From a phage, in the sequence record PZ295659.1: a DNA stretch of 64,000 nucleotides, one strand, 5' to 3'. A program made the translations under genes and the position numbers. The notes beneath the pieces are model-generated. The model was given only the letters and a program-made list of their open reading frames with translations. It searched no databases and was not told where the DNA came from. This document shows positions 1 through 64,000 of the stretch, piece by piece (within the stretch, counting starts at the first letter, position 1; each line of letters starts with the position of its first letter).

Positions 1-1
1 T

Positions 2-2497
2 GTTATTGCTCTTGCTTCTCAAGAGCAAGCAAATGTCGATTTAGAAAATGCTCCTGGTAAAGAACTGGCTATTACTCCGGAAACATTAGCAAATCGTACA
101 GCAACTGAAACTCGTCGTGGTATTGCTCGTATTGCAACAACTGCACAAGTTAACCAGAATACCGATTTTGCATTCCAAGACGACTTGATTATTTCTCCTA
201 AGAAATTGAACGAACGTACAGCAACTGAAACCCGTAGAGGTGTTGCTGAAGTTGCAACTCAGGCTGAAACTAATGCTGGAACAGATGACACCACTATTAT
301 TACTCCTAAGAAATTGGATGCCCGTCAAGGTTCTGAAGTTTTATCCGGTATTGTAAAATACACATCTACGACTGGTACTACAGCTGCTACTATTCGCGGT
401 AATGCTGGGACTAACGTTTATAACAAAGCCGTAGATAATTTAACTATTTCTCCAAAGGCTCTTGACCAGTATAAAGCTACCCCTACTCAGCAGGGTGCAG
501 TAATTCTTGCTATTGAAAGTGAAGTTATCGCTGGCGAATCACAAGCCGGTTGGGCTAATGCTGTAGTGACCCCTGAAACTCTGCATAAGAAAACTTCTAC
601 TGATGGACGTATTGGTTTAATTGAAATTGCTACGCAAGCAGAAACTAACACTGGAACTGATTATACTAGAGCAGTAACGCCTAAGACGTTAAATGATAGG
701 AGAGCGACGGAAGGATTATCCGGCATAGCCGAAATTGCTACGCAAGTTGAATTTGATACTGGAACTGACGATACTCGTATCTCGACTCCACTGAAAATTA
801 AAACTCATTTTGATTCTTCTGACCGTACCAGTGTTAATTCTGATTCCGGACTTATTGAAGAAGGAACCTTGTGGAACCATTATACTCTTGATATTTCTAA
901 AGCAAATGAAACACAACGTGGTACACTTCGCGTAGCGACCCAGGCAGAATCTAATGCGGGAACTTTAGATGATGTTCTTATTACTCCTAAAAAGCTTTTA
1001 GGGACTAAGTCCACTGAAACGTCTGAAGGCGTGATTAAGGTTGCTACTCAGGCTGAAACTGTAACAGGAACTTCTGCTAATACTGCTGTATCACCTAAGA
1101 ATTTAAAATGGATTGTTCAATCGGAACCATCCTGGACTGCTACTACGGCAATTCGTGGATTCGTTAAAACTTCATCTGGTTCTATTACATTTGTCGGTGA
1201 CGATACTCAAGGTAATACCCAGGATTTGAATCTTTATGAGAAAAATAGTTATGCTATTTCTCCATATGAATTAAACCGTGTACTTGCTAACTACTTACCG
1301 TTGAAAGCTAAAGCAGCTGATAGTAATTTGTTAGATGGTCTAGATTCTCTTCAGTTCATCCGTAGAGACATCGACCAGACGGTTAATGGTTCTTTAAGTT
1401 TTACTAAACAGACCAACCTGAGTGCTCCTTTAGTATCTACAAGCACTGCTTCTTTTGGTTCCGAAGCATCTGTTACTCGTAGATTAACTCTTAATGACTC
1501 TAGCGGTTCCGAAATAATTTTCACTAAAGGAACCCAATCTCTTAGTAATAAAGAGAATTTCGTTGTTAGAGCATGGGGTAATAGCGCTACAGATGGTGCC
1601 CGTGACACAGTATTTGAAGCGGGTGACGAAACCGGATACCATTTCTATTCTCAGCGCGCTGCTGATAATAGAGTATCATTCAATATTAATGGAACACTTT
1701 ATTCAACAGGTATTGTTTCTACAAATGGATTAAATGTTACAGGTGTTTCTACCTTTACCGGGCCTATTAGTGCTACAGGCGAAATTGTTTCTAGTTCTCC
1801 TATTGCATTCAGAGCTATTAACGGTAACTATGGTGTTATGCTTTATAATGCTGGTAACAGTTCTTATATTGCATTAACTAACTCAGGTGACCAGACCGGG
1901 ACGTTTAATAACTTACGCCCGATCACGATTAACAATGCCACAGGATTAGTTCGTCTTGACAACGGTGTTCAAATCACAAGTGGTGCAACAATAACTACCG
2001 GTGGGTTAACTGTAAATAACAGAATTATTTCTAATGGCGTTAAAACTGCCACTGTTTATACCGATAAACCAACAGCTTCTACTGTAGGTTTTTGGTCTAT
2101 TGACATTAACGATTCTGCTGTATATAGCCAATTCCCTGGATACTGGACGCGTGATAACAAAGGTAACCGTGACCAAGAAATTAAATATCCTGGTACTTTG
2201 ACTCAATTCGGTAATAGCTTAGATTCGCTTTATCAGGATTGGATTTGTTATCCTACAGGTGCAAATGGCGGTAGTATTCGTTATACTCGTACCTGGCAGA
2301 AAAATAAAGATGCTTGGACTTCATTTGCAATGGTATTTGATAGTGGCAACCCACCTTCACCTAGCGATGTCGGTGCTATCCCATCTGATAATGCTGTTAT
2401 TGGAAACCTTACTATTCGAGACTTCTTACAATTAGGAAATGTGAGAATTGTTCCAGACCCGGTTAACAAAACAGTTAAATTTATATGGGTTGAATAA
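2..2497 (+). CDS. 34: Long tail fibre proximal subunit gp34, C-terminal part; frame is open from the window edge so the 5-prime end lies upstream
   Basis: No stop from nt 2 in this frame; degenerate ~35-aa repeats (ATQAE-N-GTDD...ITPKKL); followed by 35-36-37-38-t in T4 order. Confidence 0.8.
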   Translation, partial: VIALASQEQANVDLENAPGKELAITPETLANRTATETRRGIARIATTAQVNQNTDFAFQDDLIISPKKLNERTATETRRGVAEVATQAETNAGTDDTTIITPKKLDARQGSEVLSGIVKYTSTTGTTAATIRGNAGTNVYNKAVDNLTISPKALDQYKATPTQQGAVILAIESEVIAGESQAGWANAVVTPETLHKKTSTDGRIGLIEIATQAETNTGTDYTRAVTPKTLNDRRATEGLSGIAEIATQVEFDTGTDDTRISTPLKIKTHFDSSDRTSVNSDSGLIEEGTLWNHYTLDISKANETQRGTLRVATQAESNAGTLDDVLITPKKLLGTKSTETSEGVIKVATQAETVTGTSANTAVSPKNLKWIVQSEPSWTATTAIRGFVKTSSGSITFVGDDTQGNTQDLNLYEKNSYAISPYELNRVLANYLPLKAKAADSNLLDGLDSLQFIRRDIDQTVNGSLSFTKQTNLSAPLVSTSTASFGSEASVTRRLTLNDSSGSEIIFTKGTQSLSNKENFVVRAWGNSATDGARDTVFEAGDETGYHFYSQRAADNRVSFNINGTLYSTGIVSTNGLNVTGVSTFTGPISATGEIVSSSPIAFRAINGNYGVMLYNAGNSSYIALTNSGDQTGTFNNLRPITINNATGLVRLDNGVQITSGATITTGGLTVNNRIISNGVKTATVYTDKPTASTVGFWSIDINDSAVYSQFPGYWTRDNKGNRDQEIKYPGTLTQFGNSLDSLYQDWICYPTGANGGSIRYTRTWQKNKDAWTSFAMVFDSGNPPSPSDVGAIPSDNAVIGNLTIRDFLQLGNVRIVPDPVNKTVKFIWVE
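100..1090 (+). repeat. Degenerate tandem coding repeats (~105-120 nt units, at least 6 copies) inside gp34
   Basis: Recurring peptide blocks RRGIARIATTAQ / RGVAEVATQAETNAGTDD / IEIATQAETNTGTD / IAEIATQVEFDTGTDD / LRVATQAESNAGT / IKVATQAETVTGT each followed by (I/V)(T/S)PK-L. Confidence 0.7.
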
Positions 2498-2505
2498 GAG
2501 GTTAT

Positions 2506-3630
2506 ATGGAAAAATTTATGGCAAGGTTTGGACAGGGATACGTCCAAACGCCGTTTTTATCGGAAAGCAATTCAGTTAGATTTAAGCTAAGTATAGCGGG
2601 TTCATGCCCGCTTTCAACAACTAATCCGTATATTTTGTTCCAAGACGAGCCTTTAGGGTTGCAGTCTTTTGGTATTGGACTAAATGTTAGGGTGATAAAT
2701 CCGGAAAATGGAACTATAGTTGATAGTAAATTATACAATTTTGCGCCTACAAATAATGCAACTTCAGCTGCATTTATTTCGTTTGTTAATACATACGCAG
2801 ATAATTTCATTTTCGCATTTATTTCTAATAACAAATTTAATTTGCCGCCAGAAATAATTGAATGGTTTAAAGCTGCTGGGAGTTCAGTTATACCGTCAAT
2901 TGAAGTTGCTAGTCTTGTTGATATTTCATATTCAGCGTTTTATGTTTCAGGTAAAAATACTATTGCATTAGAACACATAAAATACAGTAATAAGAAAACA
3001 ATTTCTGATTACGCAACTCCATTAGATATTGTATATGACTCTATTGCTGATATAGGTGCTACCGGCTATCCTAGACGTACATATGAAGCTCTAGAAACGT
3101 TTTTATCTCCTGTTGGAAGAACTAACAATGAAATAAAAAGGATGCCTACATCATCCCTTGTTACTCCTATCGCAAACTATGGATTAAAGCCTACGGATTT
3201 TCTTTATTTGAAATTTCAATTAACGGCTGATGAAGAATTATTAGAGGAAGGAACCACAAGACTTTCAATTCGTTTCTTTAAGTCTCCATCTAGCTCTCCT
3301 ATATCATCTAAAGATATAAACTTTGATGGAACTGCCGGGGAGTGGAAGCTATATGAAGAATACGTTGAAATACCGGCTGAAGCTGATGGCTTTACAGTAT
3401 ATTGTTACCGTACGGCCTCAGTCGGTCAAGGTGGGCTAAGAAATGTTATTTTCACTGAAGTATCATGTAACGGAAGTATAGCAAAACCAGCCGAGTTTGG
3501 TATAAACGGTATTCGTGCTAATTACATTGATGAATCATTAACCGGTAATGATATAATGGACTTGCCTACTCAGTTATCTAACGACACAGGTAAGGTATTT
3601 GGGCAGGAATTTAAAGAGTACACAGAATAA
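2506..3630 (+). CDS. 35: Tail fibre hinge connector gp35
   Basis: 374 aa; N-terminus MEKFMARFGQGYVQTPFLSESNSV matches remembered T4 gp35; SD aagagg before ATG; synteny. Confidence 0.85.
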   Translation: MEKFMARFGQGYVQTPFLSESNSVRFKLSIAGSCPLSTTNPYILFQDEPLGLQSFGIGLNVRVINPENGTIVDSKLYNFAPTNNATSAAFISFVNTYADNFIFAFISNNKFNLPPEIIEWFKAAGSSVIPSIEVASLVDISYSAFYVSGKNTIALEHIKYSNKKTISDYATPLDIVYDSIADIGATGYPRRTYEALETFLSPVGRTNNEIKRMPTSSLVTPIANYGLKPTDFLYLKFQLTADEELLEEGTTRLSIRFFKSPSSSPISSKDINFDGTAGEWKLYEEYVEIPAEADGFTVYCYRTASVGQGGLRNVIFTEVSCNGSIAKPAEFGINGIRANYIDESLTGNDIMDLPTQLSNDTGKVFGQEFKEYTE

Positions 3631-3648
3631 AGGAGACTTCGGTCTCCT
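3631..3648 (+). terminator. Stem-loop AGGAGAC-UUCG-GUCUCCU followed by UUUU, directly after the gp35 stop
   Basis: Perfect 7-bp inverted repeat with UUCG tetraloop on the plus-strand transcript, then T-run. Confidence 0.55.
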
Positions 3649-3655
3649 TTTCGCG

Positions 3656-3663
3656 TATAAATA
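3656..3663 (+). promoter_or_regulatory. T4-type late promoter TATAAATA upstream of gp36
   Basis: Exact TATAAATA about 27 nt upstream of the gp36 ATG, with SD taaggag in between. Confidence 0.65.
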
Positions 3664-3689
3664 CTTTAATATTAATAAGGAGACACGAA

Positions 3690-4346
3690 ATGGCCGATTT
3701 AAAAGCCGGAAGTACAGTTGGTGGTTCCGTCATATGGCATCAAGGCAATTTTCCTTTAATGCCAGCTGGCGACGACATTCTATATAAAACATTTAAATTA
3801 TACACTGAATATAACAAGCCAAAAGCGGCTGATAACGATTTCGTATCTAAAGCAAATGGCGGGACATATCTCAAAAAGGTAATCTTTAACGAAGGTGTTG
3901 CAGTCAAAACAGCAGATGACCAAACGAATGGTATTTTTTCTGGTGGTGGTGACGCCGCGACATTCGACCAAACAAACATGGATATTGTTTCGTGGTATGG
4001 TATTGGGTTTAAAACATCTCAAGGTACAGGTGAAAGAACTGTTGTAATTGATACTCGCACCGGTAATATAAGTTCTAAAGGCGTTATTGAAGCATCTCAA
4101 TTCAGAGCCACAACGTTAGCACCTTTAAATAATTACGACCTTACTCGCAAAGATTATGTTGATAGTCAAATAAATACAGTTAATGCTAATGCAAACAGTC
4201 GTGTACTCCGTTCAGGAGATACGATGACCGGCGCGCTAACCGCCCCAAATTTTTTCTCACAGAATCCTGCATCTCAACCATCGCATGTTCCACGATTTGA
4301 CCAAATTGTTATTAAGGATTCTGTTCAAGATTTCGGCTATTATTAA
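3690..4346 (+). CDS. 36: Long tail fibre distal connector gp36
   Basis: 218 aa; MADLKAGSTVGGSVIWHQGNFPL... and C-terminal ...SQPSHVPRFDQIVIKDSVQDFGYY match remembered T4 gp36. Confidence 0.9.
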   Translation: MADLKAGSTVGGSVIWHQGNFPLMPAGDDILYKTFKLYTEYNKPKAADNDFVSKANGGTYLKKVIFNEGVAVKTADDQTNGIFSGGGDAATFDQTNMDIVSWYGIGFKTSQGTGERTVVIDTRTGNISSKGVIEASQFRATTLAPLNNYDLTRKDYVDSQINTVNANANSRVLRSGDTMTGALTAPNFFSQNPASQPSHVPRFDQIVIKDSVQDFGYY

Positions 4347-4354
4347 GAGGACTT

Positions 4355-7300
4355 ATGGCTACTTTAAAACAAATACAATTTAAAAGAAGCAAAACTGCAG
4401 GAGCACGTCCTGCTGCTTCAGTATTAGCCGAAGGTGAATTGGCTATAAACTTAAAAGACCGTGTACTTTTTACCAAAGATGACCAAGGAAATATTATTGA
4501 TCTGGGTTTTGCTAAAGGTGGTAGTATTGACGGGAATGTTATTCATACTGGCAATTATAACCAGACTGGCGATTATACTTTAAATGGCACCTTCACTCAG
4601 ACAGGTAATTTTAATTTAACTGGTATTGCTCGAGTAACTCGCGATATTATTGCCGCCGGGCAGATTATGACCGAAGGCGGAGAACTTATTACAAAAAGTT
4701 CAGGTACAGCACATGTTCGTTTTCATGATTCAGCTGATCGTGAACGTGGCATTATTTACGCACCGGCTAATGATGGATTAACTACGCAAGTAGTTAATAT
4801 CCGCGTTCAAGACTACGCCGCTGGTGATGAAAGCACCTATGCATTTTCAGGCAGTGGTCAATTTACTTCACCTGAAGTATCGGCATGGAAATCTATGTCA
4901 ACTCCTCAGATTTTGACTGACAAAGTCATTACAGACGGGAAGAAGGCCGGTGATTATGACATCTATTCATTAGCAAATAATAATTCTAACACAGATAAAA
5001 ATAATTTACGTGTCGTACGTACCGACCCAGCGGCCGCAATGCTCCATGAAATTTGTGAAAATAACGGTATCAGTTGGTATTCCGGTTCAACCCCTACTGA
5101 TTATATGTTGTCTTTTGCTTATTCCGGTGGTTTTCAAGCAGGTCATTCGATTGCAGTAGGTATGGAATCAGGGCCTTTGACATATTCAACCTTAGGTAAA
5201 GGTTCTATTGTTCTTGGTGATAATGATACTGGGCTAAAATGGCATCAGGATGGATATTATTTCAGCGTCAATAATGGAACGAAAACATTTTTATTTAGCC
5301 CTAGCGAAACAACTAGCCTAAGAAAATTTGTAGCTGGATATTCTACTAGCGGAACCGATTTAACGACTCCTCCGACAGAAAACTACGCATTAGCCACTGT
5401 TGTTACTTACCATGATAATAACGCGTATGGAGATGGTCAGACTCTTTTAGGATATTATCAAGGCGGTAATTATCATCACTATTTCCGCGGTAAAGGTACC
5501 ACAAACATTAATACTCATGGCGGTTTGTTAGTGACTCCTGGTAATATTGATGTTGTTGGTGGTTCGGTTAATATTGACGGCCGCAACAATGCATCTACTC
5601 TGATGTTCAGAGGAAATACAACAGGATGGAGTTCAGTTGATAATATGACTATCAGCGTTTGGGGTAATACCTTTACTCATATTGATAGCGTCCGTAAAAA
5701 CGTAATGGAAATATCTGATGCCACTAGCTGGATGAGCTATATTCAAAGACTTACTACTGGTGAAGTAGAAATGAACGTCAATGGTTCATTTGAATCATAC
5801 GGTGTTACTGCTGGAAATAGTGGAGTTCACACAACAGGCGAAATTTCATCTGGAGCAGTGAATGCTCTTCGTATTTGGAACGCAGATTATGGAGCCATTT
5901 TTAGACGTTCAGAAGGAAGTCTTCATATTATTCCAACTGCTTATGGTGAAGGTAAACATGGTGATATCGGTCCACTTCGCCCGTTTAGTATGGCTTTAGA
6001 TACCGGTAAAGTTACTATTCCAGATTTACAATCAAGTTATAATACGTTTGCTGCTAACGGTTATATTAAATTTACTGGTCATGGCGCAGGCGCTGGTGGT
6101 TATGACATTCAATATGCTCAAGCGGCTCCTATTTTCCAGGAAATTGATGATGATGCTATAAGCAAATATTATCCTATTGTTAAACAGAAGTTTTTAAATG
6201 GTAAAGCCGTTTGGTCTTTAGGTACTGAGATTAGTTCAGGTACATTCGTTATTCATCATCTGAAAGAAGATGGTTCACAAGGCCATACGTCTCGTTTTAA
6301 TCAAGACGGTACTGTTAACTTCCCGGGTAATGTTCTGGTCGACGGTGATATTAACATGAAAGGCGTGATGACTTTTGACGCCGGACGTTTAGGATCACGA
6401 GATTATTTTAAATTTAACCATTGGGGTGATAGTAATAATGCTCGTGATAACATCATCCAGTTAGAAGATAGTCAAGGCGCTCATTTTTCCACTGAACGTA
6501 CTTTAGCGACAGGTGCAATTAAAACTCGTTTCTTTGGCGAAACATTTACTGATGGTACATTATACCTAAATCAGATGAATAATAGCTCTGAACGATTCCA
6601 TATCAATAATTGGGGAAATTCAGAAGCTGGTCGCGCGGCAGTGATGGAAGTCGGTGATTCCAAAGGTTATCACTTCTATACTGAACGCAGGACAGATAAC
6701 AGTTTGAATTTTGATGTTGGTGGCAATTTTACTGTGCATGGACCTAGCGGGATCACTATCAAAAACTCTGCTGGCGCTCGCCACATCTGGTTTAGAGATG
6801 ATAGCGATGCAGAAAAGGCTGTTATCTGGGCTACAGATGATGGTATTTTACATATACGAAATAATCATGGGGGTCCATTTAGTCATCACTTCCAGGGTGC
6901 AATGATTCTAGCGGGAGAGCGTGTTCCATATAATAGTGAATACGCTCTTATCCGTGGTAATATTTCCGGTGGTGCATGGGTAGACTGGCGAGATCGTCCG
7001 GCTGGATTGTTGGTAGACTGTCAGGACTCACGAAATCAAGCATATAACATTTGGAAAGCTACTCATTGGGGCGAACAGCACATTGCGGCGATGGGTGTTC
7101 ATGCTGGTGGCGGTAATCCTCATGTTGTATTGCATGTTGGTGGGAGTGATTATGCATTTGGATTTAACGGTGATTTTACTGCTGGCGCTGCTGTATATTG
7201 TAACGACGTTTATATTCGTTCTGACCGTCGTCTGAAAATTAATGTTGAAGACTACGAAGAGAATGCGGTAGATAAGGTAAATAAACTCAAAGTTAAAACC

Positions 7301-7573
7301 TATGATAAAGTTAAATCTCTTTCTGACCGCGAAGTTATCGGCCATGAGATTGGTATTATCGCACAGGATTTGCAAGAAGTATTACCGGAAGCTGTTAGCA
7401 CTTCTAGTGTCGGATCTCAGGATAACCCAGAAGAAATTTTAACAATTTCTAACTCTGCTGTGAACGCGCTTTTAATTAAGGCCATTCAGGAAATGAGCGA
7501 AGAAATTAAAGAATTGAAAACGCCTCTCTTTACTAAAATTGCTCGCAAAATTAGTAAATATTTTAAATTCTAA
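4355..7573 (+). CDS. 37: Long tail fibre distal subunit gp37 with C-terminal intramolecular chaperone domain
   Basis: 1072 aa; N-terminus MATLKQIQFKRSK...AASVLAEGELAINLKDR as in T4 gp37; C-terminus carries SDRRLKINVEDY and GIIAQDLQEVLPEAV. Confidence 0.9.
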   Translation: MATLKQIQFKRSKTAGARPAASVLAEGELAINLKDRVLFTKDDQGNIIDLGFAKGGSIDGNVIHTGNYNQTGDYTLNGTFTQTGNFNLTGIARVTRDIIAAGQIMTEGGELITKSSGTAHVRFHDSADRERGIIYAPANDGLTTQVVNIRVQDYAAGDESTYAFSGSGQFTSPEVSAWKSMSTPQILTDKVITDGKKAGDYDIYSLANNNSNTDKNNLRVVRTDPAAAMLHEICENNGISWYSGSTPTDYMLSFAYSGGFQAGHSIAVGMESGPLTYSTLGKGSIVLGDNDTGLKWHQDGYYFSVNNGTKTFLFSPSETTSLRKFVAGYSTSGTDLTTPPTENYALATVVTYHDNNAYGDGQTLLGYYQGGNYHHYFRGKGTTNINTHGGLLVTPGNIDVVGGSVNIDGRNNASTLMFRGNTTGWSSVDNMTISVWGNTFTHIDSVRKNVMEISDATSWMSYIQRLTTGEVEMNVNGSFESYGVTAGNSGVHTTGEISSGAVNALRIWNADYGAIFRRSEGSLHIIPTAYGEGKHGDIGPLRPFSMALDTGKVTIPDLQSSYNTFAANGYIKFTGHGAGAGGYDIQYAQAAPIFQEIDDDAISKYYPIVKQKFLNGKAVWSLGTEISSGTFVIHHLKEDGSQGHTSRFNQDGTVNFPGNVLVDGDINMKGVMTFDAGRLGSRDYFKFNHWGDSNNARDNIIQLEDSQGAHFSTERTLATGAIKTRFFGETFTDGTLYLNQMNNSSERFHINNWGNSEAGRAAVMEVGDSKGYHFYTERRTDNSLNFDVGGNFTVHGPSGITIKNSAGARHIWFRDDSDAEKAVIWATDDGILHIRNNHGGPFSHHFQGAMILAGERVPYNSEYALIRGNISGGAWVDWRDRPAGLLVDCQDSRNQAYNIWKATHWGEQHIAAMGVHAGGGNPHVVLHVGGSDYAFGFNGDFTAGAAVYCNDVYIRSDRRLKINVEDYEENAVDKVNKLKVKTYDKVKSLSDREVIGHEIGIIAQDLQEVLPEAVSTSSVGSQDNPEEILTISNSAVNALLIKAIQEMSEEIKELKTPLFTKIARKISKYFKF

Positions 7574-7579
7574 CAACAA

Positions 7580-7597
7580 GGGGGAAATGCCCCCTTT
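7580..7597 (+). terminator. GC stem-loop (GGGGG-AAAUG-CCCCC) plus UUU after the gp37 stop
   Basis: 5-bp G/C stem with 5-nt loop and trailing TTT between gp37 and gp38; function (terminator or RNA stabiliser) not established. Confidence 0.35.
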
Positions 7598-7609
7598 GGA
7601 GTATAAATT

Positions 7610-8389
7610 ATGGCAGTAGTTGGAGTTCCTGGCTGGATTGGAAGTTCAGCCGTAAATGAAACGGGCCAGCGCTGGATGAGTCAAGCAGCTGGTCAATTAA
7701 GATTGGGTGTTCCTTGCTGGATGAGTCAATTTGCAGGTCGCTCAAGAGAAATTATTCACACACTTGGAGCAGACCATAACTTCAATGGTCAATGGTTCCG
7801 AGATAGATGTTTTGAGGCAGGTAGTGCACCTATAGTGTTTAATATCACCGGAAATTTAGTATCATATAGTAAAGATGTTCCTTTATTCTTTATGTATGGC
7901 GATACACCAAATGAATATGTTACTTTGAATATTCATGGTGGAGTTCATATGTGGGGACGAGGTGGTAACGGTACTGTAAACGGAAACCCGGGCACAAATG
8001 GCGGCGACGTAATCCAAAATGATATTGGCGGAAGACTTCGTATTTGGAACTATGGCGTTATTGCATCAGGTGGTGGCGGTGGCGGTGCAGTGTCATTACA
8101 GAATAGCTGGGCGCCAAATGCTACAGCAGGGGGCGGTGGTGGTAGACCATTTGGCATCGGCGGTGGCGGCGTTAATTGGCCGGGTGGTAATGCTAGTTAT
8201 GACTCCCCAGGCGGTGCCGGTTACACTTCCCAATTCGGCGGAGGCAATGGCGGTGATGCTGGAGGTCGTGGCGGAGATGGATGGGGTAATCACTTATCTA
8301 GATCTGGTGGTGGTGCTCCTGGCAGAGCAGTATTCGGAAGTTCACCGTCATGGGGTGCTACAGGCACAATCTACGGCTCCTGGATTTAA
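7610..8389 (+). CDS. 38: T2/T6-type tail fibre adhesin gp38 with glycine-rich motifs
   Basis: 259 aa; N-terminus [22 protein letters not shown]... and several poly-Gly blocks characteristic of T2-type gp38; SD ggag before ATG. Confidence 0.85.
7954..8323 (+). repeat. Simple-sequence GGN (glycine codon) tracts within gp38
   Basis: Runs such as ggtggtggcggtggcggt and ggcggtggcggc encoding [20 protein letters not shown]; locally GC-rich in an AT-rich genome. Confidence 0.7.
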
Positions 8390-8407
8390 ACGATAATACC
8401 TCTCAAT

Positions 8408-8415
8408 TATAAATA
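8408..8415 (+). promoter_or_regulatory. T4-type late promoter TATAAATA upstream of holin t
   Basis: Exact TATAAATA 22 nt upstream of the ATG at 8437, SD gggagagg in between. Confidence 0.65.
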
Positions 8416-8436
8416 TTGATAAATGGGAGAGGTAAT

Positions 8437-9096
8437 ATGGCAGCACCAAAAGTATCATTTTCGCCTAGTGATATTTTATTTGGGTTGCTAGACCGCATTT
8501 TCAAAGATAACGCCTCTGGAAATATTCTTATTTCAAGAGTTGCTGTTGTAGTTCTTTTGTTCCTAATGGCACTAATATGGTACAAAGGGAATATTTTTAT
8601 GGATTATTATGTGAGGTCTAAATATGATACTTACACAGAAGTAATTCAAAAAGAAAGAAATACACGATTTGAATCTGCGGCTTTAGAGCAACTACAAATA
8701 GTCCACGTCACATCAAGGGCGGATTTTAGTTCGGTGTATTCTTTCAGACCTAAAAATCTAAATTATTTCGTCGACCTTATTGCGTATGAAGGTAAGTTAC
8801 CTAGCACAGTAACTGAAAAATCTATGGGAGGATTTCCTGTTGATAAAACGACAGCAGAATATTCGGTCCATTTAAGTGGACTTCACTTTACTTCTAAAAC
8901 AGATTTTGCTTTCTTACCTACCAAATCAAAAACTCCGGAACTGGCGTATATGTATAGTTGTCCTTACTTCAATTTGGATAACATATATGCGGGAACTGTT
9001 TCTATGTATTGGTATAAGGGGTCGGATGTGTTAAATGAAGAACGCTTGGCTGCAATATGCAACCAAGCAGCAAGGATATTAGGGCGGGCTAAATAA
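8437..9096 (+). CDS. t: Holin t
   Basis: MAAPKVSFSPSDILFG..., single TM segment, C-terminus AARILGRAK matching remembered T4 holin; ATG at 8437 preferred over the upstream TTG at 8416. Confidence 0.9.
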   Translation: MAAPKVSFSPSDILFGLLDRIFKDNASGNILISRVAVVVLLFLMALIWYKGNIFMDYYVRSKYDTYTEVIQKERNTRFESAALEQLQIVHVTSRADFSSVYSFRPKNLNYFVDLIAYEGKLPSTVTEKSMGGFPVDKTTAEYSVHLSGLHFTSKTDFAFLPTKSKTPELAYMYSCPYFNLDNIYAGTVSMYWYKGSDVLNEERLAAICNQAARILGRAK

Positions 9097-9369
9097 TTAG
9101 TTGTTAGAATACATCGTCAAATGGCGATAAATATTTTCAAAACCTTCATTGAATTCACTAATCAGTGTTTTCTTTTCTTCGGCAGTTAAATTTGTAATTA
9201 GTTTTCTGAACGAATTCTGATTTAGCTGCCGACCATCTTTTTTAATTCCAATCTCATTCAAGAAACCGATGAAACTTGCTCGGTCTTCAACAATATCTTC
9301 CCTAGAGAATTTAATCAAAATAGAAGCAATAGTAATAATTTCACGTACGATTTCAATGTCTTTATTCAT
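9097..9369 (-). CDS. asiA: Anti-sigma70 factor AsiA
   Basis: 90 aa; MNKDIEIVREIITIASILIKFSREDIVE... closely matches remembered T4 AsiA. Confidence 0.9.
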   Translation of the reverse strand: MNKDIEIVREIITIASILIKFSREDIVEDRASFIGFLNEIGIKKDGRQLNQNSFRKLITNLTAEEKKTLISEFNEGFENIYRHLTMYSNN

Positions 9370-9415
9370 AACGTTTTATTCATTCCACTTAGTTGATATG
9401 GATATAGTACCATTA

Positions 9416-9577
9416 TCAGTGTTGATTGTAAACGGCTTTTTCTACGCTTTTAACGTAATTGGTGTAGTCTTCCTGTTCGTACGAGTGTAAGGCCAAGAAC
9501 GGAACTAATAGTTCATTATAGACTAAAGCCTCACGCTCACATTCGGCCTCTACTACGTTCTGAAGATTATGACTCAT
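9416..9577 (-). CDS. Hypothetical small protein (start taken at internal ATG with SD aagga)
   Basis: Six-frame ORF 9416..9631 trimmed to the ATG at 9577 to limit overlap with the upstream gene. Confidence 0.3.
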   Translation of the reverse strand: MSHNLQNVVEAECEREALVYNELLVPFLALHSYEQEDYTNYVKSVEKAVYNQH

Positions 9578-9866
9578 ATCGTTCCTTATAACTATCAATA
9601 TAATCCTGTATGTCGAAGAACGACATTTCATATTCTAGGGCATTAAGAGCCCGTTCTTCAGTATAGTCAGAACCAAAGACGATAGTGATTTCACCAGGCT
9701 TCATGTGATTGAAATCAACACTAAAAGGAATACGAGAACATACTTCGTCTGCCATATCTGCAACAACACTACGATATACTTCTCGGTTAACCTGATAAAG
9801 CTCTGCAAGTTCTTCGCATCGAATAACAAGTTCAGTGGCAGGATTTTCTTTGATTTTAGTAAACAT
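9567..9866 (-). CDS. arn: Acidic small protein in the position of Arn (anti-restriction)
   Basis: 99 aa, strongly acidic, immediately upstream of asiA as arn is in T4; SD aaggg; assignment by position and composition only. Confidence 0.4.
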   Translation of the reverse strand: MFTKIKENPATELVIRCEELAELYQVNREVYRSVVADMADEVCSRIPFSVDFNHMKPGEITIVFGSDYTEERALNALEYEMSFFDIQDYIDSYKERYES

Positions 9867-9940
9867 AGTCTTTACCCTTATGTTTTTGTTTGCGTTTAGA
9901 TTGAAGTTCTGATTTCTTCTTGTCCTTATGAACAGAAGCC

Positions 9941-10168
9941 TTATTGAAATCGTGTTTTGCTACAAGATTGTTCATAATGATTTATAACCTCATTTAAACA
10001 TTTATCGGTAAAAGAAAACTTTTTAGCCACAGAACATTCGATAATGTGCTCTTTCAAATCTTTAGAGTCGGTATATCCCATCTCAGTAATAAAGTGGCGA
10101 ATTAAAGCTTTATTCTTATCATTAACAGAATTAAAATAATCTGCTTTAGAATCAATTATTCTCATCAT
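9941..10168 (-). CDS. Hypothetical protein (arn.x region)
   Basis: 75-aa ORF in a co-directional gene run. Confidence 0.4.
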   Translation of the reverse strand: MMRIIDSKADYFNSVNDKNKALIRHFITEMGYTDSKDLKEHIIECSVAKKFSFTDKCLNEVINHYEQSCSKTRFQ

Positions 10169-10433
10169 CTAATTTCCTTAATTGATATTGCAACGAGCTA
10201 ATAATTTCTTCATTCATTTTAATATACATGTCACGCAAGAAAGGTTTTAACCCATCACGAATAATTGCTAACGTATCACCTTTACATAAATTAACCAAAT
10301 AAGGATGGTCTAAAGCGTCCCAACCAGGCTGATTAGCATACATACCATAGTTTTCTTCCATCATATGATTAAGACGTTTGATATCTTGGATACGTGATTC
10401 AATAGCATCTTTCTGGAGTTGTTTAATATTCAT
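10152..10433 (-). CDS. Hypothetical protein
   Basis: 93-aa ORF, 17-nt overlap with the downstream ORF. Confidence 0.45.
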   Translation of the reverse strand: MNIKQLQKDAIESRIQDIKRLNHMMEENYGMYANQPGWDALDHPYLVNLCKGDTLAIIRDGLKPFLRDMYIKMNEEIISSLQYQLRKLDDENN

Positions 10434-10894
10434 TAATAAAGGTCCTCTGAATAAAGTTCTTTCTCACTTCCGCCACGTTCAATACGTACCTGTCCAGCAT
10501 ACGTTGCAATAATCATTGCTTCTTCACGAGTCCAGTAATTAGAGTATTGGTCGATAAAGCCTTGGTCATCACCACAAACTTGTTGCGAGACTAATTGAGG
10601 ACCAACTATATCAAGTACTTCAGCCATATCTTTAGAGTAATGACGAACTCCAGGAATAACCAGAGTTCCACCGCTCTTCAATTTAAACCTATTAGCTGCA
10701 CATACTATAACACGTTGAACTTTTTGGTCATTATTCCAATAGCACGTTTGCCAACAGATTTCAGGAACTTCATTCACTATATCATCAGCAGAATAATTAT
10801 AACCGTAGGACTGGAATTTTTCTGCTAGACTTTCAGGAGTCTCACGAGACAAGGCCAAATCTAATAGCTCTAAACGTTCTTTAAATGATTTCAT
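10433..10894 (-). CDS. Hypothetical protein
   Basis: 153-aa ORF, start/stop overlap with neighbours. Confidence 0.5.
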
Positions 10895-11220
10895 TTAAAC
10901 CATTCCTTAATACGTTGCCAAATAGATTTTTGTGCTTGTTTATTTACACCAATCGAACGAATAACCGGTTGTGACTGCTGGTATTCTTTATAATCTTCTT
11001 TATAGATTTCGTAAGCTGCATCAACAAATGAACTGATCGCTGACATGTAGTTTTTGCGAAGGCCAAATGGTGCGTCATTATTTTCACGAATAACCATATA
11101 TTGGCCTGCTTTAATCTTTACAATTGTCCCTAAATAAGCCCCGTGGTACCAAATATCCCATCCTTCCTGAGTAGGTTCTGCACATTTACGAAGTTCGTTA
11201 ATAATATTCAGCTTATTCAT
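10891..11220 (-). CDS. Hypothetical protein
   Basis: 109-aa ORF directly downstream of motA. Confidence 0.5.
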
Positions 11221-11230
11221 TATGTATTCC

Positions 11231-11863
11231 TCACAGTACGTTAGTTACAAGGGTAATGATTTCTTTGGACACATTAGGGAAGTCAATGTAAGTATATTTA
11301 CCACCGATCTTAATCTTAACATCATTTTCAAGAGAAGTAAACAGCTTTGATTCAGTTTCTGACATGTTGTATGCAAATATTCTAAGACAACCATCTCGAC
11401 GAATTTCGATCTGACGAATACCTAGAACTCGTTTTGCAAATCGAACTTCCAAGTTACTACGGTTTTCACCAATTTCTTTAACTTCAACTTTATCTTTAAT
11501 ATTTTCAAAAACAAAGTTTGCTAGTTCATGCATTTCAGGAGTAACTCCACGTGCTTTTCTGGTGTTACGTTTCTGAAGAAGTTCTGGAGCATTTTCTTGG
11601 GCAAAGAGGTCTGCAGCTTTTTGGATAATATCCATTGCTTCGCCTGTTGCTATAAGTCCATCACCAGATTTTTCGACTAAACCTTTCTTAATCAATACAC
11701 CAATGTTAGAGTTAACAACCGATGCATTGTATTCCGCTTCCAGAGCTTCACGGACATTGGCAGCAGTGGTGAAGTTGTTCTTAATGATATAAACCATTAT
11801 TGCGGCAGTTTTTTCATTCAGAGCGTTTTCAGAAGCTTTGATGATGTAAGTAACTTTAGACAT
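11231..11863 (-). CDS. motA: Middle transcription activator MotA
   Basis: Start at internal ATG 11863 (MSKVTYIIKAS...), about 210 aa as in T4 MotA; SD ggaga; early promoter just upstream. Confidence 0.85.
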   Translation of the reverse strand: MSKVTYIIKASENALNEKTAAIMVYIIKNNFTTAANVREALEAEYNASVVNSNIGVLIKKGLVEKSGDGLIATGEAMDIIQKAADLFAQENAPELLQKRNTRKARGVTPEMHELANFVFENIKDKVEVKEIGENRSNLEVRFAKRVLGIRQIEIRRDGCLRIFAYNMSETESKLFTSLENDVKIKIGGKYTYIDFPNVSKEIITLVTNVL

Positions 11864-11900
11864 TTTATTTCTCCAAATTAGTATTTGTTTTGATAGGTCT

Positions 11901-11929
11901 ATAATATCATGTTTGAAGCACATGTAAAC
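11901..11929 (-). promoter_or_regulatory. Early promoter for motA
   Basis: Minus-strand reading GTTTACA-N17-TATTAT about 40 nt upstream of the motA ATG. Confidence 0.55.
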
Positions 11930-11954
11930 TGTTTTGTGAGAAAAATGCACAAAA

Positions 11955-11970
11955 GGGAGCCGAAGCTCCC
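11955..11970 (-). terminator. UUCG-tetraloop hairpin (GGGAGC-UUCG-GCUCCC) with U-rich tail
   Basis: Plus-strand gggagccgaagctccc; on the minus transcript a UUCG hairpin followed by UUUUGUGCAUUUUU, between gp52 and the motA promoter. Confidence 0.5.
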
Positions 11971-12046
11971 TAATCATGTTTGTCCAACCAATACAGCCAA
12001 ATCACTAGTGCGGCTATTGCACCGAGAAATCCTAAGGCTAGGGCAC

Positions 12047-13372
12047 TCAAAGTGCCTCCAAGTCTTTAGTGTACTCTGTCACAACATCAGTAGACTTCCA
12101 ATACTCATTTTCTTCTTTCTTAGCTTTAGCTTCTTCTGCTAGTTTACGTGCTTCGTCGGAAGTGATATGGAAGATGTTAAGACCCACCAGTTTATCGACA
12201 TGTTCTTTATACATTTCGATTTGTGCTAGCTCTTCAGTCAAAGCTTTACGAGTCTTGCCTTGAATCACAATTTCACCGTTGATAACTTTTTTGATGAAGT
12301 GTGCCTTAGCAAAAGCCAGTTTAAATGCTTTTTCAGATTCAAGGATTTTGTTGTCAATACGTTTCTGAACGTAAGTCTTACGGACTTCAACAAAATCTTT
12401 GATTAAGTCCACTACGTTATCGTAGACCGCTAATTTACCCTTTTCATTAATCACTGTGATGTTTTGTGAACGACGTTCGATGAGACTAAAATCTTTCATG
12501 ATTTTTTCATGACGTAGCTCTTCATCATCAGGAAGCGAGTACTCTTTACGGAACTTCACCTTAAACCCAAAGCCGTGTTCACCGCAATCATCTTCCCATG
12601 AGATTAGACCTTTGTCTTCCAATGGGTCAAGAACCTTACTCACATACGTTTCACGGTCGAATTTATATGGGATTTCAGTTATCTGCATTTGAGTGCGAGA
12701 TGTGAACTTATATGTTCCGTGAATCTCATAACGCCCATCAACTTCATGTACTTCACCACGGAATTCCGGGAATTCAACTTTTGGCTTAGTGACATTTTTA
12801 CCTTGAAGAGCTTGTAATACAGCCTTTTTGACTGATTTAAAACTATGGGGCAGAATATTTGTTGCGTAACCGGTTGCAATACCAGAGACGCCATTCAAAA
12901 GAACTGTCGGAATAATAGGAAGATAGAATTTTGGTGGAATGTGTTCTTTATCTTCATGAGCTGGAGCATATTCAGTATCTTTATATACGTTATAGAAATT
13001 TTTACTTACACGAGCAAAAATATAACGAGATGCTGCAGCTTTTTGGACTGTTCGAGAACCAAAGTTGCCTTGGCCATCTAACAGTGGATAGTTGTTGTTC
13101 CACGTGTTAGCCATCAATGCACCTGCATCTTGTGCAGAAGATTCACCATGGTGATAACCTAAATCTGCAACACCACCTGCAATTGACGCAAGTTTATGAA
13201 ATTTTTCTTTATTACCACGAGCCAAATCTAACGCACGATGAACCACAAAACGTTGAACCGGCTTAAATCCATCAATCATGTTTGGGATTGCACGGTTTTC
13301 GACGGTGTACATCGCATATGCTAAGGCTTCGTTATCAATAATACTTTTTAGATTACGAGAATTCAATTGCAT
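12047..13372 (-). CDS. 52: DNA topoisomerase II medium subunit gp52 (GyrA-like)
   Basis: 441 aa; MQLNSRNLKSIIDNEALAYAMYTVENRAIPNMIDGFKPVQRF... as in type IIA topoisomerase A subunits; T4 position. Confidence 0.9.
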   Translation of the reverse strand: MQLNSRNLKSIIDNEALAYAMYTVENRAIPNMIDGFKPVQRFVVHRALDLARGNKEKFHKLASIAGGVADLGYHHGESSAQDAGALMANTWNNNYPLLDGQGNFGSRTVQKAAASRYIFARVSKNFYNVYKDTEYAPAHEDKEHIPPKFYLPIIPTVLLNGVSGIATGYATNILPHSFKSVKKAVLQALQGKNVTKPKVEFPEFRGEVHEVDGRYEIHGTYKFTSRTQMQITEIPYKFDRETYVSKVLDPLEDKGLISWEDDCGEHGFGFKVKFRKEYSLPDDEELRHEKIMKDFSLIERRSQNITVINEKGKLAVYDNVVDLIKDFVEVRKTYVQKRIDNKILESEKAFKLAFAKAHFIKKVINGEIVIQGKTRKALTEELAQIEMYKEHVDKLVGLNIFHITSDEARKLAEEAKAKKEENEYWKSTDVVTEYTKDLEAL

Positions 13373-13376
13373 ATTT

Positions 13377-13517
13377 TCACCATATTAATGAACGAATATC
13401 CATTATAACATCTGAAATGAAAAGCACTACTTGGATTAGTCCAAACATCACACCATAGTACAGAACCGTAAGCAACAACAAGAGCCCGAAGGCTCCTGCT
13501 AAGATTTTCTTAATCAT
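13377..13517 (-). CDS. Possible small hydrophobic protein (46 aa); overlaps a UUCG-type hairpin so may not be coding
   Basis: ATG overlaps the upstream stop as TAATG; MIKKILAGAFGLLLLLTVLYYGVMFGLIQVVLF...; region where T4 has ac/stp. Confidence 0.3.
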   Translation of the reverse strand: MIKKILAGAFGLLLLLTVLYYGVMFGLIQVVLFISDVIMDIRSLIW

Positions 13518-13663
13518 TACTCGCCTTTTAATACGTTAAAAAGAGCTAAGACCGCTAAGGTACCTTGTGACACCGCCTGTTGAAATACTGATGTTTCGCC
13601 TGTAACTAAAGTGTTAATGAATAAAAACGACCAACACAACAATGCAATGATCCATGTTACCAT
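13517..13663 (-). CDS. Possible small membrane protein (48 aa)
   Basis: ATG with SD gaggt; MVTWIIALLCWSFLFINTLVTGE...; below the 60-aa cutoff of the six-frame track. Confidence 0.4.
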   Translation of the reverse strand: MVTWIIALLCWSFLFINTLVTGETSVFQQAVSQGTLAVLALFNVLKGE

Positions 13664-13684
13664 TTTAATTACCTCAAAAATAAA

Positions 13685-14131
13685 TTAATAACTCTGCAGA
13701 ATGAATTTGAAATTATCTGCCAGAAGACGGTTCATTTCAGTGAGTGTTTGATATTCTGATGTATGATTGCGAGTGAATGCCAGAGCCAATTGTCCTTTAC
13801 CATAACCAGTAGTCAGGGGTTTCATGTTCTTAGCTGCAACAAAGATTACATCATATTCGATATTGTTAGTGCCCATGGTACGGGCTAGTTGCGAACGGCC
13901 TTGACGAATGTGAGAAAGAATTGCATCCAACCCTTGTTTAGAACGTTGACGTCCTACAAAGAATCGTGCTGCTACTTGACGCCAATCAGATGAACCTTTA
14001 ACAAAGAAGTAAAAACCTTCACGAGAACGAAACTCTTTAGAAACTTCAGAACCGTATTCGCCATTACGAACTACTGCAACAACTTCACCGCCAACTGCCA
14101 GAAGGTCTTTACGAGTTAAATATTTGGACAT
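13685..14131 (-). CDS. ndd: Nucleoid disruption protein Ndd
   Basis: 148 aa; [29 protein letters not shown] and [20 protein letters not shown] resemble remembered T4 Ndd; synteny. Confidence 0.7.
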
Positions 14132-14174
14132 GCTAATTTCCTCAATTGATTAATGTTTTGTAATCCATGAGAGC

Positions 14175-14204
14175 ATTATACTCTGCTCTCAAGAGTTTGT
14201 ACAA
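14175..14204 (-). promoter_or_regulatory. Early promoter for ndd
   Basis: Minus-strand TTGTACA-N17-TATAAT, with the -10 inside a 7-bp inverted repeat (gagagca / tgctctc). Confidence 0.55.
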
Positions 14205-14206
14205 TT

Positions 14207-14407
14207 TTATTCGGCCATATCAGAACGTTCAAAAAGCTCTTCAACAGTTAAACATTCGGTGTCATCCTCAATAAAGAATCGGGTCCAACACGTTGGGGCG
14301 ATGCAGTTATGAGTTTGACCAGCTATAGAAGCTACACGAATAAGCTGCTGGCCATTATTCAGGACAAATTTTTCACCAATTTCAACATCTTTAAAAAGCT
14401 TAGCCAT
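14207..14407 (-). CDS. Hypothetical protein
   Basis: 66-aa ORF with SD gagga and its own early promoter upstream. Confidence 0.5.
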   Translation of the reverse strand: MAKLFKDVEIGEKFVLNNGQQLIRVASIAGQTHNCIAPTCWTRFFIEDDTECLTVEELFERSDMAE

Positions 14408-14435
14408 TTTGTATTCCTCATGTTTTGATAGGACT

Positions 14436-14465
14436 ACTATACCATAATCCTACCTTGATGTAAAC
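14436..14465 (-). promoter_or_regulatory. Early promoter (GTTTACA-N17-TATAGT) for ORF 14207..14407
   Basis: Consensus -35/-10 on the minus strand; -10 lies within the inverted repeat aggatta / taatcct. Confidence 0.55.
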
Positions 14466-14657
14466 AATTAAATTACATTAAAATATGTTAAAGCCAACCA
14501 TGTTCCAGTGAACGAACATGCGATGTAAAAACCCGTATCGCAAATTGTTCTTAGTACAATAAGAAGTGCATTTTTCATAAGTACCTCAATACAATTGAAA
14601 ATATTATACAAATCATAGGGATACTAAGCAACCATATTCCGATCCACATTTTAGAGC

Positions 14658-14921
14658 TCATATCTCAACTTCCGCGAGTTCCATATATCCTTTGTTGATA
14701 ACCTCTTTAAGGTCTTTAGAAAGAATAACATCAAAATGGTCGTTCATATGTCCATTAACCAGACGAGTTATTTCGGCTTCAGATGACATATAAGGCACGT
14801 CTGAGTCCCAATGAGATAGACCTAAATGGGTATAAATCATCCCTTCGTCATCTGCAGTGTTGTACATTGAAACAAATTCGCCTGTTACTTTATGTTTTGC
14901 GTAGAAAAATTTAAATTTCAT
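14658..14921 (-). CDS. Hypothetical protein
   Basis: 87-aa ORF with SD and early promoter. Confidence 0.5.
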   Translation of the reverse strand: MKFKFFYAKHKVTGEFVSMYNTADDEGMIYTHLGLSHWDSDVPYMSSEAEITRLVNGHMNDHFDVILSKDLKEVINKGYMELAEVEI

Positions 14922-14947
14922 GATGTTATCCTCTTTTAGATAGGACT

Positions 14948-14977
14948 ACTATATCATAGTCCTACTTAGTTGTAAAC
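14948..14977 (-). promoter_or_regulatory. Early promoter (GTTTACA-N17-TATAGT) for ORF 14658..14921
   Basis: Consensus elements on the minus strand; -10 embedded in the 8-bp palindrome taggacta / tagtccta. Confidence 0.55.
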
Positions 14978-14989
14978 ACTTTTATGAAA

Positions 14990-15547
14990 TTAAAGATGAA
15001 GATACCACCCGTTGTAGTTGCTCTTGCGGACGATTTTCTTTAGGTCTTCATGGTCTCCCACGAACTTTATAGAATAAGAGAAGACGTCAGGTGAGGTTTC
15101 TTTGACATCTAATATAATAATGCAATCTGCGACTCGATGGTTCAAGAAGGGCCCTATATTGATTCCATTACCACCCGGATAATCACCACTGTATCCTGTG
15201 GTAACCGAAATCCATTTAGAATCTATCTGGTGTGTCTTGACTTCTACACGAATTCCACAATACTTGGGATGGGCTAACACGTCCCATGCATACGTGTACG
15301 GGTCTTCTACGTCTTCAATACCTTTATTAACATATCCGTCTAGCCAATTTGCTACTACATACTCTGCAAAGACCGCAACCTTACAACGTCGAACTACATC
15401 TTCTTTGTTTTGGCCAGGATTTTGGCTCAGGGAATACCGAGCAGTATCAGCGATCTTCACCTTCATTTCACTAGTCAAAAACTCATTCGACAGGATAAAT
15501 GTCGGAAGATTCTTCAGTCTCAACAGTCCCAAGTTCGTCTTTACCAT
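14990..15547 (-). CDS. denB: Hypothetical protein in the position and size range of endonuclease IV (DenB)
   Basis: Start taken at internal ATG 15547 (SD agagg), giving about 185 aa as T4 DenB; assignment by synteny between ndd and rIIB only. Confidence 0.4.
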   Translation of the reverse strand: MVKTNLGLLRLKNLPTFILSNEFLTSEMKVKIADTARYSLSQNPGQNKEDVVRRCKVAVFAEYVVANWLDGYVNKGIEDVEDPYTYAWDVLAHPKYCGIRVEVKTHQIDSKWISVTTGYSGDYPGGNGINIGPFLNHRVADCIIILDVKETSPDVFSYSIKFVGDHEDLKKIVRKSNYNGWYLHL

Positions 15548-15770
15548 AGATACCTCTGATGTGTAGTTCGCCAAAATAAATGCGGTCACCTTCTTCAAGA
15601 TATTCTGCATCTACAGGCGGAATTTCAATAACAACTTCGTCACATTCTAACCAGCCGTAGTGTGCATCACCAGGATGTTTTACCAATTTAGCACAATAAA
15701 CTGATTTACACTTATGATGACCACGAAGATTAGCAATTTTGGATTCTGATACGTCAAATGGATGAATCAT
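15483..15770 (-). CDS. Hypothetical protein (start moved to internal ATG with SD agggg)
   Basis: The first 17 codons of the six-frame ORF overlap the rIIB stop and a terminator hairpin; ATG at 15770 follows the hairpin. Confidence 0.4.
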   Translation of the reverse strand: MIHPFDVSESKIANLRGHHKCKSVYCAKLVKHPGDAHYGWLECDEVVIEIPPVDAEYLEEGDRIYFGELHIRGIYGKDELGTVETEESSDIYPVE

Positions 15771-15789
15771 AATTACCCCTAAAGAAAAA

Positions 15790-15805
15790 GGGGACCGAAG
15801 TCCCC
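15790..15805 (-). terminator. UUCG-tetraloop hairpin (GGGGAC-UUCG-GUCCCC) + U-run after rIIB
   Basis: Plus-strand ggggaccgaagtcccc 5 nt downstream of the rIIB stop; minus transcript ends ...GUCCCCUUUUUCUUU. Confidence 0.6.
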
Positions 15806-15810
15806 AATTA

Positions 15811-16746
15811 TTATTCTGCAAATAATTCAGTAACGTCTGAAATTACTTCATAACGACAAGTACGCATCTTAGCATCACCATAGTCAACTGGGATAGATAC
15901 AACATCACGTGGATGAACTTTAACCTTAACAACTTTATCTGAGCTAGAACCAAAGTAACGAATATATGATTTAGCACAAACATGTAGACCACGGGAACAA
16001 GTTTGTGTATCATCATCGTTAACACGAGTACGAGGCATTGAAACAACTTTACCAGGCGAGTTATCAAATGTGCCGCTATAGCAATCTAAATAGTCCTTAC
16101 GAACTACTTTCCATGCGTAGAAATGTCCGTCTTCAGTGATTTCAATATCATTTGCAACCAAGAAGTCGAATAAACGTTGTACAGCTTTTTCGCTTGGGTT
16201 TTCTAACAGGTTTTCAAGGAACGGCAGATAGAATTTAAAGTCTTCGCCTTTTTCCATGGAATCAATAATACGGTTAACCAGTCCTGAACGAATTTCTATA
16301 CCTTGATAAAATAAACTACCACCTTCAATAGTAACATTACCATCAACAAACTTAGTAATAGCTTTCTTGATGTTAATAAGTTCGACAGCTTTACTAAGGT
16401 TTCCTGCGACCAAATTAGCTTTAATTTCTTCAAAATTTGCATGACTTGATGGGGTCGCATTGTATGCTACGCGTCCTTCAATGATTGAAATAAATTTAGA
16501 TGACGCGTTCCATACGATTTCTGGACGATGACCTGTAATAATAGGTTCATTATTTTCTGGGATCTGTTCTTCGTCTTCAAATTCAGCTGCTTTCTCTTCA
16601 GCTTTAAAATTCTTAACAATCTTACGAAGAGTATCTGTTGAAATGTCAAAGTAATCGGCAATTTCTTTACGGGTCCATTTGCCTGATTTGACCAGGTCGT
16701 AAGCTTCTAACTGTTCTTCTTGGGACAAGCATTTGATATTGTACAT
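15811..16746 (-). CDS. rIIB: rIIB protein
   Basis: 311 aa; MYNIKCLSQEEQ...; size and position as T4 rIIB. Confidence 0.9.
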   Translation of the reverse strand: MYNIKCLSQEEQLEAYDLVKSGKWTRKEIADYFDISTDTLRKIVKNFKAEEKAAEFEDEEQIPENNEPIITGHRPEIVWNASSKFISIIEGRVAYNATPSSHANFEEIKANLVAGNLSKAVELINIKKAITKFVDGNVTIEGGSLFYQGIEIRSGLVNRIIDSMEKGEDFKFYLPFLENLLENPSEKAVQRLFDFLVANDIEITEDGHFYAWKVVRKDYLDCYSGTFDNSPGKVVSMPRTRVNDDDTQTCSRGLHVCAKSYIRYFGSSSDKVVKVKVHPRDVVSIPVDYGDAKMRTCRYEVISDVTELFAE

Positions 16747-16755
16747 AATGTTTCC

Positions 16756-18969
16756 TTATTTGGCCGCTTCCACGGCCTTCATGAATTTAACGATTTGAGC
16801 GACCTGTTCTTTAGAAAGAGTACCACGTCGTCCCATGTATTCTGACACAATATGATAATTGGTTTCAAATTCAATAACCATTTTATCATCATTATCGTAA
16901 GCATTATCTTTAAGCTTATCGAAAATTTTAGCACACAATTCTAACTTCCTGTTTAAGTCTCTGTTATCAGCACCTGCGAATCGATTCCATCCCCAACGAT
17001 TATTTACTGTTGAAAGTTTTGCAAAATCTTTACTGATTTCTTTGTTCTTAGAGCTAAAATACTTACTAAGGAAGTTAAGCTCTTCATTACGAGTAATATG
17101 ATTCAAATAAGGCTGTGCTCTACGACTTGGTGATACATACTCATCATAATCCACTTTATCAATTAGCGTAATATAGTCATTAATTGATTTTTCGAACAAG
17201 CATTCTACTTCACCAAGTTTACGAACTTTCTTAGCAATCTGTGGACGGACTACAGTGAACTCTTTAATACCTGATAAATCGGCAATACGAGTCAAGAAAC
17301 TAGAATCGTAGTTCAACCAACCTTTATTTGCGTCAAGACATTCAGCGTTAGAACGATTACGAATTACAACATAACCTTGGATTTCATCAGCTTTACCGGC
17401 TGGAATAAAGAGATCTTCTGATACCCAAACATCGTTTTCATTCTTAAAGAACCGATGAGCACTCGGTGATTTAGGACGAGGCTGTGATGAACGTTCTTTA
17501 ACTTCAATCCACGGTTTAACTAATGCAAGAATTTCAGAGGTCTTATAGAATTTAAGGCTATCACCAGCGAAAATAACCTTTAATCGTTCTAGAAGTTTCA
17601 TTGCAACTTCATCTTCCGGGTTAATGAATAATACACTACTACCACGTCCGGAAGGAACCTTATCAACGAGTGTTGATGCATCGGCGGAAGCCAAAGCATC
17701 GTTCAGAGCACGCATCATTGGTACGCGGCCTTTCACATCGTCAATAACAATATCAATATGCTTACGACTAATACCTAGCAGGCTATTAATTGAAATAGTT
17801 GCAGACGAGCTTCCGCTTTCACGAATACGACGAAGTCGTGGGTCTGAAACGATATCATATACAACGCCGAGGTTGCACCATTCAGGTCCCATTTTAAAAC
17901 GTTTGTACAACTCAGAATAAGTTAGCTGTTCTTTAGAATATTTCAGTGATTCAATATTAGAACCAGCTTTTTCCATGTATTTACGAGCAGAGTAACCAAG
18001 AGAATCGATTTCACGGAATACATGACGTGGATATTCACAATCAATCCATTTCTTAGAATCTTCAGCAAATAATTTTGCATCGATTTCTGCAACACGTTTA
18101 TGGATATTTGCTACTGTACGTTTATCAAATGACAACGCTTCACGAGACGGGGCTACATCTAGTTCACCCATAGGGAATTTAATATAAGCTGTAGTGCATC
18201 GCGTCATCATCCATGTTTGTTCTTTAATAACACTTCCGATTGGATATACAATACCACCGTAAACAGCCATGATATTACCACGTTCACCCCATGGAGCTTC
18301 CTTGGCTAAATAAACATCATCGAATTCCGGGAAGTATTTGATATCTTTAACACCACGAACTTCTGCAATGTCACCCAGAGGACGCATAACATAAGCAATT
18401 TCGGATGCGAACTTTTCAAAATCTTCTGGGTTAACAGGCACAACTACTTCAACGCCGGTCCGGTCATCAGGGCCCATCTTATCTACGAAGGTTGGCTTAA
18501 TCTGTGGACCTGTGTCATCTTGGTAGATTACGTAACCACGAACTTCACCGTTGTGATAAGACGTAAGGTTAAACGTATCGGTATATGCTAGTGGAGCTTT
18601 AGAGCCGAGTCCGAATCCACCAATGAAATCGTTACTCGATGTTTTAGTTGAAGCAAAATATGAATTATAGATTCCTGGCTCTTCGTCATTACCTCGAATG
18701 GTGAAATCACTCATACCAGGACCAAAGTCTCGAACTACAAAACGTGGGTCTAAACGACCTGGAGCCTGAACAATAAACTTATCAGTGCAACCATTAAGAA
18801 TTTGACCGTCGATACAGTTTGTGATTAATTCACGTACACAAGCCAATTCTTTGTTTGTATAAAGGTCATTAGACAAAATCTTATAAACTTTGCTATTGCC
18901 TTGAATAGTAAATGCTGTGCTCTTACCGCCTGAACCAATAATCGTTTCTTTAGCCGTTTCAATAATCAT
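16756..18969 (-). CDS. rIIA: rIIA protein
   Basis: 737 aa; size and position as T4 rIIA, adjacent to rIIB. Confidence 0.9.
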   Translation of the reverse strand: MIIETAKETIIGSGGKSTAFTIQGNSKVYKILSNDLYTNKELACVRELITNCIDGQILNGCTDKFIVQAPGRLDPRFVVRDFGPGMSDFTIRGNDEEPGIYNSYFASTKTSSNDFIGGFGLGSKAPLAYTDTFNLTSYHNGEVRGYVIYQDDTGPQIKPTFVDKMGPDDRTGVEVVVPVNPEDFEKFASEIAYVMRPLGDIAEVRGVKDIKYFPEFDDVYLAKEAPWGERGNIMAVYGGIVYPIGSVIKEQTWMMTRCTTAYIKFPMGELDVAPSREALSFDKRTVANIHKRVAEIDAKLFAEDSKKWIDCEYPRHVFREIDSLGYSARKYMEKAGSNIESLKYSKEQLTYSELYKRFKMGPEWCNLGVVYDIVSDPRLRRIRESGSSSATISINSLLGISRKHIDIVIDDVKGRVPMMRALNDALASADASTLVDKVPSGRGSSVLFINPEDEVAMKLLERLKVIFAGDSLKFYKTSEILALVKPWIEVKERSSQPRPKSPSAHRFFKNENDVWVSEDLFIPAGKADEIQGYVVIRNRSNAECLDANKGWLNYDSSFLTRIADLSGIKEFTVVRPQIAKKVRKLGEVECLFEKSINDYITLIDKVDYDEYVSPSRRAQPYLNHITRNEELNFLSKYFSSKNKEISKDFAKLSTVNNRWGWNRFAGADNRDLNRKLELCAKIFDKLKDNAYDNDDKMVIEFETNYHIVSEYMGRRGTLSKEQVAQIVKFMKAVEAAK

Positions 18970-18981
18970 ATTTTTCTCTCA

Positions 18982-19182
18982 TCACAAGTTACGTTTAAAA
19001 ATTTCTGCTACTTCAAGAAGTTCTTCTTTAGTAGCTGTATCGGTTTGTATTTTATATCGAATTTCTTTAAAGCGTTCTTTAAAAGACTCTGCCGACTCGA
19101 TATCAAAAAATCTTTGGATAAGCCGGAATTCCCGGAGCACCGCTTTATCAAAAAGGTCCAAGTCCACGTTATATGTTCTCAT
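18982..19182 (-). CDS. Small protein rIIA.1-like
   Basis: 66-aa ORF immediately upstream of rIIA. Confidence 0.5.
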   Translation of the reverse strand: MRTYNVDLDLFDKAVLREFRLIQRFFDIESAESFKERFKEIRYKIQTDTATKEELLEVAEIFKRNL

Positions 19183-19207
19183 AATATTCTCTTCAGTAGA
19201 TTCCTAG

Positions 19208-19258
19208 GGCACTATTACTAAAGACCATATAATCTATCATCTTATGTGTAATAGTGCC
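19208..19258 (-). other. Long inverted repeat (11-bp stem ggcactattac / gtaatagtgcc, 29-nt loop containing TATAAT-like sequence)
   Basis: Perfect 11-bp arms in the intergenic space between the glycosyltransferase gene and rIIA.1. Confidence 0.5.
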
Positions 19259-19274
19259 TCAGGCTATTCAGGAT

Positions 19275-20375
19275 TTACGCTGTGAAGATTTTATCCCACA
19301 TCGCAACAACTGCATCTCGATTATACTTCTTCCATACTGCTTCAGCACGTTTAACTCGAGCTTCGTATGTGTCAGTGAATTCTAATACAGCTTTTGTGTA
19401 AAGCGCAACTACTTCTTTCTTAGGAGTAGAGGAATCAATTTCTACACGCACAGTATCTGGGTCGTATTCGAATGTCGCATGAGGATAATCCTTAAAAACT
19501 AACTGGATTACGGGGACACCTTTAGAGATGGCTTCAATAGAACTATTCTCTACTGTACCTGTGTCAGGACACGTATTAATAAGTGCTTTAGCTGTTTTAA
19601 GGCGTTCCATGATTTCACTGTGTGGAGCATCAATAATAACAGGATATTTAGCTGGTGGAGCCCATTTACTAGGACAGTATCCTACACCATTTTCGCCTAG
19701 TGCTTTAATCGCTTCAAGAGCAACATCGGTACGACGCATTTTAGTGTCATAACGTTGTGCACTAATAATCAGATCAGTCGCCGGAAGAACTTCAGGTTTC
19801 TCATTCAAACAAATAACCGGATAATCTTCGGCTTCAAACAACGGATTTGCTCGCCAATAATCATAATCAATTTTGTCAGTCAGAGCTGAAGTCATATGGC
19901 AATATTTACGTTCAAATTCACGGAAGGCTTTAGTAGGAGCATAACTCTTACCACCATTCTTATGAATTTGAATAGTCTGGTCCCAAATTTGAACAATGCC
20001 ACGAGATACCGGTTCAAATGGTGTTGCCATAAAATTCTTATGAACTTTAGAGAGACCTGCGTCTTTAATTGCCTGAACGGTTAGTTTAGTCGGTTCCATA
20101 GTAACAACAAAATCGTATTCATTGATGCCGGCTAGTTCAACAATCTTACGAGCCATAGTATAACTCATACCTAGACTGAATTTAGTCAGATGACCAACAG
20201 GATGGTGTGTAACTTTCCAGTCACCAAACGTGTCATTATCAAAGCCGATATAATCAATATCAGCACCGATGGACACAAGATATTTCAACACATTTAAATG
20301 TACTGCTTCAAGGCCACCTTGTACACGGTCAGGATTAAATGGGACTGCACGAGATGGGATAAACATAACTTTCAT
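19275..20375 (-). CDS. GT-B fold glycosyltransferase (candidate DNA sugar transferase)
   Basis: 366 aa; N-terminal MKVMFIPSRA... Rossmann-like start and C-terminal ENSSIEAISKGVPVI resembling the GT4 E-x7-E motif; sits between rIIA.1 and gp39. Confidence 0.65.
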   Translation of the reverse strand: MKVMFIPSRAVPFNPDRVQGGLEAVHLNVLKYLVSIGADIDYIGFDNDTFGDWKVTHHPVGHLTKFSLGMSYTMARKIVELAGINEYDFVVTMEPTKLTVQAIKDAGLSKVHKNFMATPFEPVSRGIVQIWDQTIQIHKNGGKSYAPTKAFREFERKYCHMTSALTDKIDYDYWRANPLFEAEDYPVICLNEKPEVLPATDLIISAQRYDTKMRRTDVALEAIKALGENGVGYCPSKWAPPAKYPVIIDAPHSEIMERLKTAKALINTCPDTGTVENSSIEAISKGVPVIQLVFKDYPHATFEYDPDTVRVEIDSSTPKKEVVALYTKAVLEFTDTYEARVKRAEAVWKKYNRDAVVAMWDKIFTA

Positions 20376-20401
20376 AATTAAGCCTTATTAAAATTAAAAT
20401 G

Positions 20402-20419
20402 AAGCTCCAGAAGGAGCTT
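20402..20419 (-). terminator. Hairpin AAGCUCC-UUCU-GGAGCUU overlapping the gp39 stop
   Basis: 7-bp inverted repeat aagctcc/ggagctt with 4-nt loop. Confidence 0.4.
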
Positions 20420-22235
20420 AGGACATCCATTCTTTACGAAGTTCTGAATCATCACCCAACAACATTTCAAAGAGTTCTTTCCAATTTTCAGGAAGTTTAA
20501 CTACGTCGTACACAGGGTTCTGAATCATTTCACGATATTCTGACTTTTCAAGGGAGCCTAATCCCTTGATGTATCGAATACTATGCTTAGGAAGTGTATC
20601 TTTAGCTTCTTCATACTCAGCTACAGTATAAAACCATTTTTGAGTTTTGCCAATTTGTGCAATAATTACAGGCGTTTTAACAAAGCGAATACGTCCTTGT
20701 TCAAACAATTCAGGCCAATTACTAAAGAAAGCAAGCAAAGCTGGATAAATACTTCCAAGACCGTCATGATCGGCATCGGTCATAATTGCAATATTACGAT
20801 AGTTTGTATTCTCTGCCTTTTCACCAAGAATAAGACCTGTGATAGCACAGATATCAAAGAGCTCTTTATTCTTCATCATATCAGCATATGACATACCCCA
20901 GCTATTCATCACCTTACCACGTAATGGGAATCCGCCGTGTAGTTCACGGTCACGAACATCAATGAGATAACCAATTGCCGAATCACCTTCTGTTAAAAAC
21001 AATGTCGTATCTGCATCTTTACCACATTGGTTAGCTTTAATATGCTTATGAACCTTAGCTTTAGTTGCCTTTTTAGCTGCTTTAGTTTCTGCAGCTTTTT
21101 CTGCCGCCAATTTACGAGCTAATGCTGCTTCAACAATAGGCATAATCAAGGCTTCGTTTTTAAGAAGTGCCTGAGCAATTTTCTTAGCATCTAATTGGAT
21201 ATGATTACGAATATCACCATACGTTGACGTTAAACGTTCTTTAGTCTGAGAATCAAAACGCATGTTGCTCATGTCTCTAATAAACATCAACATTGTGAGA
21301 CATTCTTTAACACGAGCTTTAGTGACTTCAATACCCTTATATTTCTTTTTAATACCTGGCAAAAGATGTTCGCAGATATCATCCATTACACATTCAACAT
21401 GATGACCACCATTTTTAGTATGGATGTTATTCACATAAGTTAAATGACGGAAGCCATCTGGTGATGTTGTGAATGCTATAGAGACTTTATCATTTTCTTG
21501 AATGATGTTATCTTCGCCAAATTGTTTAGCAAATCGTTTAAAATTACCATCAACCTTTTTACCGTTAAATGTGAACTTGATATCAGGATAAACGACTGCC
21601 AATGTTTGAAGTCGGTCTAAAGTAATATCTAAATAAATTTGAGATAAATTATGTTCTTCAAATGAAGAGAAATCAGGAGTGAAGATTACTTTAGTGCCTT
21701 TACCTTTAGATTTCTTAGAAGACCATGATTTGTTTTCCATTCCGTTTGAACAGTTAACAGTGATTTCATTTTCGCCATCTGATGTGATGCCTGTAAACAA
21801 CGTAGAGAAGATATTAGTTAAACTACTCCCGACGCCGTTCATACCACCAGTCTTGCGTTCAGAGTCATCACCAAAGTTACCACCAGCCTTTGGAATAGTC
21901 CAGGCTGCTACAGGACCTGGAATCTGTTCACCATTTTGGTCGGTGACCATTGCTTGAGGAATACCACGTCCGTTATCTTCCACTGAGACTTGATTATTTT
22001 TAATTTGCACATCAATTTTATTTGCAAACTTAAACGATGTACGAATAGCTTCATCAACCGAGTTGTCAATAATCTCATCGATTAATTTAACCAGACCAGG
22101 AACATATTCAACTTGTTGATATTTACCAAACAAAAAACGCTCGTGGGCTTCTTTAGCCGAAGAACCAATATACATACCACTTCGTTTCTTAATATGTTCT
22201 ACATCTGACAGTACCTTAATTTCATTTTTAATCAT
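20418..22235 (-). CDS. 39: DNA topoisomerase II large subunit gp39, uninterrupted GyrB-like form
   Basis: 605 aa continuous ORF MIKNEIKVLSDVEHIKKRSGMYIGS... covering the ATPase and Toprim regions. Confidence 0.9.
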   Translation of the reverse strand: MIKNEIKVLSDVEHIKKRSGMYIGSSAKEAHERFLFGKYQQVEYVPGLVKLIDEIIDNSVDEAIRTSFKFANKIDVQIKNNQVSVEDNGRGIPQAMVTDQNGEQIPGPVAAWTIPKAGGNFGDDSERKTGGMNGVGSSLTNIFSTLFTGITSDGENEITVNCSNGMENKSWSSKKSKGKGTKVIFTPDFSSFEEHNLSQIYLDITLDRLQTLAVVYPDIKFTFNGKKVDGNFKRFAKQFGEDNIIQENDKVSIAFTTSPDGFRHLTYVNNIHTKNGGHHVECVMDDICEHLLPGIKKKYKGIEVTKARVKECLTMLMFIRDMSNMRFDSQTKERLTSTYGDIRNHIQLDAKKIAQALLKNEALIMPIVEAALARKLAAEKAAETKAAKKATKAKVHKHIKANQCGKDADTTLFLTEGDSAIGYLIDVRDRELHGGFPLRGKVMNSWGMSYADMMKNKELFDICAITGLILGEKAENTNYRNIAIMTDADHDGLGSIYPALLAFFSNWPELFEQGRIRFVKTPVIIAQIGKTQKWFYTVAEYEEAKDTLPKHSIRYIKGLGSLEKSEYREMIQNPVYDVVKLPENWKELFEMLLGDDSELRKEWMS

Positions 22236-22284
22236 GTTGTCTCCTCGTTATGAAGGTATTCTATCATCCGAAATCTAAAGCAAA

Positions 22285-22300
22285 AAGGGCCGAAGCCCTT
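22285..22300 (-). terminator. UUCG-tetraloop hairpin (AAGGGC-UUCG-GCCCUU) + U-run upstream of gp39
   Basis: Plus-strand aagggccgaagccctt between ORF 22299..22724 and gp39. Confidence 0.55.
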
Positions 22301-22724
22301 ATTTAAATTTAATTTTCTGAAGTGCATCAATTGCGGCCAAACGCCCTTGTTCACTTTTAACTGTAATGACCACATCACCTGATACGATCACCGAACCATC
22401 AACGAATTCTATAGAGCCTTTTTTGAAATCGACAGTTGTATCTGGTTCCGGAACTTCTTCAAAGAATTTAAATTCTGCACCATAAAGCAAAATATCACCT
22501 TGCATACTATGAATAGTTCGGCCATAATCGCCTACGGCTTCTACAGCAATAATCGAAACGCCGTAACCAATCATCTCTTCCACAATAAAATCTTTGGACA
22601 ATAAAGTAGTATGCAAATTAGTATTAAGACGTTTACCGGTCGTATTAAGCATTCTCAAGAAATTATCTTCCTGACCTTTGATAATACGATATTTCTTACC
22701 AACTTCAAAACCTTTAAAAGCCAT
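22299..22724 (-). CDS. Hypothetical protein
   Basis: 141-aa ORF. Confidence 0.5.
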   Translation of the reverse strand: MAFKGFEVGKKYRIIKGQEDNFLRMLNTTGKRLNTNLHTTLLSKDFIVEEMIGYGVSIIAVEAVGDYGRTIHSMQGDILLYGAEFKFFEEVPEPDTTVDFKKGSIEFVDGSVIVSGDVVITVKSEQGRLAAIDALQKIKFK

Positions 22725-22726
22725 AA

Positions 22727-22906
22727 TTAACCCTTCTTAAGTAAGTCGTAAAAACCGCCGTTCACATGTTTAGGAGCAGAAACCCGACGAGTAGACAGAC
22801 GATGACATTCAGGGCAAACATCGTTTTCTCGTTCAGAAATTCTTTTAATTTTTTCATATTCATGGCCACAATCTTCAGATTGACATTTATAGTCGTATAA
22901 TGGCAT
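22727..22906 (-). CDS. Zinc-ribbon small protein (59 aa, two CxxC pairs)
   Basis: MPLYDYKCQSEDCGHEYEK...CPECHRLSTRR; fills the gap between two annotated ORFs; absent from the six-frame track because it is under 60 aa. Confidence 0.55.
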   Translation of the reverse strand: MPLYDYKCQSEDCGHEYEKIKRISERENDVCPECHRLSTRRVSAPKHVNGGFYDLLKKG

Positions 22907-22908
22907 TA

Positions 22909-23337
22909 TTATTCCTTAAAATGTGCTTTCAACATTTGATACAAAGACCATGCCTGGTCATTATTTTCGATAGTAATCGTCATCACAGGAAATTCAGACA
23001 ATTCGTCAAGTTCATCAGAATCTTGCTCTTCGGACGCTTGATATGGATTTTCAACTTCGTCAAAGAACTCTGCTTCATTCGTGGAGAGCCAGATAAAGTT
23101 TTCATCAAGGATATCACCGCCTGTTGCGTATCCAACCGTGCCAGTAGATGTCACAATTTTAGTAGGACGTCCAAGATGGTCAACATCTAATACTTTAAAT
23201 GGTTCCATGCCAAGACGTCGTGCATAAATCCCATTATCAGTGTGGTCTTTAATAAACTCTTCTTGGGCACGTTTATCTATAAATTGGTACCATGAGTTAA
23301 CGCGGAATTTATTAGCCATTAGTAAGTTTCCTTCCAA
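22909..23337 (-). CDS. Hypothetical acidic protein
   Basis: 142-aa ORF. Confidence 0.5.
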
Positions 23338-23546
23338 TAAGTTGTACCATTTTCAGTGATTTCACGGAAGATACCATAGATAGGCATTTCATCGCCGAGT
23401 TTTTCGTAAACGTAAACCACTTCGGTGTAGCATAAAAATTCGGTCCAGTTTTTCTGTACAACAACTAAATCAGGATTAAACAGAACATCTTCAAACTCAT
23501 CGATGTTTGAATCAGTAGTTACGTTTTTAATGATTTGACGTTTCAT
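23319..23546 (-). CDS. Hypothetical protein (start at internal ATG with SD aggag)
   Basis: Six-frame ORF 23319..23591 trimmed; promoter-like cassette lies between 23570 and 23605. Confidence 0.4.
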
Positions 23547-23603
23547 AATATTCTCCTCTTGTTTTGATAGGTCTATAGTATCATAGACCATAGTTGTTGT
23601 ACA

Positions 23604-24128
23604 TCATTTTAGCAAAATAAAATCAACTTGTTCTGCCAATGAACGTCTAAACATTAATTGACAACTTCCGAGGATGAAATCAGGTGCTTCATAGACCGCG
23701 ATGTAGTATCCTTTAGCTTTCAAGAGTTCAACATCCACCTGGTCGTCAAACCATGCATAAACCGCGTCAACACTTTCAAATCCAAAATAGAACCCTTGGG
23801 CCCAATCTTCACTCAATTCAAATGTGTGCCCAATTCTATAGTATCTTAAGATATTTTGTTCAAGGAGTTTATCTTCATTTACTGTAGGACGATTAGGAAC
23901 ATTATAGTTGTCGCCGTGATGGTAGAAGTTACCTGAGATTATTCCATGTTTATCAAGGAACTCCCATGTTTCTTCAGAGTTGTCGGTGCCCGACCAACCG
24001 TATGGCGAACGAGGTTCTTTATTCCAAGAGGTTTCCCAAATTCTGACCGCTTTACCGTCTTCGATAGCAATTCCTGGTAATGATTCACGTTGAGTACAAA
24101 AACTACGTTCTACGCGGTAAACTAACAT
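23604..24128 (-). CDS. Hypothetical protein (start at internal ATG with SD ggaga)
   Basis: About 174 aa after trimming the six-frame ORF 23604..24185. Confidence 0.45.
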   Translation of the reverse strand: MLVYRVERSFCTQRESLPGIAIEDGKAVRIWETSWNKEPRSPYGWSGTDNSEETWEFLDKHGIISGNFYHHGDNYNVPNRPTVNEDKLLEQNILRYYRIGHTFELSEDWAQGFYFGFESVDAVYAWFDDQVDVELLKAKGYYIAVYEAPDFILGSCQLMFRRSLAEQVDFILLK

Positions 24129-24154
24129 ATTATTCTCCTCTGGTTGATATGGGT

Positions 24155-24183
24155 ATAATATCAAAACCAGAGGAGAAGTAAAC
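24155..24183 (-). promoter_or_regulatory. Early promoter (GTTTACT-N16-TATTAT) inside an 11-bp inverted repeat
   Basis: ctcctctggtt...aaccagaggag arms flank the -10 region. Confidence 0.5.
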
Positions 24184-24187
24184 AACT

Positions 24188-24607
24188 TTATGCGAAAGCA
24201 GCTGGGGTATATTTTTTAATTTGGAATTCAGGAACTACCATGAACTGTCCAGCGAAAACGATGTTATAAAGCTTAACACCATCTTCTACCCAACGGTCGC
24301 TAATAAATCCGGCGATTTGCTTAGTTTTCCATGGTGTTCCATCAGTTGCCGCAGCAATAGTGAATTCATGGTCTTTTTCAACAGAAACTGATCTGCATAG
24401 TCCCCATTTGAACGCTTTTTCTTCCGGTTCAATGAATTGGCTTGAGACGTAGCCAATATTACCATTAGCATCACGAACTTTAACTTGGTTACGACCAAAA
24501 ACCGGATCACTCACAGAAAGAACTTCAACCAACTTCCCGGCAACTTTAGAGCGAGAAGCAACAGATACATATACATAATCACCTGTAGAGAGATTTACAA
24601 TATTCAT
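24188..24607 (-). CDS. Hypothetical protein, paralog A of a tandem pair
   Basis: 139 aa; shares FKWGLC...GFISDRWVEDGVKLYNIVFAGQF with the adjacent ORF. Confidence 0.55.
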   Translation of the reverse strand: MNIVNLSTGDYVYVSVASRSKVAGKLVEVLSVSDPVFGRNQVKVRDANGNIGYVSSQFIEPEEKAFKWGLCRSVSVEKDHEFTIAAATDGTPWKTKQIAGFISDRWVEDGVKLYNIVFAGQFMVVPEFQIKKYTPAAFA

Positions 24608-24616
24608 AATAATTCC

Positions 24617-25072
24617 TTAAGCTTTACGAGGAGACACATAGCGAGTGATTTCAGATTCTTTAACAACTCGGAAGTCACCTAAGAATACGATATTGTATAA
24701 CTTTTCACCATCTTCAACCCATTGGTCACTAATGAAGCCACACATAGTATCAGTTTTGCTTGGATAACCGTATTCGTCGATGAAGTCAAATTCTTTATCA
24801 GTCTGGAATTCAACACCTTTACACAAGGCCCATTTGAACTGTACATTAGGTTCAGTAGAAGCAGATGGAGCGCTCACACGAGTTTCCAGGAATTTAGGAC
24901 TTACGTAAGCGTACTGAGTATCCTGACGTCCAAAACTAGGAATGATTCGAACTTTAACTTCTTTAATACGTCCCATGCCATTTGTGCGAAGTCCGACAAC
25001 TTCAACCAGACGACCAGCGGCTTTAGACCGGGATGCAGTTGATACACGCTTAATTTCACCAATAGTAATCAT
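24617..25072 (-). CDS. Hypothetical protein, paralog B of a tandem pair
   Basis: Start at internal ATG 25072 aligning with paralog A; shares FKWALC...GFISDQWVEDGEKLYNIVFLGDF. Confidence 0.55.
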   Translation of the reverse strand: MITIGEIKRVSTASRSKAAGRLVEVVGLRTNGMGRIKEVKVRIIPSFGRQDTQYAYVSPKFLETRVSAPSASTEPNVQFKWALCKGVEFQTDKEFDFIDEYGYPSKTDTMCGFISDQWVEDGEKLYNIVFLGDFRVVKESEITRYVSPRKA

Positions 25073-25137
25073 ATTTTTTCTCTCTTTGTTTAAGTTGAAT
25101 TCATTATACTCCATCCATCCTTGGATGTAAACTGTTT

Positions 25138-25815
25138 TTATCGCTGTTTTACACTTAACGGGTCAGGATTCTCAGGGACATCTTCAAGACCAAGCGCATA
25201 ACGCTGAGCATATTTTAACATCAAAATATCTTTAGCACAATCATGAATACTATCATGGGCAACGAATCCTTTTAGCGTACCCATTGGTAATGGACACATA
25301 CTTAATCCTCGTGTCAACGAGTAAGCTTCGATTGCCGTACGAATATCACGTTGAGCCCAGAATTTAACCGGTTCTAATTTATCAGTATCAATCTCTGGTT
25401 CAGGAACACCTTCATCACGATAGAGGTCACGAATCAAATCGACCAATATCGGGAAGTCAAAGCTCATACCACGACACCACATCTGTGATTTCCATTGGTC
25501 AACTTTATTAGCTCGGCAATAATCTAAAAAGATTTTAATGCCTTCAAGCGTAGTGACATCGTCTTCAGACGGAGCCAAGTTTTTACGCGCTTCGGCCGAT
25601 TGTTCTTTCCACCATTTCATAGTGGATTTAGCGAAAACTCGCTTACCTTTCTGAGAAGCTAAATTAAATTTAATTCGCTTACCTCGTTGAACAAGTTCTT
25701 CAAATGATTCAACAACTTCAGGGTCGGAATTATACGCAATAACCGCAAGGTCAATAACAGCCGCTTTTGATGTATTGCCGAATGTTTCAAAATCTATAAT
25801 AACATCAGTGCTCAT
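25138..25815 (-). CDS. dexA: Exonuclease A (DexA), DEDD-type
   Basis: 225 aa; MSTDVIIDFETFGN...; adjacent to dda as in T4. Confidence 0.8.
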   Translation of the reverse strand: MSTDVIIDFETFGNTSKAAVIDLAVIAYNSDPEVVESFEELVQRGKRIKFNLASQKGKRVFAKSTMKWWKEQSAEARKNLAPSEDDVTTLEGIKIFLDYCRANKVDQWKSQMWCRGMSFDFPILVDLIRDLYRDEGVPEPEIDTDKLEPVKFWAQRDIRTAIEAYSLTRGLSMCPLPMGTLKGFVAHDSIHDCAKDILMLKYAQRYALGLEDVPENPDPLSVKQR

Positions 25816-25824
25816 AATTTTCTC

Positions 25825-27138
25825 TCAAATAAAATGGACGTCAAACCGGCCACGAGTTGTGCCGACATACAATAACTGTTTAGCTAATTCTGAATCGGCA
25901 TAATGGATACACGGTGTATAAACAAAGGCCGTGTCAACAGACATACCCTGGGCCTTATGGAAGGTTGATACTGGTAGTGCCTTCACCTTAGTGAACATAC
26001 GTTTAGCATCCCAGAATTCGCTCCATGGAGCTTTACCACCTTTATTCCAAAATTTGTATGTTTCTGCGGTCTTAGCCAAAAACAAATTGAATTTATAAAG
26101 CTCTTCTTCAGAAGAAATAACCTTTATATCTTCGCGGATGTATTCTTCATCATCCCCATATGTTTCTACTGTAAGATTCCAGTATCGTATCATATATTCG
26201 CCTGAAACACCACGTGCTTTAACGAATGTAGACGTTTCTACAGCATCTCGAATACGAACGAATTGGCCGTTATTGAAAAGCATTTCGGTCATATTTTTAC
26301 CATCTAGCTTATATGTCTTAGTAAACGGCTCTTGTAGAACAATGACTTCGTCTTTAATAAATGGTTTTTCTGTTTCAAGAAGTTTTCGGCGAATAATTGA
26401 ATTTAACTTGTCCACCGACTTATTTGTGAATGCCATCATTCGATTTTCGAAAAGGTCTTCAGGAGTTTTAACGACGTTAAAATAGTTCATCATATACGAT
26501 TTAAGGTCTGTATATCCATGAACACCATGCCCATCAACTACTTTATCGTAAATCCATTTGCCGTTACGAATATCAGTCGCAACATCAATAATTGGTGCAT
26601 TGCTACGTTTAACTTCTGTAAGGTTGCATTGCACGAAGTCTTTGTGAGTGAAGAAAGGACTTAGATACGCAGTTGATTCGCCTGGGTCTACCGGACGAAT
26701 CTGGCATCGGTCGCCGATTCCAATTACTGTACACCATTTAGGGATACTAGCTAACATTATTTTAAACAGAGAACGGTCGCACATTGACGCTTCATCAAAT
26801 AACAGTACACGGCACAAGGCTAAGTCGGGAACCTTTTTCTGTTCAAACAATATGTTTTCTTCGTATGTAGTTGGGTTGATTTTAAGAATGCTATGAATAG
26901 TCGATGCTTCTTGACCCGCAAGTTTGCTTAGAACCTTTTTAGCAGCATGTGTAGGGGCTGCTAAAATAATACCTGATTCTCCAGAAGAAATAAGGGCTTC
27001 AACGATGAATCTAGTAAGGGTTGTTTTACCTGTACCAGCAGGCCCATTAATAGTTACGTGATGTTTCTTTTCTTTAATAGCGTTCATAACAACGTTGAAG
27101 GCGTTTTTCTGGCCTTCAGTCAAATCATCAAATGTCAT
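25825..27138 (-). CDS. dda: DNA helicase Dda (SF1)
   Basis: 437 aa; MTFDDLTEGQKNAFN...INGPAGTGKTT Walker A; matches remembered T4 Dda. Confidence 0.9.
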   Translation of the reverse strand: MTFDDLTEGQKNAFNVVMNAIKEKKHHVTINGPAGTGKTTLTRFIVEALISSGESGIILAAPTHAAKKVLSKLAGQEASTIHSILKINPTTYEENILFEQKKVPDLALCRVLLFDEASMCDRSLFKIMLASIPKWCTVIGIGDRCQIRPVDPGESTAYLSPFFTHKDFVQCNLTEVKRSNAPIIDVATDIRNGKWIYDKVVDGHGVHGYTDLKSYMMNYFNVVKTPEDLFENRMMAFTNKSVDKLNSIIRRKLLETEKPFIKDEVIVLQEPFTKTYKLDGKNMTEMLFNNGQFVRIRDAVETSTFVKARGVSGEYMIRYWNLTVETYGDDEEYIREDIKVISSEEELYKFNLFLAKTAETYKFWNKGGKAPWSEFWDAKRMFTKVKALPVSTFHKAQGMSVDTAFVYTPCIHYADSELAKQLLYVGTTRGRFDVHFI

Positions 27139-27446
27139 CGTAAAGTCCCTGCAATTGGAATACTAACAATACGGCCTGTATCCAGGATTCGTTGATACAA
27201 TTTTTGCGTCTCCGCATCTAGTTTAAAGCGTTTCATTTCAAGCTTATTAAACCAGAACTTACGCGGAGTTTCGACCATTCTTAGAACTCCCATTTTTAAA
27301 TCTGTTTTATACTGTGTTTTCAAAGTATCGAAAACTTTATCTGCAATATCCTTTCTAAAAAATACTGCAGGACGATGCTCATCAAGTGGAACCGGGACAG
27401 TAAATCCTTCCATATCTCGATAAACTATTGCATATACATAAACCAT
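27135..27446 (-). CDS. Hypothetical protein (dda.1 position)
   Basis: 103-aa ORF with start/stop overlap to dda. Confidence 0.5.
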   Translation of the reverse strand: MVYVYAIVYRDMEGFTVPVPLDEHRPAVFFRKDIADKVFDTLKTQYKTDLKMGVLRMVETPRKFWFNKLEMKRFKLDAETQKLYQRILDTGRIVSIPIAGTLR

Positions 27447-27448
27447 AA

Positions 27449-28195
27449 TTAACCTTTAATCAGTTGGAATAATGATGCGCTAAGTGGTAAGCCACGTTTC
27501 AATTTTAATTTACCAATGAAACCGATCTTTTCAAAACGTTGCAGACCTTGGATAACTTTATCATATGTATCGAAAAGCGATTCAGCGTCAGTTAATTTAG
27601 TTTTAGTTTTCCAGTCAGAGCCTTTAAGAAGAACGTTGAGTTTAGTAAGTTCATGGCCTTCTGCTTGATGTGAGCCATTAATGCGTGCTTTCAAAGCAAC
27701 AATTCTAAGTTTAGATTCGTTAGATAAAGGTTGATTTTTCATCATGTTCGCCATATGCTTAACACGATTTTCACGTTTTGCTCGGATTTTTAAAATAGTG
27801 CCATAAATCTTTTTAATTTGGGCCCATTTCTTCTCGTCGAGATTAAGTTTCTCTACTTTACGAGCAGAAGGATTAGCGATACGTCTTGCAATGGCATCAC
27901 GTTTCTCAATAAGTTCTTCTAATGTTAAATCAGAACGAGCTGTGTTATATTTTTTCTTAACTGGGATAACATTACCTTTAATGTAGCCGATATCGTTATT
28001 AAAACGTTCTAAGGATAATTTCTCACCTTCAACAGAGTTATTGAAAGATTCACCTGAGTAAGCGCAGACCTTTTGATCAAGAATGTTTTTAAGGTAATTA
28101 AAATCTAAGTTAAAATCCTTAGAGCGTCTCTTCGCAGAAGCTCTGGTGTGGTCAAGACGACGATTGATTTTGTTAATTTTATTATTTGATAACAT
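27449..28195 (-). CDS. Hypothetical basic protein (position of T4 srd); degenerate HNH-like stretch without catalytic His/Cys
   Basis: 248 aa, lysine/arginine rich; ERFNNDIGYIKGNVIPV segment; no confident family assignment. Confidence 0.45.
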   Translation of the reverse strand: MLSNNKINKINRRLDHTRASAKRRSKDFNLDFNYLKNILDQKVCAYSGESFNNSVEGEKLSLERFNNDIGYIKGNVIPVKKKYNTARSDLTLEELIEKRDAIARRIANPSARKVEKLNLDEKKWAQIKKIYGTILKIRAKRENRVKHMANMMKNQPLSNESKLRIVALKARINGSHQAEGHELTKLNVLLKGSDWKTKTKLTDAESLFDTYDKVIQGLQRFEKIGFIGKLKLKRGLPLSASLFQLIKG

Positions 28196-28245
28196 AATAT
28201 TTTCCTCTGTCTTACGGACGTTAGGTCATTTAGCTGATATGTCCT

Positions 28246-28274
28246 ATAATATCATGCCCTCAGGTAGTGTACAC
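28246..28274 (-). promoter_or_regulatory. Early promoter (GTGTACA-N16-TATTAT)
   Basis: Upstream of ORF 27449..28195. Confidence 0.5.
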
Positions 28275-28348
28275 TCTTTTTTCGTAAAATGCTTTAATTT
28301 TTTATGTGTTATAATGGTTCTGAGTTCCATCCGGTTATTCCAATCCAG

Positions 28349-28957
28349 TCAGTAACCGACAATAGACAGATTCCAGATTGTATAACTTCCATCTTGAATA
28401 ATAGAATCTACACGCAGTGTAGTCCCTATAGGGAGCATAAATTCACATTCGTCAGATATAAGTCTAGCATTAGACCGTCTTGTCGCTTCAGGGAAAGCTC
28501 CATTGAACTCACAAGATGGCGCAGCCAGAATCATGTTAAGCATATGTTCACGGAAGTTGAAAGCAAATGGTGCATCTTTGATGCAGAACATATTAAATGT
28601 TCCGTAAAAATTATACGAAGCAAAGTTACGTGCTACACTGAACACTGGGCTGAAGCTCATTACTCTGTCAAATTTAATAATACTACCAACGCCTTTATCA
28701 TCGAGTGTGGCCATAGTTTTCTTAGAGATTCCACGATACATTGTCTCAGGAACAGAAGACGTCCAATTTCTACGAACGATTGAACTTAACTCCTGTTGGA
28801 TGCTATCAGGCTTGTTTTCCATACATTGCCATAGTACACTTTGTTCAATGTCGCTGAATTGCTCATCGATTTTGTACTGAAGCATATCTTGATAATCCGG
28901 GCATTGAGCACGACGAACCATTTCTTCAATTTCACATTCATTATACGGCATAAACAT
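28349..28957 (-). CDS. modA: ADP-ribosyltransferase, ModA/ModB-like
   Basis: 202 aa; R-S-ExE elements: YRGISKK, FSPVFSVA and SDECEF; position between dda and soc as T4 mod genes. Confidence 0.6.
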   Translation of the reverse strand: MFMPYNECEIEEMVRRAQCPDYQDMLQYKIDEQFSDIEQSVLWQCMENKPDSIQQELSSIVRRNWTSSVPETMYRGISKKTMATLDDKGVGSIIKFDRVMSFSPVFSVARNFASYNFYGTFNMFCIKDAPFAFNFREHMLNMILAAPSCEFNGAFPEATRRSNARLISDECEFMLPIGTTLRVDSIIQDGSYTIWNLSIVGY

Positions 28958-28985
28958 TTAGGTTTCTCCTGTGGTTGATAAAAGT

Positions 28986-29015
28986 ATAGTATCATCGTCG
29001 GTAGAGTTTGTACAC
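28986..29015 (-). promoter_or_regulatory. Early promoter (GTGTACA-N17-TACTAT) for the ADP-ribosyltransferase gene
   Basis: Consensus elements about 30 nt upstream of the ATG. Confidence 0.5.
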
Positions 29016-29304
29016 TAAAAATTCAACATTTTCAAATGAATGATTTTGTTAGGTATTCGCGTTCTTGAAGTTCAGATTGACATGTCATGATAGACCTCCA
29101 TTTAAAGATAAGCCTATCATAACACGAGAGGAGGGAATGTAAACTACTTTTTAAGCTTTCCTACTAAAGGTCCATCAGGTCCAGGTTGTTCTAACATGAA
29201 TAAGGATGCTTTAAAAAGCAATGCCAACCCTTTCACCATTCGATACCATGTCTCAAAGTCTTTTTCCTTGATTTCTAGTAAGAATTTCTCTTTAAATTTC
29301 TCTT

Positions 29305-29493
29305 TCATTTCCAAGGACTCCATGGTGGAGGGTCGTCATAATAAGAGGCAAGGTCTTTCAGGGCTTCAACAGGTAAACTAAAGCCGTGTCGTTGTATAAT
29401 ACTATCTAGTTCATCAACAAGTTCACTACGATGCACTTTAGGAGCCTCAACTTCAGGCTCATCAAACATACTCATCAAGTCCATATTATTCAC
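29305..29493 (-). CDS. Hypothetical acidic small protein
   Basis: 62-aa ORF. Confidence 0.35.
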   Translation of the reverse strand: MNNMDLMSMFDEPEVEAPKVHRSELVDELDSIIQRHGFSLPVEALKDLASYYDDPPPWSPWK

Positions 29494-29950
29494 CGAGATA
29501 AAAACTAGCAGGTTCAGAGAATGTTTCTAGTGCTACACCTTTTGTCTTAAAAAATTTCCAAATAGCTCGTTGCAAATGGGTTAAATCTGCTAATGATGTA
29601 ATAAAGTATTTTTTGGCAAAATACTTATGGTCTCGCTTTTCAAACAAGTCTAAACGCTTTTCAGGATTCACATAAACTGCATTTTCCGTAGATTCATAAC
29701 CTAAGTCCTTTATGCCTTCTTCAAGACTAAACGGAGAATTTTTAGAATGAGTAATAGCTCCAACTCGCTCTACACGAATTTTGTAACCTTTAGGAATCTG
29801 CAATTTACAGAATTCTTCTACGATATATTGCGGATTATTTAGACTTTTGTTAATGAGAATAGCTATTTCTAGTGGAGTCTTATCTTCTACTGGTATATGT
29901 TTAAACGATTTGGCTTCAAGCAAATACATTTTAAATAACATAGCATCCAT
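29486..29950 (-). CDS. Hypothetical protein
   Basis: 154-aa ORF. Confidence 0.5.
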   Translation of the reverse strand: MDAMLFKMYLLEAKSFKHIPVEDKTPLEIAILINKSLNNPQYIVEEFCKLQIPKGYKIRVERVGAITHSKNSPFSLEEGIKDLGYESTENAVYVNPEKRLDLFEKRDHKYFAKKYFITSLADLTHLQRAIWKFFKTKGVALETFSEPASFYLGE

Positions 29951-30339
29951 TATAATTTCCTCGATGGTTCACCCATATAAAGTTTTACAATACGTTCGCC
30001 TTCATCTTCGATGAGTTTCTCTTCGTGTTTCTGGAATTCTTTAGCCATATTCTCTTCAAGAACATCCAGCCAATCTTCTGGTTCGACTCCATCATTCAAG
30101 CTTTTAAACCATTTTACTATTTTGTTCATTCACAGCTCCCTGAGCTTGAACCACAATCAGAATAACTTGACCCAGAATCACCAGGCCAAGACGATACGTA
30201 TGAATGATTATAATCGGAAGAGCTTGAAGCATTAACCTGTTTTGTTTTTGGACGAACAACTTCTTCCATCATTCCGTCACCGATATATTCCCAACTTTTT
30301 TCGTGTGTATCAGGAATAGGCATCATACCTTCGCCTGGT

Positions 30340-30567
30340 TTAACAGCAAACAACTTCTTCAGCATCGTAAGCATTAATTGTTCCTCGAACAAAACGAACA
30401 CCACCGTCATCCCAACGGATTTCGGCATTAAATTTGACGTCTTCACCATCCATCATGAACGAGTGTACGACTACATCATCATAATATCCAAGGCCGTATT
30501 TCAATGAAACTTCTTGAGCAATCAAAGCACCTAATGTGTTATTAGGTTTAATCCAACGATTTAACAT
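30340..30567 (-). CDS. Hypothetical protein (start at internal ATG with strong SD gaggag)
   Basis: Six-frame ORF 30340..30636 trimmed. Confidence 0.45.
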   Translation of the reverse strand: MLNRWIKPNNTLGALIAQEVSLKYGLGYYDDVVVHSFMMDGEDVKFNAEIRWDDGGVRFVRGTINAYDAEEVVCC

Positions 30568-30595
30568 ATTGTTCTCCTCTTGAGTAAGTAAGAAT

Positions 30596-30625
30596 ATCTT
30601 AACACAGTTTTTAGCGGTTGTAAAC
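30596..30625 (-). promoter_or_regulatory. Early promoter (GTTTACA-N17-TAAGAT) downstream of the soc terminator
   Basis: Consensus -35 with weaker -10. Confidence 0.4.
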
Positions 30626-30642
30626 TGTAGAAACAAAAAAAA

Positions 30643-30662
30643 AGGAATCCCGAAGGATTCCT
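30643..30662 (-). terminator. UUCG-tetraloop hairpin (AGGAAUCC-UUCG-GGAUUCCU) + U9 after soc
   Basis: 8-bp stem, UUCG loop, nine-U tail on the minus transcript, 8 nt after the soc stop. Confidence 0.7.
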
Positions 30663-30669
30663 TAAATTA

Positions 30670-30906
30670 TTAACCACTTACTGCTGTAGGCGTGAACATT
30701 GCTGCGTTCTTGGTCTTCCAGTCAGCAGCATCAGTTACTACCGTTGTATAAGCAGCTTTTTCAGACGGGAAAGTCTGATAATGAGAATCTGCAATCCGAT
30801 GTTCGTTTGAATAAATCTCAAACGGTACAGAAACTTCCATACCTTTAACTTCTTTGCCTTCACCAGCAGGATGCGTAAAGGTTTTGATGTTTACATAACC
30901 ACCCAT
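30670..30906 (-). CDS. soc: Small outer capsid protein Soc
   Basis: 78 aa; GYVNIKTF...HYQTFPSEKAAY matches remembered T4 Soc; late promoter upstream; strong SD aaaggag. Confidence 0.85.
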   Translation of the reverse strand: MGGYVNIKTFTHPAGEGKEVKGMEVSVPFEIYSNEHRIADSHYQTFPSEKAAYTTVVTDAADWKTKNAAMFTPTAVSG

Positions 30907-30937
30907 AATTAACTCCTTTGTTGTTTAATTACAGGTG

Positions 30938-30945
30938 TATTTATA
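30938..30945 (-). promoter_or_regulatory. T4-type late promoter TATAAATA for soc
   Basis: Exact TATAAATA on the minus strand 32 nt upstream of the soc ATG. Confidence 0.65.
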
Positions 30946-30951
30946 ACTTAA

Positions 30952-31473
30952 TTAGTAACCATTATCCTGGCGTTCAAAGTTGTGTTGGTTTTTCAGGTAA
31001 TACAGTTTGAAGATTTCTTCAGCAGAAAGTCCTAGACCTTGGAACATATTTAGAACGAAATGCAGAATATCAATCATTTCAAATTTAATTTCAAGCTGGT
31101 CTTCAGGAGACAGTTCATCGATACGACGATTTCGATATTCAGCATGTTGTGCCTTCCACGGCTTCCATACAGAGCTAGCGGCTTTTTCACCATTGCTCAT
31201 ACCACCAAGTGAAGTCAGCAGTTCACGGAATTCATCATCAATATAATCTTTCTGATTACGCAGCCAGTCAACAACATCACCAGCAGTAGCCAATTCATCA
31301 GGATGTTTGTTATGTTCAGGCTTGTCATTTGCCAGACGAACCTGTAAAGATTTCTGCATATCAAGCATTACCTGCAGAGGGTCTTTATCTTCGTGAATCA
31401 GAGCATTAAAATAAGCTTCTTCTGCTTTATCAACACCAGAAATAAGTTGTGAACATTCGTTAAAGTGCGCCAT
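30952..31473 (-). CDS. 56: dCTP pyrophosphatase gp56
   Basis: Start at ATG 31473 (MAHFNEC...), SD aaagga; MazG-like; between soc and gp61 as in T4. Confidence 0.75.
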   Translation of the reverse strand: MAHFNECSQLISGVDKAEEAYFNALIHEDKDPLQVMLDMQKSLQVRLANDKPEHNKHPDELATAGDVVDWLRNQKDYIDDEFRELLTSLGGMSNGEKAASSVWKPWKAQHAEYRNRRIDELSPEDQLEIKFEMIDILHFVLNMFQGLGLSAEEIFKLYYLKNQHNFERQDNGY

Positions 31474-31563
31474 TATTTTTCCTTTCAATTCAGTATAAGA
31501 GAAGTTAATTCTAACATTAATTTTATAAAGCGTAATAAATAATAAGGTAACTAAGGAGATATT

Positions 31564-31761
31564 ATGTTTAAACTTCCATCGTTAATCAACGCTATTAAAG
31601 GCAATAAAAAGAAAACTGCTATCGCTGCAATAGTTGTAGGTGGCATTATTTCATGGAACTTTGGGATTGCACCATTGTTAGTTGCCCATGGTGTTATGGT
31701 TCCTTCTGTTCCATTGGATACTGTAGTTGATTTGGCCTTTGCTATTATAGGGCTTGTTTAA
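31564..31761 (+). CDS. Small membrane protein on the opposite strand (65 aa, two predicted TM segments)
   Basis: Strong SD taaggag 7 nt before ATG; hydrophobic IAAIVVGGIISW and VDLAFAIIGLV; the only plus-strand candidate gene inside the minus-strand run. Confidence 0.45.
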   Translation: MFKLPSLINAIKGNKKKTAIAAIVVGGIISWNFGIAPLLVAHGVMVPSVPLDTVVDLAFAIIGLV

Positions 31762-32780
31762 ATCTTAGAATAACGAGATAATCTCATTTTAGCATGCAAC
31801 CCACTTGAAATATTCTGTTTCATATATTCTAAAATTTCTTGTGGTGTTGCATTTTCTTTCATTACCATATCATTCACATCCTTTGATCTCCATGGAGCTC
31901 GGTCCCAGAACATGACACGTTCGCCTGCATCAACTAATCGCTTCATGCGAGCTATAGTATCCGGATGCCTAGGTTCATTATCCATTACCCATACCCGACG
32001 TTCTTTAAATGGTACCACATCTAAATCTATTGAGCCGCCTGTAATAGCGATTGCATTGGGTATGAATAAACTATCAATAGGGCCTTCCATTACCCAGACG
32101 TCTCCTTCCTTAACACGTTCAACACCATAAATTTTTGTTGCAGACTCAAACGCTTTAATAGTGATATATTTCTGAGGAGCATCTTTACGAAGTGCACGTC
32201 CTTGGAATGACTCGGCCTTCCCATCTTTATTAAAAATAGGAATCACTAAACGTGGTTCTGGAATCTCTTTCTTATACGTACCAGGTTGAATCTTGTTGAC
32301 CAATTTGGGCCATTCTAATGTGAACCATAATCTGTTCCATGATTCTTTAGGAATGCATCGAGACTTAACATATTTCACAATAGGATGCTCTTCAGGCAGC
32401 TTGTCCAGACGAGAACAAGACGGCAAAGAATTTATAGTCTTTTTCTCCGGTTCTGGTTTATGTTCAGGAACCTTTTCAATCTTTGGTTCCATTCTAGCTT
32501 TTTCTTTACGAACTTCCATTAGATATTCGCGGTAAAGCTCTTCATCATACTCTTTTAAGTATCCGGAAATTGTATTGTGGTATTGACAATTATAGCAATG
32601 TACATTACCAGGAGTACCGCCATAATACCATCCACGAGCTTTCATTACATCTGTCTGGGAGTCGCCACAAACTGGACAACGAAATGTTAATTTAAATGTG
32701 CTTGAATTATTGATTTGTCTAAAACGAGGTAGGTGAGAAAACGCACGATAAGCAAATTCATTATCTATCCATTCAGCCAT
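31758..32780 (-). CDS. 61: DNA primase gp61
   Basis: 340 aa; N-terminal zinc-binding CPVCGDS...CYNCQYH and Toprim region; size as T4 gp61. Confidence 0.9.
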   Translation of the reverse strand: MAEWIDNEFAYRAFSHLPRFRQINNSSTFKLTFRCPVCGDSQTDVMKARGWYYGGTPGNVHCYNCQYHNTISGYLKEYDEELYREYLMEVRKEKARMEPKIEKVPEHKPEPEKKTINSLPSCSRLDKLPEEHPIVKYVKSRCIPKESWNRLWFTLEWPKLVNKIQPGTYKKEIPEPRLVIPIFNKDGKAESFQGRALRKDAPQKYITIKAFESATKIYGVERVKEGDVWVMEGPIDSLFIPNAIAITGGSIDLDVVPFKERRVWVMDNEPRHPDTIARMKRLVDAGERVMFWDRAPWRSKDVNDMVMKENATPQEILEYMKQNISSGLHAKMRLSRYSKI

Positions 32781-32793
32781 AGTATTCTCCAGA

Positions 32794-32813
32794 GGCCTTA
32801 AATTAATAAGGCC
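32794..32813 (-). terminator. Hairpin GGCCUUA-(6 nt)-UAAGGCC upstream of gp61
   Basis: 7-bp inverted repeat in the 39-nt intergenic gap. Confidence 0.4.
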
Positions 32814-32819
32814 ATCATA

Positions 32820-33314
32820 TCACAACTTATTAATATTTACTTTAATTCGCTTTCTTTTCTTGGAAGGAATTTGTTCTGGACCTTTATTTACGACTGCACC
32901 TGTAGTTGTTCCTGATGCAATAGCTTGAGGACTACCGCCTGAATCACCAGCAACCATATCCTCAAATAAAGGGAGTTCTTTAAATATTTCTTTCTGTTGT
33001 TCTTCCGTAATGTTATAGCGTGAAGCTACAGCACTCCAGGCAGACATCATTGAGGCCATTCCATTAAGACCTGGAACAGTGCTCATCATTCGCTTCATTG
33101 AACGAACTGAAGCATGAAAAGGTGTATAAGCCGCTTTCTCTTCGGGAGTAGAAGGACGTTTAAGAACACTTCCACGTTCATCGATGATTTTGGCTTCGTA
33201 TGCTTTCCATTCGGTAAAAGGTTTTTGCATTAGTCGAATAAACTTATATGCATAAACAGAATCTATTGCAGTGTTAATAATACCCATAGGTACCTCCTGA
33301 GTATATTTAATCAA
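32820..33314 (-). CDS. Hypothetical protein
   Basis: 164-aa ORF. Confidence 0.5.
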   Translation of the reverse strand: MIKYTQEVPMGIINTAIDSVYAYKFIRLMQKPFTEWKAYEAKIIDERGSVLKRPSTPEEKAAYTPFHASVRSMKRMMSTVPGLNGMASMMSAWSAVASRYNITEEQQKEIFKELPLFEDMVAGDSGGSPQAIASGTTTGAVVNKGPEQIPSKKRKRIKVNINKL

Positions 33315-33504
33315 TTACAAAGATTGCTTTGTCACCATTTATATCTGTGACTTCATATGTAGTGCCTTCATACTGTGGAATATTCCAAATTACACCATCA
33401 TTAGCTTTTACGCTAATATGGTATTGGTGTTTTGAAACAACTTCATAATCTTCAAAACTTGTAAAAACACTAATTTTAGAACCAGTGCAAATTGCAGTAG
33501 TCAT
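33307..33504 (-). CDS. Hypothetical protein
   Basis: 65-aa ORF. Confidence 0.4.
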   Translation of the reverse strand: MTTAICTGSKISVFTSFEDYEVVSKHQYHISVKANDGVIWNIPQYEGTTYEVTDINGDKAIFVID

Positions 33505-33505
33505 T

Positions 33506-34165
33506 TTAACCTCGATTCATAAATGCATTAAATATTTGGTCATCAACAGAAATTTCTAATTCGACTTCAATTGTTTCAGCCTTTTCTTCAGGTGGTAATT
33601 CGTATCCACACACTACAATTTTTTCATCGATATCAAAATACACAGAAGCAATACGATTAATGTTATTTTCGGTTAAGTCTAAATCAACATCAACATCTTT
33701 TTGACCTACACTTAAAGGATAACTAATACGGGTTATTTTATTATCTTTAACAAAGAGACCACCAACATACTCTGTACTACGTTTGAAGTTTACACGTTTC
33801 CGAAATGAAAGATATGATGCATCTTTACCGTGAGCTCGGCTCATAGGACATAATGAATAGCTAGAATAAGAGATGTCAAATCCTACACCTTCAATATGAG
33901 CCAACGCGTCATGATTAAACCAATTATAATCATATGCCAAATCCATTATATTGTAATATGTGAAAGGCACCGGATTAACATCATACGTTGTACCTTTAAA
34001 ATCTGCCCAGGCAACGATTTCGTTATCTTTAACAATTACAAAAATTACACCAATATGATATCCGTTATTATTTTCATTCGGCGTTATATTATAACATTGT
34101 GCATTAGGAAATTTACCATATTTAAACGGCGCATTTTTGTGCATATAATAAATCATATTATTCAC
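33506..34165 (-). CDS. Hypothetical protein
   Basis: 219-aa ORF. Confidence 0.5.
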   Translation of the reverse strand: MNNMIYYMHKNAPFKYGKFPNAQCYNITPNENNNGYHIGVIFVIVKDNEIVAWADFKGTTYDVNPVPFTYYNIMDLAYDYNWFNHDALAHIEGVGFDISYSSYSLCPMSRAHGKDASYLSFRKRVNFKRSTEYVGGLFVKDNKITRISYPLSVGQKDVDVDLDLTENNINRIASVYFDIDEKIVVCGYELPPEEKAETIEVELEISVDDQIFNAFMNRG

Positions 34166-34451
34166 CTGTGATTTCGGTTACGATATCTTTGTTATCGAAA
34201 TTAGGGTCACAATACAAGACATAATTGTACTGCATGATACCACCGGACTTAAGTTGTTCAACAACTTTATTAACCATATTAGGACGGTCTCGTTTAGTGA
34301 TGTTCATGATATCAGAGAAAATTTGTTGTTCAACATCTTCTTGATTTGCAGTCATTGACCACTCACAGAGGTCTTTATCATAACCTGCCGTAACTGGAGC
34401 CGGTGCACATGATACTGCAAGTAAGATTGCTGCCAATGATAACTTTTTCAT
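34158..34451 (-). CDS. sp: Periplasmic protein Spackle (Sp)
   Basis: 97 aa; signal peptide MKKLSLAAILLAVSCAPAPVTA then GYDKDLCEWSMTA...MQYNYVLYCD as remembered for T4 Sp. Confidence 0.7.
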   Translation of the reverse strand: MKKLSLAAILLAVSCAPAPVTAGYDKDLCEWSMTANQEDVEQQIFSDIMNITKRDRPNMVNKVVEQLKSGGIMQYNYVLYCDPNFDNKDIVTEITGE

Positions 34452-34480
34452 TTTAACTCCTTAGTTGATTTGATAGGACT

Positions 34481-34510
34481 ACTATACTATAGTCCATCTA
34501 TAATGTAAAC
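34481..34510 (-). promoter_or_regulatory. Early promoter (GTTTACA-N17-TATAGT) for sp
   Basis: Consensus elements; -10 inside the aggactac / atagtcc inverted repeat. Confidence 0.55.
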
Positions 34511-34514
34511 AAGT

Positions 34515-34763
34515 TTATTCTTTTTCGCGAATAATAATTACTTGTTGAGGCTGCTGAGCAGATTTCTTTTCGGCAACGATAGACCAAATTAAAGTTCCAA
34601 TCCAACCAACCATCGTCCAGTTAAAGAGTAAAGATACAAAGAAGATTGCTGTTGTGCTTTTTGTGCCACGAATAAGTGCGATTACCCAAGGCAACATGTA
34701 AATGATGATTGAACCAATACCTGCGATTAAAACCGCTACTGAACTAGCTACGAATAATTCCAT
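34515..34763 (-). CDS. Small inner-membrane protein (two TM segments)
   Basis: 82 aa, hydrophobic throughout. Confidence 0.55.
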   Translation of the reverse strand: MELFVASSVAVLIAGIGSIIIYMLPWVIALIRGTKSTTAIFFVSLLFNWTMVGWIGTLIWSIVAEKKSAQQPQQVIIIREKE

Positions 34764-34824
34764 GTTAATTTCCTCTTGATTTGTTATGTTTATAATATCT
34801 TATTTTAACTTTGGCGTAAACCAA

Positions 34825-35193
34825 TTAATTAAATTTGTTTAAACGTTCAATACACTGGACGTAGTTATTTGCGATTTGTTTCTGGGTAGGCTCTTTACCA
34901 GTTGTTTCAATATAGCGAATGAATGCGATTTCAGTAGCCTGTAAGCAATGTTCTTTAACGCGCTGTTCTTTTGACATAGCTACGGTATCAGAATCACGAT
35001 AACGTTGAGCATGAGCATCAGCTTGAATCATTCGATTACCTACAGTAACCGGGTCTTCCACTTCAACTTTAGGTTGGTCATACTGTTTAACATTCGGATT
35101 GTAAATCAGTTGGCCAACGTTATTAGGGATAAAGCCGTGGGCACCACATCCGGTTAATCCAAATACCATTGCTAAAGCGATTAATTTTTTCAT
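34825..35193 (-). CDS. Putative lipoprotein
   Basis: 122 aa; signal peptide with lipobox LTGC. Confidence 0.55.
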   Translation of the reverse strand: MKKLIALAMVFGLTGCGAHGFIPNNVGQLIYNPNVKQYDQPKVEVEDPVTVGNRMIQADAHAQRYRDSDTVAMSKEQRVKEHCLQATEIAFIRYIETTGKEPTQKQIANNYVQCIERLNKFN

Positions 35194-35221
35194 TTCAATT
35201 TCCTCTGTAGTTGATAGAAAG

Positions 35222-35251
35222 ATAGTAACACAGTATGCGATGCTTGTAAAC
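35222..35251 (-). promoter_or_regulatory. Early promoter (GTTTACA-N17-TACTAT) for the lipoprotein gene
   Basis: Consensus elements about 30 nt upstream of the ATG. Confidence 0.5.
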
Positions 35252-35253
35252 AG

Positions 35254-35511
35254 CTATTTTAAACTTTTGCGAAATTTGCGTTTTTCTTGACGAATCTGTC
35301 GTTTAGTCGGACGTACAGCAAATTTAACGAAGTCCACTTTACCGTGTGGAAACTTTTCAGATGCTTCACAGTCCATCATTAGTTCCCATCCTTCCAGAAT
35401 AAGAGCTTTCCATTGTGTAGTTGATGCAAATTCGTATGTTGATGGTTTAAACACAGTTGAATACATATTATCCTCTGAAATCAGCTTCGAAAACTTTCTC
35501 GTCATTAACAA
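35254..35511 (-). CDS. Hypothetical basic protein
   Basis: 85-aa ORF. Confidence 0.4.
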   Translation of the reverse strand: MLMTRKFSKLISEDNMYSTVFKPSTYEFASTTQWKALILEGWELMMDCEASEKFPHGKVDFVKFAVRPTKRQIRQEKRKFRKSLK

Positions 35512-35659
35512 ACGCTTTAACTAATGCGTTGTTCACTTCAGCAAGTTGTACCGCAACCCACTCGATTTCTTCGCTATCACCTGATAACATGATATCTTTA
35601 GTGAACATCTCGCCGCTTTTAAACCAACCGATAAAAGTAACTTTAGTTAATTTGCTCAT
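35468..35659 (-). CDS. dmd: Dmd-like antitoxin
   Basis: Start at internal ATG (MSKLTKVTFIGWFKSGEMFTKDIMLSGD...), about 63 aa; resembles remembered T4 Dmd; between sp and gp41. Confidence 0.55.
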   Translation of the reverse strand: MSKLTKVTFIGWFKSGEMFTKDIMLSGDSEEIEWVAVQLAEVNNALVKAFVNDEKVFEADFRG

Positions 35660-35973
35660 ATTTCCTCGCAAAATGCCCATTCAGCGTGATAAACTGTAGC
35701 ACCTTTAGTATTATTCATTTGAACTACGTCTACCGGAGAAATTACTCGATAGAGACGTGGTTCACCTCCATAAGAGCGTGCTGCTCGTCCTGCATAAATC
35801 TTTGCTAAACCGATATCTTCAGTAAAGAATACACGATCCAAGTTTTTCTTACGTCCAGTTTCAGACAGAACTCCTGTTTCTTCAGGAGGACAAAGTATAT
35901 TTTCGATGTTAGCTGAACTACTTGAACCGTGATAAAAAATCTTAAATTCTGCTTTACAATCGATGGTTTTCAT
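35656..35973 (-). CDS. Hypothetical protein
   Basis: 105-aa ORF with SD and early promoter. Confidence 0.5.
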   Translation of the reverse strand: MKTIDCKAEFKIFYHGSSSSANIENILCPPEETGVLSETGRKKNLDRVFFTEDIGLAKIYAGRAARSYGGEPRLYRVISPVDVVQMNNTKGATVYHAEWAFCEEI

Positions 35974-36002
35974 TTTGTTCTCCTCTTGGTTGGTGTAAGT
36001 AC

Positions 36003-36032
36003 ATCATATCATGCCTAGAGGAAGATGTAAAC
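36003..36032 (-). promoter_or_regulatory. Early promoter (GTTTACA-N17-TATGAT)
   Basis: Immediately downstream of the gp41 terminator hairpin. Confidence 0.5.
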
Positions 36033-36036
36033 CCCG

Positions 36037-36058
36037 AAAGGAGACCGAAGTCTCCTTT
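36037..36058 (-). terminator. UUCG-tetraloop hairpin (GGAGAC-UUCG-GUCUCC) + U-run after gp41
   Basis: Plus-strand aaaggagaccgaagtctccttttt 4 nt after the gp41 stop. Confidence 0.65.
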
Positions 36059-36061
36059 TTA

Positions 36062-37504
36062 TTAAAATTTTAACTCATTGGCTAAGCTATCTAGGTCAGC
36101 ACGTGTTGTTTTGGCTTTACCTACGCGTTCCGTACGATTCATCTCTGCCTGACGCATCTGAGCACCTGCGTTTTCATTTACTGTGTTAGGTGTGTTCATG
36201 CCTTCTTGCTCAATCTCAACCCATTTCTGGTTGCCTTTACGTACACCCATCAGGAATTTATTCCACTTATTCTTATCACCGTATCGTGATTTGATTTGTT
36301 TGATAAGTTGTTGTTCAGCTTGTGCAAGTTCTTCGGTTTCAATTACGGCCAACATGAAATCTGCCGTTGCTGGTAAACCTGCTGATTCTGCAATATCGCT
36401 CATGTTCATATCCGAAGCATCCCATGCTGCACGTCCTACTTGAGCTGCAGTCCATAGAACTGTTTCAGATTCTACTGCTAATGCACGAAGTTCTTCTGCG
36501 ATAGCTTTAACTAATGTGTAGCTATTTTCAGTGTAAACTCTGATACGACAAGACCCACAAATACCTAAGTAATCAACCATGATTACAGATGGCACAAAGT
36601 TCTTCTTGAGTTTCAATTCATTAAGCAATGCACGGAATGTATTAGCATTAGCTCCACCAGTAGGATACTGTTTAACTACTAAACGTCCTAATGTGGATTT
36701 TGAACGCCATTTTTCCATCTTGGCTTTATATTCAGCATAAGATACGTTACCATCATCGATATCATCAAGTGATACGTCAAGCATGTTTGCATCTATACGC
36801 TTAGCACAAACTTCTTCAGCCATTTCCATGGAAATATAAAGAACATTATGACCTGTTTGAAGATAATCTGCAGCAAGTGAACAAAGGCCTAAAGATTTAC
36901 CAACGTTAACACCGGCCATTAAAACATTCAGTGTACCGGTTTCAGCACCACCTTTAGTGATTTTATTCAGAATGTTTAATTTGAACGGGACCTTACGTGC
37001 TTTGTTCAGATAAGAAAGCCAGCGGGCTTCATAGTCTTCCATCCAGTCGTGTCCAACATAACTATCAAACGAAATTGAAAGTGCTTGACGCATAATATCA
37101 GGAATAGCTCCTACGTCAGGCATTTTCTTGTTACGTTGTTCTGGAGGTAGTTCAGCATTAGACTGAATCTCAATGATTTTGGATGTAGCATTATACATCG
37201 CTTTTTGCTGGACATATTTCTCAGTTTCTTTAACCAACCATTCGTGGTCTTCAGGAGTATCAGCCAATTTTTCAATTAGGTCTGAAGTTCCTTTATATTC
37301 GGCTTCAGTTAAAGAACTGTTATCTAAAGCCACCTTTAATGCGTTGATAGACGGCATTGCATTATATTCGTTAACGTGGCTCTTTATAATTTTAAAGACG
37401 TTTTTTGCCGGTCCACGCTCAAAATACTCAGAATCCATATAAGGCCAAACCTTAGAAAAATAAGCCTGGTCATATACTAGATGAGACAAAATAATTTCTA
37501 CCAC
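36062..37504 (-). CDS. 41: Replicative DNA helicase gp41 (DnaB-like), GTG start
   Basis: 480 aa; MVEIILSHLVYDQAYFSKVWPYMDSEYF...; first codon is GTG preceded by SD aaggag. Confidence 0.9.
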   Translation of the reverse strand: MVEIILSHLVYDQAYFSKVWPYMDSEYFERGPAKNVFKIIKSHVNEYNAMPSINALKVALDNSSLTEAEYKGTSDLIEKLADTPEDHEWLVKETEKYVQQKAMYNATSKIIEIQSNAELPPEQRNKKMPDVGAIPDIMRQALSISFDSYVGHDWMEDYEARWLSYLNKARKVPFKLNILNKITKGGAETGTLNVLMAGVNVGKSLGLCSLAADYLQTGHNVLYISMEMAEEVCAKRIDANMLDVSLDDIDDGNVSYAEYKAKMEKWRSKSTLGRLVVKQYPTGGANANTFRALLNELKLKKNFVPSVIMVDYLGICGSCRIRVYTENSYTLVKAIAEELRALAVESETVLWTAAQVGRAAWDASDMNMSDIAESAGLPATADFMLAVIETEELAQAEQQLIKQIKSRYGDKNKWNKFLMGVRKGNQKWVEIEQEGMNTPNTVNENAGAQMRQAEMNRTERVGKAKTTRADLDSLANELKF

Positions 37505-37513
37505 GATAACTCC

Positions 37514-37855
37514 TTAAAAGAATTTAAATTTTTTCTTGGTCCGTTCATTAAAAGCTTGTTGTACTTGCATTGTAACACATTTTTCAACATGTGGTGCAAG
37601 TTCTGCTTTTCTGTCCTGGTCAAGAACTGCAAAGTCCATTACGATTTTACCATCAACCCAGTCTAGTTTTGTAATATAGACTATATGATGAGAACCATCT
37701 TCAAGCGTAATCAGAATCTCTTGAATGACATTTTCCATTGCTGAACGGATAATTTTAAGAGATTCATTAAACACTCGTTCTTTGCGAATGTCTTCCCCTT
37801 CCGAAGAAGGGGATTCATCAACGATTTCTAGATTTAAATCATCGAGATTATTCAT
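37514..37855 (-). CDS. 40: gp40-like small protein
   Basis: Start at ATG 37855 overlapping the uvsX stop by 8 nt; the alternative TTG at 37876 gives 120 aa; position as T4 gene 40. Confidence 0.5.
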   Translation of the reverse strand: MNNLDDLNLEIVDESPSSEGEDIRKERVFNESLKIIRSAMENVIQEILITLEDGSHHIVYITKLDWVDGKIVMDFAVLDQDRKAELAPHVEKCVTMQVQQAFNERTKKKFKFF

Positions 37856-39020
37856 CGAAATCTTCCATTTCGTCAAGGTCGTTTTCTATATCTGCTGCAG
37901 ACGGAGCATCAGAAGTTTTAACCGGAACTTTAGTTGTTGCTTTGCAATTAATAAGGTCGTTAACAGCGTCATCAACTTCTTTAATAGAAGAGATAGCACC
38001 TAGTTTATATTTAGTTTCAATTGCATCTCGGAAAGGTTTGTGTTTAAACAACGGTCCCCAGAATTCTACACAATCAGTAGCTTTAGCACGCCATGATTTT
38101 TCTTCACGAATCATTTCACCTGTTTCTTCGTCAAGGAATTCACGAGCATACCAACCAGCTTTAGGCTTAACTACAAAACCAATTTCAGTTGCCATTTCTA
38201 ACAAGCCACTGAATGGGTCAATACCACCATCAAAATTAACTGTGATCGGAAAAGTAGATTTCTCTTTAACCGTACGAGATTTTTCTGCTTTCAACGTGAA
38301 GTCATAACCGGTCAATTCTGTACCTTCTTTAACCTGACGTTTAGAGATAAAGAATACAGTGTTAGCAGAGTAAAGAATACCTGTACCACCACCCATAATC
38401 TCTTTAGGATACAATCCGCCAATTTCCATTGCGGTATGGTTAATTGCAACACACGGAATATCTTTAATAGTCAGATACGGGGTCACAATGCGGAACAGAG
38501 ATTTAAGTGCCTTAGCACGAGACATATCACCTACAACTTTCTCGTTCAATGCATCTTCGGTTTCTTTCTTAGATGCAGTATTACCGATTGAATCGATAAA
38601 GATAATAACTTTATCACCGCGTTCAATCGCGTCAAGCTGATTAGTCATATCAACTTTAAGTTGTTCGACAGATTGAATCGGAGTATGAACTACACGGTCT
38701 AAATCAACACCCATTGAACGAAAATAAGATTCTGAAGCACCAAATTCTGAATCATAGAACAAACAAATTGCATCTTTATATTTCTTCATATATGCTGCAA
38801 CCATGGTCAGACCAAACAACGTTTTAAAGTGTTTAGAAGGAGCAGCAAAAATAGTTAAGCCTGATTGCAACCCGGCATTCAGTGCACCACCTAATGCAAT
38901 ATTCAACATCGGAATACGAGTAGGGACTTCATCACGATTATTAAACAGCTTAGACTTAGTCAAGTCTGCAGTCATTTTAGAAGTAGAAGCTTTAATCAGA
39001 CGAGATTTTAAATCAGACAT
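37848..39020 (-). CDS. uvsX: Recombinase UvsX (RecA-like)
   Basis: 390 aa; MSDLKSRLIKASTSKMTADLTKSKLFNNRDEVPTRIPMLNIALGG...; matches remembered T4/RB69 UvsX. Confidence 0.9.
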   Translation of the reverse strand: MSDLKSRLIKASTSKMTADLTKSKLFNNRDEVPTRIPMLNIALGGALNAGLQSGLTIFAAPSKHFKTLFGLTMVAAYMKKYKDAICLFYDSEFGASESYFRSMGVDLDRVVHTPIQSVEQLKVDMTNQLDAIERGDKVIIFIDSIGNTASKKETEDALNEKVVGDMSRAKALKSLFRIVTPYLTIKDIPCVAINHTAMEIGGLYPKEIMGGGTGILYSANTVFFISKRQVKEGTELTGYDFTLKAEKSRTVKEKSTFPITVNFDGGIDPFSGLLEMATEIGFVVKPKAGWYAREFLDEETGEMIREEKSWRAKATDCVEFWGPLFKHKPFRDAIETKYKLGAISSIKEVDDAVNDLINCKATTKVPVKTSDAPSAADIENDLDEMEDFDE

Positions 39021-39120
39021 TGTATTTTTTCCATAGGCATCATTATATTTTACTCATGTTTAAAAGATAAGACGATTATATACTAAGGGTTATACAGCAT
39101 TTAAAACTTTAAACAGGCTC

Positions 39121-39669
39121 TTAACGAGCCCATTTGATAATTTCTGTAATCAAATTATTACGTTCGCTTGCATTAAATCCTATAACTTTGTTAGCACCAT
39201 CATGATTAAGTAATTGATACGTTTGGATTTCGTTATGAATTGCAAACTCTTCAAAATATGAAATGACTGTATTAAAACCGAACGAAGACAAAGTAATAAG
39301 GTCGTCTTCAAAACTTTCAGTCATTTCGTTACGTGTTAAAATAATTGTGAACACATCATGGTTTTGGCAAAGACGAACATAATCCTGTTCATAAACGTCA
39401 AGAACCGAGTCCGCATCTTGTCGAATACGTCCATAAACCCAGTTACTAATATATCCACGGTCTAACAGATAAATCTTAGTAGGGTCTAAATAATTCAACA
39501 TCGTTTCGAAACAGCCAACTTCATTTCGAGACTTAACATCGAAACGTCCATCAACTGTTCGTTTAGGGAAATCAATCTTTACATATCTTTCGCTAATTTC
39601 CATTATGTCATTAATGAAAGTTGTTTTACCAGCATTATCCGGGCCATCTACTAAAATAATTTTAGCCAT
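39121..39669 (-). CDS. P-loop NTPase, nucleoside/nucleotide kinase-like
   Basis: 182 aa; Walker A ILVDGPDNAGKTTF; no direct T4 counterpart at this position. Confidence 0.5.
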   Translation of the reverse strand: MAKIILVDGPDNAGKTTFINDIMEISERYVKIDFPKRTVDGRFDVKSRNEVGCFETMLNYLDPTKIYLLDRGYISNWVYGRIRQDADSVLDVYEQDYVRLCQNHDVFTIILTRNEMTESFEDDLITLSSFGFNTVISYFEEFAIHNEIQTYQLLNHDGANKVIGFNASERNNLITEIIKWAR

Positions 39670-39670
39670 T

Positions 39671-40570
39671 TTATTCCTCGATTACGACATCTTCATATTT
39701 AGGTATATTATACGGCGAAGAAATTAAAGCATTAAAGTAGATGAACTCACCAAGACCTGGATGGAATACTTCTTCAGGATTTTCGAAATATTGAATCTTC
39801 GGTCGTCCTTTAAGAATTTGATAGTACTCAGTTTTAGTTGGGTTAAAAATTCGAATCAGCGCTTCTTCAGGATACTTATTTCTGTCGAAGCTATTATTTG
39901 GATCGGTTATATAAAGCGGTTGGCCTAATTGAATTGCACATTCAACCACTTGTTCAAAACGATAACACGGGTCACTAATTCGAAATGGATGAAAAATACC
40001 ATCTAGATGAATAGGAGCCAAATCACCTACAAGACGCTGCATGATGGAAGGACGTATAACTTTCTGCGTTACGATAATCTTATTACCATCTGCACCTGCG
40101 TTAACCAGCACTTCTTTTTGACGTTCATTCAACACAGTAGTTTGAAGTGAACGATTAACCGACAACATGTCGGTTTTTAAGAATTCGTCAATATAAAAAC
40201 GTGGTTTATTAGGGTCCGCAGTGATATTGAAATTGAATTCCACATCAAAAGCGCCGTCATATCCAGTGATATCTGTGATTAGAAAATCACAATCATAATA
40301 AGCAATTAATGAATCAACCACAAATTCATTTTCAGACCAGAAATATTTACGAGTGTTATATGCGTTATCTTTATACCATAATGGAACAAACTTAAATTCT
40401 GGGAAAAGACGTTCACATTCTTTAATATCAGATGCATTACGTGGATATGTAATCACATCACCCGGATTAGCACGGTGCAAATGAAGTTGGAAGTTGCCAT
40501 CCTTAAGGATAGCATACTGTCCAGTTTCATAAGACCGCATACTCAAGATAGGTACGCGGAAAATAGCCAT
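39671..40570 (-). CDS. Protein of unknown function at the beta-glucosyltransferase locus; candidate DNA sugar transferase
   Basis: 299 aa between uvsX and gp42; no recognisable similarity to remembered T4 beta-gt; no motifs identified. Confidence 0.35.
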   Translation of the reverse strand: MAIFRVPILSMRSYETGQYAILKDGNFQLHLHRANPGDVITYPRNASDIKECERLFPEFKFVPLWYKDNAYNTRKYFWSENEFVVDSLIAYYDCDFLITDITGYDGAFDVEFNFNITADPNKPRFYIDEFLKTDMLSVNRSLQTTVLNERQKEVLVNAGADGNKIIVTQKVIRPSIMQRLVGDLAPIHLDGIFHPFRISDPCYRFEQVVECAIQLGQPLYITDPNNSFDRNKYPEEALIRIFNPTKTEYYQILKGRPKIQYFENPEEVFHPGLGEFIYFNALISSPYNIPKYEDVVIEE

Positions 40571-41286
40571 TAGTCAAGGAATCCTTTAACATAATCAAAA
40601 TCACGTTCAAACACATGGGCACTTACCATGGTATGAGTATAATCACCAACTTCTACACCACATTCGTTAGCGATATAATGAAGTAATTTTCCTTGGAGAT
40701 AAAAATCCAACTGCATAACAACAGCACAGTTCTGAGAACGCATATGACAGTGGGTATAAAGCTTACCATCACGAATATAATAAGTCACTGAGTCAGTACA
40801 TGGATATTCAAGTGTTTCGTCCGAATCAAGCAAAGCCTGATCTGAACTTTCTAGAATTTGGAACACAACTCTTCGGGAGTTAGGCTTCTCTTTAAGTTCT
40901 TTTAGAAGAGCTGGTAATTGAGCCGCAATGCGAGGACCGTAGAAAGTGTTGAAGTTTGCAGGCAAAGCGTCTGATTTAGGTTTAGAAATAAATTTAGCGA
41001 CATTAGGATATGCCTTAAATGCTTCTTCTGCATCAGTACCACCAGAAATCATAAACTTCCAGAAGTCTTCGGCATATTCATAAGAGATGCGATTAATACG
41101 TGGATCGGTCATTTTGAATGATGAAGGGGTATCAACAACTACTGTCATAGACCCAATTTCATTACAACGTCCAATACGAGAATCAGTAACGAACTGTGGA
41201 TTTTCTAAAATTTCACGATTAACAGCTTTAAATGCGGATTGAAAATCTGCGGCTTTAATATATTTCATTGTGTTATGTTTTCCCAT
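40570..41286 (-). CDS. 42: dCMP hydroxymethylase (thymidylate synthase family)
   Basis: 238 aa; PCTDSVTYYIRDGKLYTHCHMRSQN aligns with the T4 gp42 active-site region CTNTVQYLIRD; SD gaggt; N-terminus diverged from my recollection of T4. Confidence 0.65.
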   Translation of the reverse strand: MGKHNTMKYIKAADFQSAFKAVNREILENPQFVTDSRIGRCNEIGSMTVVVDTPSSFKMTDPRINRISYEYAEDFWKFMISGGTDAEEAFKAYPNVAKFISKPKSDALPANFNTFYGPRIAAQLPALLKELKEKPNSRRVVFQILESSDQALLDSDETLEYPCTDSVTYYIRDGKLYTHCHMRSQNCAVVMQLDFYLQGKLLHYIANECGVEVGDYTHTMVSAHVFERDFDYVKGFLD

Positions 41287-41304
41287 GTTTACCTCAATAC
41301 AGTT

Positions 41305-41328
41305 ATTATATACTCAATTCATAAAGCT
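41305..41328 (-). promoter_or_regulatory. Candidate MotA-dependent middle promoter for gene 42
   Basis: Minus-strand AGCTTTA (one mismatch to the TGCTTTA MotA box) 11 nt upstream of TATAAT. Confidence 0.35.
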
Positions 41329-41406
41329 TATTTGAATTTCTTAGCAATGTTGATATAACGTAAAGCTTCAGCATCGATACTTCCAAGAACACTATGAAGA
41401 AATGCA

Positions 41407-41568
41407 TCAGCGTAGTATTCTAGTTGAACAGGTTTCTTTAATCACTTTAGCCGCTTTAGTTTCAAACAGGCCCATAAGGGCCTTTTTAAGAATTTGTTCG
41501 TTGCTGTTAATTTTCGTAGTCAAAATCTCTTCATTAAGTTGGTGGTTAAAAGTTTTTCTAGAAATCAT
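41407..41568 (-). CDS. Possible small protein (53 aa) coupled by ATGA to the Cys-rich gene
   Basis: ATG overlaps the upstream TGA; region also contains a GGCCC/GGGCC hairpin, so coding status is uncertain. Confidence 0.3.
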   Translation of the reverse strand: MISRKTFNHQLNEEILTTKINSNEQILKKALMGLFETKAAKVIKETCSTRILR

Positions 41569-42725
41569 TCCGGGTACCTCAAAGCGTCGTCAGAGTTAGT
41601 TATATCAATAATAGATATAGAGTTTTCTGCTAACCCATTTTTAGATAACTGACGTTTATAATATCTTTCACAATATGTACACGTCGTCCCGCAGATTTCA
41701 TTAGCACAATCGAAATCTGGATGTCTGAACCACCTTTTTTCTAAAAAGCCATCTAACAAAGAGGTTTCAATATTTACCGTATGTGAAAACTCGGTCTCAT
41801 TTTCAAGAGTGAAAATAGTCTCTAAAGGCTTCCACAATTCCAACAAATTACCTTCAAATTTTTCAGAAGCATAAGCTTCAAGAACTTTCAAAATGTAGTC
41901 TGTGCTACCTGTACGTCCTGAAACTTTGAATTGAGTGATACCAATATCATTATAAAGTTTCAAATCTTGAGGACGAACAAAACGAGTTCTCAACCAGTTA
42001 AATGGGTCTGTATCACGAGCTTTAATACAGTGTTGCATTGGATAGCCATTTAAGGATTTGGCATCATCTACTGTAACGTCGGTGCTATGGAAAATATAGC
42101 AAGAGTCACGATAGCTACAATGTGTTGTATACCCTTTACCAGCATTAGAACAGAACTCATTTACAAGAACTTCAAATATTATATTGTTCTTATTGCAAAA
42201 CTCTGCTGCACGCTTCAGGAAAGAAACTGAACGGTTCTTATGAATTCCACAGCAGACCTTTTTGATATTATATTGGTCATGCAAGTATTTGATTTGAGTT
42301 ACAGCATCGACATGTAGAATTGTTGAAACTTCAATCTCAATGTCTTTATTAACTTCACGAACAATTTCCATAACAACAGGGTTAGCGATAGTAATACGCC
42401 ATACGCCTATTGACCAAAGATACTGAACATAATCCTGAATAGCTTTCTTCTTCCACTCAACTAGTTCTCTTTTTGAACCAGGATTTATCGTGTTGAGTGT
42501 ATAGTTAAAGCAAATACCTAATTCGTTACAACGTTTAACATAATCTTCTAACATCTTTTTGTCAACGTCAGGAAGCCTAAAATCAGGTCTGGCTGCTACA
42601 AAAGCCATTTCTCTTGTAGAGCCGTATACTTCATTTATCAAGCTATTAGGATAAGTTTTATTGAGCTCTACGATTTTATCAAGAAGAGCTAAATCAAAAT
42701 TCGTTCCGATTTTAAAAGTATTCAT
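41565..42725 (-). CDS. Cys-rich protein of unknown function, possible metal or Fe-S binding, in the sugar-nucleotide module
   Basis: 386 aa; C-terminal CANEICGTTCTYC (C-x4-C-x3-C-x2-C) plus further Cys pairs; weak resemblance to U32-type Cys-rich segments not confirmed. Confidence 0.5.
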   Translation of the reverse strand: MNTFKIGTNFDLALLDKIVELNKTYPNSLINEVYGSTREMAFVAARPDFRLPDVDKKMLEDYVKRCNELGICFNYTLNTINPGSKRELVEWKKKAIQDYVQYLWSIGVWRITIANPVVMEIVREVNKDIEIEVSTILHVDAVTQIKYLHDQYNIKKVCCGIHKNRSVSFLKRAAEFCNKNNIIFEVLVNEFCSNAGKGYTTHCSYRDSCYIFHSTDVTVDDAKSLNGYPMQHCIKARDTDPFNWLRTRFVRPQDLKLYNDIGITQFKVSGRTGSTDYILKVLEAYASEKFEGNLLELWKPLETIFTLENETEFSHTVNIETSLLDGFLEKRWFRHPDFDCANEICGTTCTYCERYYKRQLSKNGLAENSISIIDITNSDDALRYPE

Positions 42726-42779
42726 TTTTACATCTCGCGTTAATTGATGCGATGGTTTTTGCAGGTCTTACTTAAATTA

Positions 42780-43181
42780 TTATAGATTCGGTTTATATGA
42801 TTTAAATGTTTCGAATTCGCCTTTATTCATAAGAGCTTTGAATTCGTCAGGACGCATAGCTTTGTCGTCGATAATCCAATCATATACTGGTTTATGTGTT
42901 AGCAAATTATGGTACTTCAAGCCAATGTTTGCCAAGTTCTGAATCAGACTTGGGAGAATGTCAATTGCTATACGACCAGGACCTACTGACTTCATACCGC
43001 GAGCAGTGTAAAGCGTTATTGTATGCCCTGCATCATACAGGGCATTAATGGCAGACACCATTTCGACGTCTGGTTTGAAGTTCACGTAATCACGATTGTT
43101 ATTCCACTCGGTTATACAATCATCGACATCAAAACAAAGATTAAGCATGTTTTCTACACGGTGCATTAGATTCGTTCCCAT
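42780..43181 (-). CDS. HAD-superfamily phosphatase (small, capless)
   Basis: 133 aa; motif I-like FDVDDCIT, then LYTAR and KP...WIIDDKA; an alternative ATG at 43166 overlaps the upstream stop as TAATG. Confidence 0.55.
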   Translation of the reverse strand: MGTNLMHRVENMLNLCFDVDDCITEWNNNRDYVNFKPDVEMVSAINALYDAGHTITLYTARGMKSVGPGRIAIDILPSLIQNLANIGLKYHNLLTHKPVYDWIIDDKAMRPDEFKALMNKGEFETFKSYKPNL

Positions 43182-44851
43182 TGATGAGTGATATCGCCAC
43201 CGATTGGACGATAGGAAACACCAGTTTCTTTATCAGTTAGTACCCATTTACCAGGATTTTTTGTAATCAGAGTAGCCGTTACAGGTTCTGCTACGTCATA
43301 ACTAATAGAGCCGTCTTGAAGTACACGGCCCATGTTACGTAATTGCTTAGTCAGAAGTTCCATACCTTTATAATATGCGGCTACCGCTTTAAGTGGATTA
43401 TTCTTGAAATAACCACCTAATGCAATCCAGATAATTGCTACAGCCAAATGATGATACTCGTTAAACGAACTCATCTTTCCATATTTGTAAACTAATGGAT
43501 TGATGTTAATAGTCACATTACAAGTTGTTTCATCAATAGTAAACTGACCCCAGGTCGGATTAGCGTTGAATTCATCATAACCTGAAACAGCGTAAAGCAC
43601 TTTAGCTTCATCATACAATTTTGGCCCGTAAATCTTGGTTTCACCAAAATATCCACGAGGGTCGATAAACTTGACTTCACCATTATCAGTAATCATAGTA
43701 TTACTGAAGTTCGGGTCACCATGAATAACAGAGTACTGTCCCTGAGAACGGTTATGATAACGAATAAGGTGTTCTAAAGCTTGTTTCAACATTGGCTTCA
43801 GACGTCCAATCTTAGTGTAGTTCACATGTGTGATTTTACCAAATGAATCAATCAATGGTTGAATACTTTCACAACGATCAATAACTTTCGTATAGAATTC
43901 TTTAGTGAAATCACGACGAACAGTTTCAGGACTTACAAAATAAGTGTCTGTGCTGAATTTCAGTGCATCTAAAATTGCATCAACAATTTGTGGACGAGCA
44001 AGACTCGATTTGGATTTAATATATTCAAATGCCGGCTTACCTTTAATGCGTTCCATTTCAAAGTTATTTTCATTAACAGAAACTAACTGAGGAACTGAAT
44101 CTGATTTCACTTTAAGATACCATGAAATCTCATCTTTCTGAAGAGCTCGACCCTGTTCGGTTAATGCGAATTTAGTTACAGTTTCTTCACCAATTTCAAC
44201 TGCATTAAAACTACGATTAAGTTCACGAACTTCATGAGCTTTTTCAAGTTTAGGCATATCACCTAAATCAATTAGATTCATAAGCTCTGATTTATTGAAT
44301 GCGCTGCCGTAAAGGAATTCTACGAAATCACGCCCTTTGCAGTATTCATGAATTTCCTCATCAGTAGAACCCATATAGAATTCCCAGTCTTTGAACTGAT
44401 AAATTCCTACAACATTACCACCTGTTGAACCTACGTTAGTGATATTTTCACCGTCGAAATTATATCGACATTCGTCACCCTTAACATAGATTGCGTTAAC
44501 ATTCCAAGACCATGAACCAAAATCAGGAATAATATCGCACCAGTTAACAATTACATTATGGCTGTCTAAATCTTTGTGTAATTTAGCAAGAGCATAAGCA
44601 GAACCATACGCTTCATCAACTGTACGAATAGTCACATTGAACCCTTCTTGCTCACAATAAGCTCGAACAGTTTCAGCAAATTTTGAATGAACTACTACAA
44701 TAATTTCATCTGCGCCAAGGTCAGAATAAATTGTATACAAATTGCTCAGAATAGTGTCTTGTTTATAGTTAACAAGCACCTTAGGAATATGATGCGTTAT
44801 TGGATACAAACGAGTTGCCAGTCCAGCACCAAGAATAACAGCTTTTTTCAT
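43166..44851 (-). CDS. Bifunctional sugar-1-phosphate nucleotidyltransferase / APH-fold sugar kinase fusion
   Basis: 561 aa; N-terminal AVILGAGLATRLYP (RmlA-type G-x-G-T-R-L), C-terminal VIHGDPNFSNTMI...FIDPRG (Brenner and D-x-x-G motifs of choline/aminoglycoside kinase fold). Confidence 0.65.
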   Translation of the reverse strand: MKKAVILGAGLATRLYPITHHIPKVLVNYKQDTILSNLYTIYSDLGADEIIVVVHSKFAETVRAYCEQEGFNVTIRTVDEAYGSAYALAKLHKDLDSHNVIVNWCDIIPDFGSWSWNVNAIYVKGDECRYNFDGENITNVGSTGGNVVGIYQFKDWEFYMGSTDEEIHEYCKGRDFVEFLYGSAFNKSELMNLIDLGDMPKLEKAHEVRELNRSFNAVEIGEETVTKFALTEQGRALQKDEISWYLKVKSDSVPQLVSVNENNFEMERIKGKPAFEYIKSKSSLARPQIVDAILDALKFSTDTYFVSPETVRRDFTKEFYTKVIDRCESIQPLIDSFGKITHVNYTKIGRLKPMLKQALEHLIRYHNRSQGQYSVIHGDPNFSNTMITDNGEVKFIDPRGYFGETKIYGPKLYDEAKVLYAVSGYDEFNANPTWGQFTIDETTCNVTININPLVYKYGKMSSFNEYHHLAVAIIWIALGGYFKNNPLKAVAAYYKGMELLTKQLRNMGRVLQDGSISYDVAEPVTATLITKNPGKWVLTDKETGVSYRPIGGDITHQWERI

Positions 44852-44892
44852 GTTGTGGTCCTCATTGGTAAGTAGGAGTATTGTACACTATT

Positions 44893-45036
44893 CTAGTTAA
44901 AGCATTCATACTTTGCTTGTAGTCCAATCATAATCCATCCGATTACAAGTGTTGGAATCATTACTGGAGCCGTTAAGCTCCAGTAGATAGTCATGACAAG
45001 CATCAATAGTAAAAGTCCTATTGTTATTGCTTTCAT
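44893..45036 (-). CDS. Small hydrophobic peptide (47 aa) coupled by ATGA to the isomerase gene
   Basis: MKAITIGLLLLMLVMTIYWSLTAPVMIPTLVIGWIMIGL...; ATG overlaps the TGA of the SIS gene. Confidence 0.4.
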   Translation of the reverse strand: MKAITIGLLLLMLVMTIYWSLTAPVMIPTLVIGWIMIGLQAKYECFN

Positions 45037-45668
45037 TGTTCGCCTCGTAACATGGCACCTAGTGCACCGCCAGGGTGGAACTTAAGGAAGTCATTAGAGG
45101 TAAATCCACGTTCAGACGAAAGGTTGATAGCAAACGTATCGATAAGCGCTAACAACAATGTAGTGGACATGGTCGGAGCCAGAGAATTCTCATCAACCTC
45201 TACTGCGATGCCTGTACAGAACGTATAATCAAAAAGAGCTTCATATTCTTGTGGAATGTCTGGGTTACAATGCAACAGAATCTGTTTGACGTTCGGACGA
45301 ATCATTTTAAGATGCTTAGCCACGCCTATCATTTCTTCAGTTTTACCAGAACGACTAATATGAATCAACACATCATTAGGCGCAATGAATCCTGCATCAC
45401 CGTGAGAATAATGCCCGGTGTTCAAGTACATACTAGGGATACCGAGTGAAGCAAATGTTTCAGAAGCTTTAGTTGCAATATTAGCATTCTTACCAACACC
45501 TGTAATAATTACTCGGCTTTCATAATTACTAAGCCCTGGGCGTCGAAGAGTTTCTAGAATAGCATTATAACGAGCAGGGTTTTGACTAATTACTTTGGCC
45601 ATAGCGGCCAAAGAAGAAGCTTGTTTTATGATTGCGTCAATAGCGATAGTAATAGGAGTAGTTTTCAT
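45033..45668 (-). CDS. SIS-domain sugar-phosphate isomerase, KdsD/GutQ-like (arabinose-5-phosphate isomerase type) without CBS domains
   Basis: 211 aa; ITGVGKNANIATKASETFASLGIPSMYLNTGHYSHGDAGFIAPNDVLIHISRSGKT parallels the KdsD SIS core GMGKSGHIG...HGDLG...ISNSGES. Confidence 0.7.
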   Translation of the reverse strand: MKTTPITIAIDAIIKQASSLAAMAKVISQNPARYNAILETLRRPGLSNYESRVIITGVGKNANIATKASETFASLGIPSMYLNTGHYSHGDAGFIAPNDVLIHISRSGKTEEMIGVAKHLKMIRPNVKQILLHCNPDIPQEYEALFDYTFCTGIAVEVDENSLAPTMSTTLLLALIDTFAINLSSERGFTSNDFLKFHPGGALGAMLRGEQ

Positions 45669-45708
45669 ATTTCTCTCATTTAATTAGTTTACCGTCCATG
45701 ACATTATA

Positions 45709-48420
45709 TCAAAAATCGAACATATCGAAAAGAGATGCTTTCTTCTCGTAATCGAGTTTCGCTGCTGATGTGAATCCTTCAAGTGGTTTAATAAATGTCT
45801 TCTCAAGGAGAACAGTGTAGTCCATCCAATGAAGTACGTCGTCTTTAATTAAATCTGTGATTTCAGTACCAGAAGGCCATGCGATACATTTATCACCGAA
45901 TGGGTTTCCTTCACGTAAAGGCAGAACATATACTTTTTCACCTTCTACAACTTGCGGTGCATCGATATTACCTTTGATGGCCCGGTTATATGTCAGAATT
46001 CCACGAATATGGAACGGACATTTAGGACCAGGGAATCCACCTACGTCATATTTAGCGATGTTATTCGCAGAAGATACCGACGCGATGCTAATATAATTCA
46101 ATTGACGGAATTCTTTTTCAAACTCTTTAAAATATTCTTGTAATGATTCTTCACCTTCTTGAAGCATACGACGAATACATTCTTTAAGAGCTTTCTGTAC
46201 GGCTTTAGGAGTCGAAGATTTCTGCGTCTCTAGACCCATGATTTTGAGTTTAGGCTCAGCGTAACGAGTACCTTCCATATCCCACACGTTTAATGCATAA
46301 CGTTTCTTACCAGTCCAGAATCCACCAATACCTTTAGAACCAAGTGGAGGCCCAGCGATAGCTTCTCGGTCCATGAACATTAAGTGTTGTTTATTGTTCA
46401 TGTATTCACACATTTCACGGAAACCTCTATCAATAGCTGGTTCCATACGTTCACGTGCAAACTTATCTAAGAAGTCTACCCAGTGGTTGGTATCACGGAA
46501 TTTAGATTCACCAACCTTATCGATAATTTTATCAGCAGATACGTAAATAGAGTCTGTATCACCATAAAGAACGAAAGCTTCACCTTCTGTACCACAAACT
46601 TCGTTCAGATATTCATTAACTTTACGTTCAATCCACTGTAAAGCCATTTGCCCAAATGTTGTGATTGCAGTAGCATTACGCAAATCATAATAACGGAACC
46701 AAACGTTGCCAAGTGCACCATAAAGTGAGTTGATAAGCAATTTACGGTTAATTTGAGCAGTCATACCTGCAACTTCGGTACGTTGAGCTCTAAACAACAT
46801 TTCATTAAGAGATTTAGCAGACAACTTTTTAATCTTTTCTTTAATCTCATCACTGAAGTCGAAACGATAATCAACATCTAATGGTTCGTCAACAGAAAGA
46901 TTAGGATTATGCAATGCCTCTTTAATTATTTCACCGTTACGTTGAGCTGCAAGCATGTAACCTTTATGTTCTTTACGTTGATTAAAGACCTTAGTGATTT
47001 CAGTTGGAACTACACCATCACGGTCTTTATAATACATCATGCCGTTAGGAGAGCAACTGTACACATCTGAAGGACGTTCAGCAACAGCGTTAATATAATC
47101 ATGCAATGGAGCTACTTTAAACGTTCCTGCTATTGTTTCCGGGCTAATATTCACTTGGCGAATAATACTTGGATACAGAGATGTAAGGTCGAAACTCATT
47201 ACATATTTGTATCGATTTGGAATAGGTTCCTTAACAAAAGCACCAGGATAAGGTTGAACCGGGTGAGAACGACCTTGTGGAATCACCTTGTTCTGCTCTT
47301 TAAGGCTATTAAAAATAATAGCATCCCATGTTTTAATTGGGCTAAACACAGATTGAATCTGTATCTTAGCATAATAACCCATGTCCAAACTCAAGTTGAT
47401 GAACTGACGCTTAGCATCAATTTGCAATACACGATACACGTCGATAATGTTATAAGAAATATATCGTTGGTGATTGCTTTCACGAAGCTTAGAAATAGGG
47501 CCGTCATATTTCAGTTTACCAACGTTCAATTCAAATTCTGAAATGTAATCCAGAGAATATGACGGCTGATTGGTAAAAGAGAATTTTTTGTAAAGGTCAA
47601 TGTAATCAAGAACAGAGATACCGAACAATGTAATGATTTCACGAGAACCATACATGTTTTCGATAACTTTAACACGAGTTTTACGATGTGGTGATAAACG
47701 TTTCGCAGTAGATTCGCCAAAAATATTCTTGATTCGGTTATACACATATGGAATATCAAATGACTCAACGTTCCATCCAGTCAAAATGACAGGAGTTTTC
47801 TGTTGCCAGAAGTTGAGATATTCCATCAACAATTCTTTTTCGTTATCGAACGGCATATAAATGATTTTATCGATAATTTCGGATGGAACTTCATCACCGC
47901 CTTGTTCTTGAAGCTTGGCCGCAATTTCGATAGACCATTCTTCTACATTACCATATGGAGAATTCAATAGATCAAATACGTAGAACCTGTCGTCAATTGA
48001 GTCATAATGGGTGATAGCATCAATCGGATGTTTTGCTTGTGACGGCTCAGGGAACCCATCCGGGGATGTTACTTCGATGTCGAAGTTAGCCACACGAATT
48101 TTTGTATGGTCGTATTTGATTTCATAGTTATAAGTGTCAGACAAATACGCCAATTTGAAATCGTCCATGCCAAGTGCTTCAAGTCCGATATCTTCCATGC
48201 GTTTAATCCATTGGGAGGCATCACGCATATTGGCGAACAACTTACGAGTACACGGCTTACCATAGATATCAAAATATTTCGTGGCCTGACTTTCAGGACA
48301 ATGTGCAAACAATGATGGTTTATACTCTACTTCACGAGTACGTTCACGGCCGTTAGAATCGATGTAACGTTCAAAAATTGAATCACCAATCTGTTCAACC
48401 GTTAAGTAAAATTCTTTCAT
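45709..48420 (-). CDS. 43: DNA polymerase gp43 (family B), RB69-type
   Basis: 903 aa; MKEFYLTVEQIGDSIFERYIDSNGRERTREVEYKPSLF... matches my recollection of RB69 gp43; exonuclease and polymerase motifs (YGDTDS) present. Confidence 0.95.
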   Translation of the reverse strand: MKEFYLTVEQIGDSIFERYIDSNGRERTREVEYKPSLFAHCPESQATKYFDIYGKPCTRKLFANMRDASQWIKRMEDIGLEALGMDDFKLAYLSDTYNYEIKYDHTKIRVANFDIEVTSPDGFPEPSQAKHPIDAITHYDSIDDRFYVFDLLNSPYGNVEEWSIEIAAKLQEQGGDEVPSEIIDKIIYMPFDNEKELLMEYLNFWQQKTPVILTGWNVESFDIPYVYNRIKNIFGESTAKRLSPHRKTRVKVIENMYGSREIITLFGISVLDYIDLYKKFSFTNQPSYSLDYISEFELNVGKLKYDGPISKLRESNHQRYISYNIIDVYRVLQIDAKRQFINLSLDMGYYAKIQIQSVFSPIKTWDAIIFNSLKEQNKVIPQGRSHPVQPYPGAFVKEPIPNRYKYVMSFDLTSLYPSIIRQVNISPETIAGTFKVAPLHDYINAVAERPSDVYSCSPNGMMYYKDRDGVVPTEITKVFNQRKEHKGYMLAAQRNGEIIKEALHNPNLSVDEPLDVDYRFDFSDEIKEKIKKLSAKSLNEMLFRAQRTEVAGMTAQINRKLLINSLYGALGNVWFRYYDLRNATAITTFGQMALQWIERKVNEYLNEVCGTEGEAFVLYGDTDSIYVSADKIIDKVGESKFRDTNHWVDFLDKFARERMEPAIDRGFREMCEYMNNKQHLMFMDREAIAGPPLGSKGIGGFWTGKKRYALNVWDMEGTRYAEPKLKIMGLETQKSSTPKAVQKALKECIRRMLQEGEESLQEYFKEFEKEFRQLNYISIASVSSANNIAKYDVGGFPGPKCPFHIRGILTYNRAIKGNIDAPQVVEGEKVYVLPLREGNPFGDKCIAWPSGTEITDLIKDDVLHWMDYTVLLEKTFIKPLEGFTSAAKLDYEKKASLFDMFDF

Positions 48421-48480
48421 TTAATTTCCTTTAGACGAGTTATTGTCTTTTGTTTGTTGATGAACTTATTATACTCCAAA

Positions 48481-48496
48481 TGGGACCGAAGTCCCA
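48481..48496 (-). terminator. UUCG-tetraloop hairpin (UGGGAC-UUCG-GUCCCA) between regA and gp43
   Basis: Plus-strand tgggaccgaagtccca 6 nt after the regA stop, about 60 nt upstream of the gp43 ATG. Confidence 0.55.
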
Positions 48497-48501
48497 TTGC
48501 T

Positions 48502-48870
48502 TTAATTACCAATTGTATATTTTGCTTTCAAAGTCCAGTCATCTTTCTGTTTAAAAGAGATAACTCGGAAGTTATTAGTCAGGCTAAATAGATCTTCACG
48601 AGCAGAGTCTTCAATAATAATCAATCCCCAGTCTTCAAGCAACTGAGCAATCGAATCACGTCGCTGATAGTCTTCACCATCAATATCAACCTGACGTCCG
48701 TCCATACGCAGCATTTCTTTAAAGTGGACGATATAGTACTTACCTTGCTTTTGGAGGATATGACAAGACTGGTAAAGGACTTTATCCTTGTTATTAGCGA
48801 TGCCCATACGGGTCAAAGTCTCTTTGACTTTCAGAAAATCTTCAGGGTTCTTCAATTTAATTTCAATCAT
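48502..48870 (-). CDS. regA: Translational repressor RegA
   Basis: Start at ATG 48870 (MIEIKLKNPEDFLKVKETLTRMGIANNKDKVLYQSCHILQK...), 122 aa as T4 RegA. Confidence 0.9.
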   Translation of the reverse strand: MIEIKLKNPEDFLKVKETLTRMGIANNKDKVLYQSCHILQKQGKYYIVHFKEMLRMDGRQVDIDGEDYQRRDSIAQLLEDWGLIIIEDSAREDLFSLTNNFRVISFKQKDDWTLKAKYTIGN

Positions 48871-48872
48871 TT

Positions 48873-49436
48873 TTACCATTCCAATGCTAATTTTTTAAAT
48901 TGTTTTTGTTCTTTCACATTTTTTGTAACTTCTTTGAGAAACTCATCGGTGACCATGGCCTTCAGTTCTTTAAGGACTATTGGCAACTTGTTATTTTTTT
49001 CAAGGAGCCGCTTATACTCAGTAGCATCATTCATGTTGATTGTGTAATGTTTCATCAACAGTTTGATAACTAGTAACTCTGAAGTGTCTTCGACTAGTTT
49101 AGCCCATTTAGAGAATCGACGACCACGTGGAATTGCCGCCATCATATAGTTGAAGTGCGCTTCATCACTTAATTCAGAACCGACTAAGTTCATCATGTAA
49201 ACAGCTGGCATACATTCTGGGAACTGGGATAATGAGTTCTCAACCATAAATTTTGAGTAGTCGACCTGAGCAATTGACATAGATTTCTTTTCATTAATAG
49301 CATTAATGATTTTAAAGAATTCATTCTCAGGTTTTTCTTTAAACATATCAGCACATTTTTGAATCGCATCAGCGTCATTAGACTTCCATGCAATTTGGTG
49401 CTCGTTAAGCCGGACGTCATCATCGAATAAGTTCAT
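48873..49436 (-). CDS. 62: Clamp loader small subunit gp62
   Basis: 187 aa immediately after gp44; size and position as T4 gp62. Confidence 0.85.
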
Positions 49437-49437
49437 A

Positions 49438-50400
49438 TTATTTCCAAGTCAGTTCGCAGGTCAGTTGAAGAAGCATATACATAACATGTAATTCAATATT
49501 ACTTGCTAATCCATGAAACTTATTGTTTTCGCCTGCAATTTCATAAAGCGAAATAATACTTTTACCAGGTGCAACTTGGTCATAACATTCTGAAACTAAT
49601 TTATCGATGAACCATGAATAATCTGCGGCATATTTTGGAGCTAATGCACGAAGCTGTTTGATATCTTTGTTCTTCATTGCTTCGATAACATCAGAGACTG
49701 TGCCACGGTCATTAGTTACGATAGACAAAATACCCGCATCAAGAACACCTTTAGACGAGTACTGGTCTAATTGACCAATTGTACGACGAAAGTCCGGGAA
49801 GTTCTTTTTAACCAGAGCTGCAACAACTTTCATATCAGCGATTTCGATATTTTCGTTCTTACAGATTTCAACCATACGATGAATCATTTTCTTCATCATC
49901 GAGATTTTATCTTCTTCGGTTGGACGTCCGAATTCGATAACTCGACAACGACTACGTAACGGTTCGATAATTCCATCGATGTTGTTGGCAGTAATAATAA
50001 TAGAACAGTTACTAGAGAATTCTTCCATGAATGTACGAAGGTGTCGTTGTGATTCGGCAAGGCCACTACGGTCAAATTCATCAATAACAATAACTTTCGG
50101 CTTGCCTTCCATTGAGACTGAACGAGCAAATGCAGTTAACGGTCCACGTACAAAATCAATCTTACAATCAGAACCGTTGACGAACATCATTTCGGCATTG
50201 ATATCATTACATAATGCTTTTGCTACGGTTGTTTTACCTGTACCAGGAGAAGGAGAGTGCAAAATAATATGAGGAAGTTTTCCTTTAGATACTAAAGACT
50301 TGAATGTTTCATGGTCATACGCAGGCAGAATACATTCGTCAATGGAAGAAGGACGATATTTCTGTTCTAGAATGTGTTCTTTGGAATTGATAGTAATCAT
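49438..50400 (-). CDS. 44: Clamp loader ATPase gp44
   Basis: 320 aa; [27 protein letters not shown]...[10 protein letters not shown] Walker A; matches remembered T4 gp44. Confidence 0.9.
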
Positions 50401-50475
50401 GTAATTTTCCTCATTATCATTAAACTGGAGGATTTCTCCTCCATAATCGTATCACAATAAACGTAAAGCTTTGAC

Positions 50476-51162
50476 TTAGAAGTCGTGAGTAGAATCAGCT
50501 TCCATCGCAATAACATAACTTACTTGAGAGCTTTCAAACTTAGCTGCAACTTTATCACCAGCTCCCCACAACATTACTTTATAGTTACCTGGCTGGATTT
50601 TCATATTAGCCATATTGATTACGAAGTTAAAGTTATTAGAACCATCATAATCGGTAAGAGTCAAAGAATACTTAGGACGGGTTAGTCTAGAATCTTCAAC
50701 TTTATTATAGCCATTGATAACAATTTTACCATCTTTATTTGTAATAGCAATTGTATCAATCTGAAGACCACGTGAAACTCGAAGCAATTGTTGAAGGTCT
50801 TCAGCTTTAATTTCAGTAATCACAGAAGCCACTGGGAATTGAATTGGCTTATTAGGAAAAACAATGGTGCTCTTGTCAGCGGCAGGCCAATAAACCGTGG
50901 AACGTGTATCTGCAATTTTAATATTGCCATCAGTGTGCATTGAAATTTCAGCATCATCAGACACTAGACTCAAAATGCTTAAGAAGCTATTCAAATCATA
51001 AAGTGCTACGTCAAAATCAATTTCATCAGAGATATTTGCTTCTGCATAAGTGGTGCCATTAACTGCACGAGTCATAATAAATTTACCTTGACTCAGCAGA
51101 ATGCCGGAGTTAATAGAGGCAAAGTTTTTCAGAATAGCGATAGTATCTTTAGACAGTTTCAT
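50476..51162 (-). CDS. 45: Sliding clamp gp45
   Basis: Start at ATG 51162 (MKLSKDTIAILKNFASINSGILL...), SD aagga; the upstream TTG of the six-frame ORF is not needed. Confidence 0.9.
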   Translation of the reverse strand: MKLSKDTIAILKNFASINSGILLSQGKFIMTRAVNGTTYAEANISDEIDFDVALYDLNSFLSILSLVSDDAEISMHTDGNIKIADTRSTVYWPAADKSTIVFPNKPIQFPVASVITEIKAEDLQQLLRVSRGLQIDTIAITNKDGKIVINGYNKVEDSRLTRPKYSLTLTDYDGSNNFNFVINMANMKIQPGNYKVMLWGAGDKVAAKFESSQVSYVIAMEADSTHDF

Positions 51163-51202
51163 TTTATTTCCTTTCAAGACAATTCAAAGTTTAACAAATT
51201 TA

Positions 51203-51619
51203 TTATGCAGCAGCCATTTGCTTTTTAATAGCTTCAGGCAGTGATTCAATATATTCTGGAATTTTAGAAGCAACAATTTCGCCAGCTGCAATTAGTTGTT
51301 CGTCGGCATCAACACAGTAGAAATCTTCCAGACGCTCAGAACCATCTTTATCAAGAACGATTTTTCCGCCGGCTTCAATAGAATCTTTATAGTGCTTACG
51401 CATCAGATGAATCCACATATCAGATACATCGTTATCAATAAAACCATAAATCATAAAACGAGTTTCTTGTGGCAAAGATTGGAGTTTTTTAGCACTTGCG
51501 TCATCACAATGCAGGACCCATGCTTTACGAACACGATTATGGTTATGTGGGTTAGCGTCAGTACGGATAGAAGTAACTTTCAGATCAGCAGCAGTGAAAC
51601 CTTTAGCAGTAGTAAACAT
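51203..51619 (-). CDS. rpbA: RNA polymerase binding protein RpbA-like
   Basis: 138-aa ORF between gp45 and gp46 as in T4. Confidence 0.55.
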   Translation of the reverse strand: MFTTAKGFTAADLKVTSIRTDANPHNHNRVRKAWVLHCDDASAKKLQSLPQETRFMIYGFIDNDVSDMWIHLMRKHYKDSIEAGGKIVLDKDGSERLEDFYCVDADEQLIAAGEIVASKIPEYIESLPEAIKKQMAAA

Positions 51620-51631
51620 ATTATTTCTCTC

Positions 51632-51832
51632 TTATTCGTAGAAGTCGGTAACTGTCCATGCGGAATTGCGATTAGACATTATTTTATTATACTCATCTTT
51701 AAAAGCAGATTTGAGCATTTGTTCAGTAACAATATGTTCTTCACCTGAAAACGTATTGGTCAAAACATATTTTTTAATTTCAGGGACAACGAGAAGATGT
51801 TGGCCAGTTGAATACTCCATGTTGTTCTCCAT
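51632..51832 (-). CDS. Small protein (45.2 position)
   Basis: 66-aa ORF. Confidence 0.45.
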   Translation of the reverse strand: MENNMEYSTGQHLLVVPEIKKYVLTNTFSGEEHIVTEQMLKSAFKDEYNKIMSNRNSAWTVTDFYE

Positions 51833-51874
51833 TTAATTTGATGTGGTCATTATAACCACATCGTGTTAAAGCAT

Positions 51875-53563
51875 TTATGAAACAGTCATTACAGTAAATC
51901 GTCCAACTTTGCTCATCTGAAGATGTTGTCCATAACGTTGAGGGTCATGGTCTCGATGAGAGATAATGAACACGTTAGTATTTTGTAAACTTCCAAGAAT
52001 GGTATCTATAGCCTTAACAGCCTCAGAATCGACAGCACCATCAAAAACCTCATCAAGAATCAGAGTGTTGATTTTAACACCAGAGACCTTTTCAGCAATA
52101 TCTCGCCATGTAAACAACAATGCGATATCGATACGTGCCTTTTCACCTTGACTAAATGAAGCATAACTGAAATCTTCACGGCCACGTGATTTTATAGATT
52201 CATTGAATTCTTCGTCAATAGAAAACACGTAATCAGCTTCCATGATTTTAAGATAATAGTTAATCTGCTTGTTGAACAGAGGCACATATTTTTTAATGAT
52301 AGCACCTTTAATACCAGAATCTTTTAACATATCTGTGATAATACCACGATGGTATTTTTCAAGAACGATATCCGATTTTGTTTTAATGATTTTATCAAGT
52401 TCTTTTTGAAGCAAAGCTATCTCATCGGCATGGTCGATAAATTCCGCCGAGGCTTGTTCTATTGCAGCTTTAACTTTCTTAGCTTTATCAATAGTGGCAA
52501 TCATTGCTTGTTTCTTGGTACGAATATCAGATGCAAGGTCCTGTTTAGTCTTAACATTAGCTCTATATTCGTCCACTAGGACACTCAGATTATCTCTGTG
52601 ACATGTAAGTTGCTCGAATGAGTGATTACATTCATGAAGCTTATCGGTAATCTTAGAGACAATAGGGTCACCCTGGTGCAACTGTGACGCACAAGTAGGA
52701 CATGTGCCACCGTCATGATACATCTTAATAACTTTGTTATATGAGTCGATTTTAGATTTAATCAAGAATGCTTCTTGTCCGATCTTGTTGAATGCCTCAG
52801 TAGGGTCTTCATCAAGAACGATATTAAGTAGTCGCTCATTAGCTTCTTCGATTTCTGCTTTTAATGAACGAGCTTCTTTGGCTAGGTCGTCATACATATT
52901 CTGTAGACGCGCTACATTATCACCAGATAATTTCTTTTGACGTTCGATATTCTCGTTATAAATCTTAATTTGTTGGATAATACCATCTTTCTTGGCATCG
53001 AGAACTTGTCCCTGGGAATTAAGTTCTCGAACTTGAGACTTATTGATTTTATCCATTTCAGCGAGTGTGCCGACTTCTAAAAGGTCTTCGACAAGTTTTC
53101 TACGAGCAGGGGTGCTAAGAGCCATGAAAGGGGTATACCCTGCCGTCCCAAGCACAACGATTTGTTTAAAAGACGCGTATGACATTCCGATGCTACGTTC
53201 AAATTCTTCTTGGAAGTCACGACTGCTGGCAGATTCATCAAGACGAACACCGTCAACGGAGATTTCGAAAATATTGGGCTTTTGGCCACGTTTAATGAAG
53301 TATTTTTTACCATCGAATTCCATCCAAAGCTCAACTAAGAGCTCTTTCTTGTTCGTGCTATTAATGATTTGCCCTTTCTTAACATCACGAAATGGTTTAC
53401 CGAAAAGTCCGAAAGTAATGGCTTCTAACATCGTAGATTTACCACCGCCGTTTTTACCAGTGATTAATGTCTTTTGGACTTTATCTAATTGGATGTCAAT
53501 AGGATTCCCACCTACCGACATGATGTTTTGATAACGAACACGATTTAATTTAAATGATTTCAT
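51875..53563 (-). CDS. 46: Recombination endonuclease subunit gp46 (Rad50/SbcC-like)
   Basis: 562 aa; MKSFKLNRVRYQNIMSVG...ITGKNGGGKST Walker A, coiled-coil middle, CPTC zinc hook, C-terminal ABC signature. Confidence 0.9.
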   Translation of the reverse strand: MKSFKLNRVRYQNIMSVGGNPIDIQLDKVQKTLITGKNGGGKSTMLEAITFGLFGKPFRDVKKGQIINSTNKKELLVELWMEFDGKKYFIKRGQKPNIFEISVDGVRLDESASSRDFQEEFERSIGMSYASFKQIVVLGTAGYTPFMALSTPARRKLVEDLLEVGTLAEMDKINKSQVRELNSQGQVLDAKKDGIIQQIKIYNENIERQKKLSGDNVARLQNMYDDLAKEARSLKAEIEEANERLLNIVLDEDPTEAFNKIGQEAFLIKSKIDSYNKVIKMYHDGGTCPTCASQLHQGDPIVSKITDKLHECNHSFEQLTCHRDNLSVLVDEYRANVKTKQDLASDIRTKKQAMIATIDKAKKVKAAIEQASAEFIDHADEIALLQKELDKIIKTKSDIVLEKYHRGIITDMLKDSGIKGAIIKKYVPLFNKQINYYLKIMEADYVFSIDEEFNESIKSRGREDFSYASFSQGEKARIDIALLFTWRDIAEKVSGVKINTLILDEVFDGAVDSEAVKAIDTILGSLQNTNVFIISHRDHDPQRYGQHLQMSKVGRFTVMTVS

Positions 53564-53799
53564 ATGTATTCTCTTCGAATGAAGTCCTCTACATATTTTA
53601 ACATGTTATCTCTATCAGCAAAATATTCATCTAGTTCTGCATACATAACAACACCTGGTGCGTACTCACAGGTAACATACATTGTTCCAAAGAAACGAGG
53701 AGTTGATTCCTCGTAATTCTCGGTCCATTCAACGATACCAATATAACCGTCACCAATACTAAATTCATGACGATGGATTTCATAATCAGTCTTCGTCAT
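53560..53799 (-). CDS. Hypothetical small protein (46.x position)
   Basis: Start at internal ATG with SD gagga. Confidence 0.45.
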   Translation of the reverse strand: MTKTDYEIHRHEFSIGDGYIGIVEWTENYEESTPRFFGTMYVTCEYAPGVVMYAELDEYFADRDNMLKYVEDFIRREYI

Positions 53800-54043
53800 T
53801 ATACGCGTCCTCAATACACGCTTCAGCCATTTTAAGAATAGAGCCAGGAGTATCGTTGTCCATTATATTAAAGCTAAATTCAATAGCCCAGTCTGTGCAG
53901 ACATGAACTGCTTTAACTTCATTGCCTTCAACGCGTAATGGCTCAATCCAATACTTGATAGTGTTCTCGAATCCATCATCATCTTTAACGTCCATTTCAA
54001 CTTCAAGCCCAAGCCCAGCATTGTTAAATTCATCTAAAGTCAT
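53786..54043 (-). CDS. Hypothetical small acidic protein (46.x position)
   Basis: 85-aa ORF. Confidence 0.45.
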   Translation of the reverse strand: MTLDEFNNAGLGLEVEMDVKDDDGFENTIKYWIEPLRVEGNEVKAVHVCTDWAIEFSFNIMDNDTPGSILKMAEACIEDAYNDED

Positions 54044-55059
54044 TGTGTTGCCTCAATATAAAGTTCATTGGAATATTTGACCAGCGCTTCTCTTTCTTCG
54101 TCTGAGATATCTGGAATCGCGTCAATATATTCTTTAATGATATCTTGAAGTGATTTAATCTCGATTTCCTGGTCATCATCAGATTCAACACTGTTATCAA
54201 CTTTAGAAACCATACGAAGAGAGTGAACTACTTTTTCAAGTTCAGATTCAAACTTAGTCAACTCTGAATCAATTTCTGATACTATAACACGTACGGCTAG
54301 ATTAGTATAATCAGAATAATTGATTTTGCCTTTAAACGGATAAGTGATTCGTCGATGCCATGTTGTTTCATTAGGAATAAATTCCATACGTTCAACATCA
54401 GTGTCAAATACCCAGAATCCGCGCGGGTCGTTCTCATCGCCTGCAGTAAGGGTCCATGGTGTCCCAATATATTTAACGTTAGCAGCTTCAGAGATTGTGT
54501 GGAAGTGGCCAGACCAGACTTGTTTATAGGTCTTTAAGAAATCAGGTTCAAGCCCATGAGACTTCATTCCTTTATAGAAATAAAAGCCATTCAGTTCCCA
54601 GTGACCAACACAATACGCCGCAGAAGAAGTCTTGATGTGCTCTAAGATTTCACCTGTATTTTCTTCACACATCCATGGAACGATATCAATAAGACATCCG
54701 TCAAAATCTACAGTAGTTGGATGTTCGTAAATAGTAAAGTTTTCAAATTGAGTTAACAATTCAGAAACAGTGTTAGGTGTTATTGTATTCTTAAACGCCA
54801 TGTCATGATTTCCTATCGTGACATGAACGTGAATGCCTGCTTTAGAAATCATATCAACGATTTCACGATTGAATTCCATTGTACGATGTGTTATTGCTTT
54901 ACGGACGTCAAACCAATCACCGTACTGAATCCAAGTTTTAATCCCGTGTTTCTTAGAGTATTCAATTGCTTGACGAATACCATCACGTTGAATATCTTGA
55001 ACCCATGGGTCGTCTTGTTTGACTCCGATATGGAAGTCGCCTAAGTGCAAAATTTTCAT
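54040..55059 (-). CDS. 47: Recombination endonuclease subunit gp47 (Mre11/SbcD-like)
   Basis: 339 aa; MKILHLGDFHIG phosphoesterase motif I and further calcineurin-like motifs. Confidence 0.9.
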   Translation of the reverse strand: MKILHLGDFHIGVKQDDPWVQDIQRDGIRQAIEYSKKHGIKTWIQYGDWFDVRKAITHRTMEFNREIVDMISKAGIHVHVTIGNHDMAFKNTITPNTVSELLTQFENFTIYEHPTTVDFDGCLIDIVPWMCEENTGEILEHIKTSSAAYCVGHWELNGFYFYKGMKSHGLEPDFLKTYKQVWSGHFHTISEAANVKYIGTPWTLTAGDENDPRGFWVFDTDVERMEFIPNETTWHRRITYPFKGKINYSDYTNLAVRVIVSEIDSELTKFESELEKVVHSLRMVSKVDNSVESDDDQEIEIKSLQDIIKEYIDAIPDISDEEREALVKYSNELYIEATQ

Positions 55060-55112
55060 ATTATTTCCTCATTAGTTAATTCATTCTATCATCCGTTTAT
55101 AAAGCAAAAAAA

Positions 55113-55132
55113 AAGGAACTCCGAAGAGTTCC
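55113..55132 (-). terminator. UUCG-tetraloop hairpin (AGGAACUC-UUCG-GAGUUCCU) + U8 upstream of gp47
   Basis: 8-bp stem, UUCG loop, eight-U tail; overlaps the stop of the small ORF 55131..55289. Confidence 0.7.
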
Positions 55133-55289
55133 TATCCACATAGTACACCGTACAGAGGCTCACGGTTCGATTTGAACTTGATCGGCCTACGGGTAATAGT
55201 ACCTTCTGCTTTAGCTTTTTCATATGATGCGTTAAAACGCTTAATCATATTAGTTTTGCTTTCTCTAATCTTGTTGAAATCGATGTCCA
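55131..55289 (-). CDS. Possible small basic protein (52 aa)
   Basis: ATG with SD aagga; not in the six-frame track (under 60 aa); followed by the terminator hairpin. Confidence 0.35.
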
Positions 55290-55344
55290 TAGGAGTCCTT
55301 AGAAATCTGGATGTTCGTCATTCATTAACCAGCGGTCCATGTTA

Positions 55345-55545
55345 TCACCGTTGCCACCATTTTTTAAGTTGATGTGAATCTACCCACACCTTCGCTACAG
55401 GTTCAATCTGAAAAATACCATCAGACGTACGTCCAATCATTTTGTATTCGGTCTCAGATTGTTTGACACAAATATCACCGTAAGAGCGAAGTCTAAAAGC
55501 GGCTCCTACTAGAAGCCGTTTAAATGGTTTATTTACTAGCGCCAT
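55345..55545 (-). CDS. Hypothetical small protein
   Basis: Start at internal ATG 55545. Confidence 0.4.
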   Translation of the reverse strand: MALVNKPFKRLLVGAAFRLRSYGDICVKQSETEYKMIGRTSDGIFQIEPVAKVWVDSHQLKKWWQR

Positions 55546-55852
55546 TAATGATGTCCTCAATAGCCTGACGAGTAGTAACCCACTGAATTTTAATCAATTC
55601 GTCAGTGTAGGGTTGACGCAGAATATCACGAGATTTTTTAATAGCGTATTCGTAAGCTTCGAAGTTATTTTGAATTGCAGCTTCTTGCGCGTGAGCATAA
55701 AGACGATTAAGTTCGCTACGATTCTTTTTAAGAATCTTTTCGGCTTTCTTAACCGCTTCTGCTTCATTTTTCTTTTGAATTTCTTGTAGCATTTTAGCTA
55801 CTTTATCTTCGGCTTCTTTGTTTTCAGCTCTTTCAATAATCTCAGTATTCAT
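55529..55852 (-). CDS. Hypothetical protein
   Basis: 107-aa ORF, charged, helical-looking. Confidence 0.5.
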   Translation of the reverse strand: MNTEIIERAENKEAEDKVAKMLQEIQKKNEAEAVKKAEKILKKNRSELNRLYAHAQEAAIQNNFEAYEYAIKKSRDILRQPYTDELIKIQWVTTRQAIEDIINGASK

Positions 55853-55853
55853 A

Positions 55854-56069
55854 TTATCTCATTAAATTAAAATAAAAACGTCCGTCCTCTTCAATACAGA
55901 ACTCATACTCAACCGGAGTCCCATTTATCGAAAATGACACGTCATGTGGGTTCAAAGGGTCGATGTCAAAATTAATTTTAAATTCTCGACCCAACAGTTT
56001 TACCAAATAAGGGATTGCTTCGTCAAAAGGTTCTTCTAAGTAGTTAGAGATGTCAATTGTCATCCTCAT
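55854..56069 (-). CDS. Hypothetical small protein downstream of gp55
   Basis: Six-frame ORF trimmed to an internal ATG to limit overlap with gp55. Confidence 0.4.
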
Positions 56070-56610
56070 ATAAAAAATCCAAACTAGGCGAATCGCTAAC
56101 AACTTCCTTCTTTTCAGCCCCAGGAGCTTTATAAGCGGATTCTTCATAATGCGTCATTTTATCGTAGATGTCTTGAATAAACGTTTCATCTACCAACGCT
56201 ACCATATCATCGTCATGACTGTCGTAGACATTATGAACGAAGTAACTATATTTCTTTGCAACTTCCTTACGTTCTTTTTTGATACGTTGGACAAAAGCAT
56301 TAAAACAAGCTCGAGTTATGTATGCATGTGGGTTATTGTACTTAGTTTCGTCGAAATTATGAAGTCCCTTAATAGAGGCTTCAATCCCATCTGCAATCAT
56401 CTCCTGCTTCCAAGACTGGGTATATCCTGAAAAGTTGAAACGTTTGGACAGGCCTTCGGCGATAAGCATAATTGCTAAACCGATGGTATCATTCTGACGA
56501 ATAATTTTGTTTGGGTCTTTATTATTTAAGAGCTCCTTTTTCCACTCGATTATAGCGGCGAGAAGCTCTTTATTATTCACATAGTTATTTTTAGGTTTTT
56601 GTTCAGTCAT
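56053..56610 (-). CDS. 55: Late-transcription sigma factor gp55
   Basis: 185 aa; [28 protein letters not shown]...; size and sequence as remembered for T4 gp55. Confidence 0.9.
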
Positions 56611-56682
56611 AAGTACCTCTTAGCTCAATTCATAGGTCTATTATATCATAATATTTAGAGACCTATCTTAAAGCACGAGATA

Positions 56683-56952
56683 CTATCGGAGCAAACAATA
56701 AGCCTGAAACACTTTTTCCATTAAACGTTTGAACTCATGGATATCGATATAAAGCTCAGTAAGACCGGCATTATAAAGAAAATCTAAAAAGTTCTCATGT
56801 GTTTCATTATAGTCGCCTTCGTTTAATTGAGATACATGAGTTTCCCAAAAACCAACACCTTTAACAAATGGAAAATACGTGACTTTCATGTATTCGTCAA
56901 CATAAAATTCGCCCAGCTTTTCTTCAGTTATACTGATTCGAGTTAATTTCAT
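56683..56952 (-). CDS. Hypothetical protein (55.x region)
   Basis: 89-aa ORF. Confidence 0.45.
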   Translation of the reverse strand: MKLTRISITEEKLGEFYVDEYMKVTYFPFVKGVGFWETHVSQLNEGDYNETHENFLDFLYNAGLTELYIDIHEFKRLMEKVFQAYCLLR

Positions 56953-57176
56953 TCTAGTTCCTTTGCTGCTTCAAGAGCAGCATCCAGCGAATCAAATTGG
57001 TCAACGAAATCAATATTCAACGCATCGTCAACCGTAGCATATAACCACCATTGTTTGAATTCATATTCTAGGATAAATCCAGGACCTTCAATCTGAGGAA
57101 GACCTAGGCTATTTGTACCAACTTCGTAACCAGCTAGACGCAGGTCGTTAATCAAAGTTTCTGTTAATACGCTCAT
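56949..57176 (-). CDS. Hypothetical acidic protein (55.x region)
   Basis: 75-aa ORF with stop/start overlap. Confidence 0.45.
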   Translation of the reverse strand: MSVLTETLINDLRLAGYEVGTNSLGLPQIEGPGFILEYEFKQWWLYATVDDALNIDFVDQFDSLDAALEAAKELE

Positions 57177-57505
57177 TTTACCGCCTTAACAATTTTCAGG
57201 TCAACGAATTTTTTCTTACGTTGATTTTTCATACGACGGATAGTCTTTTCAGAGATTTCATGTTTCTGATAAGCTTTAGATTCAACACCAAATGCAGCAA
57301 CGTCAAATTCAGAAAGAATATATTGTACTAGAATTTCACGAATAGAATTACGTCCAATTTTCTGGTCGTGTTTTTGCATGATTTCATAAAGACGGAATTC
57401 CCACGCGTCAAGAACTTGAGGAGTAACAATATTGCCGGATTCCAGAAGAGCAACAACTTTATCGAAAGCGAAAGAATTAACTACGTTTTTGATTTTAGTA
57501 GACAT
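57173..57505 (-). CDS. Hypothetical protein (55.x region)
   Basis: 110-aa ORF with early promoter upstream. Confidence 0.5.
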   Translation of the reverse strand: MSTKIKNVVNSFAFDKVVALLESGNIVTPQVLDAWEFRLYEIMQKHDQKIGRNSIREILVQYILSEFDVAAFGVESKAYQKHEISEKTIRRMKNQRKKKFVDLKIVKAVK

Positions 57506-57542
57506 ATTATTTTCCTAGGTTATTTTATTATCCAATGAGAGA

Positions 57543-57572
57543 ATTATACTTTGCTCTCAAGAGTTTGTATAC
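57543..57572 (-). promoter_or_regulatory. Early promoter (GTATACA-N17-TATAAT), near-identical copy of the ndd promoter cassette
   Basis: gagaattatactttgctctcaagagtttgtatac vs gagcattatactctgctctcaagagtttgtacaa at 14171..14204. Confidence 0.5.
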
Positions 57573-57811
57573 TATTTTTTAAGCATGAAAAGTAAGTAAT
57601 TTGTATCACGTGGAGTAATATCAACACCCATATCAAAGATGCCTTTATAGATTGGGTATTTGTTTTCGGTTGTATCGAAGCTGAAACTATTTCCATCGCA
57701 TCTAACAGTAATAGCATCTGTTAAAATGTCATACTCAATCCTAACAATTGAATCCCCAATTTTAACGTCGAGGTGTTTTTTGAATTTGATAAAATCTAAT
57801 TCTTGGGCCAT
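57572..57811 (-). CDS. Hypothetical protein
   Basis: 79-aa ORF; 10-bp inverted repeat gataggaaga/tcttcctatc upstream. Confidence 0.45.
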   Translation of the reverse strand: MAQELDFIKFKKHLDVKIGDSIVRIEYDILTDAITVRCDGNSFSFDTTENKYPIYKGIFDMGVDITPRDTNYLLFMLKK

Positions 57812-57874
57812 GATATTTTCCTCGTTTTAAGACGATAGGAAGACATGTTATTATCTTCCTATCGTTGTACATTA

Positions 57875-58075
57875 TTAACCGAACTTTTTAGCGCCTTTCC
57901 AGCCTTCGTACATAACTGCACAAGTCAGTAGTACAGCGTGCTGGCATTCTTTGTATTTGTAAATCCAGAACCAGCGTAAGAAGTCTTCGTCCTCAACGCC
58001 GTTGAGTTTCATATTGGCAAAGAATTCGGCACGTTCTTCACGAAGTTGCCATGACACAATATTTTCAGGATTCAT
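57875..58075 (-). CDS. Hypothetical small protein
   Basis: Start at ATG overlapping the upstream stop (ATGA). Confidence 0.4.
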   Translation of the reverse strand: MNPENIVSWQLREERAEFFANMKLNGVEDEDFLRWFWIYKYKECQHAVLLTCAVMYEGWKGAKKFG

Positions 58076-58206
58076 TTTGTGTTCCACGCCCCGTTTTCGT
58101 CGATGAACTTAATCCAGTCATTTACAGACCATTTAGTTGTATCATCCTTTGGATTAACATTTAAAGTATATAATCCCTGCTTAAAAAGCATTCGTTTGAT
58201 ATTCAT
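58072..58206 (-). CDS. Hypothetical small protein (44 aa)
   Basis: Start at internal ATG with SD gagga. Confidence 0.35.
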   Translation of the reverse strand: MNIKRMLFKQGLYTLNVNPKDDTTKWSVNDWIKFIDENGAWNTK

Positions 58207-58213
58207 AATTTCC

Positions 58214-58507
58214 TCAACTGTAACGATAACATTCGTTAGCTTTACGTTTGGCTTCAGTATGAGAAGTATTATAATCATAATCTTCTTTACTGTAAACATC
58301 TTTTTTCAACTTACGAACTTCTTTGCGAAGTTGTCGATTCATTTCGTTCTTGACTTCAGAATCAACCCCGCTCATACGCTTCCATTTATCTGAGCGGAAT
58401 ATGTTTTCAACCATGTCTTTGTGGCTAACACCGTCAGGAGCTTTACGTTTACCAAAATAGTCGTAATCACGAACTTTCAAATCTTTACGACGATACGTTT
58501 TACCCAT
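58214..58507 (-). CDS. Hypothetical basic protein
   Basis: Start at internal ATG with SD gaggt; lysine/arginine rich. Confidence 0.45.
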   Translation of the reverse strand: MGKTYRRKDLKVRDYDYFGKRKAPDGVSHKDMVENIFRSDKWKRMSGVDSEVKNEMNRQLRKEVRKLKKDVYSKEDYDYNTSHTEAKRKANECYRYS

Positions 58508-58514
58508 AAGTACC

Positions 58515-58763
58515 TCAGAGGTTGATTGATACAATGCGTTTGATAAAATTCACTTCACTTACTGAAAGGTCTTTGAGACCGATTGATTCTAAACGTTGAG
58601 TAAGCGTCAACATTGGGATATAGTCCCATTGTGTTTTAGACGTTTGATAAGTACGGACGCCATTAGCAATTTCAACATGCAAATCGGAAATGGTAACGAA
58701 TACTGGACGCTCATCATTAACTTTAAGGGTTAGAACAACTTTCTTTGAATCTAAACTAATCAT
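58515..58763 (-). CDS. Hypothetical protein
   Basis: 82-aa ORF. Confidence 0.45.
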   Translation of the reverse strand: MISLDSKKVVLTLKVNDERPVFVTISDLHVEIANGVRTYQTSKTQWDYIPMLTLTQRLESIGLKDLSVSEVNFIKRIVSINL

Positions 58764-59062
58764 GGCTTAATTTCCTTTGCAATTGAACAGAAGATACCAC
58801 GGTCACAAAGCATTTCACCAATTTCTGGATATTTGATTGAACGGTACCAAACATCCAGGCTTGAAACTCTGGTTATCTGTACTGCATTACCGTTGACAGA
58901 ATAGTACTGGTCGACCTTAATTTCTTTATCTTCAATTGTCATTTTATTTTCCTCTATAGTAGATGGCTTAATCTTAACACATCTATTGAGGATGTAAACT
59001 GTTTTATGAAAATATTTTCGATTTGAGAGGGGCACAAGGAGATAGTGAAGTGAAGATTCCAA
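58760..59062 (-). CDS. Hypothetical protein
   Basis: 100-aa ORF. Confidence 0.45.
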   Translation of the reverse strand: MESSLHYLLVPLSNRKYFHKTVYILNRCVKIKPSTIEENKMTIEDKEIKVDQYYSVNGNAVQITRVSSLDVWYRSIKYPEIGEMLCDRGIFCSIAKEIKP

Positions 59063-59107
59063 TGGATTATATTAGAAATGAGATAAAGAAGACCAGGCGG
59101 CACCTGG

Positions 59108-59431
59108 TCAATCTTCTATAATATCAGAGTCATATCCTAATGAAATCAAGGACTTTTTAAACTCTGCAATATTCTTTTGTTTCTTATCATTTAAAAATAT
59201 GACAGGATAACGAATATTAAGTGAAGTGAATCCTGCACGTTTAGCAAGAGATACGATTAAAGGACGGTCATATTCAATCTTACCATTATTAGTGAGGACT
59301 TTATAAAATGTATAAGGAGCATTGAGCTCCTTTAAAAGTTTTGTAACAGTATAACATCCCGGACAACGTCCTACTTCTTCAGGGATGCCGTAAATTTCAA
59401 TCTTATTCTTTAAGTTCGAGTTTTGTTCCAC
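59108..59431 (-). CDS. nrdH: Glutaredoxin/NrdH-like redoxin (start uncertain, possibly GTG)
   Basis: KIEIYGIPEEVGRCPGCYTVTKLL with CxxC active site; no in-frame ATG near the start, GTG at 59431 preceded by aagga. Confidence 0.45.
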   Translation of the reverse strand: MEQNSNLKNKIEIYGIPEEVGRCPGCYTVTKLLKELNAPYTFYKVLTNNGKIEYDRPLIVSLAKRAGFTSLNIRYPVIFLNDKKQKNIAEFKKSLISLGYDSDIIED

Positions 59432-59714
59432 GAGAAATAATTCCTTGGTAAGCCCAATAAGGAGGATTAACAGAATCCTCGCCAGAGTTTTCTTCAGGAA
59501 AATAAACCTGGATAACAAATCCAGATTCATCAAAGGTAAAATAAACTGTAGGCAGTTCACCTAACAATTCGGCACGAGCATTAATTTCTTCGAGATCTCG
59601 TTCACGTCCAGCCCAAAAACTAGGATTTAGATTACATTCGTAAAAATAATAGTCATTACCGAACATATCAAAACCTTTCCAACTCTCTACCACATACCGC
59701 TCAAAACTAATCAT
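59403..59714 (-). CDS. Hypothetical acidic protein
   Basis: 103-aa ORF. Confidence 0.45.
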   Translation of the reverse strand: MISFERYVVESWKGFDMFGNDYYFYECNLNPSFWAGRERDLEEINARAELLGELPTVYFTFDESGFVIQVYFPEENSGEDSVNPPYWAYQGIISRGTKLELKE

Positions 59715-59716
59715 AA

Positions 59717-59956
59717 TTAAGCCTTTTTATCAAGAACAGAATTCAGTTTATTAGTAATTTTGTCCAAACGTTCATTGAATTCGCTGGAGGATAATCCCTT
59801 TTCCGGAGAAATTAAACTAATCACGAAAAATACACCAGTAAAAGGAATAAGAAAAATAGCTCCAACTGCCATAAACAAAAAGAATGTTACGGTTGTAAGA
59901 AAATCAGCTAAACCTTTACGAAATTTATACATATTTACCCTTAATTGATTAACCAA
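59717..59956 (-). CDS. Small membrane protein
   Basis: 79 aa with one long hydrophobic segment. Confidence 0.5.
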   Translation of the reverse strand: MVNQLRVNMYKFRKGLADFLTTVTFFLFMAVGAIFLIPFTGVFFVISLISPEKGLSSSEFNERLDKITNKLNSVLDKKA

Positions 59957-60046
59957 GCATTGATAAGCACTAAACTATATTGCGAATAAAATTCTGGACC
60001 AAAATGAAAAATCATATCATTTATAGTATCCATAATATAATTCAAT

Positions 60047-60517
60047 TTAATCATGTTTCCACACCCCATCGGTATTTGACCAAAGTCGCTGATTATCTGA
60101 TCCTCGCCACAGTTTTTTGGTCGGAAGATTTTTCTCATACTTCCCATCAATAATAACATCAACATATTTAAGCATTTCTAGTTGTTTAATATCTTCAAAC
60201 TTATATCCTGTCCACAACCAAATGCTTTTATTGGGATAAAGATTTTTTACTGTTTGAACAATGCAATGAACAACATCTCGGTTATCAGGATAGAGAGGGT
60301 CTCCTCCAGTTATAGTTAATCCTTCTATATAATCATTATTCAAACATTCAATTAATTGTTCTAGCGTTTCACCAGTGAATGGAACGCCATTTCTAGCATT
60401 CCATGTTGATTTATTATAACACCCTTCGCATTTATGCAAACAACCGGTAACGAAAAGAACGACCCTGCAACCAGGGCCATTCACAAAATCACAGGGATAA
60501 AATCTATCATAATTCAT
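60047..60517 (-). CDS. nrdG: Anaerobic ribonucleotide reductase activating enzyme NrdG (radical SAM)
   Basis: 156 aa; cysteine cluster CLHKCEGC; ATG overlaps the nrdD stop as ATGA. Confidence 0.9.
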   Translation of the reverse strand: MNYDRFYPCDFVNGPGCRVVLFVTGCLHKCEGCYNKSTWNARNGVPFTGETLEQLIECLNNDYIEGLTITGGDPLYPDNRDVVHCIVQTVKNLYPNKSIWLWTGYKFEDIKQLEMLKYVDVIIDGKYEKNLPTKKLWRGSDNQRLWSNTDGVWKHD

Positions 60518-62331
60518 TGGTGTTTAACCCTATGCATGATTTCTTTATTTTTGCCGAGATTAAATCCACGTTCGTTCGGATTTCCAAGATAACCGCATGT
60601 TCTTCTTATGGTGTTCATCTTTTTAGGATCAGTTTCTCCACAAATAGAACAAACAAATCCGTTTTCAGTAGGAGTCATTTCATGGGTACTTCCACACGTA
60701 AAACATTTATCTACTGGCATATTAACACCAAAATAATCTAAATGTTGCGCAGCATAATCCCATACAGCCTCAAGACCTTTTAGGTTATTTTTCATATCAG
60801 GAAGTTCAACATAAGAAATGTGACCGCCAGTCGCAATGAAATGATATGGGGCTTCGCGAGAAATCTTTTCAAACGGAGTAATATTTTCTTCTACTGAAAC
60901 ATGGAAACTATTAGTGTACCATCCTTTATCAGTAACATCTTTTACACTTCCATATTTTTCAGTATCGAGTTTACAGAAGCGATAGCACAGGTTTTCAGCA
61001 GGAGTAGAATACAAGCTAAAAGCAAAACCGGTTCTTTCAGTCCACTGCTTAAGACGAGCATTCATTTTAGTTAAAATTTCTTGTCCAATATCACGACCGA
61101 CAAGAATATTCAATTCGTGAATACCAATGTATCCTAGGGACACTGAACTTCTACCGTTTTTAAATAACTCAATTATGTCGTCGTCAGGTTTAAGACGAAC
61201 CCCGAATGCACCTTCTTGGTAAAGAATAGGAGCAACAGTCGCTTTAACTCCTTTTAAGGAACTAATTCTACACATCAAAGCTTCAAAACATAAATCCATT
61301 CGTTCATTGAACAATTCGGTAAATTTCTGTTCATTGAACTGTGTTCCAATATAAGAATCTAACGCAATACGAGGAAGATTCAGTGTTACAACACCAAGAT
61401 TATTACGTCCATCAAGAATTTCATTACCAGTCGAATCTTTCCATACACTCAAGAAACTACGACAACCCATTGGAGAAACAGGAATAGATGAACCGGTGAT
61501 AGCTTTATTATTCTTAACTGAAATAATATCAGGATACATTCTTTTGCTTGCACACTCTAGAGCAAGCTGCTTAATATCATAGTTCGGGTCGTCTTTATAA
61601 AGATTGACACCCTCTTCAACGAACATAACAAGTTTAGGGAAAATAGGAGTTATTCCATCACGACCAAGGCCTTTAATACGGTTTTTAAGAATTGCCTTCT
61701 GAATAATTCGTTCAGTCCAGTCAGTTCCAGTACCAAATGTAATTGTTACAAAAGGCGTTTGCCCGTTTGAACTAAAGAGAGTATTTACTTCGTATTCATA
61801 CGCTTGGAATGCATCGTATACGTCTTTTTCTGTTTTAGATTGGGCATAATTCAACGCATCAGCGATTTGCCATTTTTCTGCATCCTCAATATGTTTTGCA
61901 TAGGTGCGTTTAACATAAGGAGAAAGTACTTTATCTACATTCGCAAAAGTCGTTCCGCCATATTGATGGGAAGCAACCTGTGCAGTAATTTGTGCCATAA
62001 TTGCAGTAGCAACGCCGATTGATTTAGGAGTTTCAATCTGTGCATTACCTAGCTTAAATCCGTTTTCAAGCATTCCTTTTAAATCTACTAAACAGCAATT
62101 AGTAAATGGAAGAGCAGGGGAATAATCAATATCATGGAAATGGATAATTCCGCTTTCATGTGCTTTCATAATAAAAGACGGGACCATATTTTTGGCAATG
62201 TGCTTAGACACAATACCAGCCATAAGGTCCCGTTGAGTTGGAAAAACACGAGAATCTTTATTAGCATTCTCGTTCAAAAGATCTTTATTAGTTTTATGAA
62301 TTAATCCTTCAATTTCTTTTTCAATTTTCAT
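60514..62331 (-). CDS. nrdD: Anaerobic ribonucleoside-triphosphate reductase NrdD, uninterrupted
   Basis: 605 aa continuous; C-terminal zinc-ribbon cysteines CFTCGS...CSICG and glycyl-radical region RRTCGYLG. Confidence 0.95.
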   Translation of the reverse strand: MKIEKEIEGLIHKTNKDLLNENANKDSRVFPTQRDLMAGIVSKHIAKNMVPSFIMKAHESGIIHFHDIDYSPALPFTNCCLVDLKGMLENGFKLGNAQIETPKSIGVATAIMAQITAQVASHQYGGTTFANVDKVLSPYVKRTYAKHIEDAEKWQIADALNYAQSKTEKDVYDAFQAYEYEVNTLFSSNGQTPFVTITFGTGTDWTERIIQKAILKNRIKGLGRDGITPIFPKLVMFVEEGVNLYKDDPNYDIKQLALECASKRMYPDIISVKNNKAITGSSIPVSPMGCRSFLSVWKDSTGNEILDGRNNLGVVTLNLPRIALDSYIGTQFNEQKFTELFNERMDLCFEALMCRISSLKGVKATVAPILYQEGAFGVRLKPDDDIIELFKNGRSSVSLGYIGIHELNILVGRDIGQEILTKMNARLKQWTERTGFAFSLYSTPAENLCYRFCKLDTEKYGSVKDVTDKGWYTNSFHVSVEENITPFEKISREAPYHFIATGGHISYVELPDMKNNLKGLEAVWDYAAQHLDYFGVNMPVDKCFTCGSTHEMTPTENGFVCSICGETDPKKMNTIRRTCGYLGNPNERGFNLGKNKEIMHRVKHQ

Positions 62332-62801
62332 TTTAAACTCTTTCTAAGCTGCTTTTTGAATGAAGCTATTAATTGTGTTTTGGTATCAGATTCATTATAT
62401 TCAAATCCTCTTTGAAGCATCTCAGCCATCATTTCCTCTTTACCTAGTCTTGAGAACTCTTTAGTTTTGTCTGGAACAAAATTAGGATGGATATTATTAT
62501 CAGAATAATCTTGTTTCAAATAAGCAAGAAGAGCTTCAAGCCATTCGAGGTAGTCGACATCACGTCCTTTAAGACCGGAACGGTTGAACTTATGCTTCAT
62601 TTGACCTTCTGCTGCGTTGCACAGATTACAGAGTAACCCACGAACTCTACCTGCTTTTGGCCCGTTTAATTCGTGGTCGTGGTCAAGATGGTTACCTTGA
62701 ACATCAGGGTCTAATTCACGGTGGCAAATAGGACACTTACCATTCTGTGCATCATAAAATTTTTGTTTTTCTTCTTTATATTTTGTGCCTGATAATAACA
62801 T
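62328..62801 (-). CDS. 49: Endonuclease VII (gp49), Holliday junction resolvase
   Basis: 157 aa; CPICHRELDPD...HLDHDHELNGPKAGRVRGLLCNLCNAAEG matches remembered T4 endonuclease VII. Confidence 0.9.
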   Translation of the reverse strand: MLLSGTKYKEEKQKFYDAQNGKCPICHRELDPDVQGNHLDHDHELNGPKAGRVRGLLCNLCNAAEGQMKHKFNRSGLKGRDVDYLEWLEALLAYLKQDYSDNNIHPNFVPDKTKEFSRLGKEEMMAEMLQRGFEYNESDTKTQLIASFKKQLRKSLK

Positions 62802-62836
62802 GATAAACCCTTACCTTAAATAGATAAGGGTATTTA

Positions 62837-63247
62837 TTAACTTAAACGTCTTTCTAAATATTCAATGTATTCTGCGGCTGCTTGCATCAGGTTACCTTCA
62901 TAGCCGTCGTTATTTTCTTGTCCGGCTAATTTAGCTAATGCATAAGAAATTCGTTCACCTTCGAATTCACCAAGTTTACTGCCACAAACTACTTGATCAA
63001 TTTCTTCGAGTTCATCTATTGAATTGGATTCCCAGAAACACCAAAAACCAATATCACGGTCGTGAATGCAAAGTTTCTCGCCGGTAGACAACATCACTTC
63101 AACGATGCCGCCGTCAAGGTCAGCCGTTGTTGAAATACCAATTACCTTGATTATTGTTCCTTTCTTTAATTCAGGAAACTTGACTTGTAGTTCTTCATCT
63201 TCTTTAACAATCTTGAACCATTTACCGCGAGTTTCAGAAATATTCAT
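62837..63247 (-). CDS. Hypothetical acidic protein (start at internal ATG)
   Basis: Six-frame ORF 62837..63385 trimmed to ATG 63247, immediately after the stop of ORF 63249..63446. Confidence 0.4.
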   Translation of the reverse strand: MNISETRGKWFKIVKEDEELQVKFPELKKGTIIKVIGISTTADLDGGIVEVMLSTGEKLCIHDRDIGFWCFWESNSIDELEEIDQVVCGSKLGEFEGERISYALAKLAGQENNDGYEGNLMQAAAEYIEYLERRLS

Positions 63248-63248
63248 A

Positions 63249-63446
63249 TCAATATTCTCTATAAAAGTTACGATGAGAACGTTTAGCTTTGCGAAGCTGA
63301 CGTTTAGTAGGACGAACTGTAAACGGTTGTCCAGAGAAAAAATTCGGATCGGTTTTAATAAGCAAATACCAATCATGCTTGCCATTTTTTAATAAACGGT
63401 ACAATAATTTAACTTGCATAATAATCTCTTCCCATTTCCATATCAA
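63249..63446 (-). CDS. Hypothetical basic small protein
   Basis: 65-aa ORF. Confidence 0.4.
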   Translation of the reverse strand: MIWKWEEIIMQVKLLYRLLKNGKHDWYLLIKTDPNFFSGQPFTVRPTKRQLRKAKRSHRNFYREY

Positions 63447-63547
63447 TTAATTCATTTATTGAAGGTTCATCATAACATGGTTCTTCGTAGTTGTAAACCG
63501 TTTCGACGTCTGGCTCGACAGTTTCCCATCGAGCCGAATACCATGGT

Positions 63548-63904
63548 TTAACCCCGGAGTTTATTGAGCTCTTCATAATCAATCCAGGATTCTAGCCCTG
63601 ATGGCAAATCAGATTCAACATCCCACAGAAGCTCTTCAATGGCTTGCAGGCGATTATATTCTTCAACGGTAATGGTAACCATTGGTGCAACCGGTTCCGC
63701 CTTTTTAACCATCATATCGTTCATCAGGACGTAAAGGTCATCACGAACGACAGTGTCGTTCCAACCCCATGATTTGGCTTCGTAAGCTAACGATGAAGGG
63801 AGCACATTTAAAACTTCAATAATAGTTGGAGCATCAGGACCAAGTTCATTGGCACAAACTTCGTATACATCTTGGAAATCTTTAAGATTTAATGAATATG
63901 TCAT
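63548..63904 (-). CDS. Hypothetical acidic protein
   Basis: 118 aa; ATG overlaps the nrdC stop as ATGA. Confidence 0.5.
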   Translation of the reverse strand: MTYSLNLKDFQDVYEVCANELGPDAPTIIEVLNVLPSSLAYEAKSWGWNDTVVRDDLYVLMNDMMVKKAEPVAPMVTITVEEYNRLQAIEELLWDVESDLPSGLESWIDYEELNKLRG

Positions 63905-64000
63905 TTAAAATATTCTCGTAGTTGGTCAAATCCACCAATGTGACTTCCGTCAGGAGCAAACACTTGAGGCATAGTCAATCCGACTTGTGATTCACGTCCA
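63901..64000 (-). CDS. nrdC: Glutaredoxin/thioredoxin NrdC, C-terminal end only (gene starts beyond the window)
   Basis: Minus-strand translation ends ...QVFAPDGSHIGGFDQLREYFK, matching the remembered T4 NrdC C-terminus. Confidence 0.7.
   Translation of the reverse strand, partial: GRESQVGLTMPQVFAPDGSHIGGFDQLREYFK

Follow-up and report, generated by a model that had tools for sequence, protein, structure and literature searches.

An RB69-like Mosigvirus without α-glucosyltransferase between genes 47 and 55 carries orthologs of the arabinose-based DNA modification system

Why does a relative of T4 lack the α-glucosyltransferase gene at the very place where T4 carries it? The T4 interval reads 47, 47.1, a-gt, mobB, a-gt.2, a-gt.3, a-gt.4, a-gt.5, 55, with an a-gt product of 400 aa. 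A sequence-only reading of the 64-kb stretch of phage DNA analysed here (hereafter the window) had correctly placed an a-gt gene of about this size between T4 genes 47 and 55, and had proposed that a-gt is missing between positions 55060 and 56052. These bounds are exact: on one side lies the gene 47 start codon (55059), on the other the stop of gene 55 (56053). The absence was likewise borne out: the biggest ORF in the interval encodes 107 aa, and tblastn of T4 a-gt against the window found no homolog (best E 1.4-2.7). Phage identity makes this absence less surprising. At least 80% of window positions 54000-56700 is spanned by 147 Mosigvirus-type records, and the closest complete genomes share 97.3% identity over 25 kb (39001-64000), the nearest relative being S143_2 (168,769 bp). 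We are highly confident that the source is a Mosigvirus, i.e., an RB69-like relative of T4, that has an empty slot in its 47-55 interval and an arabinose-based system in place of T4 glucosylation. The missing a-gt is real but ordinary for RB69-like phages, a group already known to be without the T4 glucosyltransferases; both this absence and the arabinose replacement are in print for RB69 (2018, 2025-2026; PMC6024577, PMC13326640).

The interval is flanked by gene 47 (54040..55059), which encodes a 339-aa SbcD-like recombination nuclease subunit with 75.5% amino acid identity to T4 gp47 over 339 aa and 99% to S143_2 gp47, and by gene 55 (56053..56610), which encodes the 185-aa late sigma factor (90.7% identity to T4 gp55). 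Both genes lie on the minus strand, as do four ORFs between them, none of which approaches 400 aa. A Shine-Dalgarno motif, GAGGA, can be read on the same strand at 55066..55070, 6 nt ahead of the gene 47 ATG. Along the minus strand the order is 55, a-gt.5, a-gt.4, a-gt.3, a-gt.2, a predicted intrinsic terminator of C(UUCG)G type, the predicted MotA-dependent middle promoter P47, 47, 46.2, 46.1 and 46. This is best explained as a prereplicative transcription unit that is conserved among these phages, in the form usual for Mosigvirus. No late promoter (TATAAATA) occurs in the interval, and the whole window has three vs 7.3 expected. A sigma-70 consensus promoter scan was uninformative (16 found vs 13.9 expected), and an Rfam search of 54000-57000 returned nothing but a chance-level miRNA match (E 0.58).

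The four ORFs between genes 47 and 55, all on the minus strand, have orthologs in T4. The 52-aa a-gt.2 product (55132..55290) is 64.7% identical to its T4 counterpart (E 3e-20) and matches Pfam DUF5486 (E 3.5e-24) and phrog_2140; a-gt.3 (55345..55545; 66 aa) matches T4 a-gt.3 (E 4e-14) and phrog_1648; a-gt.4 (55529..55852; 107 aa) is 60% identical to T4 a-gt.4 (E 3e-33) and matches Pfam DUF2654 (E 1e-28); and a-gt.5 (55854..56069; 71 aa), whose start overlaps the final 17 nt of gene 55, matches T4 a-gt.5 (E 1e-14) and Pfam DUF5491 and is 100% identical to the S143_2 protein. The a-gt.3 product has 66 aa when counted from ATG and 71 aa if begun at an upstream TTG, and a 97-aa form of a-gt.5 in the mechanical ORF list starts within gene 55. 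Literature on a-gt.2 to a-gt.5 or DUF2654 amounted to one gene-list mention. The names are purely positional and say nothing on glucosylation.

That the interval holds only small ORFs was thus described correctly in the sequence-only reading; taken as a sign of replacement, the observation fails. The small ORFs do fill the space where a-gt was expected, which might suggest a lineage-specific cassette that substitutes functionally for a-gt. We give almost no credence to such a cassette. The ORFs are not replacements because they are orthologs of T4 genes that coexist with a-gt, as its neighbours, in the same interval, so that the T4 gene map already contradicts the idea. Their order is kept whether a phage has a-gt (T4, KP1079) or not (QL01, Mosigvirus; in CGG4-1, a-gt.4 plus gene 55). 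Homologs of a-gt.4 occur in 1388 phage records, Acinetobacter and Vibrio phages among them, vs 657 for a-gt, and none of the small ORFs is big enough for a glycosyltransferase fold.

Could the glucosyltransferase genes have moved elsewhere in the genome? A homolog of a-gt or b-gt at another locus was named beforehand as what would overturn the proposed absence, and neither tblastn nor HMMER found one in the window or in the complete S143_2 genome. The search covered the 64-kb window itself, and the remaining ~104 kb only through the 97%-identical S143_2. The tblastn queries were T4 a-gt, T4 b-gt (best E 1.6 in the window, 3.6 in S143_2) and the T2/RB27-type ba-gt (RB27 ba-gt, 0.41 and 0.83), the lowest E value overall being 0.029. 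A profile built from T4 and KP1079 a-gt gave a best E of 0.4 over the 1372 ORFs of the window plus S143_2 (HMMER --max), and phmmer with b-gt and ba-gt gave 2.5 and 0.69. The E 0.029 match, of T4 a-gt residues 211-295 to S143_2 53326-53565 at 28% identity, was rejected: HMMER gave E 0.63-1.6, which is not significant, and by its annotation the gene is orthologous to one from the T4 nrdC region, whose product T4 has in addition to a-gt. This weak match and the ~104 kb lying outside the window are what relocation has in its favor. Against it, the match is to an nrdC-region ortholog, nothing else fell below E 0.4 in the whole S143_2 genome, two papers find no homolog in RB69 (one of which reports that RB69, without a-gt and b-gt homologs, has arabinosylated cytosine; PMC6024577), and there is no gp42 ortholog to supply a hydroxymethylcytosine acceptor. 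Relocation therefore seems extremely improbable.

The genes for a different modification lie mainly in a minus-strand cluster at the position of T4 segA/b-gt/42 (the uvsX-43 locus), and they point to the chemistry established for RB69 and HY126. The first gene of the cluster (39121..39669) encodes a nucleotide kinase-like RB69 gp45 ortholog, 98.9% identical to RB69 ORF045c (fold from PMC13326640, Table 1). It is followed by a gene for a GT-B glycosyltransferase orthologous to RB69 gp46:47, the proposed first arabinosyltransferase, present as a single 299-aa ORF (39671..40570). The next product (40570..41286), a thymidylate synthase homolog (Pfam Thymidylat_synt, PF00303) that is 99.2% identical to ORF048c, is predicted to be a 5-hydroxy-dCMP synthase, an activity shown experimentally for its RB69 ortholog gp48 (PMC13326640). 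It stands in place of T4 gp42 and is not a gp42 ortholog, T4 gp42 matching only 40597-41208 at 24.8% identity. Further along are genes for a Peptidase-U32-like RB69 gp50 ortholog with a putative pathway role (41565..42725; PF01136; 99.2% to ORF050c), an HAD-like sugar phosphatase equivalent to RB69 gp51 and HY126 AfhF (42780..43181; 99.2% to ORF051c; function from PMC13326640), and a 561-aa bifunctional arabinose-phosphate kinase/UDP-arabinose pyrophosphorylase equivalent to RB69 gp52:53 and HY126 AfhE (43166..44851; Pfam NTP_transferase plus weak kinase matches; 99.1-99.7% to RB69 ORF053c and ORF052c). The last is an arabinose-5-phosphate isomerase orthologous to RB69 gp55 (45033..45668; Pfam SIS domain; 99.1% to ORF055c). 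In the RB69 record, 46/47 and 52/53 are each broken into two ORFs, whereas each pair is a single ORF in the window; for 52:53, resequencing has confirmed a single ORF in RB69 as well (PMC6024577).

Two more minus-strand genes lie outside this cluster. One, adjoining rIIA (19275..20375), encodes a second GT-B glycosyltransferase, the proposed second arabinosyltransferase, which is orthologous to RB69 ORF003c (98.4% to RB69 gp3) and near-identical to the HY126 glycosyltransferase of solved structure (9iqz/9ir0; E 1.8e-251). The other encodes the gp56 dCTPase (30955..31473), which supplies dCMP and excludes dCTP and is 100% identical to the S143_2 dCTP pyrophosphatase over 173 aa. Pfam gave no matches for the two transferases or the kinase-like protein, and searching PDB sequences with the 299-aa product returned nothing; the GT-B assignment for the transferases relied on a structure model. 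With a 5-hydroxy-dCMP synthase, UDP-arabinose synthesis genes and two GT-B transferases of the gp46:47 and gp3 types, the window holds the components of the RB69/HY126 system, and amino acid identity of the arabinosylation genes to the RB69 proteins is 98.4-99.7% overall.

In virion DNA of RB69, 5-hydroxycytosine is found in mono- and di-arabinosylated form, and this acceptor base is made by gp48 and is not the hydroxymethylcytosine made by gp42; the same work proposes gp46:47 and gp3 as the arabinosyltransferases (PMC13326640). By orthology to RB69 and HY126, virion DNA of the present phage probably carries arabinosyl-5-hydroxycytosine as well; the modification chemistry is taken from experiments on those two phages, and gene content, orthology and GT-B fold come from our analysis. 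The thymidylate synthase homolog (40570-41286) would make 5-hydroxy-dCMP instead of gp42-made hydroxymethyl-dCMP, the cluster at 39121-45668 would make UDP-arabinofuranose, and the GT-B transferases (39671-40570 and 19275-20375) are proposed to add one or two arabinoses. An a-gt enzyme would then find no substrate in this phage. The idea that glucosylation had been swapped for another sugar system holds as far as the sugar is concerned and stops short of the full change: judged by comparison with RB69, more than the sugar has been exchanged, the acceptor base being 5-hydroxycytosine made via a thymidylate synthase homolog in place of gp42-made hydroxymethylcytosine. Absence of a-gt and b-gt, taken alone, is also compatible with a simple loss of glucosylation that left the modified cytosine unglycosylated, with no working replacement system. 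We consider simple loss very improbable, since all the RB69 arabinosylation pathway genes are intact, even the two that the old RB69 record shows as split, neither transferase is truncated, and RB69 itself has the arabinosylated base in its virion DNA.

The slot that holds a-gt in T4 lies here between two regulatory elements. Downstream of a-gt.2 on the minus strand is the UUCG terminator noted in the sequence-only reading, which is real: AGGAACUC-UUCG-GAGUUCCU plus U9 (55106..55133; stem-loop 55133-55114, U9 55114-55106), i.e., an 8-bp stem with a UUCG loop closed by C-G and then nine T residues. The 5' arm contains the a-gt.2 stop codon. The hairpin has an MFE of -12 kcal/mol (z = -2.8 vs shuffles); a terminator scan of the 4-kb region found three vs 2.1 expected, so that the raw count alone is not significant. 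A homologous hairpin occupies the same position in T4, Dhakavirus (QL01) and Jiaodavirus (KP1079), with stems that differ yet are always complementary, reflecting compensatory changes. With GC pairs in the stem, a U run behind it and a position at a gene end, the structure has the form of an intrinsic terminator, and it probably terminates transcription.

Directly 3' of the terminator is a predicted MotA-dependent middle promoter, P47 (55083..55108, minus strand), with the box TTTGCTTTA at 55108-55100, an 11-nt spacer, a -10 element TAGAAT at 55088-55083 and a predicted start near 55076. This agrees with the published MotA consensus, (a/t)(a/t)(a/t)TGCTTtA located 12 ± 1 bp from a -10 TAnnnT (PMC2988021). 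The window has 16 matches to the pattern TGCTTYA-N11-13-TANNNT (12 on the minus strand) vs 1.7 expected. P47 aligns with T4 elements whose starts coincide with the mapped middle promoters P47 (36576) and PmobB (38682) (PMC2988021, Table 1), and from this homology it is likely to fire. The genes motA and asiA are present by synteny only: window positions 8406-13688 are 95.7% identical to S143_2 160389-165672, where both are annotated.

Hairpin and promoter together form a module (hairpin plus TTGCTTTA-N11-12-TAnnnT) that bounds the cassettes with a-gt, mobB or HNH genes found in T4, KP1079 and QL01, and that has a twin in the window at 22300-22258. The module resembles the PeSL composite motifs of T4-like phages, which consist of a stem-loop plus an early promoter (Arbiol 2010, PMC2839356; Comeau 2014, PMC4122927), in that a stem-loop is directly followed by a promoter and the unit is repeated at indel boundaries between related phages. 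Unlike PeSLs, which have early sigma-70 promoters with a GTTTAC-type -35, the module and its twin have a middle promoter of MotA-box type. Elsewhere in the window, hairpins such as that at 36058-36037 precede GTTTAC-type early promoters.

Comparison across genera locates the variation in this slot. T4 has orthologs of both flanking genes and of all four small genes, and the UUCG hairpin after a-gt.2 and the MotA promoter before gene 47 are homologous; the difference is an extra 2252 bp with 47.1, a-gt, the homing endonuclease gene mobB and a second copy of the hairpin/promoter module. Against these 2252 bp (T4 locus 16451-18702), the window has 34 bp (55062-55095). RB69 and HY126, both Mosigvirus, share the order 55, a-gt.5, a-gt.4, a-gt.3, a-gt.2, 47 and have no a-gt, and Dhakavirus QL01 and Gaprivervirus VR5 have the same small genes, also without a-gt. 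QL01 differs in having an HNH endonuclease gene in the slot ahead of gene 47, and identity to the window proteins is only 65% for gp47 and 81% for gp55. The space between terminator and P47 is the variable slot, holding mobB, a-gt and 47.1 in T4, a-gt in Jiaodavirus, an HNH endonuclease gene in Dhakavirus, and nothing here. We infer that cassettes may enter and leave it by recombination between duplicated terminator/promoter modules.

Whether a-gt was ever in the slot in this lineage is a separate matter. One reading is that it was never in Mosigvirus and that Tequatrovirus and Jiaodavirus ancestors gained it by insertion, along with a duplicated module; the alternative is deletion in Mosigvirus. 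Two module copies flank a-gt in T4 and KP1079, as insertion would give, a-gt homologs in the phage collection form two identity groups (T4-like, at least 90%; Klebsiella-phage-like, ~66%), and Dhakavirus, Gelderlandvirus and Mosigvirus are all without a-gt at the slot. However, a deletion by recombination between two copies of the module is expected to leave one hybrid copy, precisely what is present here: its 5' half is like the T4 copy that follows a-gt.2, its 3' half like T4 P47. We rate insertion as falling just short of an even chance.

The small genes next to the slot add a minor new detail. The best isolate match, 97.3% overall, drops to ~75% over 55100-55900, identity over 55150-55850 is just 58-88% across all isolate genomes of the collection, and the top nucleotide matches of 55130-55560 are VR5, VR20 and QL01-type phages (75-77%). 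The a-gt.3 protein has 89% amino acid identity to that of QL01 vs 47% to that of S143_2, and the exact protein is encoded on at least 19 metagenome contigs. Together, a-gt.2 and a-gt.3 make up a divergent allele encountered only on metagenome contigs, of Dhakavirus type in a-gt.3. We tentatively suggest, while considering it rather doubtful, that the space from a-gt.2 to 47 is a cassette-exchange site, delimited by the duplicated modules, for a-gt, mobB and HNH genes across the Tevenvirinae and also the left edge of a cross-genus a-gt.2/a-gt.3 allele replacement, in which a Dhakavirus-type a-gt.3 entered a Mosigvirus sub-lineage known only from metagenomes.

The discovery value of the missing glucosyltransferase is small, both the lack of these enzymes in RB69-like phages and their arabinose hypermodification having been published and biochemically dissected (2018, 2025, 2026). 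For annotation, the phage should be treated as having arabinosyl-5-hydroxycytosine DNA, and this predicts which restriction, CRISPR and type IV systems it would resist and to which it would be sensitive. The slot bounded by terminator and promoter, like the divergent allele of a-gt.2 and a-gt.3, is a minor addition to the modular-exchange picture of T4-like phages. If the slot is indeed an exchange site, the PeSL model, which deals with early-promoter modules of hyperplastic regions, would come to include MotA-type modules, and a phage's set of DNA hypermodification enzymes would be governed by the latter.

No alpha-glucosyltransferase gene (a-gt) lies between genes 47 (54040-55059, minus strand; 75.5% amino acid identity to T4 gp47) and 55 (56053-56610, minus strand; 90.7% to T4 gp55), as the sequence-only reading had claimed for 55060-56052, exactly the gap between the two genes. 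T4 a-gt, which specifies 400 aa in this interval, had a best E-value >1 in the window, and the largest ORF here has 107 aa. The four small ORFs were ruled out as a-gt replacements, being orthologs of T4 a-gt.2 (55132-55290; 52 aa, E 3e-20, DUF5486, phrog_2140), a-gt.3 (55345-55545; 66 aa, E 4e-14, phrog_1648), a-gt.4 (55529-55852; 107 aa, E 3e-33, DUF2654, phrog_951) and a-gt.5 (55854-56069; 71 aa, E 1e-14, DUF5491, phrog_1169), all on the minus strand and already so annotated in existing Mosigvirus records. Relative to the T4 order (47, 47.1, a-gt, mobB, a-gt.2, a-gt.3, a-gt.4, a-gt.5, 55), 47.1, a-gt and mobB are absent, the 2252-bp T4 locus 16451-18702 corresponding to 34 bp (55062-55095). 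A two-codon remnant (ATG AAT TAA) occupies the 47.1 position.

Homologs of a-gt.4 occurred in 1388 phage records and of a-gt in 657. Because phages lacking a-gt also retain a-gt.2 to a-gt.5, these names reflect position and are uninformative on glucosylation. We found no literature on their function. Some GenBank records (hits H210, H215 and H224) name homologs of a-gt.2 to a-gt.4 'anti-restriction nuclease' or 'hemolysin', labels without support in the Pfam or PHROG results.

The 47-55 region matched 718 phage records, 147 with at least 80% query coverage, and all those inspected among the 147 belong to genus Mosigvirus (RB69-like, Tevenvirinae). The nearest complete genomes are NHEP11 and S143_2 (97.3% identity over 25 kb, 39001-64000), with RB69-type phages close behind. 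The window starts in the tail-fibre genes, crosses the conventional genome start (rIIB/rIIA) and reaches the nrdD/49 region; it is equivalent to S143_2 152318-168769 and then 1-47738. Its tail-fibre region (1-8405, plus strand) has diverged from S143_2 far more than the remainder: identity is 85% at 1-1459 and 74% at 2175-4558, and 4559-8405 (distal gp37 / gp38 adhesin) had no megablast match to S143_2. This divergence suggests that the receptor specificity differs.

The glucosyltransferase search covered the window and the complete 168,769-bp S143_2 genome, with T4 a-gt, T4 beta-glucosyltransferase (b-gt) and the T2-type beta-alpha-glucosyltransferase of RB27 (ba-gt) as queries. The lowest E-value from sensitive tblastn was 0.029. 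All 1372 stop-to-stop ORFs were also searched by unfiltered HMMER with an a-gt profile built from T4 and KP1079 and with b-gt and ba-gt as single queries, and no match had an E-value under 0.4. Neither method detected an a-gt, b-gt or ba-gt homolog in the window or S143_2, in line with the sequence-only reading. The single marginal tblastn match, to a gene annotated as ortholog of a T4 nrdC-region protein, lacked HMMER support.

The UUCG terminator of that reading is real. The hairpin (55133-55114, minus strand) has an 8-bp stem, a C(UUCG)G tetraloop and nine following U residues (minimum free energy -12 kcal/mol, z = -2.8), and its 5' arm contains the a-gt.2 stop codon (TAG, 55134-55132). The end of the U-run is overlapped by TTTGCTTTA (55108-55100), followed after 11 nt by TAGAAT (55088-55083), GAGGA (55070-55066) and the gene 47 ATG at 55059. 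T4 middle promoters have a MotA box, (a/t)(a/t)(a/t)TGCTTtA, at 12 +/- 1 bp from the -10 element (PMC2988021). TTTGCTTTA-N11-TAGAAT conforms to this rule, and by analogy with T4 P47 transcription is predicted to start near 55076. Matches to TGCTTYA-N11-13-TANNNT number 16 in the window (1.7 expected), a count reached in 0 of 100 shuffles; 12 matches are on the minus strand, the strand of the prereplicative genes. Among close relatives (the window, metagenome contigs L014-L019 near 4415-4440, and loci L001 and L002), the T-run at 55106-55114 varies in length (T6, T9, T10, T11, T13), and the -10 element is TAGAAT or TAAAAT.

Two homologous modules of hairpin plus promoter are present in T4, one after a-gt.2 (GGAGC-UUCG-GCUCC, then TTGCTTTA-N12-TAAAAT) and one after a-gt (AAAGGGC-UUCG-GCCCUUU, then AGCTTTA-N12-TATAAT). 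Their -10 elements precede the mapped start sites of PmobB (38682) and P47 (36576), respectively, by 6-7 nt (PMC2988021). In the one module of the window, the 5' half is similar to the T4 copy that follows a-gt.2, and the 3' half to T4 P47 (CGGATGATAGAATG vs CGGAGTTTGATATAATG). The slot between a-gt.2 and gene 47 is empty in Mosigvirus. In Jiaodavirus KP1079 it contains only a-gt, flanked on each side by a UUCG hairpin and a TGCT-containing element; in Dhakavirus QL01 it contains an HNH endonuclease gene that follows AAAGGAGC-UUAG-GCUCCUUU and TTGCTTTA; and in Gelderlandvirus CGG4-1 it contains small ORFs together with a 47.1 homolog. The difference may reflect deletion of a-gt in Mosigvirus or, alternatively, its insertion in the lineages of T4 and Jiaodavirus. 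The CGG4-1 homolog of 47.1 (locus L013, 4156-4299; 47 aa, 28/44 residues identical to T4 47.1), unannotated in this Salmonella phage, overlaps the gene 47 start; a genus lacking a-gt thus carries 47.1.

The hairpin stems differ in sequence across genera yet always pair, which indicates selection on structure. The arrangement is like that of PeSLs, composite terminator/promoter stem-loop motifs at indel boundaries of T4-like genomes (PMC4122927), but the window promoter is of MotA type. The window has about ten UUCG-capped hairpins with a perfect stem of 6 bp or more. A near-twin module upstream of gene 39 (22300-22258, minus strand) has AAGGGC-TTCG-GCCCTT, then TTTGCTTTA-N11-TAGAAT; CGGATGATAGAAT is common to this module and the one preceding gene 47. 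Other stems precede GTTTAC-type early promoters; for example, the C(UUCG)G hairpin at 36058-36037 (minus strand, within 35960-36070) is followed by an early-promoter-like GTTTACA...TATGAT element, a classical PeSL, and sits exactly where S143_2 has ~416 bp extra (ORF 19332-19706), absent from the window.

The left edge of an allele swap adjoins the terminator module. Genes 47 and 55 are 99-100% identical to S143_2, but identity drops to 58-88% between ~55150 and 55850, a local mosaic patch (55150-55850). The a-gt.3 protein shares 89% identity with its Dhakavirus QL01 counterpart and 47% with that of S143_2, and a-gt.2 is about 65% identical to both S143_2 and T4; a-gt.4 and a-gt.5 are 91% and 100% identical to S143_2. 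In a collection of 50,697 phages, no record exceeded ~75% over the length of 55100-55900, the best matches of 55130-55560 were Gaprivervirus and Dhakavirus phages (75-77%), and the a-gt.2/a-gt.3 allele was absent. An identical a-gt.3 protein is encoded by at least 19 contigs derived from metagenomes, with gene order unchanged; the six compared are 96-98% identical to the window, four giving a single unbroken alignment along the entire 8.2 kb. The window and these contigs represent a Mosigvirus sub-lineage in which the a-gt.2/a-gt.3 allele is swapped. Apart from the swap and the variable T-run, the interval is ordinary for the genus.

Where T4 has segA, b-gt, 42, imm and imm.1, between uvsX (37848-39020 here) and gene 43 (45709-48420), the window carries RB69 orthologs: a kinase-like gene (39121-39669; gp45), a GT-B transferase (39671-40570; gp46:47), a thymidylate-synthase homolog (40570-41286; gp48), a U32-like protein (41565-42725; gp50), a HAD-like phosphatase (42780-43181; gp51), a 561-aa nucleotidyltransferase/kinase (43166-44851; gp52:53) and a SIS-domain isomerase (45033-45668; gp55). 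A second transferase gene (19275-20375; gp3) is flanked by rIIA.1 and gene 39, and its product is essentially the HY126 glycosyltransferase whose structure has been solved (9iqz/9ir0, E 1.8e-251). All eight are 98.4-99.7% identical to RB69. The ORFs at 39671-40570 (299 aa) and 43166-44851 are single and intact, and are split in the RB69 GenBank record (ORF046c/047c, ORF052c/053c), which is consistent with reported RB69 sequencing errors. Homologs of imm and imm.1 (64% and 32% identity to T4), located between genes 42 and 43 in T4, lie at 34518-35187 (minus strand) upstream of gene 41; the uvsX-43 region was thus rearranged as well as refilled.

The proposal that glucosylation was exchanged for another sugar system is supported by these RB69-type arabinose genes, but the base was exchanged too, and the small ORFs are irrelevant to the exchange. 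The thymidylate-synthase homolog is only 24.8% identical to T4 gp42, and RB69 gp48 makes 5-hydroxy-dCMP, not hydroxymethyl-dCMP; RB69 DNA contains mono- and di-arabinosylated 5-hydroxycytosine, and the HY126 UDP-arabinofuranose pathway has been reconstituted (PMC13326640). The absence of T4 glucosyltransferases, read correctly from the sequence, is an already known property of RB69-like phages; in this phage a-gt would be dispensable because its acceptor base would not be made.

Follow-up and report, generated by a model that had tools for sequence, protein, structure and literature searches.

A family of C(UUCG)G hairpins at cistron ends in an RB69-like T-even phage, probable terminators or attenuators joined to promoters

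Gene context and census of the hairpins

The window, as we call the whole 64,000-nucleotide stretch of phage DNA analysed here (sequence record PZ295659.1), belongs, judging from its sequence, to an RB69-like T-even phage (Mosigvirus). Its gene 43 (DNA polymerase), a 903-codon ORF at 45709-48420 on the minus strand, is 98% identical to that of RB69 and relatives; the first 25 kb share 96% identity with Mosigvirus phages such as ChristianSchoenbein, identity between the window and Mosigvirus phages is 96-98%, and the RB69/T4 gene order is kept. Up to about 9.1 kb the plus strand carries the late tail-fibre genes 34-38 and t, and beyond that point the minus strand carries early and middle genes, from asiA to nrdC. 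The G+C content is 37.5%. Genes 39 and 60 are fused in this phage, without a bypass element, whereas T4 gene 60 has a translational-bypass hairpin. An Rfam scan of the whole window returned no family at the gathering threshold.

Scanning for UUCG loops with perfectly complementary flanks (at least 6 bp, at least three G-C pairs) yielded ten hairpins, all closed as C(UUCG)G on stems of 6-11 bp (Table 1; sites are named below by their first coordinate). Nine lie on the minus strand and one (3629-3650) on the plus strand, in all ten cases the transcribed strand. The initial annotation had named nine of these sites, all of which exist, their ends moving by 0-5 nt once terminal A-U and G-U pairs are included; the hairpin it placed at 55113-55132 is there but truly spans 55114-55133, a shift of one, and it had missed the tenth, an 8-bp hairpin at 37794-37813 on the minus strand. 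RNA folding of each site, the check suggested there, gave stable structures with predicted minimum free energies of -9.4 to -16.5 kcal/mol, while the best remaining sense-strand UUCG site reaches -8.3 kcal/mol.

That some stems are short (6 bp) might suggest chance inverted repeats in an A/T-rich genome, but 300 dinucleotide shuffles scanned with the same criteria gave an expectation of 0.19 hairpins (maximum 2) against the ten observed, all ten are in the sense orientation and the stems show compensatory changes, which refutes chance, a reading to which we assign practically no probability. The hexamer CTTCGG occurs 30 times in the window compared with 15.9 expected. As RNA, CUUCGG forms a hairpin at 10 of its 12 sense occurrences and at none of its 18 antisense ones (Fisher p = 2e-6), and among 39 minus-strand tetraloop hairpins nine carry a UUCG loop, the runner-up, GAAA, accounting for three. 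Considering the shuffle excess, the CTTCGG excess, the strand bias and the share of UUCG loops, the family is real and far above chance, and the asymmetry between sense and antisense indicates selection on the RNA and not on a DNA palindrome.

Eight of the ten sites are intergenic, the placement that had been claimed for the family, while 13476-13501 and 37794-37813 lie within coding sequence. At eight of the ten, the stem starts between -2 and +6 nt from the upstream stop codon: four stems overlap it (those at gene 35, at the possible 26-codon ORF after gene 52, at the ORF before gene 39 and at a-gt.2), and the stems behind rIIB, soc, 41 and regA begin 3-6 nt past it. A strict terminator scan, requiring a G/C-rich stem-loop followed by a U-tract of at least five U in 8 nt, was passed by 15790, 22285, 30642 and 55114. 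A weaker U-tract (3-4 U, part of it pulled into the stem by an upstream A-run) is present at 3629, 11954 and 36037, and none is present at 13476, 37794 and 48479, nor at a related GAAA hairpin at 50426. The initial description of the hairpins as usually followed by a U-run is borne out by the four strict and the three weaker cases and fails for the remaining three. Directly after most hairpins comes a promoter element, which is late at 3629, early-type (TTTACA-N16/17-TAnnAT) at 11954, 30642 and 36037, a MotA box TTTGCTTTA with an 11-12 nt spacer and TAGAAT at 22285 and 55114, and a -10 element at 48479.

Table 1. Hairpins of the window and T4 UUCG hairpins at orthologous positions (T4 rows in T4 coordinates)
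Element	Coordinates	Strand	Stem and loop	Predicted free energy (kcal/mol)	Location
UUCG hairpin	3629-3650	+	9 bp, AAAGGAGAC-UUCG-GUCUCCUUU	-13.8	overlaps gene 35 (tail fibre) stop
UUCG hairpin	11954-11971	-	7 bp, AGGGAGC-UUCG-GCUCCCU	-15.5	between gene 52 and motA
UUCG hairpin	13476-13501	-	11 bp, UUCG loop	-16.5	codons 6-14 of the gp52.1 ORF
UUCG hairpin	15790-15805	-	6 bp, GGGGAC-UUCG-GUCCCC	-12.0	5 nt past rIIB stop
UUCG hairpin	22285-22300	-	6 bp, AAGGGC-UUCG-GCCCUU		overlaps stop of ORF upstream of gene 39
UUCG hairpin	30642-30663	-	9 bp, AAGGAAUCC-UUCG-GGAUUCCUU		6 nt past soc stop
UUCG hairpin	36037-36058	-	9 bp, AAAGGAGAC-UUCG-GUCUCCUUU		3 nt past gene 41 stop
UUCG hairpin	37794-37813	-	8 bp, UCCCCUUC-UUCG-GAAGGGGA	-16.1	5' end of gene 40
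gp43 translational operator	48433-48448	-	AGAC-AAUAACUC-GUCU		30 nt downstream of the UUCG hairpin at 48479
UUCG hairpin	48479-48498	-	8 bp, AAUGGGAC-UUCG-GUCCCAUU		3 nt past regA stop, upstream of gene 43
GAAA hairpin	50426-50443	-	UGGAGGA-GAAA-UCCUCCA		between 45 and 44, 25 nt before gene 44 AUG
UUCG hairpin	55114-55133	-	8 bp, AGGAACUC-UUCG-GAGUUCCU		overlaps a-gt.2 TAG
T4 UUCG hairpin	5381-5398				upstream of 39
T4 UUCG hairpin	15303-15324				after soc
T4 UUCG hairpin	22329-22348				gene 40
T4 UUCG hairpin	29952-29969				after regA
T4 UUCG hairpin	38715-38734				after a-gt.2

Sites at gene ends and within genes

The plus-strand hairpin at the end of gene 35 is followed after 5 nt by the late promoter TATAAATA (3656-3663), ahead of gene 36, and T4 has GGGACC-CUUCG-GGUUCC, a U-run and TATAAATA in the same place. 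Its 22 nt recur identically at 36037-36058, with dissimilar flanks. Behind the latter copy, the tail is CGGGGUUUAC and an early-type promoter lies at 36031-36003; this hairpin is predicted to be a weak terminator or attenuator. At the gene 41 site no hairpin was found in T4, and other genera have six different UUCG stems, most with real U-tracts. The hairpin at 11954 overlaps the TAG of a possible 26-codon hydrophobic ORF and continues into the tail UUUGUGCAUUUUU, with an early-type promoter at 11928-11901; its T4 counterpart, after motA.1 and upstream of motA, is AGGGAGAGC-CGAG-GCUCUCCCU with a U-run.

Terminator anatomy is evident at 15790, where the tail UUUUUCUUU is followed by the Shine-Dalgarno sequence and AUG of the next ORF; orthologues at the rIIB site have the stems GGGGC, GGAGGC and AAGGGAC, and the T4 version is bulged. 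The strongest terminator anatomy among the hairpins is that at soc (30642), with seven U after the stem (nine including the last two of the stem) and an early-type promoter at 30624-30596. At 22285 the U-run merges into the MotA box TTTGCTTTA (22284-22276), the -10 element TAGAAT being at 22263-22258. The stem at 55114 is followed by eight U (nine including its own last U), with the MotA box at 55108-55100, TAGAAT at 55088-55083 and then gene 47, and in other genera the stems at this site differ.

A hairpin at 13481..13494 had been taken as an argument against the small ORF that contains it. This ORF (13377-13517, 46 aa, product MIKKILAGAFGLLLLLTVLYYGVMFGLIQVVLFISDVIMDIRSLIW) is the conserved gp52.1, with 72% identity to T4 gp52.1, annotated in T4 and in the close Mosigvirus relative ChristianSchoenbein, and its protein pattern YYGV...FISDVI...W-stop is recognisable down to about 31% identity across genera. 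Because gp52.1 is conserved and the hairpin, specific to the RB69 group, falls within its variable N-terminal transmembrane segment, the hairpin is no evidence against the ORF. Being restricted to close (Mosigvirus) relatives, the hairpin has no covariation support; the tail behind it is rich in U, with interruptions. About 45 nt downstream, a middle promoter of the P52 type, with a MotA box, is predicted. The TTGCTTA right after the hairpin was rejected as a MotA box, since the orthologue of T4 P52 and RB69 Pm:164206 is the promoter about 45 nt further downstream, and the match may be a coding coincidence.

Real T-even genes do carry internal hairpins, and gene 40 is the second case in the window. 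Here the hairpin lies 34 nt past the uvsX stop codon and has no U-tract. The same spot carries a hairpin in at least 54 of 67 loci, on essentially unrelated stems and with UUCG, UCAG, GGAA, GAAA, UAAG or CUAGU loops, pairs having been counted in loop-anchored gapless sets. From T4 to the window, CCC/GAG is replaced by CCU/GAA, a double-synonymous compensatory change that leaves the peptide DESPSSEGE unchanged.

The tail of the regA/43 hairpin (48479), UGGAGUAUAAU, contains no U-tract, but GGAG (48477-48474) and a -10 TATAAT (48473-48468); the sequence that follows the hairpin is GGAGTATAAT. Relatives retain this hairpin on stems that covary, with UUCG, GAAA, UACG, UCCG, UUAC or CGUG loops, and a 'terminator' is annotated at this junction in two GenBank records. 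We rejected it as the gp43 translational operator, which is a separate 16-nt hairpin (48448-48433) with an 8-nt loop, about 30 to 12 nt before the gene 43 start codon in the window; a review gives about 40 bases for T4 and describes the RB69 operator as a 16-base hairpin with a UAAC-containing loop identical to that of T4. Two further candidates were discarded. A MotA box (TGCTT) doubling with ...GCTTCGG... does not fit, as the window has GACTTCGG, the spacing to TATAAT is 13-15 nt and the RB69 model has no Pm there, and a general RegB processing module based on GGAG after hairpins would apply to one of the ten window sites. In T4, the -30 region of the mapped P43 falls inside the hairpin.

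The GAAA hairpin at 50426, with its GNRA loop, appears to be a member of the same functional family. At the orthologous 45/44 position, T4 (31899-31914) and the majority of other genera carry a UUCG loop, on more than 15 different stems, as opposed to GAAA in the window, making it the clearest case of loop exchange.

Conservation among relatives and published precedents

T4 has UUCG hairpins at five positions orthologous to those of the window, with stems that differ by changes on both sides, and the bulged T4 UUCG hairpin after rIIB is a sixth positional counterpart. Lineage-specific are the window sites after gene 41 and in 52.1 and the T4 sites at stp, 55.3, 37/38, denB.1 and the gene 60 bypass. 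In T4, each of the mapped middle-promoter starts P39 (5349), P43 (29933), P47 (36576) and PmobB (38682) follows a UUCG hairpin, 19-33 nt past its 3' edge, the distance being 32 nt from 5381-5398 to P39, 19 nt from 29952-29969 to P43, and 31-33 nt from 38715-38734 and 36607-36626 to PmobB and P47, respectively. With these four mapped starts, the order of hairpin followed by promoter is experimentally anchored in T4.

The wider comparison comprised 144 IMG/VR loci anchored on RegA, gp41 and rIIB. At the soc site the hairpin is present in 40 of 41 loci and the U-tract is kept in all 24 distinct sequences, in which 98.6% of cells pair and five of nine pairs show changes on both sides; this covariation was matched by none of 500 shuffles and collapses in slid registers. 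At the regA/43, 41, rIIB, uvsX/40, 45/44, 47 and 39 sites the hairpin is kept and the stems vary. For every ortholog set except that of soc, a hairpin was a condition of entry, which inflates the paired percentage of the innermost five pairs; what is informative there is how many different stems occupy one and the same position. Loops in relatives are mostly UUCG, with rarer UACG and UCCG (UNCG class), GAAA and a recurrent CUAGU pentaloop. Enterobacterial T4-like (Tevenvirinae) loci contain 76 distinct sense UUCG hairpins versus 4 sense CGAA and 2 antisense UUCG ones, and the UUCG enrichment is absent in distant, probably cyanophage or marine, T4-like loci. When ORFs of 40 codons or more are considered, the hairpin begins -3 to +6 nt from the stop in 108 of 148 distinct UUCG hairpin contexts from relatives. 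Stems, and sometimes loops, turn over freely, whereas position and pairing are kept.

The hairpin family is already known and well described for T-even phages, and the RB69 annotation already lists most of its members as terminators. The T4 CUUCGG hairpins go back to Tuerk et al. 1988 (PNAS 85:1364), as related in PMC7165471 and PMC8948821, in whose accounts they occur on the sense strand only and are mostly intergenic. The window hairpins have in common with the T4 C(UUCG)G hairpins the loop, the closing pair, the sense exclusivity, the placement at cistron ends and the phage subfamily. Rho-independent terminators predicted in RB69 with TransTerm (Nolan et al. 2006, PMC1524935, Additional file 6) match the window at 35-->36 (3629), motA<--52 (11954), 60plus39<--ORF005c (22285), mrh.2<--soc (30642), ORF041c<--41 (36037), 47<--a-gt.2 (55114) and 44<--45 (50426), which covers six of the ten UUCG sites and the GAAA hairpin. 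The regA/43, uvsX/40, 52.1 and rIIB hairpins are absent from that list, and UUCG loops are not mentioned in the searched main text and supplement of the same paper. Predicted RB69 promoters adjoin three of the sites, Pm:5538 (22285), Pm:40046 (55114) and Pe:14950 (30642) (PMC1524935). The reading put forward in the initial annotation, that of T4-type C(UUCG)G hairpins with a role in termination or mRNA stabilisation, gains support from the strand bias, the adjacency to stop codons, the covariation and the RB69 and T4 annotations; its picture of a uniform, terminator-like and UUCG-only family does not hold, as three members lack a U-tract and the 45/44 orthologue has a GAAA loop.

Cassettes that join a stem-loop to an early promoter (PeSL) or to a MotA box (PmSL) have been described (Arbiol 2010, PMC2839356; Comeau 2014, PMC4122927), and the stem-loop of an RB49 terminator-promoter cassette terminated transcription in a reporter about as well as rrnB T1. 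The early architecture of PeSLs (TTTACW-N17-TAYWAT) is present at 11954, 30642 and 36037 and that of PmSLs (TGCTT MotA box and -10) at 22285 and 55114, and the proposed role as terminator or attenuator is the same for cassettes and window hairpins. PeSLs, however, are found in hyperplastic regions, flank ORFans and show conservation over about 100 bp that drives recombination, whereas the window sites mostly flank core genes. Mutually similar repeats of about 100 bp, as in PeSLs, were not found among the window sites, where the architecture alone recurs between dissimilar flanks. The T4 mobB/a-gt block stands between two hairpin-MotA-box modules, of which the window has one, and this is the single case favouring a cassette.

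With intrinsic terminators of E. coli the hairpins share a G/C-rich stem of 6-9 bp, a tetraloop, in part of the set a U-tract, and the same host polymerase; unlike these, the window stems overlap or crowd the stop codon and three have no U-tract. The T4 gene 60 bypass hairpin, whose loop is also UUCG, and the gp43 operator are likewise stable small hairpins of T-even mRNAs. No usable 3'-end maps of this phage, T4 or RB69 (Term-seq, 3'-RACE, cappable-seq) were found in the literature searched.

Proposed role and competing readings

Starting from the observed hairpins, their strand specificity, their placement and their compensatory conservation, we consider it very probable that the C(UUCG)G hairpins of the RB69 group are terminators or attenuators joined to promoters, with a minority of decay barriers. 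Their anatomy and the published work on T4, RB69 and RB49 suggest both termination and stabilisation, and the hairpins would serve as RNA-level punctuation that closes a cistron or transcription unit at its 3' end, in most cases with the next promoter right behind it. Once the host RNA polymerase has passed the stop codon, the G/C-rich UUCG stem would fold in the nascent RNA, and where a U-tract is present the structure would be an intrinsic (Rho-independent) terminator or a partial attenuator, shielding the promoter behind it, whether late, early or MotA-dependent middle, against read-through. As three or four members have no U-tract, the label 'terminator' is too narrow for the family as a whole. 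For these (48479, 37794, 13476 and 50426) we infer that the hairpin is most likely kept in read-through mRNA, where it could block 3'-to-5' exonucleases or set a segmental decay boundary, and where it may also damp translation of the containing or downstream cistron.

The UUCG tetraloop is unusually stable, and T4-type C(UUCG)G hairpins are characterised by a stability sufficient to stop reverse transcriptase. On established knowledge of tetraloops, UUCG is probably favoured because it yields more stability for its length than any other loop, in a genome that is compact and A/T-rich; through it, a phage with 37.5% G+C obtains strong RNA structure from a very short sequence. In practical terms, the hairpins help the annotator of an RB69-type genome to see where one transcription unit ends and the following promoter begins, and a stable hairpin is no evidence against a small ORF. 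The current understanding of T-even gene expression is unchanged.

The absence of a U-tract from three UUCG hairpins and the GAAA hairpin, which are nevertheless conserved with covariation, raises the possibility that all members are mainly mRNA stabilisers or decay barriers, either 3' caps against RNase II, RNase R or PNPase or processing boundaries, with transcription mostly reading through. The U-runs would then be incidental, belonging to A/T-rich spacer or to MotA boxes, whose 5' part is rich in T, and those at 22285 and 55114 do merge into an (a/t)(a/t)(a/t)TGCTT box; published work also indicates that much T4 prereplicative expression needs extension of upstream transcripts and protection from nucleases, and that T4 mRNA is degraded by 3' exonucleases. 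We regard this as possible but unlikely, given that the U-tract is kept in all 24 sequence variants of the soc site, that four sites satisfy the strict intrinsic-terminator definition and that the comparable RB49 stem-loop terminated strongly in a reporter; nor does stabilisation explain the fresh promoter right after most hairpins. Somewhat further down the scale of probability, we doubt that the elements are primarily DNA-level recombination cassettes (PeSL/PmSL) for modular gene shuffling, with any RNA function secondary, although a recombination role may exist alongside the RNA role. The combination of hairpin with early promoter or MotA box, the insertion of T4 mobB and a-gt exactly between two such modules where the window has one, and the use of the same 22-nt hairpin at two unrelated window loci fit such cassettes. 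A palindrome is strandless, yet UUCG is in the sense orientation at 10 of 10 sites here and in 76 versus 4 cases in relatives; orthologous stems diverge freely, which leaves less homology for recombination, and the sites are mostly beside conserved core genes and not in hyperplastic regions.

The proximity of stems to stop codons leads to another proposal. In five cases the stem overlaps the stop codon or all but reaches it, and with transcription and translation coupled, a ribosome that terminates there would cover the 5' arm and could keep the polymerase from stopping, a point against the terminator reading; the hairpins might on that account be translation-gated attenuators, at which transcription terminates when upstream translation lags or is repressed. 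The spacing of -2 to +6 nt at eight of ten sites, and the close spacing in 108 of 148 (73%) contexts from relatives, would suit this mechanism, as would the published dependence of T4 delayed-early RNA synthesis on ongoing translation. Tight spacing, however, is also expected from simple genome compaction, and the translation dependence has been explained otherwise in the literature, by Rho polarity and nuclease protection, and we rate the proposal as improbable. If true, a message that is untranslated, RegA-repressed or RegB-cut would terminate, providing a general, factor-free link between translation and the extension of early transcripts in T-even phages, and the tolerance of conserved hairpins within genes 40 and 52.1 would be explained. 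Very improbable, in our judgement, is a role as binding sites for the phage RNA-binding regulators gp43, RegA or RegB/S1, that is, as translational operators or nuclease targets. In its favour, the leader between regA and 43 contains the 48479 hairpin, with the RegB core motif GGAG after it, and RegB processing has been reported to stimulate gp43 synthesis. The gp43 operator is nonetheless a different hairpin, with the loop AAUAACUC, and RegA sites are published as unstructured and A/U-rich and RegB as inhibited by secondary structure. GGAG follows one of the ten hairpins only, and the freely covarying stems argue against sequence-specific recognition by a protein.

Hairpins with changing stems and loops at orthologous sites

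The tenth C(UUCG)G hairpin of the window is located 34 nt downstream of the uvsX stop codon and is part of the gene 40 coding sequence (Table). Of 67 related loci, at least 54 retain a hairpin at this site, with stems and loops that are unrelated to one another. Where T4 has CCC/GAG, the window has CCU/GAA, a compensatory pair of changes that is synonymous and falls within the conserved peptide DESPSSEGE. In one locus at the uvsX/40 site (L086), the loop is UUUG rather than UUCG, in a relative that is 99% identical.

The 45/44 junction carries a GAAA tetraloop in the window, 25 nt upstream of the AUG of gene 44, whereas at the orthologous site T4 and most other genera have a UUCG loop, on more than 15 different stems; a U-tract is never present. 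In several other genera, orthologous hairpins recurrently carry a C(CUAGU)G pentaloop in place of UUCG, e.g. at uvsX/40 (L112), upstream of gene 47 (L007 and L019) and upstream of gene 39 (L141); it is the most frequent sense-strand pentaloop among the related loci, with 10 distinct hairpins. At the soc site of a single phage (L123), the loop is inverted to CGAA and the rest of the soc terminator is unchanged.

Hairpins and open reading frames of the window (all coordinates in nt)
Feature	Position	Strand	Remarks
Terminator-like hairpin, 12 bp	9043-9069	-	called on -; inside 3' end of + strand t (holin) gene
Candidate hydrophobic ORF, 26 codons, LSALALGFLGAIAALVIWLYWLDKHD	11970-12050	-	TTG start overlaps gene 52 stop
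gp52.1 homologue, 46-codon ORF	13377-13517	-	conserved; T4 gp52.1 is a small hydrophobic protein
Terminator-like hairpin, AAGCUCC-UUCU-GGAGCUU	20402-20419	-	3' of gene 39+60
Fused topoisomerase genes 39 + 60	20418-22235	-	one 605-codon ORF
C(UUCG)G hairpin, tenth of the window	37794-37813	-	8 bp, -16.1 kcal/mol; within gene 40 5' end
gp43 translational operator hairpin, AGAC-AAUAACUC-GUCU	48433-48448	-	
GAAA-tetraloop hairpin, stem UGGAGGA/UCCUCCA	50426-50443	-	genes 45/44 junction
Terminator-like hairpin, GACCAGGU-GCC-GCCUGGUC + U-rich tail	59091-59109	-	nrdH/55.6 junction

Repeated hairpins and the module upstream of gene 47

The hairpins at 3629-3650 (+) and 36037-36058 (-) are identical over all 22 nt when each is read on its own sense strand (AAAGGAGACTTCGGTCTCCTTT), with unrelated flanking sequences. 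Their AAGGAGAC/GTCTCCTT stem is also found at the 45/44 junction in three related loci (L022, L024 and L025). One module of hairpin and MotA box (55083-55133, -) separates a-gt.2 from gene 47 in the window, whereas in T4 (L003 36576-38734) mobB and a-gt are flanked by two near-duplicate modules of hairpin and GCTTTAT, the MotA box. This difference looks like an insertion or deletion bounded by cassettes of the PmSL type, the published stem-loop and middle-promoter cassette of T4-like phages.

Hairpins, small reading frames and the fused topoisomerase gene

The candidate 26-codon ORF occupies the same position as T4 motA.1, and a comparison of the two did not find clear similarity; the first two bases of the 11954-11971 hairpin are also part of the TAG of this ORF. 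An 11-bp UUCG hairpin is contained in the variable N-terminal segment of the gp52.1 homologue, whereas T4 instead has a UUCG hairpin in stp (T4 165510-165525); stp appears to be absent from the window. The T4 gene 60 translational-bypass element, which has a UUCG hairpin of its own (T4 2834-2857), is absent from the window because genes 39 and 60 are fused, an arrangement shared with RB69.

The regA/43 leader, and terminator-like hairpins with other loops

The regA UUCG hairpin is followed, 30 nt downstream, by the gp43 operator hairpin, whose 8-nt loop is identical to that of T4; a GGAG between the two hairpins (48477-48474) is a candidate RegB site. The nrdH/55.6 hairpin corresponds to the TransTerm entry '55.6<--nrdH' of RB69 (PMC1524935), and the 12-bp hairpin adjoins the convergent t/asiA junction.

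Follow-up and report, generated by a model that had tools for sequence, protein, structure and literature searches.

Probable PeSL-type composite cassettes upstream of two early genes of an RB69-group phage

We detected two near-identical intergenic sequences 43 kb apart in the analysed stretch of phage DNA (64,000 nucleotides in full, below called the window), copy A upstream of the gp55.2 homolog and copy B upstream of ndd. Each copy is quite probably a composite early-gene cassette of the PeSL type, which combines an early promoter, a hairpin around the -10 box and a RegB-type site. The window belongs to an RB69-group T-even phage (Mosigvirus), whose best matches, at 97-98%, include vB_EQ1, ST0 and HX01, and its genes are transcribed on the minus strand. 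The anatomy, the setting and the indel breakpoints of the copies fit the published PeSL concept, supporting the interpretation of the initial annotation, which had suggested co-regulated promoters or sites of promoter-mediated recombination and gene shuffling.

We propose that host sigma-70 RNA polymerase would initiate at the T4-type early promoter of each copy and drive the immediate-early genes for the gp55.2 homolog (copy A) and Ndd (copy B). The first nucleotides of the leader would form a RegB/S1-type site (GGAU plus an A-rich part), so that RegB could clip the transcripts and hasten their decay, as for the T4 motB and 55.2 mRNAs. Spacer positions -23..-17 would pair with discriminator positions -6..+1, forming an inverted repeat that covaries and whose loop holds the -10 box. 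The copies are probably paralogs whose likeness within a genome would be maintained by recombination or gene conversion, and their conserved boxes may double as junctions for insertion, deletion and replacement of the neighbouring small ORFs.

Anatomy of the two copies and promoter function

A 34-bp cassette had been described at 57539..57572 and 14171..14204, with about three differences. Both sequences are present, but in this register they differ at 4 of the 34 positions; the identity (30/34) is not substantially lower than had been read. The best register is shifted by 4 nt (57535..57571 versus 14167..14203) and gives 34/37, with three differences. Allowing one 1-nt indel, the likeness extends through TGGAT.A.AAA, about 50 nt in total. 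A search with the 34-mer (at most 3 mismatches) returned the query alone, while the pair was recovered at 34/37 in the shifted register. The copies are direct repeats with essential replication genes between them and, as had been noted, a minus-strand gene lies directly downstream of both. The features are listed in Table 1.

Table 1. Features of copies A and B and of their neighbourhood in the window
Feature	Position	Strand	Remark
Variable module beside copy A	57570..57864	-	79-aa ORF 57572..57811 (= RB69ORF075c) and its own hairpin leader
Copy A, AT-rich upstream stretch cttaaaaaatag	57572..57583	-	holds TAG stop (57572..57574) of ORF 57572..57811
Copy A, -35 hexamer TATACA	57566..57571	-	17-bp spacer to TATAAT
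Copy A, hairpin 5' arm TGAGAG	57554..57559	-	within promoter spacer, about -23..-18
Copy A, -10 hexamer TATAAT	57543..57548	-	inside hairpin loop 57542..57553
Copy A, hairpin 3' arm CTCTCA	57536..57541	-	discriminator region, -5..+1
Copy A, predicted transcription start (A)	57536	-	predicted from spacing to -10
Copy A, RegB/S1-type motif GGATAATAAAA	57523..57533	-	10/11 to GGAGRAYARAA
Shine-Dalgarno AGGA, N7, ATG	AGGA 57513..57516, ATG 57505	-	of the gp55.2 homolog
gp55.2 homolog CDS, 110 aa	57173..57505	-	75% identical to T4 gp55.2
Copy B, AT-rich upstream stretch gaataaaat	14204..14212	-	holds TAA stop (14207..14209) of ORF 14207..14407
Copy B, -35 hexamer TGTACA	14198..14203	-	17-bp spacer to TATAAT
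Copy B, hairpin 5' arm TGAGAGC	14185..14191	-	
Copy B, -10 hexamer TATAAT	14175..14180	-	within hairpin loop
Copy B, hairpin 3' arm GCTCTCA	14168..14174	-	predicted start, A at 14168
Copy B, RegB/S1-type motif GGATTACAAAA	14156..14166	-	9/11 to consensus, position 7 being C
ndd, nucleoid disruption protein homolog	13685..14131	-	59% identical to T4 Ndd; served by copy B

On the minus strand, copy A reads cttaaaaaaTAG-TATACA-aactctTGAGAGcaaag-TATAAT-tCTCTCA-tt-GGATAATAAAA-taacctAGGAaaataatATG, where the AT-rich stretch cttaaaaaaTAG, with the stop codon of the upstream ORF inside, directly precedes the -35 box. Copy B reads gaaTAAaat-TGTACA-aactctTGAGAGCagag-TATAAT-GCTCTCA-t-GGATTACAAAA-...GAGGaaattagcATG, and the ndd start region has GAGG-N9-ATG (Shine-Dalgarno and start codon). 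The T4 early consensus comprises GTTTAC at -36..-31, an A-rich part at -40..-44 and a TATAAT-like -10 (Nolan 2006, PMC1524935). Both copies have the A-rich upstream stretch and TATAAT, as in T4-type early promoters. Taken with its preceding G, the copy A box (GTATAC) agrees with GTTTAC at 5/6 positions, and TTGTAC of copy B at 4/6.

The RB69 early promoters Pe:42515 and Pe:165022, predicted by HMM with low scores (8.9 and 18.2; Nolan 2006, PMC1524935, Additional file 3), hold the positions orthologous to copies A and B in this reference Mosigvirus. Pe:42515 is the ortholog of copy A upstream of RB69 gp55.2, which we checked by sequence, and Pe:165022 was matched to copy B because the two promoters that follow it lie 261 and 512 bp away, just as in the window. 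The RB69 listing gives HMM coordinates, and the mutual similarity, the hairpin and the RegB motif are not mentioned in the portion of that source available to us (PMC1524935). The T4 motB promoter (TTTACAaactcttGGGACCagagTATAATGGTCCCgtGGAGTATAAAA) is homologous to the window copies, with the same -35, spacer core, loop and GGA-motif position, and a stop at this promoter was seen by primer extension (Durand 2006, PMC1702504). It differs from the window copies in the gene that it precedes, in two compensatory stem pairs and in having GGAG rather than GGAU.

The promoter reading of the initial annotation is thus borne out by the sigma-70/T4-early architecture of both copies, the early prediction for their RB69 orthologs and the promoter-dependent primer-extension stop of the T4 motB homolog; promoter activity and start sites in the window phage itself are predictions from sequence. 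The proposed co-regulation of copies A and B is plausible, as the promoter core and the leader RegB-type site are common to both.

Two tandem motB-like genes also lie on the minus strand of the window, at 24191..24592 (36% identity to T4 MotB) and at 24638..25072 (47%). Their early promoter, TTTACA-17-TATAAT with the -10 at 25108, is unlike the cassette upstream of T4 motB.

The hairpin and the RegB-type site

BLAST with the 55-nt cassette detected 921 places in 561 phage records, with 3-4 copies per genome in Mosigvirus, 2 in Dhakavirus and 1 in Tequatrovirus. Homologous cassettes occur in five genera (Tequatro-, Mosig-, Dhaka-, Gapriver- and Marfavirus). They lie upstream of motB in T4 and its relatives and in Gaprivervirus, of ndd in Mosig- and Gaprivervirus, of 55.2 in Mosig-, Dhaka- and Marfavirus, and of e.6 in Mosigvirus (the third Mosigvirus copy, outside the window) and Yersinia phage fPS-2; other copies precede several ORFans. 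A scan of IMG/VR with the pattern ACAAACTCTTG-N8-GTATAAT, the stem being left unspecified, was combined with selected BLAST hits; 29 distinct members of the family resulted. Ten stemless pattern hits in unrelated contexts were excluded; they have neither the AGAGTATAAT loop nor the GGA motif, so no family members with a broken stem are hidden among them. PHROGs gave no function for the downstream or neighbouring ORFs, and the Rfam E-value search of 56900..58200 returned a single chance snoRNA hit below threshold.

In copies A and B the -10 box is flanked by an inverted repeat, TGAGAG(C)/(G)CTCTCA, of 6-7 bp. The 3' arm ends at +1, so transcripts started at the cassette would be without the hairpin, which would be carried by read-through RNA of the upstream gene alone. 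In this read-through RNA the hairpin would most likely serve as an attenuator and/or as 3'-end protection for the upstream message. The original PeSL proposal, a hairpin that is chiefly a terminator or attenuator insulating each small early gene rather than an RNA-processing or stability element, is possible but somewhat doubtful for this family. One RB49 PeSL stem-loop lowered lacZ expression to an extent similar to that of the rrnB T1 terminator (Arbiol 2010, PMC2839356), the T4-type motB copy was called a rho-independent terminator by an annotation pipeline, and a UUCG hairpin with a U-run stands at the corresponding place within the orthologous T4 55.2 locus. The family stems, however, are just 6-8 bp long with loops of 8-12 nt and no U-tract after them; the tails of the two copies are ttggataataaaa and tggattacaaaa, and a simple terminator scan reports neither copy. 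The missing U-tract and the modest folding energies indicate that the hairpin is not a canonical intrinsic terminator.

For the copy A region the folding energy is -8.8 kcal/mol (z = -0.70, not significant), with a C.U mismatch at the loop-closing pair, and copy B has a marginal z = -1.84. Since these single-sequence z-scores are weak, the structural claim rests on covariation. Around the -10 of 29 promoter-like sites of the window, 6 hairpins with a stem of at least 6 bp were counted versus 2.9 (maximum 8) in shuffled sequence; this enrichment is not significant and no general rule is claimed.

Among the family members the stem sequences vary (GGGACC/GGTCCC, GAGAGC/GCTCTC, GAGAGA/TCTCTC, GGGGTC/GACCCC, GGGAGC/GCTCCC, GGGAGT/ACTCCC, GAGGAC/GTCCTC) while the flanks and the AGAGTATAAT loop are constant, and in RB69 (CGAGAGA/TCTCTCG) a C-G is added at the outer, seventh pair. 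Across 22 distinct sequences 99.4% of the cells are paired, the sole unpaired cell of the alignment being C(57553).T(57542) of copy A, and double changes occur in 4/7 pairs (25 cells). None of 500 shuffles reached the observed value, pairing with slid partners was 36-50%, and RNAalifold independently predicted the same helix.

These data bear on a further alternative, a double-stranded operator at which a dimeric phage or host protein would bind the palindrome over the -10 and repress the copies jointly. Its half-sites, GAGAGC/GCTCTC, would be symmetric around the -10, and the GAGAG stem is present in all three Mosigvirus copies. Against it, the stem changes between genera are compensatory with constant flanks, one Gaprivervirus genome carries three stems (GGGAGC, GGGGTC and GGGGCC, in L006/L022/L040), G.U wobbles (G.T in the DNA; 17/154 cells) preserve the pairing in the sense reading only, and the half-site centres lie 16-17 bp apart, atypical for a dimeric operator. 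The compensatory stems, the sense-only wobbles and the coexisting stems speak for a structure in RNA or in the non-template strand, and we consider the operator very improbable. At the sequence level, the cross-genus covariation shows that selection acts on the stem as a structure of the single sense strand.

The hairpin is followed at a constant distance by the candidate RegB site: GGA(G/U) stands 2-3 nt after the stem in 29/29 distinct family members, with 7-10 of the 11 consensus positions matched and the A-rich tail locus-specific. Piesiniene is said to have reported a RegB site of the GGAU kind in RB69 in 2004. The RegB/S1 target is the 11-mer GGAGRAYARAA, with T4 motB RNA as the model substrate (Durand 2006, PMC1702504). 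The 3' end of the minimal substrate, GGAGUAUAAAA (PMC1702504), lies 2 nt past the stem of the T4 member, the motB promoter. GGAU sites mostly resist RegB in T4: of the 30 intergenic GGAU sites, only two are cut by RegB (orf 55.2 as well as motB.2), and one RB69 GGAU site is also cut (Durand 2006, PMC1702504). The T4 55.2 leader 11-mer, GGAUAAUAAAA, is identical to the copy A motif. The copy B motif, GGAUUACAAAA, has at position 7 a C that is unseen among cleaved T4 RNAs (Durand 2006, PMC1702504). In the fold of copy A the site is unpaired; for copy B the MFE structure places it under a weak AU helix, which is absent from the centroid. The window has 5 strict matches to the motif, 2 in the cassettes and 2 that resemble middle-promoter modules. 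Judging by these motifs, RegB may cleave at both copies.

The T4 loci orthologous to copies A and B (the T4 40785..40860 region and the ndd.1-ndd intergenic region) have no promoter and keep a hairpin, with a UUCG tetraloop and a U-run before 55.2 and GGCCG...CGGCC before ndd, directly followed by (U)UGGAUAAUAAAA or UUGGAGUAGAAAA. A hairpin with (U)UGGA(G/U) plus an A-rich part and no promoter suggests that what is conserved is the combination of hairpin and cleavage site.

Tentatively, the covarying hairpin and the RegB-type site 2-3 nt downstream may be one RNA-processing module, a reading to which we give less than even weight. If so, read-through RNA would be cut by RegB at GG^A(G/U), 4-5 nt past the stem; the message of the upstream small ORF would then keep a 3' hairpin whose tail is too short for 3' exonucleases, while the downstream leader would gain a 5'-OH end marking it for decay. 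The position of the -10 in the loop would keep the hairpin off cassette-started transcripts.

Recombination and likeness of the copies

In two related Mosigvirus phages, indels have one end in common, within the -35 box of copy A. Mosigvirus JM10 is without 57570..57864 (the 79-aa ORF and its leader) and phage EP32a without 57570..57788, with both junctions at 57569/57570 and with TRTACAA or TAT.CAAA microhomology at the far ends. Breakpoints of related phages thus do map to a cassette, which the initial annotation had proposed to check. The 79-aa ORF is specific to Mosigvirus and occurs as two alleles, of 90-100% and about 59% identity. Dhakavirus is arranged like JM10, with the variable module absent, and its nucleotide homology to the window covers exactly 57172..57579, the gene plus the cassette; likewise the Gaprivervirus homology at ndd covers gene plus cassette (13684..14208). 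VR26-type phages carry, upstream at ndd, an inserted second cassette along with a 114-aa ORF.

EP32a (L048, about 2100..2260) has the first 8 codons of the 79-aa ORF joined directly to the -35 box of the 55.2 cassette, and its 3' arm has an extra TC (GCTCTCTCA); it is a natural deletion product with the junction in the cassette.

Over the 37-nt core, paralogs of the same genome agree at 32-34/37 positions (36/37 for one Gaprivervirus pair) and orthologs of different genera at 27-30/37. The paralogous comparisons are copy A versus copy B (33/37 in this comparison), copy B versus the Mosigvirus e.6 copy (34/37) and the Gaprivervirus ndd versus motB cassettes (36/37); the orthologous ones are copy A versus the 55.2 cassettes of Dhakavirus (29/37) and Marfavirus (27/37) and copy B versus the Gaprivervirus ndd cassette (29/37). 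The differences behind this signal of concerted evolution amount to just 3-8 nt in 37, and the pattern agrees with gene conversion across about -36..+1. Were copies A and B of one genome to cross over reciprocally, 43 kb of essential genes would be deleted, a lethal event, so that gene conversion or local exchange with promoter boxes close by is alone plausible as the presumed mechanism. Breakpoints at intergenic promoters could also simply mark where indels are tolerated. The earlier suggestion of recombination and gene shuffling thus has indirect support: breakpoints at the cassette edge and paralogs more alike than orthologs favour it, as in the published PeSL model, and a reciprocal exchange between the two copies is implausible.

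Arbiol 2010 (PMC2839356) speculated that a recombination protein might bind the conserved stem, and the JM10 and EP32a junctions coincide at one position, as might be expected if a dedicated enzyme, whether site-specific recombinase or homing nuclease, acted on the cassettes in place of general homologous recombination. We regard this as highly unlikely, because neither copy is adjoined by a recombinase or nuclease gene, the junctions are ordinary microhomology (TRTACAA boxes; TAT.CAAA), the stem sequences are variable, and T4 recombination acts on short homologies (quoted in Arbiol 2010, PMC2839356).

When the 10 promoter-like sites of the window were aligned in the register of the 37-mers, copies A and B were the top pair (34/37; median pairwise 20/37), and a second match to the 37-mer occurred in 0/100 dinucleotide shuffles, so the repeat exceeds both chance and the shared promoter consensus. 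Convergence of two strong promoters that each match the T4 early consensus, with neither common descent nor extra function, would account for the consensus-like -35 and -10 boxes in both copies, the extended consensus being common to T4-type early promoters, but near-identity extends to the 17-bp spacer and the discriminator, and in five genera the spacer core ACAAACTCTTG is found again together with a covarying stem, which leaves this explanation the least credible of all.

The 79-aa ORF has a hairpin in its own leader. This perfect hairpin of 34 bp, with ACGATAGGAAGA and TCTTCCTATCGT enclosing a 10-nt loop (fold z = -3.8), lies at 57832..57865 (minus strand), upstream of ORF 57572..57811, and is inverted between close relatives. 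In BLAST against phage records the window orientation was found in about 11 records and the flipped one in about 56, including the closest relative vB_EQ1; exact 30-mer scans of IMG/VR with both orientations gave no match. In the flipped hairpin the loop gives TGtTATTAT 17 bp from TATACA, a good extended -10 promoter, while in the window orientation a weaker TTAATA-17-GATAAT remains. The loop-flip may therefore change promoter strength.

Relation to PeSL cassettes and other T4-type elements

PeSL cassettes were described in RB49/phi1 (Arbiol 2010, PMC2839356) and in PST/T4 and nt-1/KVP40 (Comeau 2014, PMC4122927). The window copies have in common with them a repeated intergenic motif, an AT-rich stretch with the upstream stop codon, a sigma-70-like -35/N17/-10, a stem-loop and then a Shine-Dalgarno sequence and ATG at the 3' end, as well as a location in hyperplastic early regions with adjoining indels between close relatives. 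Promoter spacing, AT-rich stretch with stop codon, stem-loop, Shine-Dalgarno/ATG and repetition near indels were all found in copies A and B. The ndd-denB region, the same region as copy B, is a published example of PeSL exchange (ndd.4/ndd.5; Comeau 2014, PMC4122927). In the PeSL work a promoter and a stem-loop were reporter-tested, and mini-circles from recombination between neighbouring PeSLs were detected (PMC2839356).

The T4 leader hairpins (gene e and similar; Uzan and Miller 2010, PMC3014915) likewise have the 5' strand upstream of an internal promoter, so that long read-through RNAs fold and promoter-proximal RNAs are without the 5' arm. Those hairpins sequester the ribosome-binding site and belong to late promoters, whereas here both arms lie upstream of +1 and the Shine-Dalgarno sequence is uninvolved.

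Another site of the window has such a layout. An early-promoter-like site at about 24105..24185 (minus strand, -10 at 24160) carries a 12-bp stem, TCTCCTCTGGTT/AACCAGAGGAGA, that spans the -10 and holds in its 3' arm the Shine-Dalgarno sequence (GAGGAG) of the gene that follows. The ribosome site would be sequestered in read-through RNA and not in promoter-proximal RNA.

Two more dispersed repeats were noticed on the minus strand of the window. The first is a second promoter-hairpin family with the -10 at 14441, 14953 and 34486 (about 14420..14475, 14930..14990 and 34465..34520), which reads GTTTACA-...-GTAGGAyTAT-(TGnTATA)-GTAGTCCTAT, with 29-32/37 between copies and the -10 in or at the loop. 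Its stem fits the AGNA-loop-TCNT type of the PST/T4 PeSLs, and two of its copies, by spacing RB69 Pe:165283 and Pe:165795, flank the small ORFs just upstream of copy B. The second comprises similar modules at about 55094 and about 22269, with a terminator-like UUCG-loop hairpin, a T-run, a MotA-box-like TGCTTTA and a common GGATGATAGAAT; these resemble terminator plus middle-promoter cassettes.

The analysis suggests that dispersed short repeats in the early regions of T-even phages are composite regulatory cassettes (promoter, hairpin and RNase site) and not noise. It joins two separate literatures, on modular PeSL shuffling and on RegB/S1 target sites, and bears on how these phages insulate and time their many small early ORFs, with no new kind of system. 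The cassette type is already known as PeSL, and the window copies are a tidy but ordinary example of it.

The differences from the described PeSLs lie in the stem and in what surrounds it. The window stem is GAGAGC/GCTCTC, compared with G-run/C-run stems in RB49 and AGNA/TCNT stems in PST. In RB49/phi1 the stems are commonest between -35 and -10 or overlapping the -10 (PMC2839356), and the PST/T4 stems lie just upstream of the promoter (PMC4122927), in contrast to the -10 in the loop here. A constant RegB-type motif and cross-genus stem covariation are absent from the PeSL description in the accessible parts of PMC2839356 and PMC4122927. The PeSL papers argued for the stem mainly from its appearance and one reporter test, and covariation adds support at the sequence level. 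This cross-genus covariation, the constancy of the RegB-type motif within the cassette and the paralog-versus-ortholog pattern are what the present analysis adds to the known PeSL picture.
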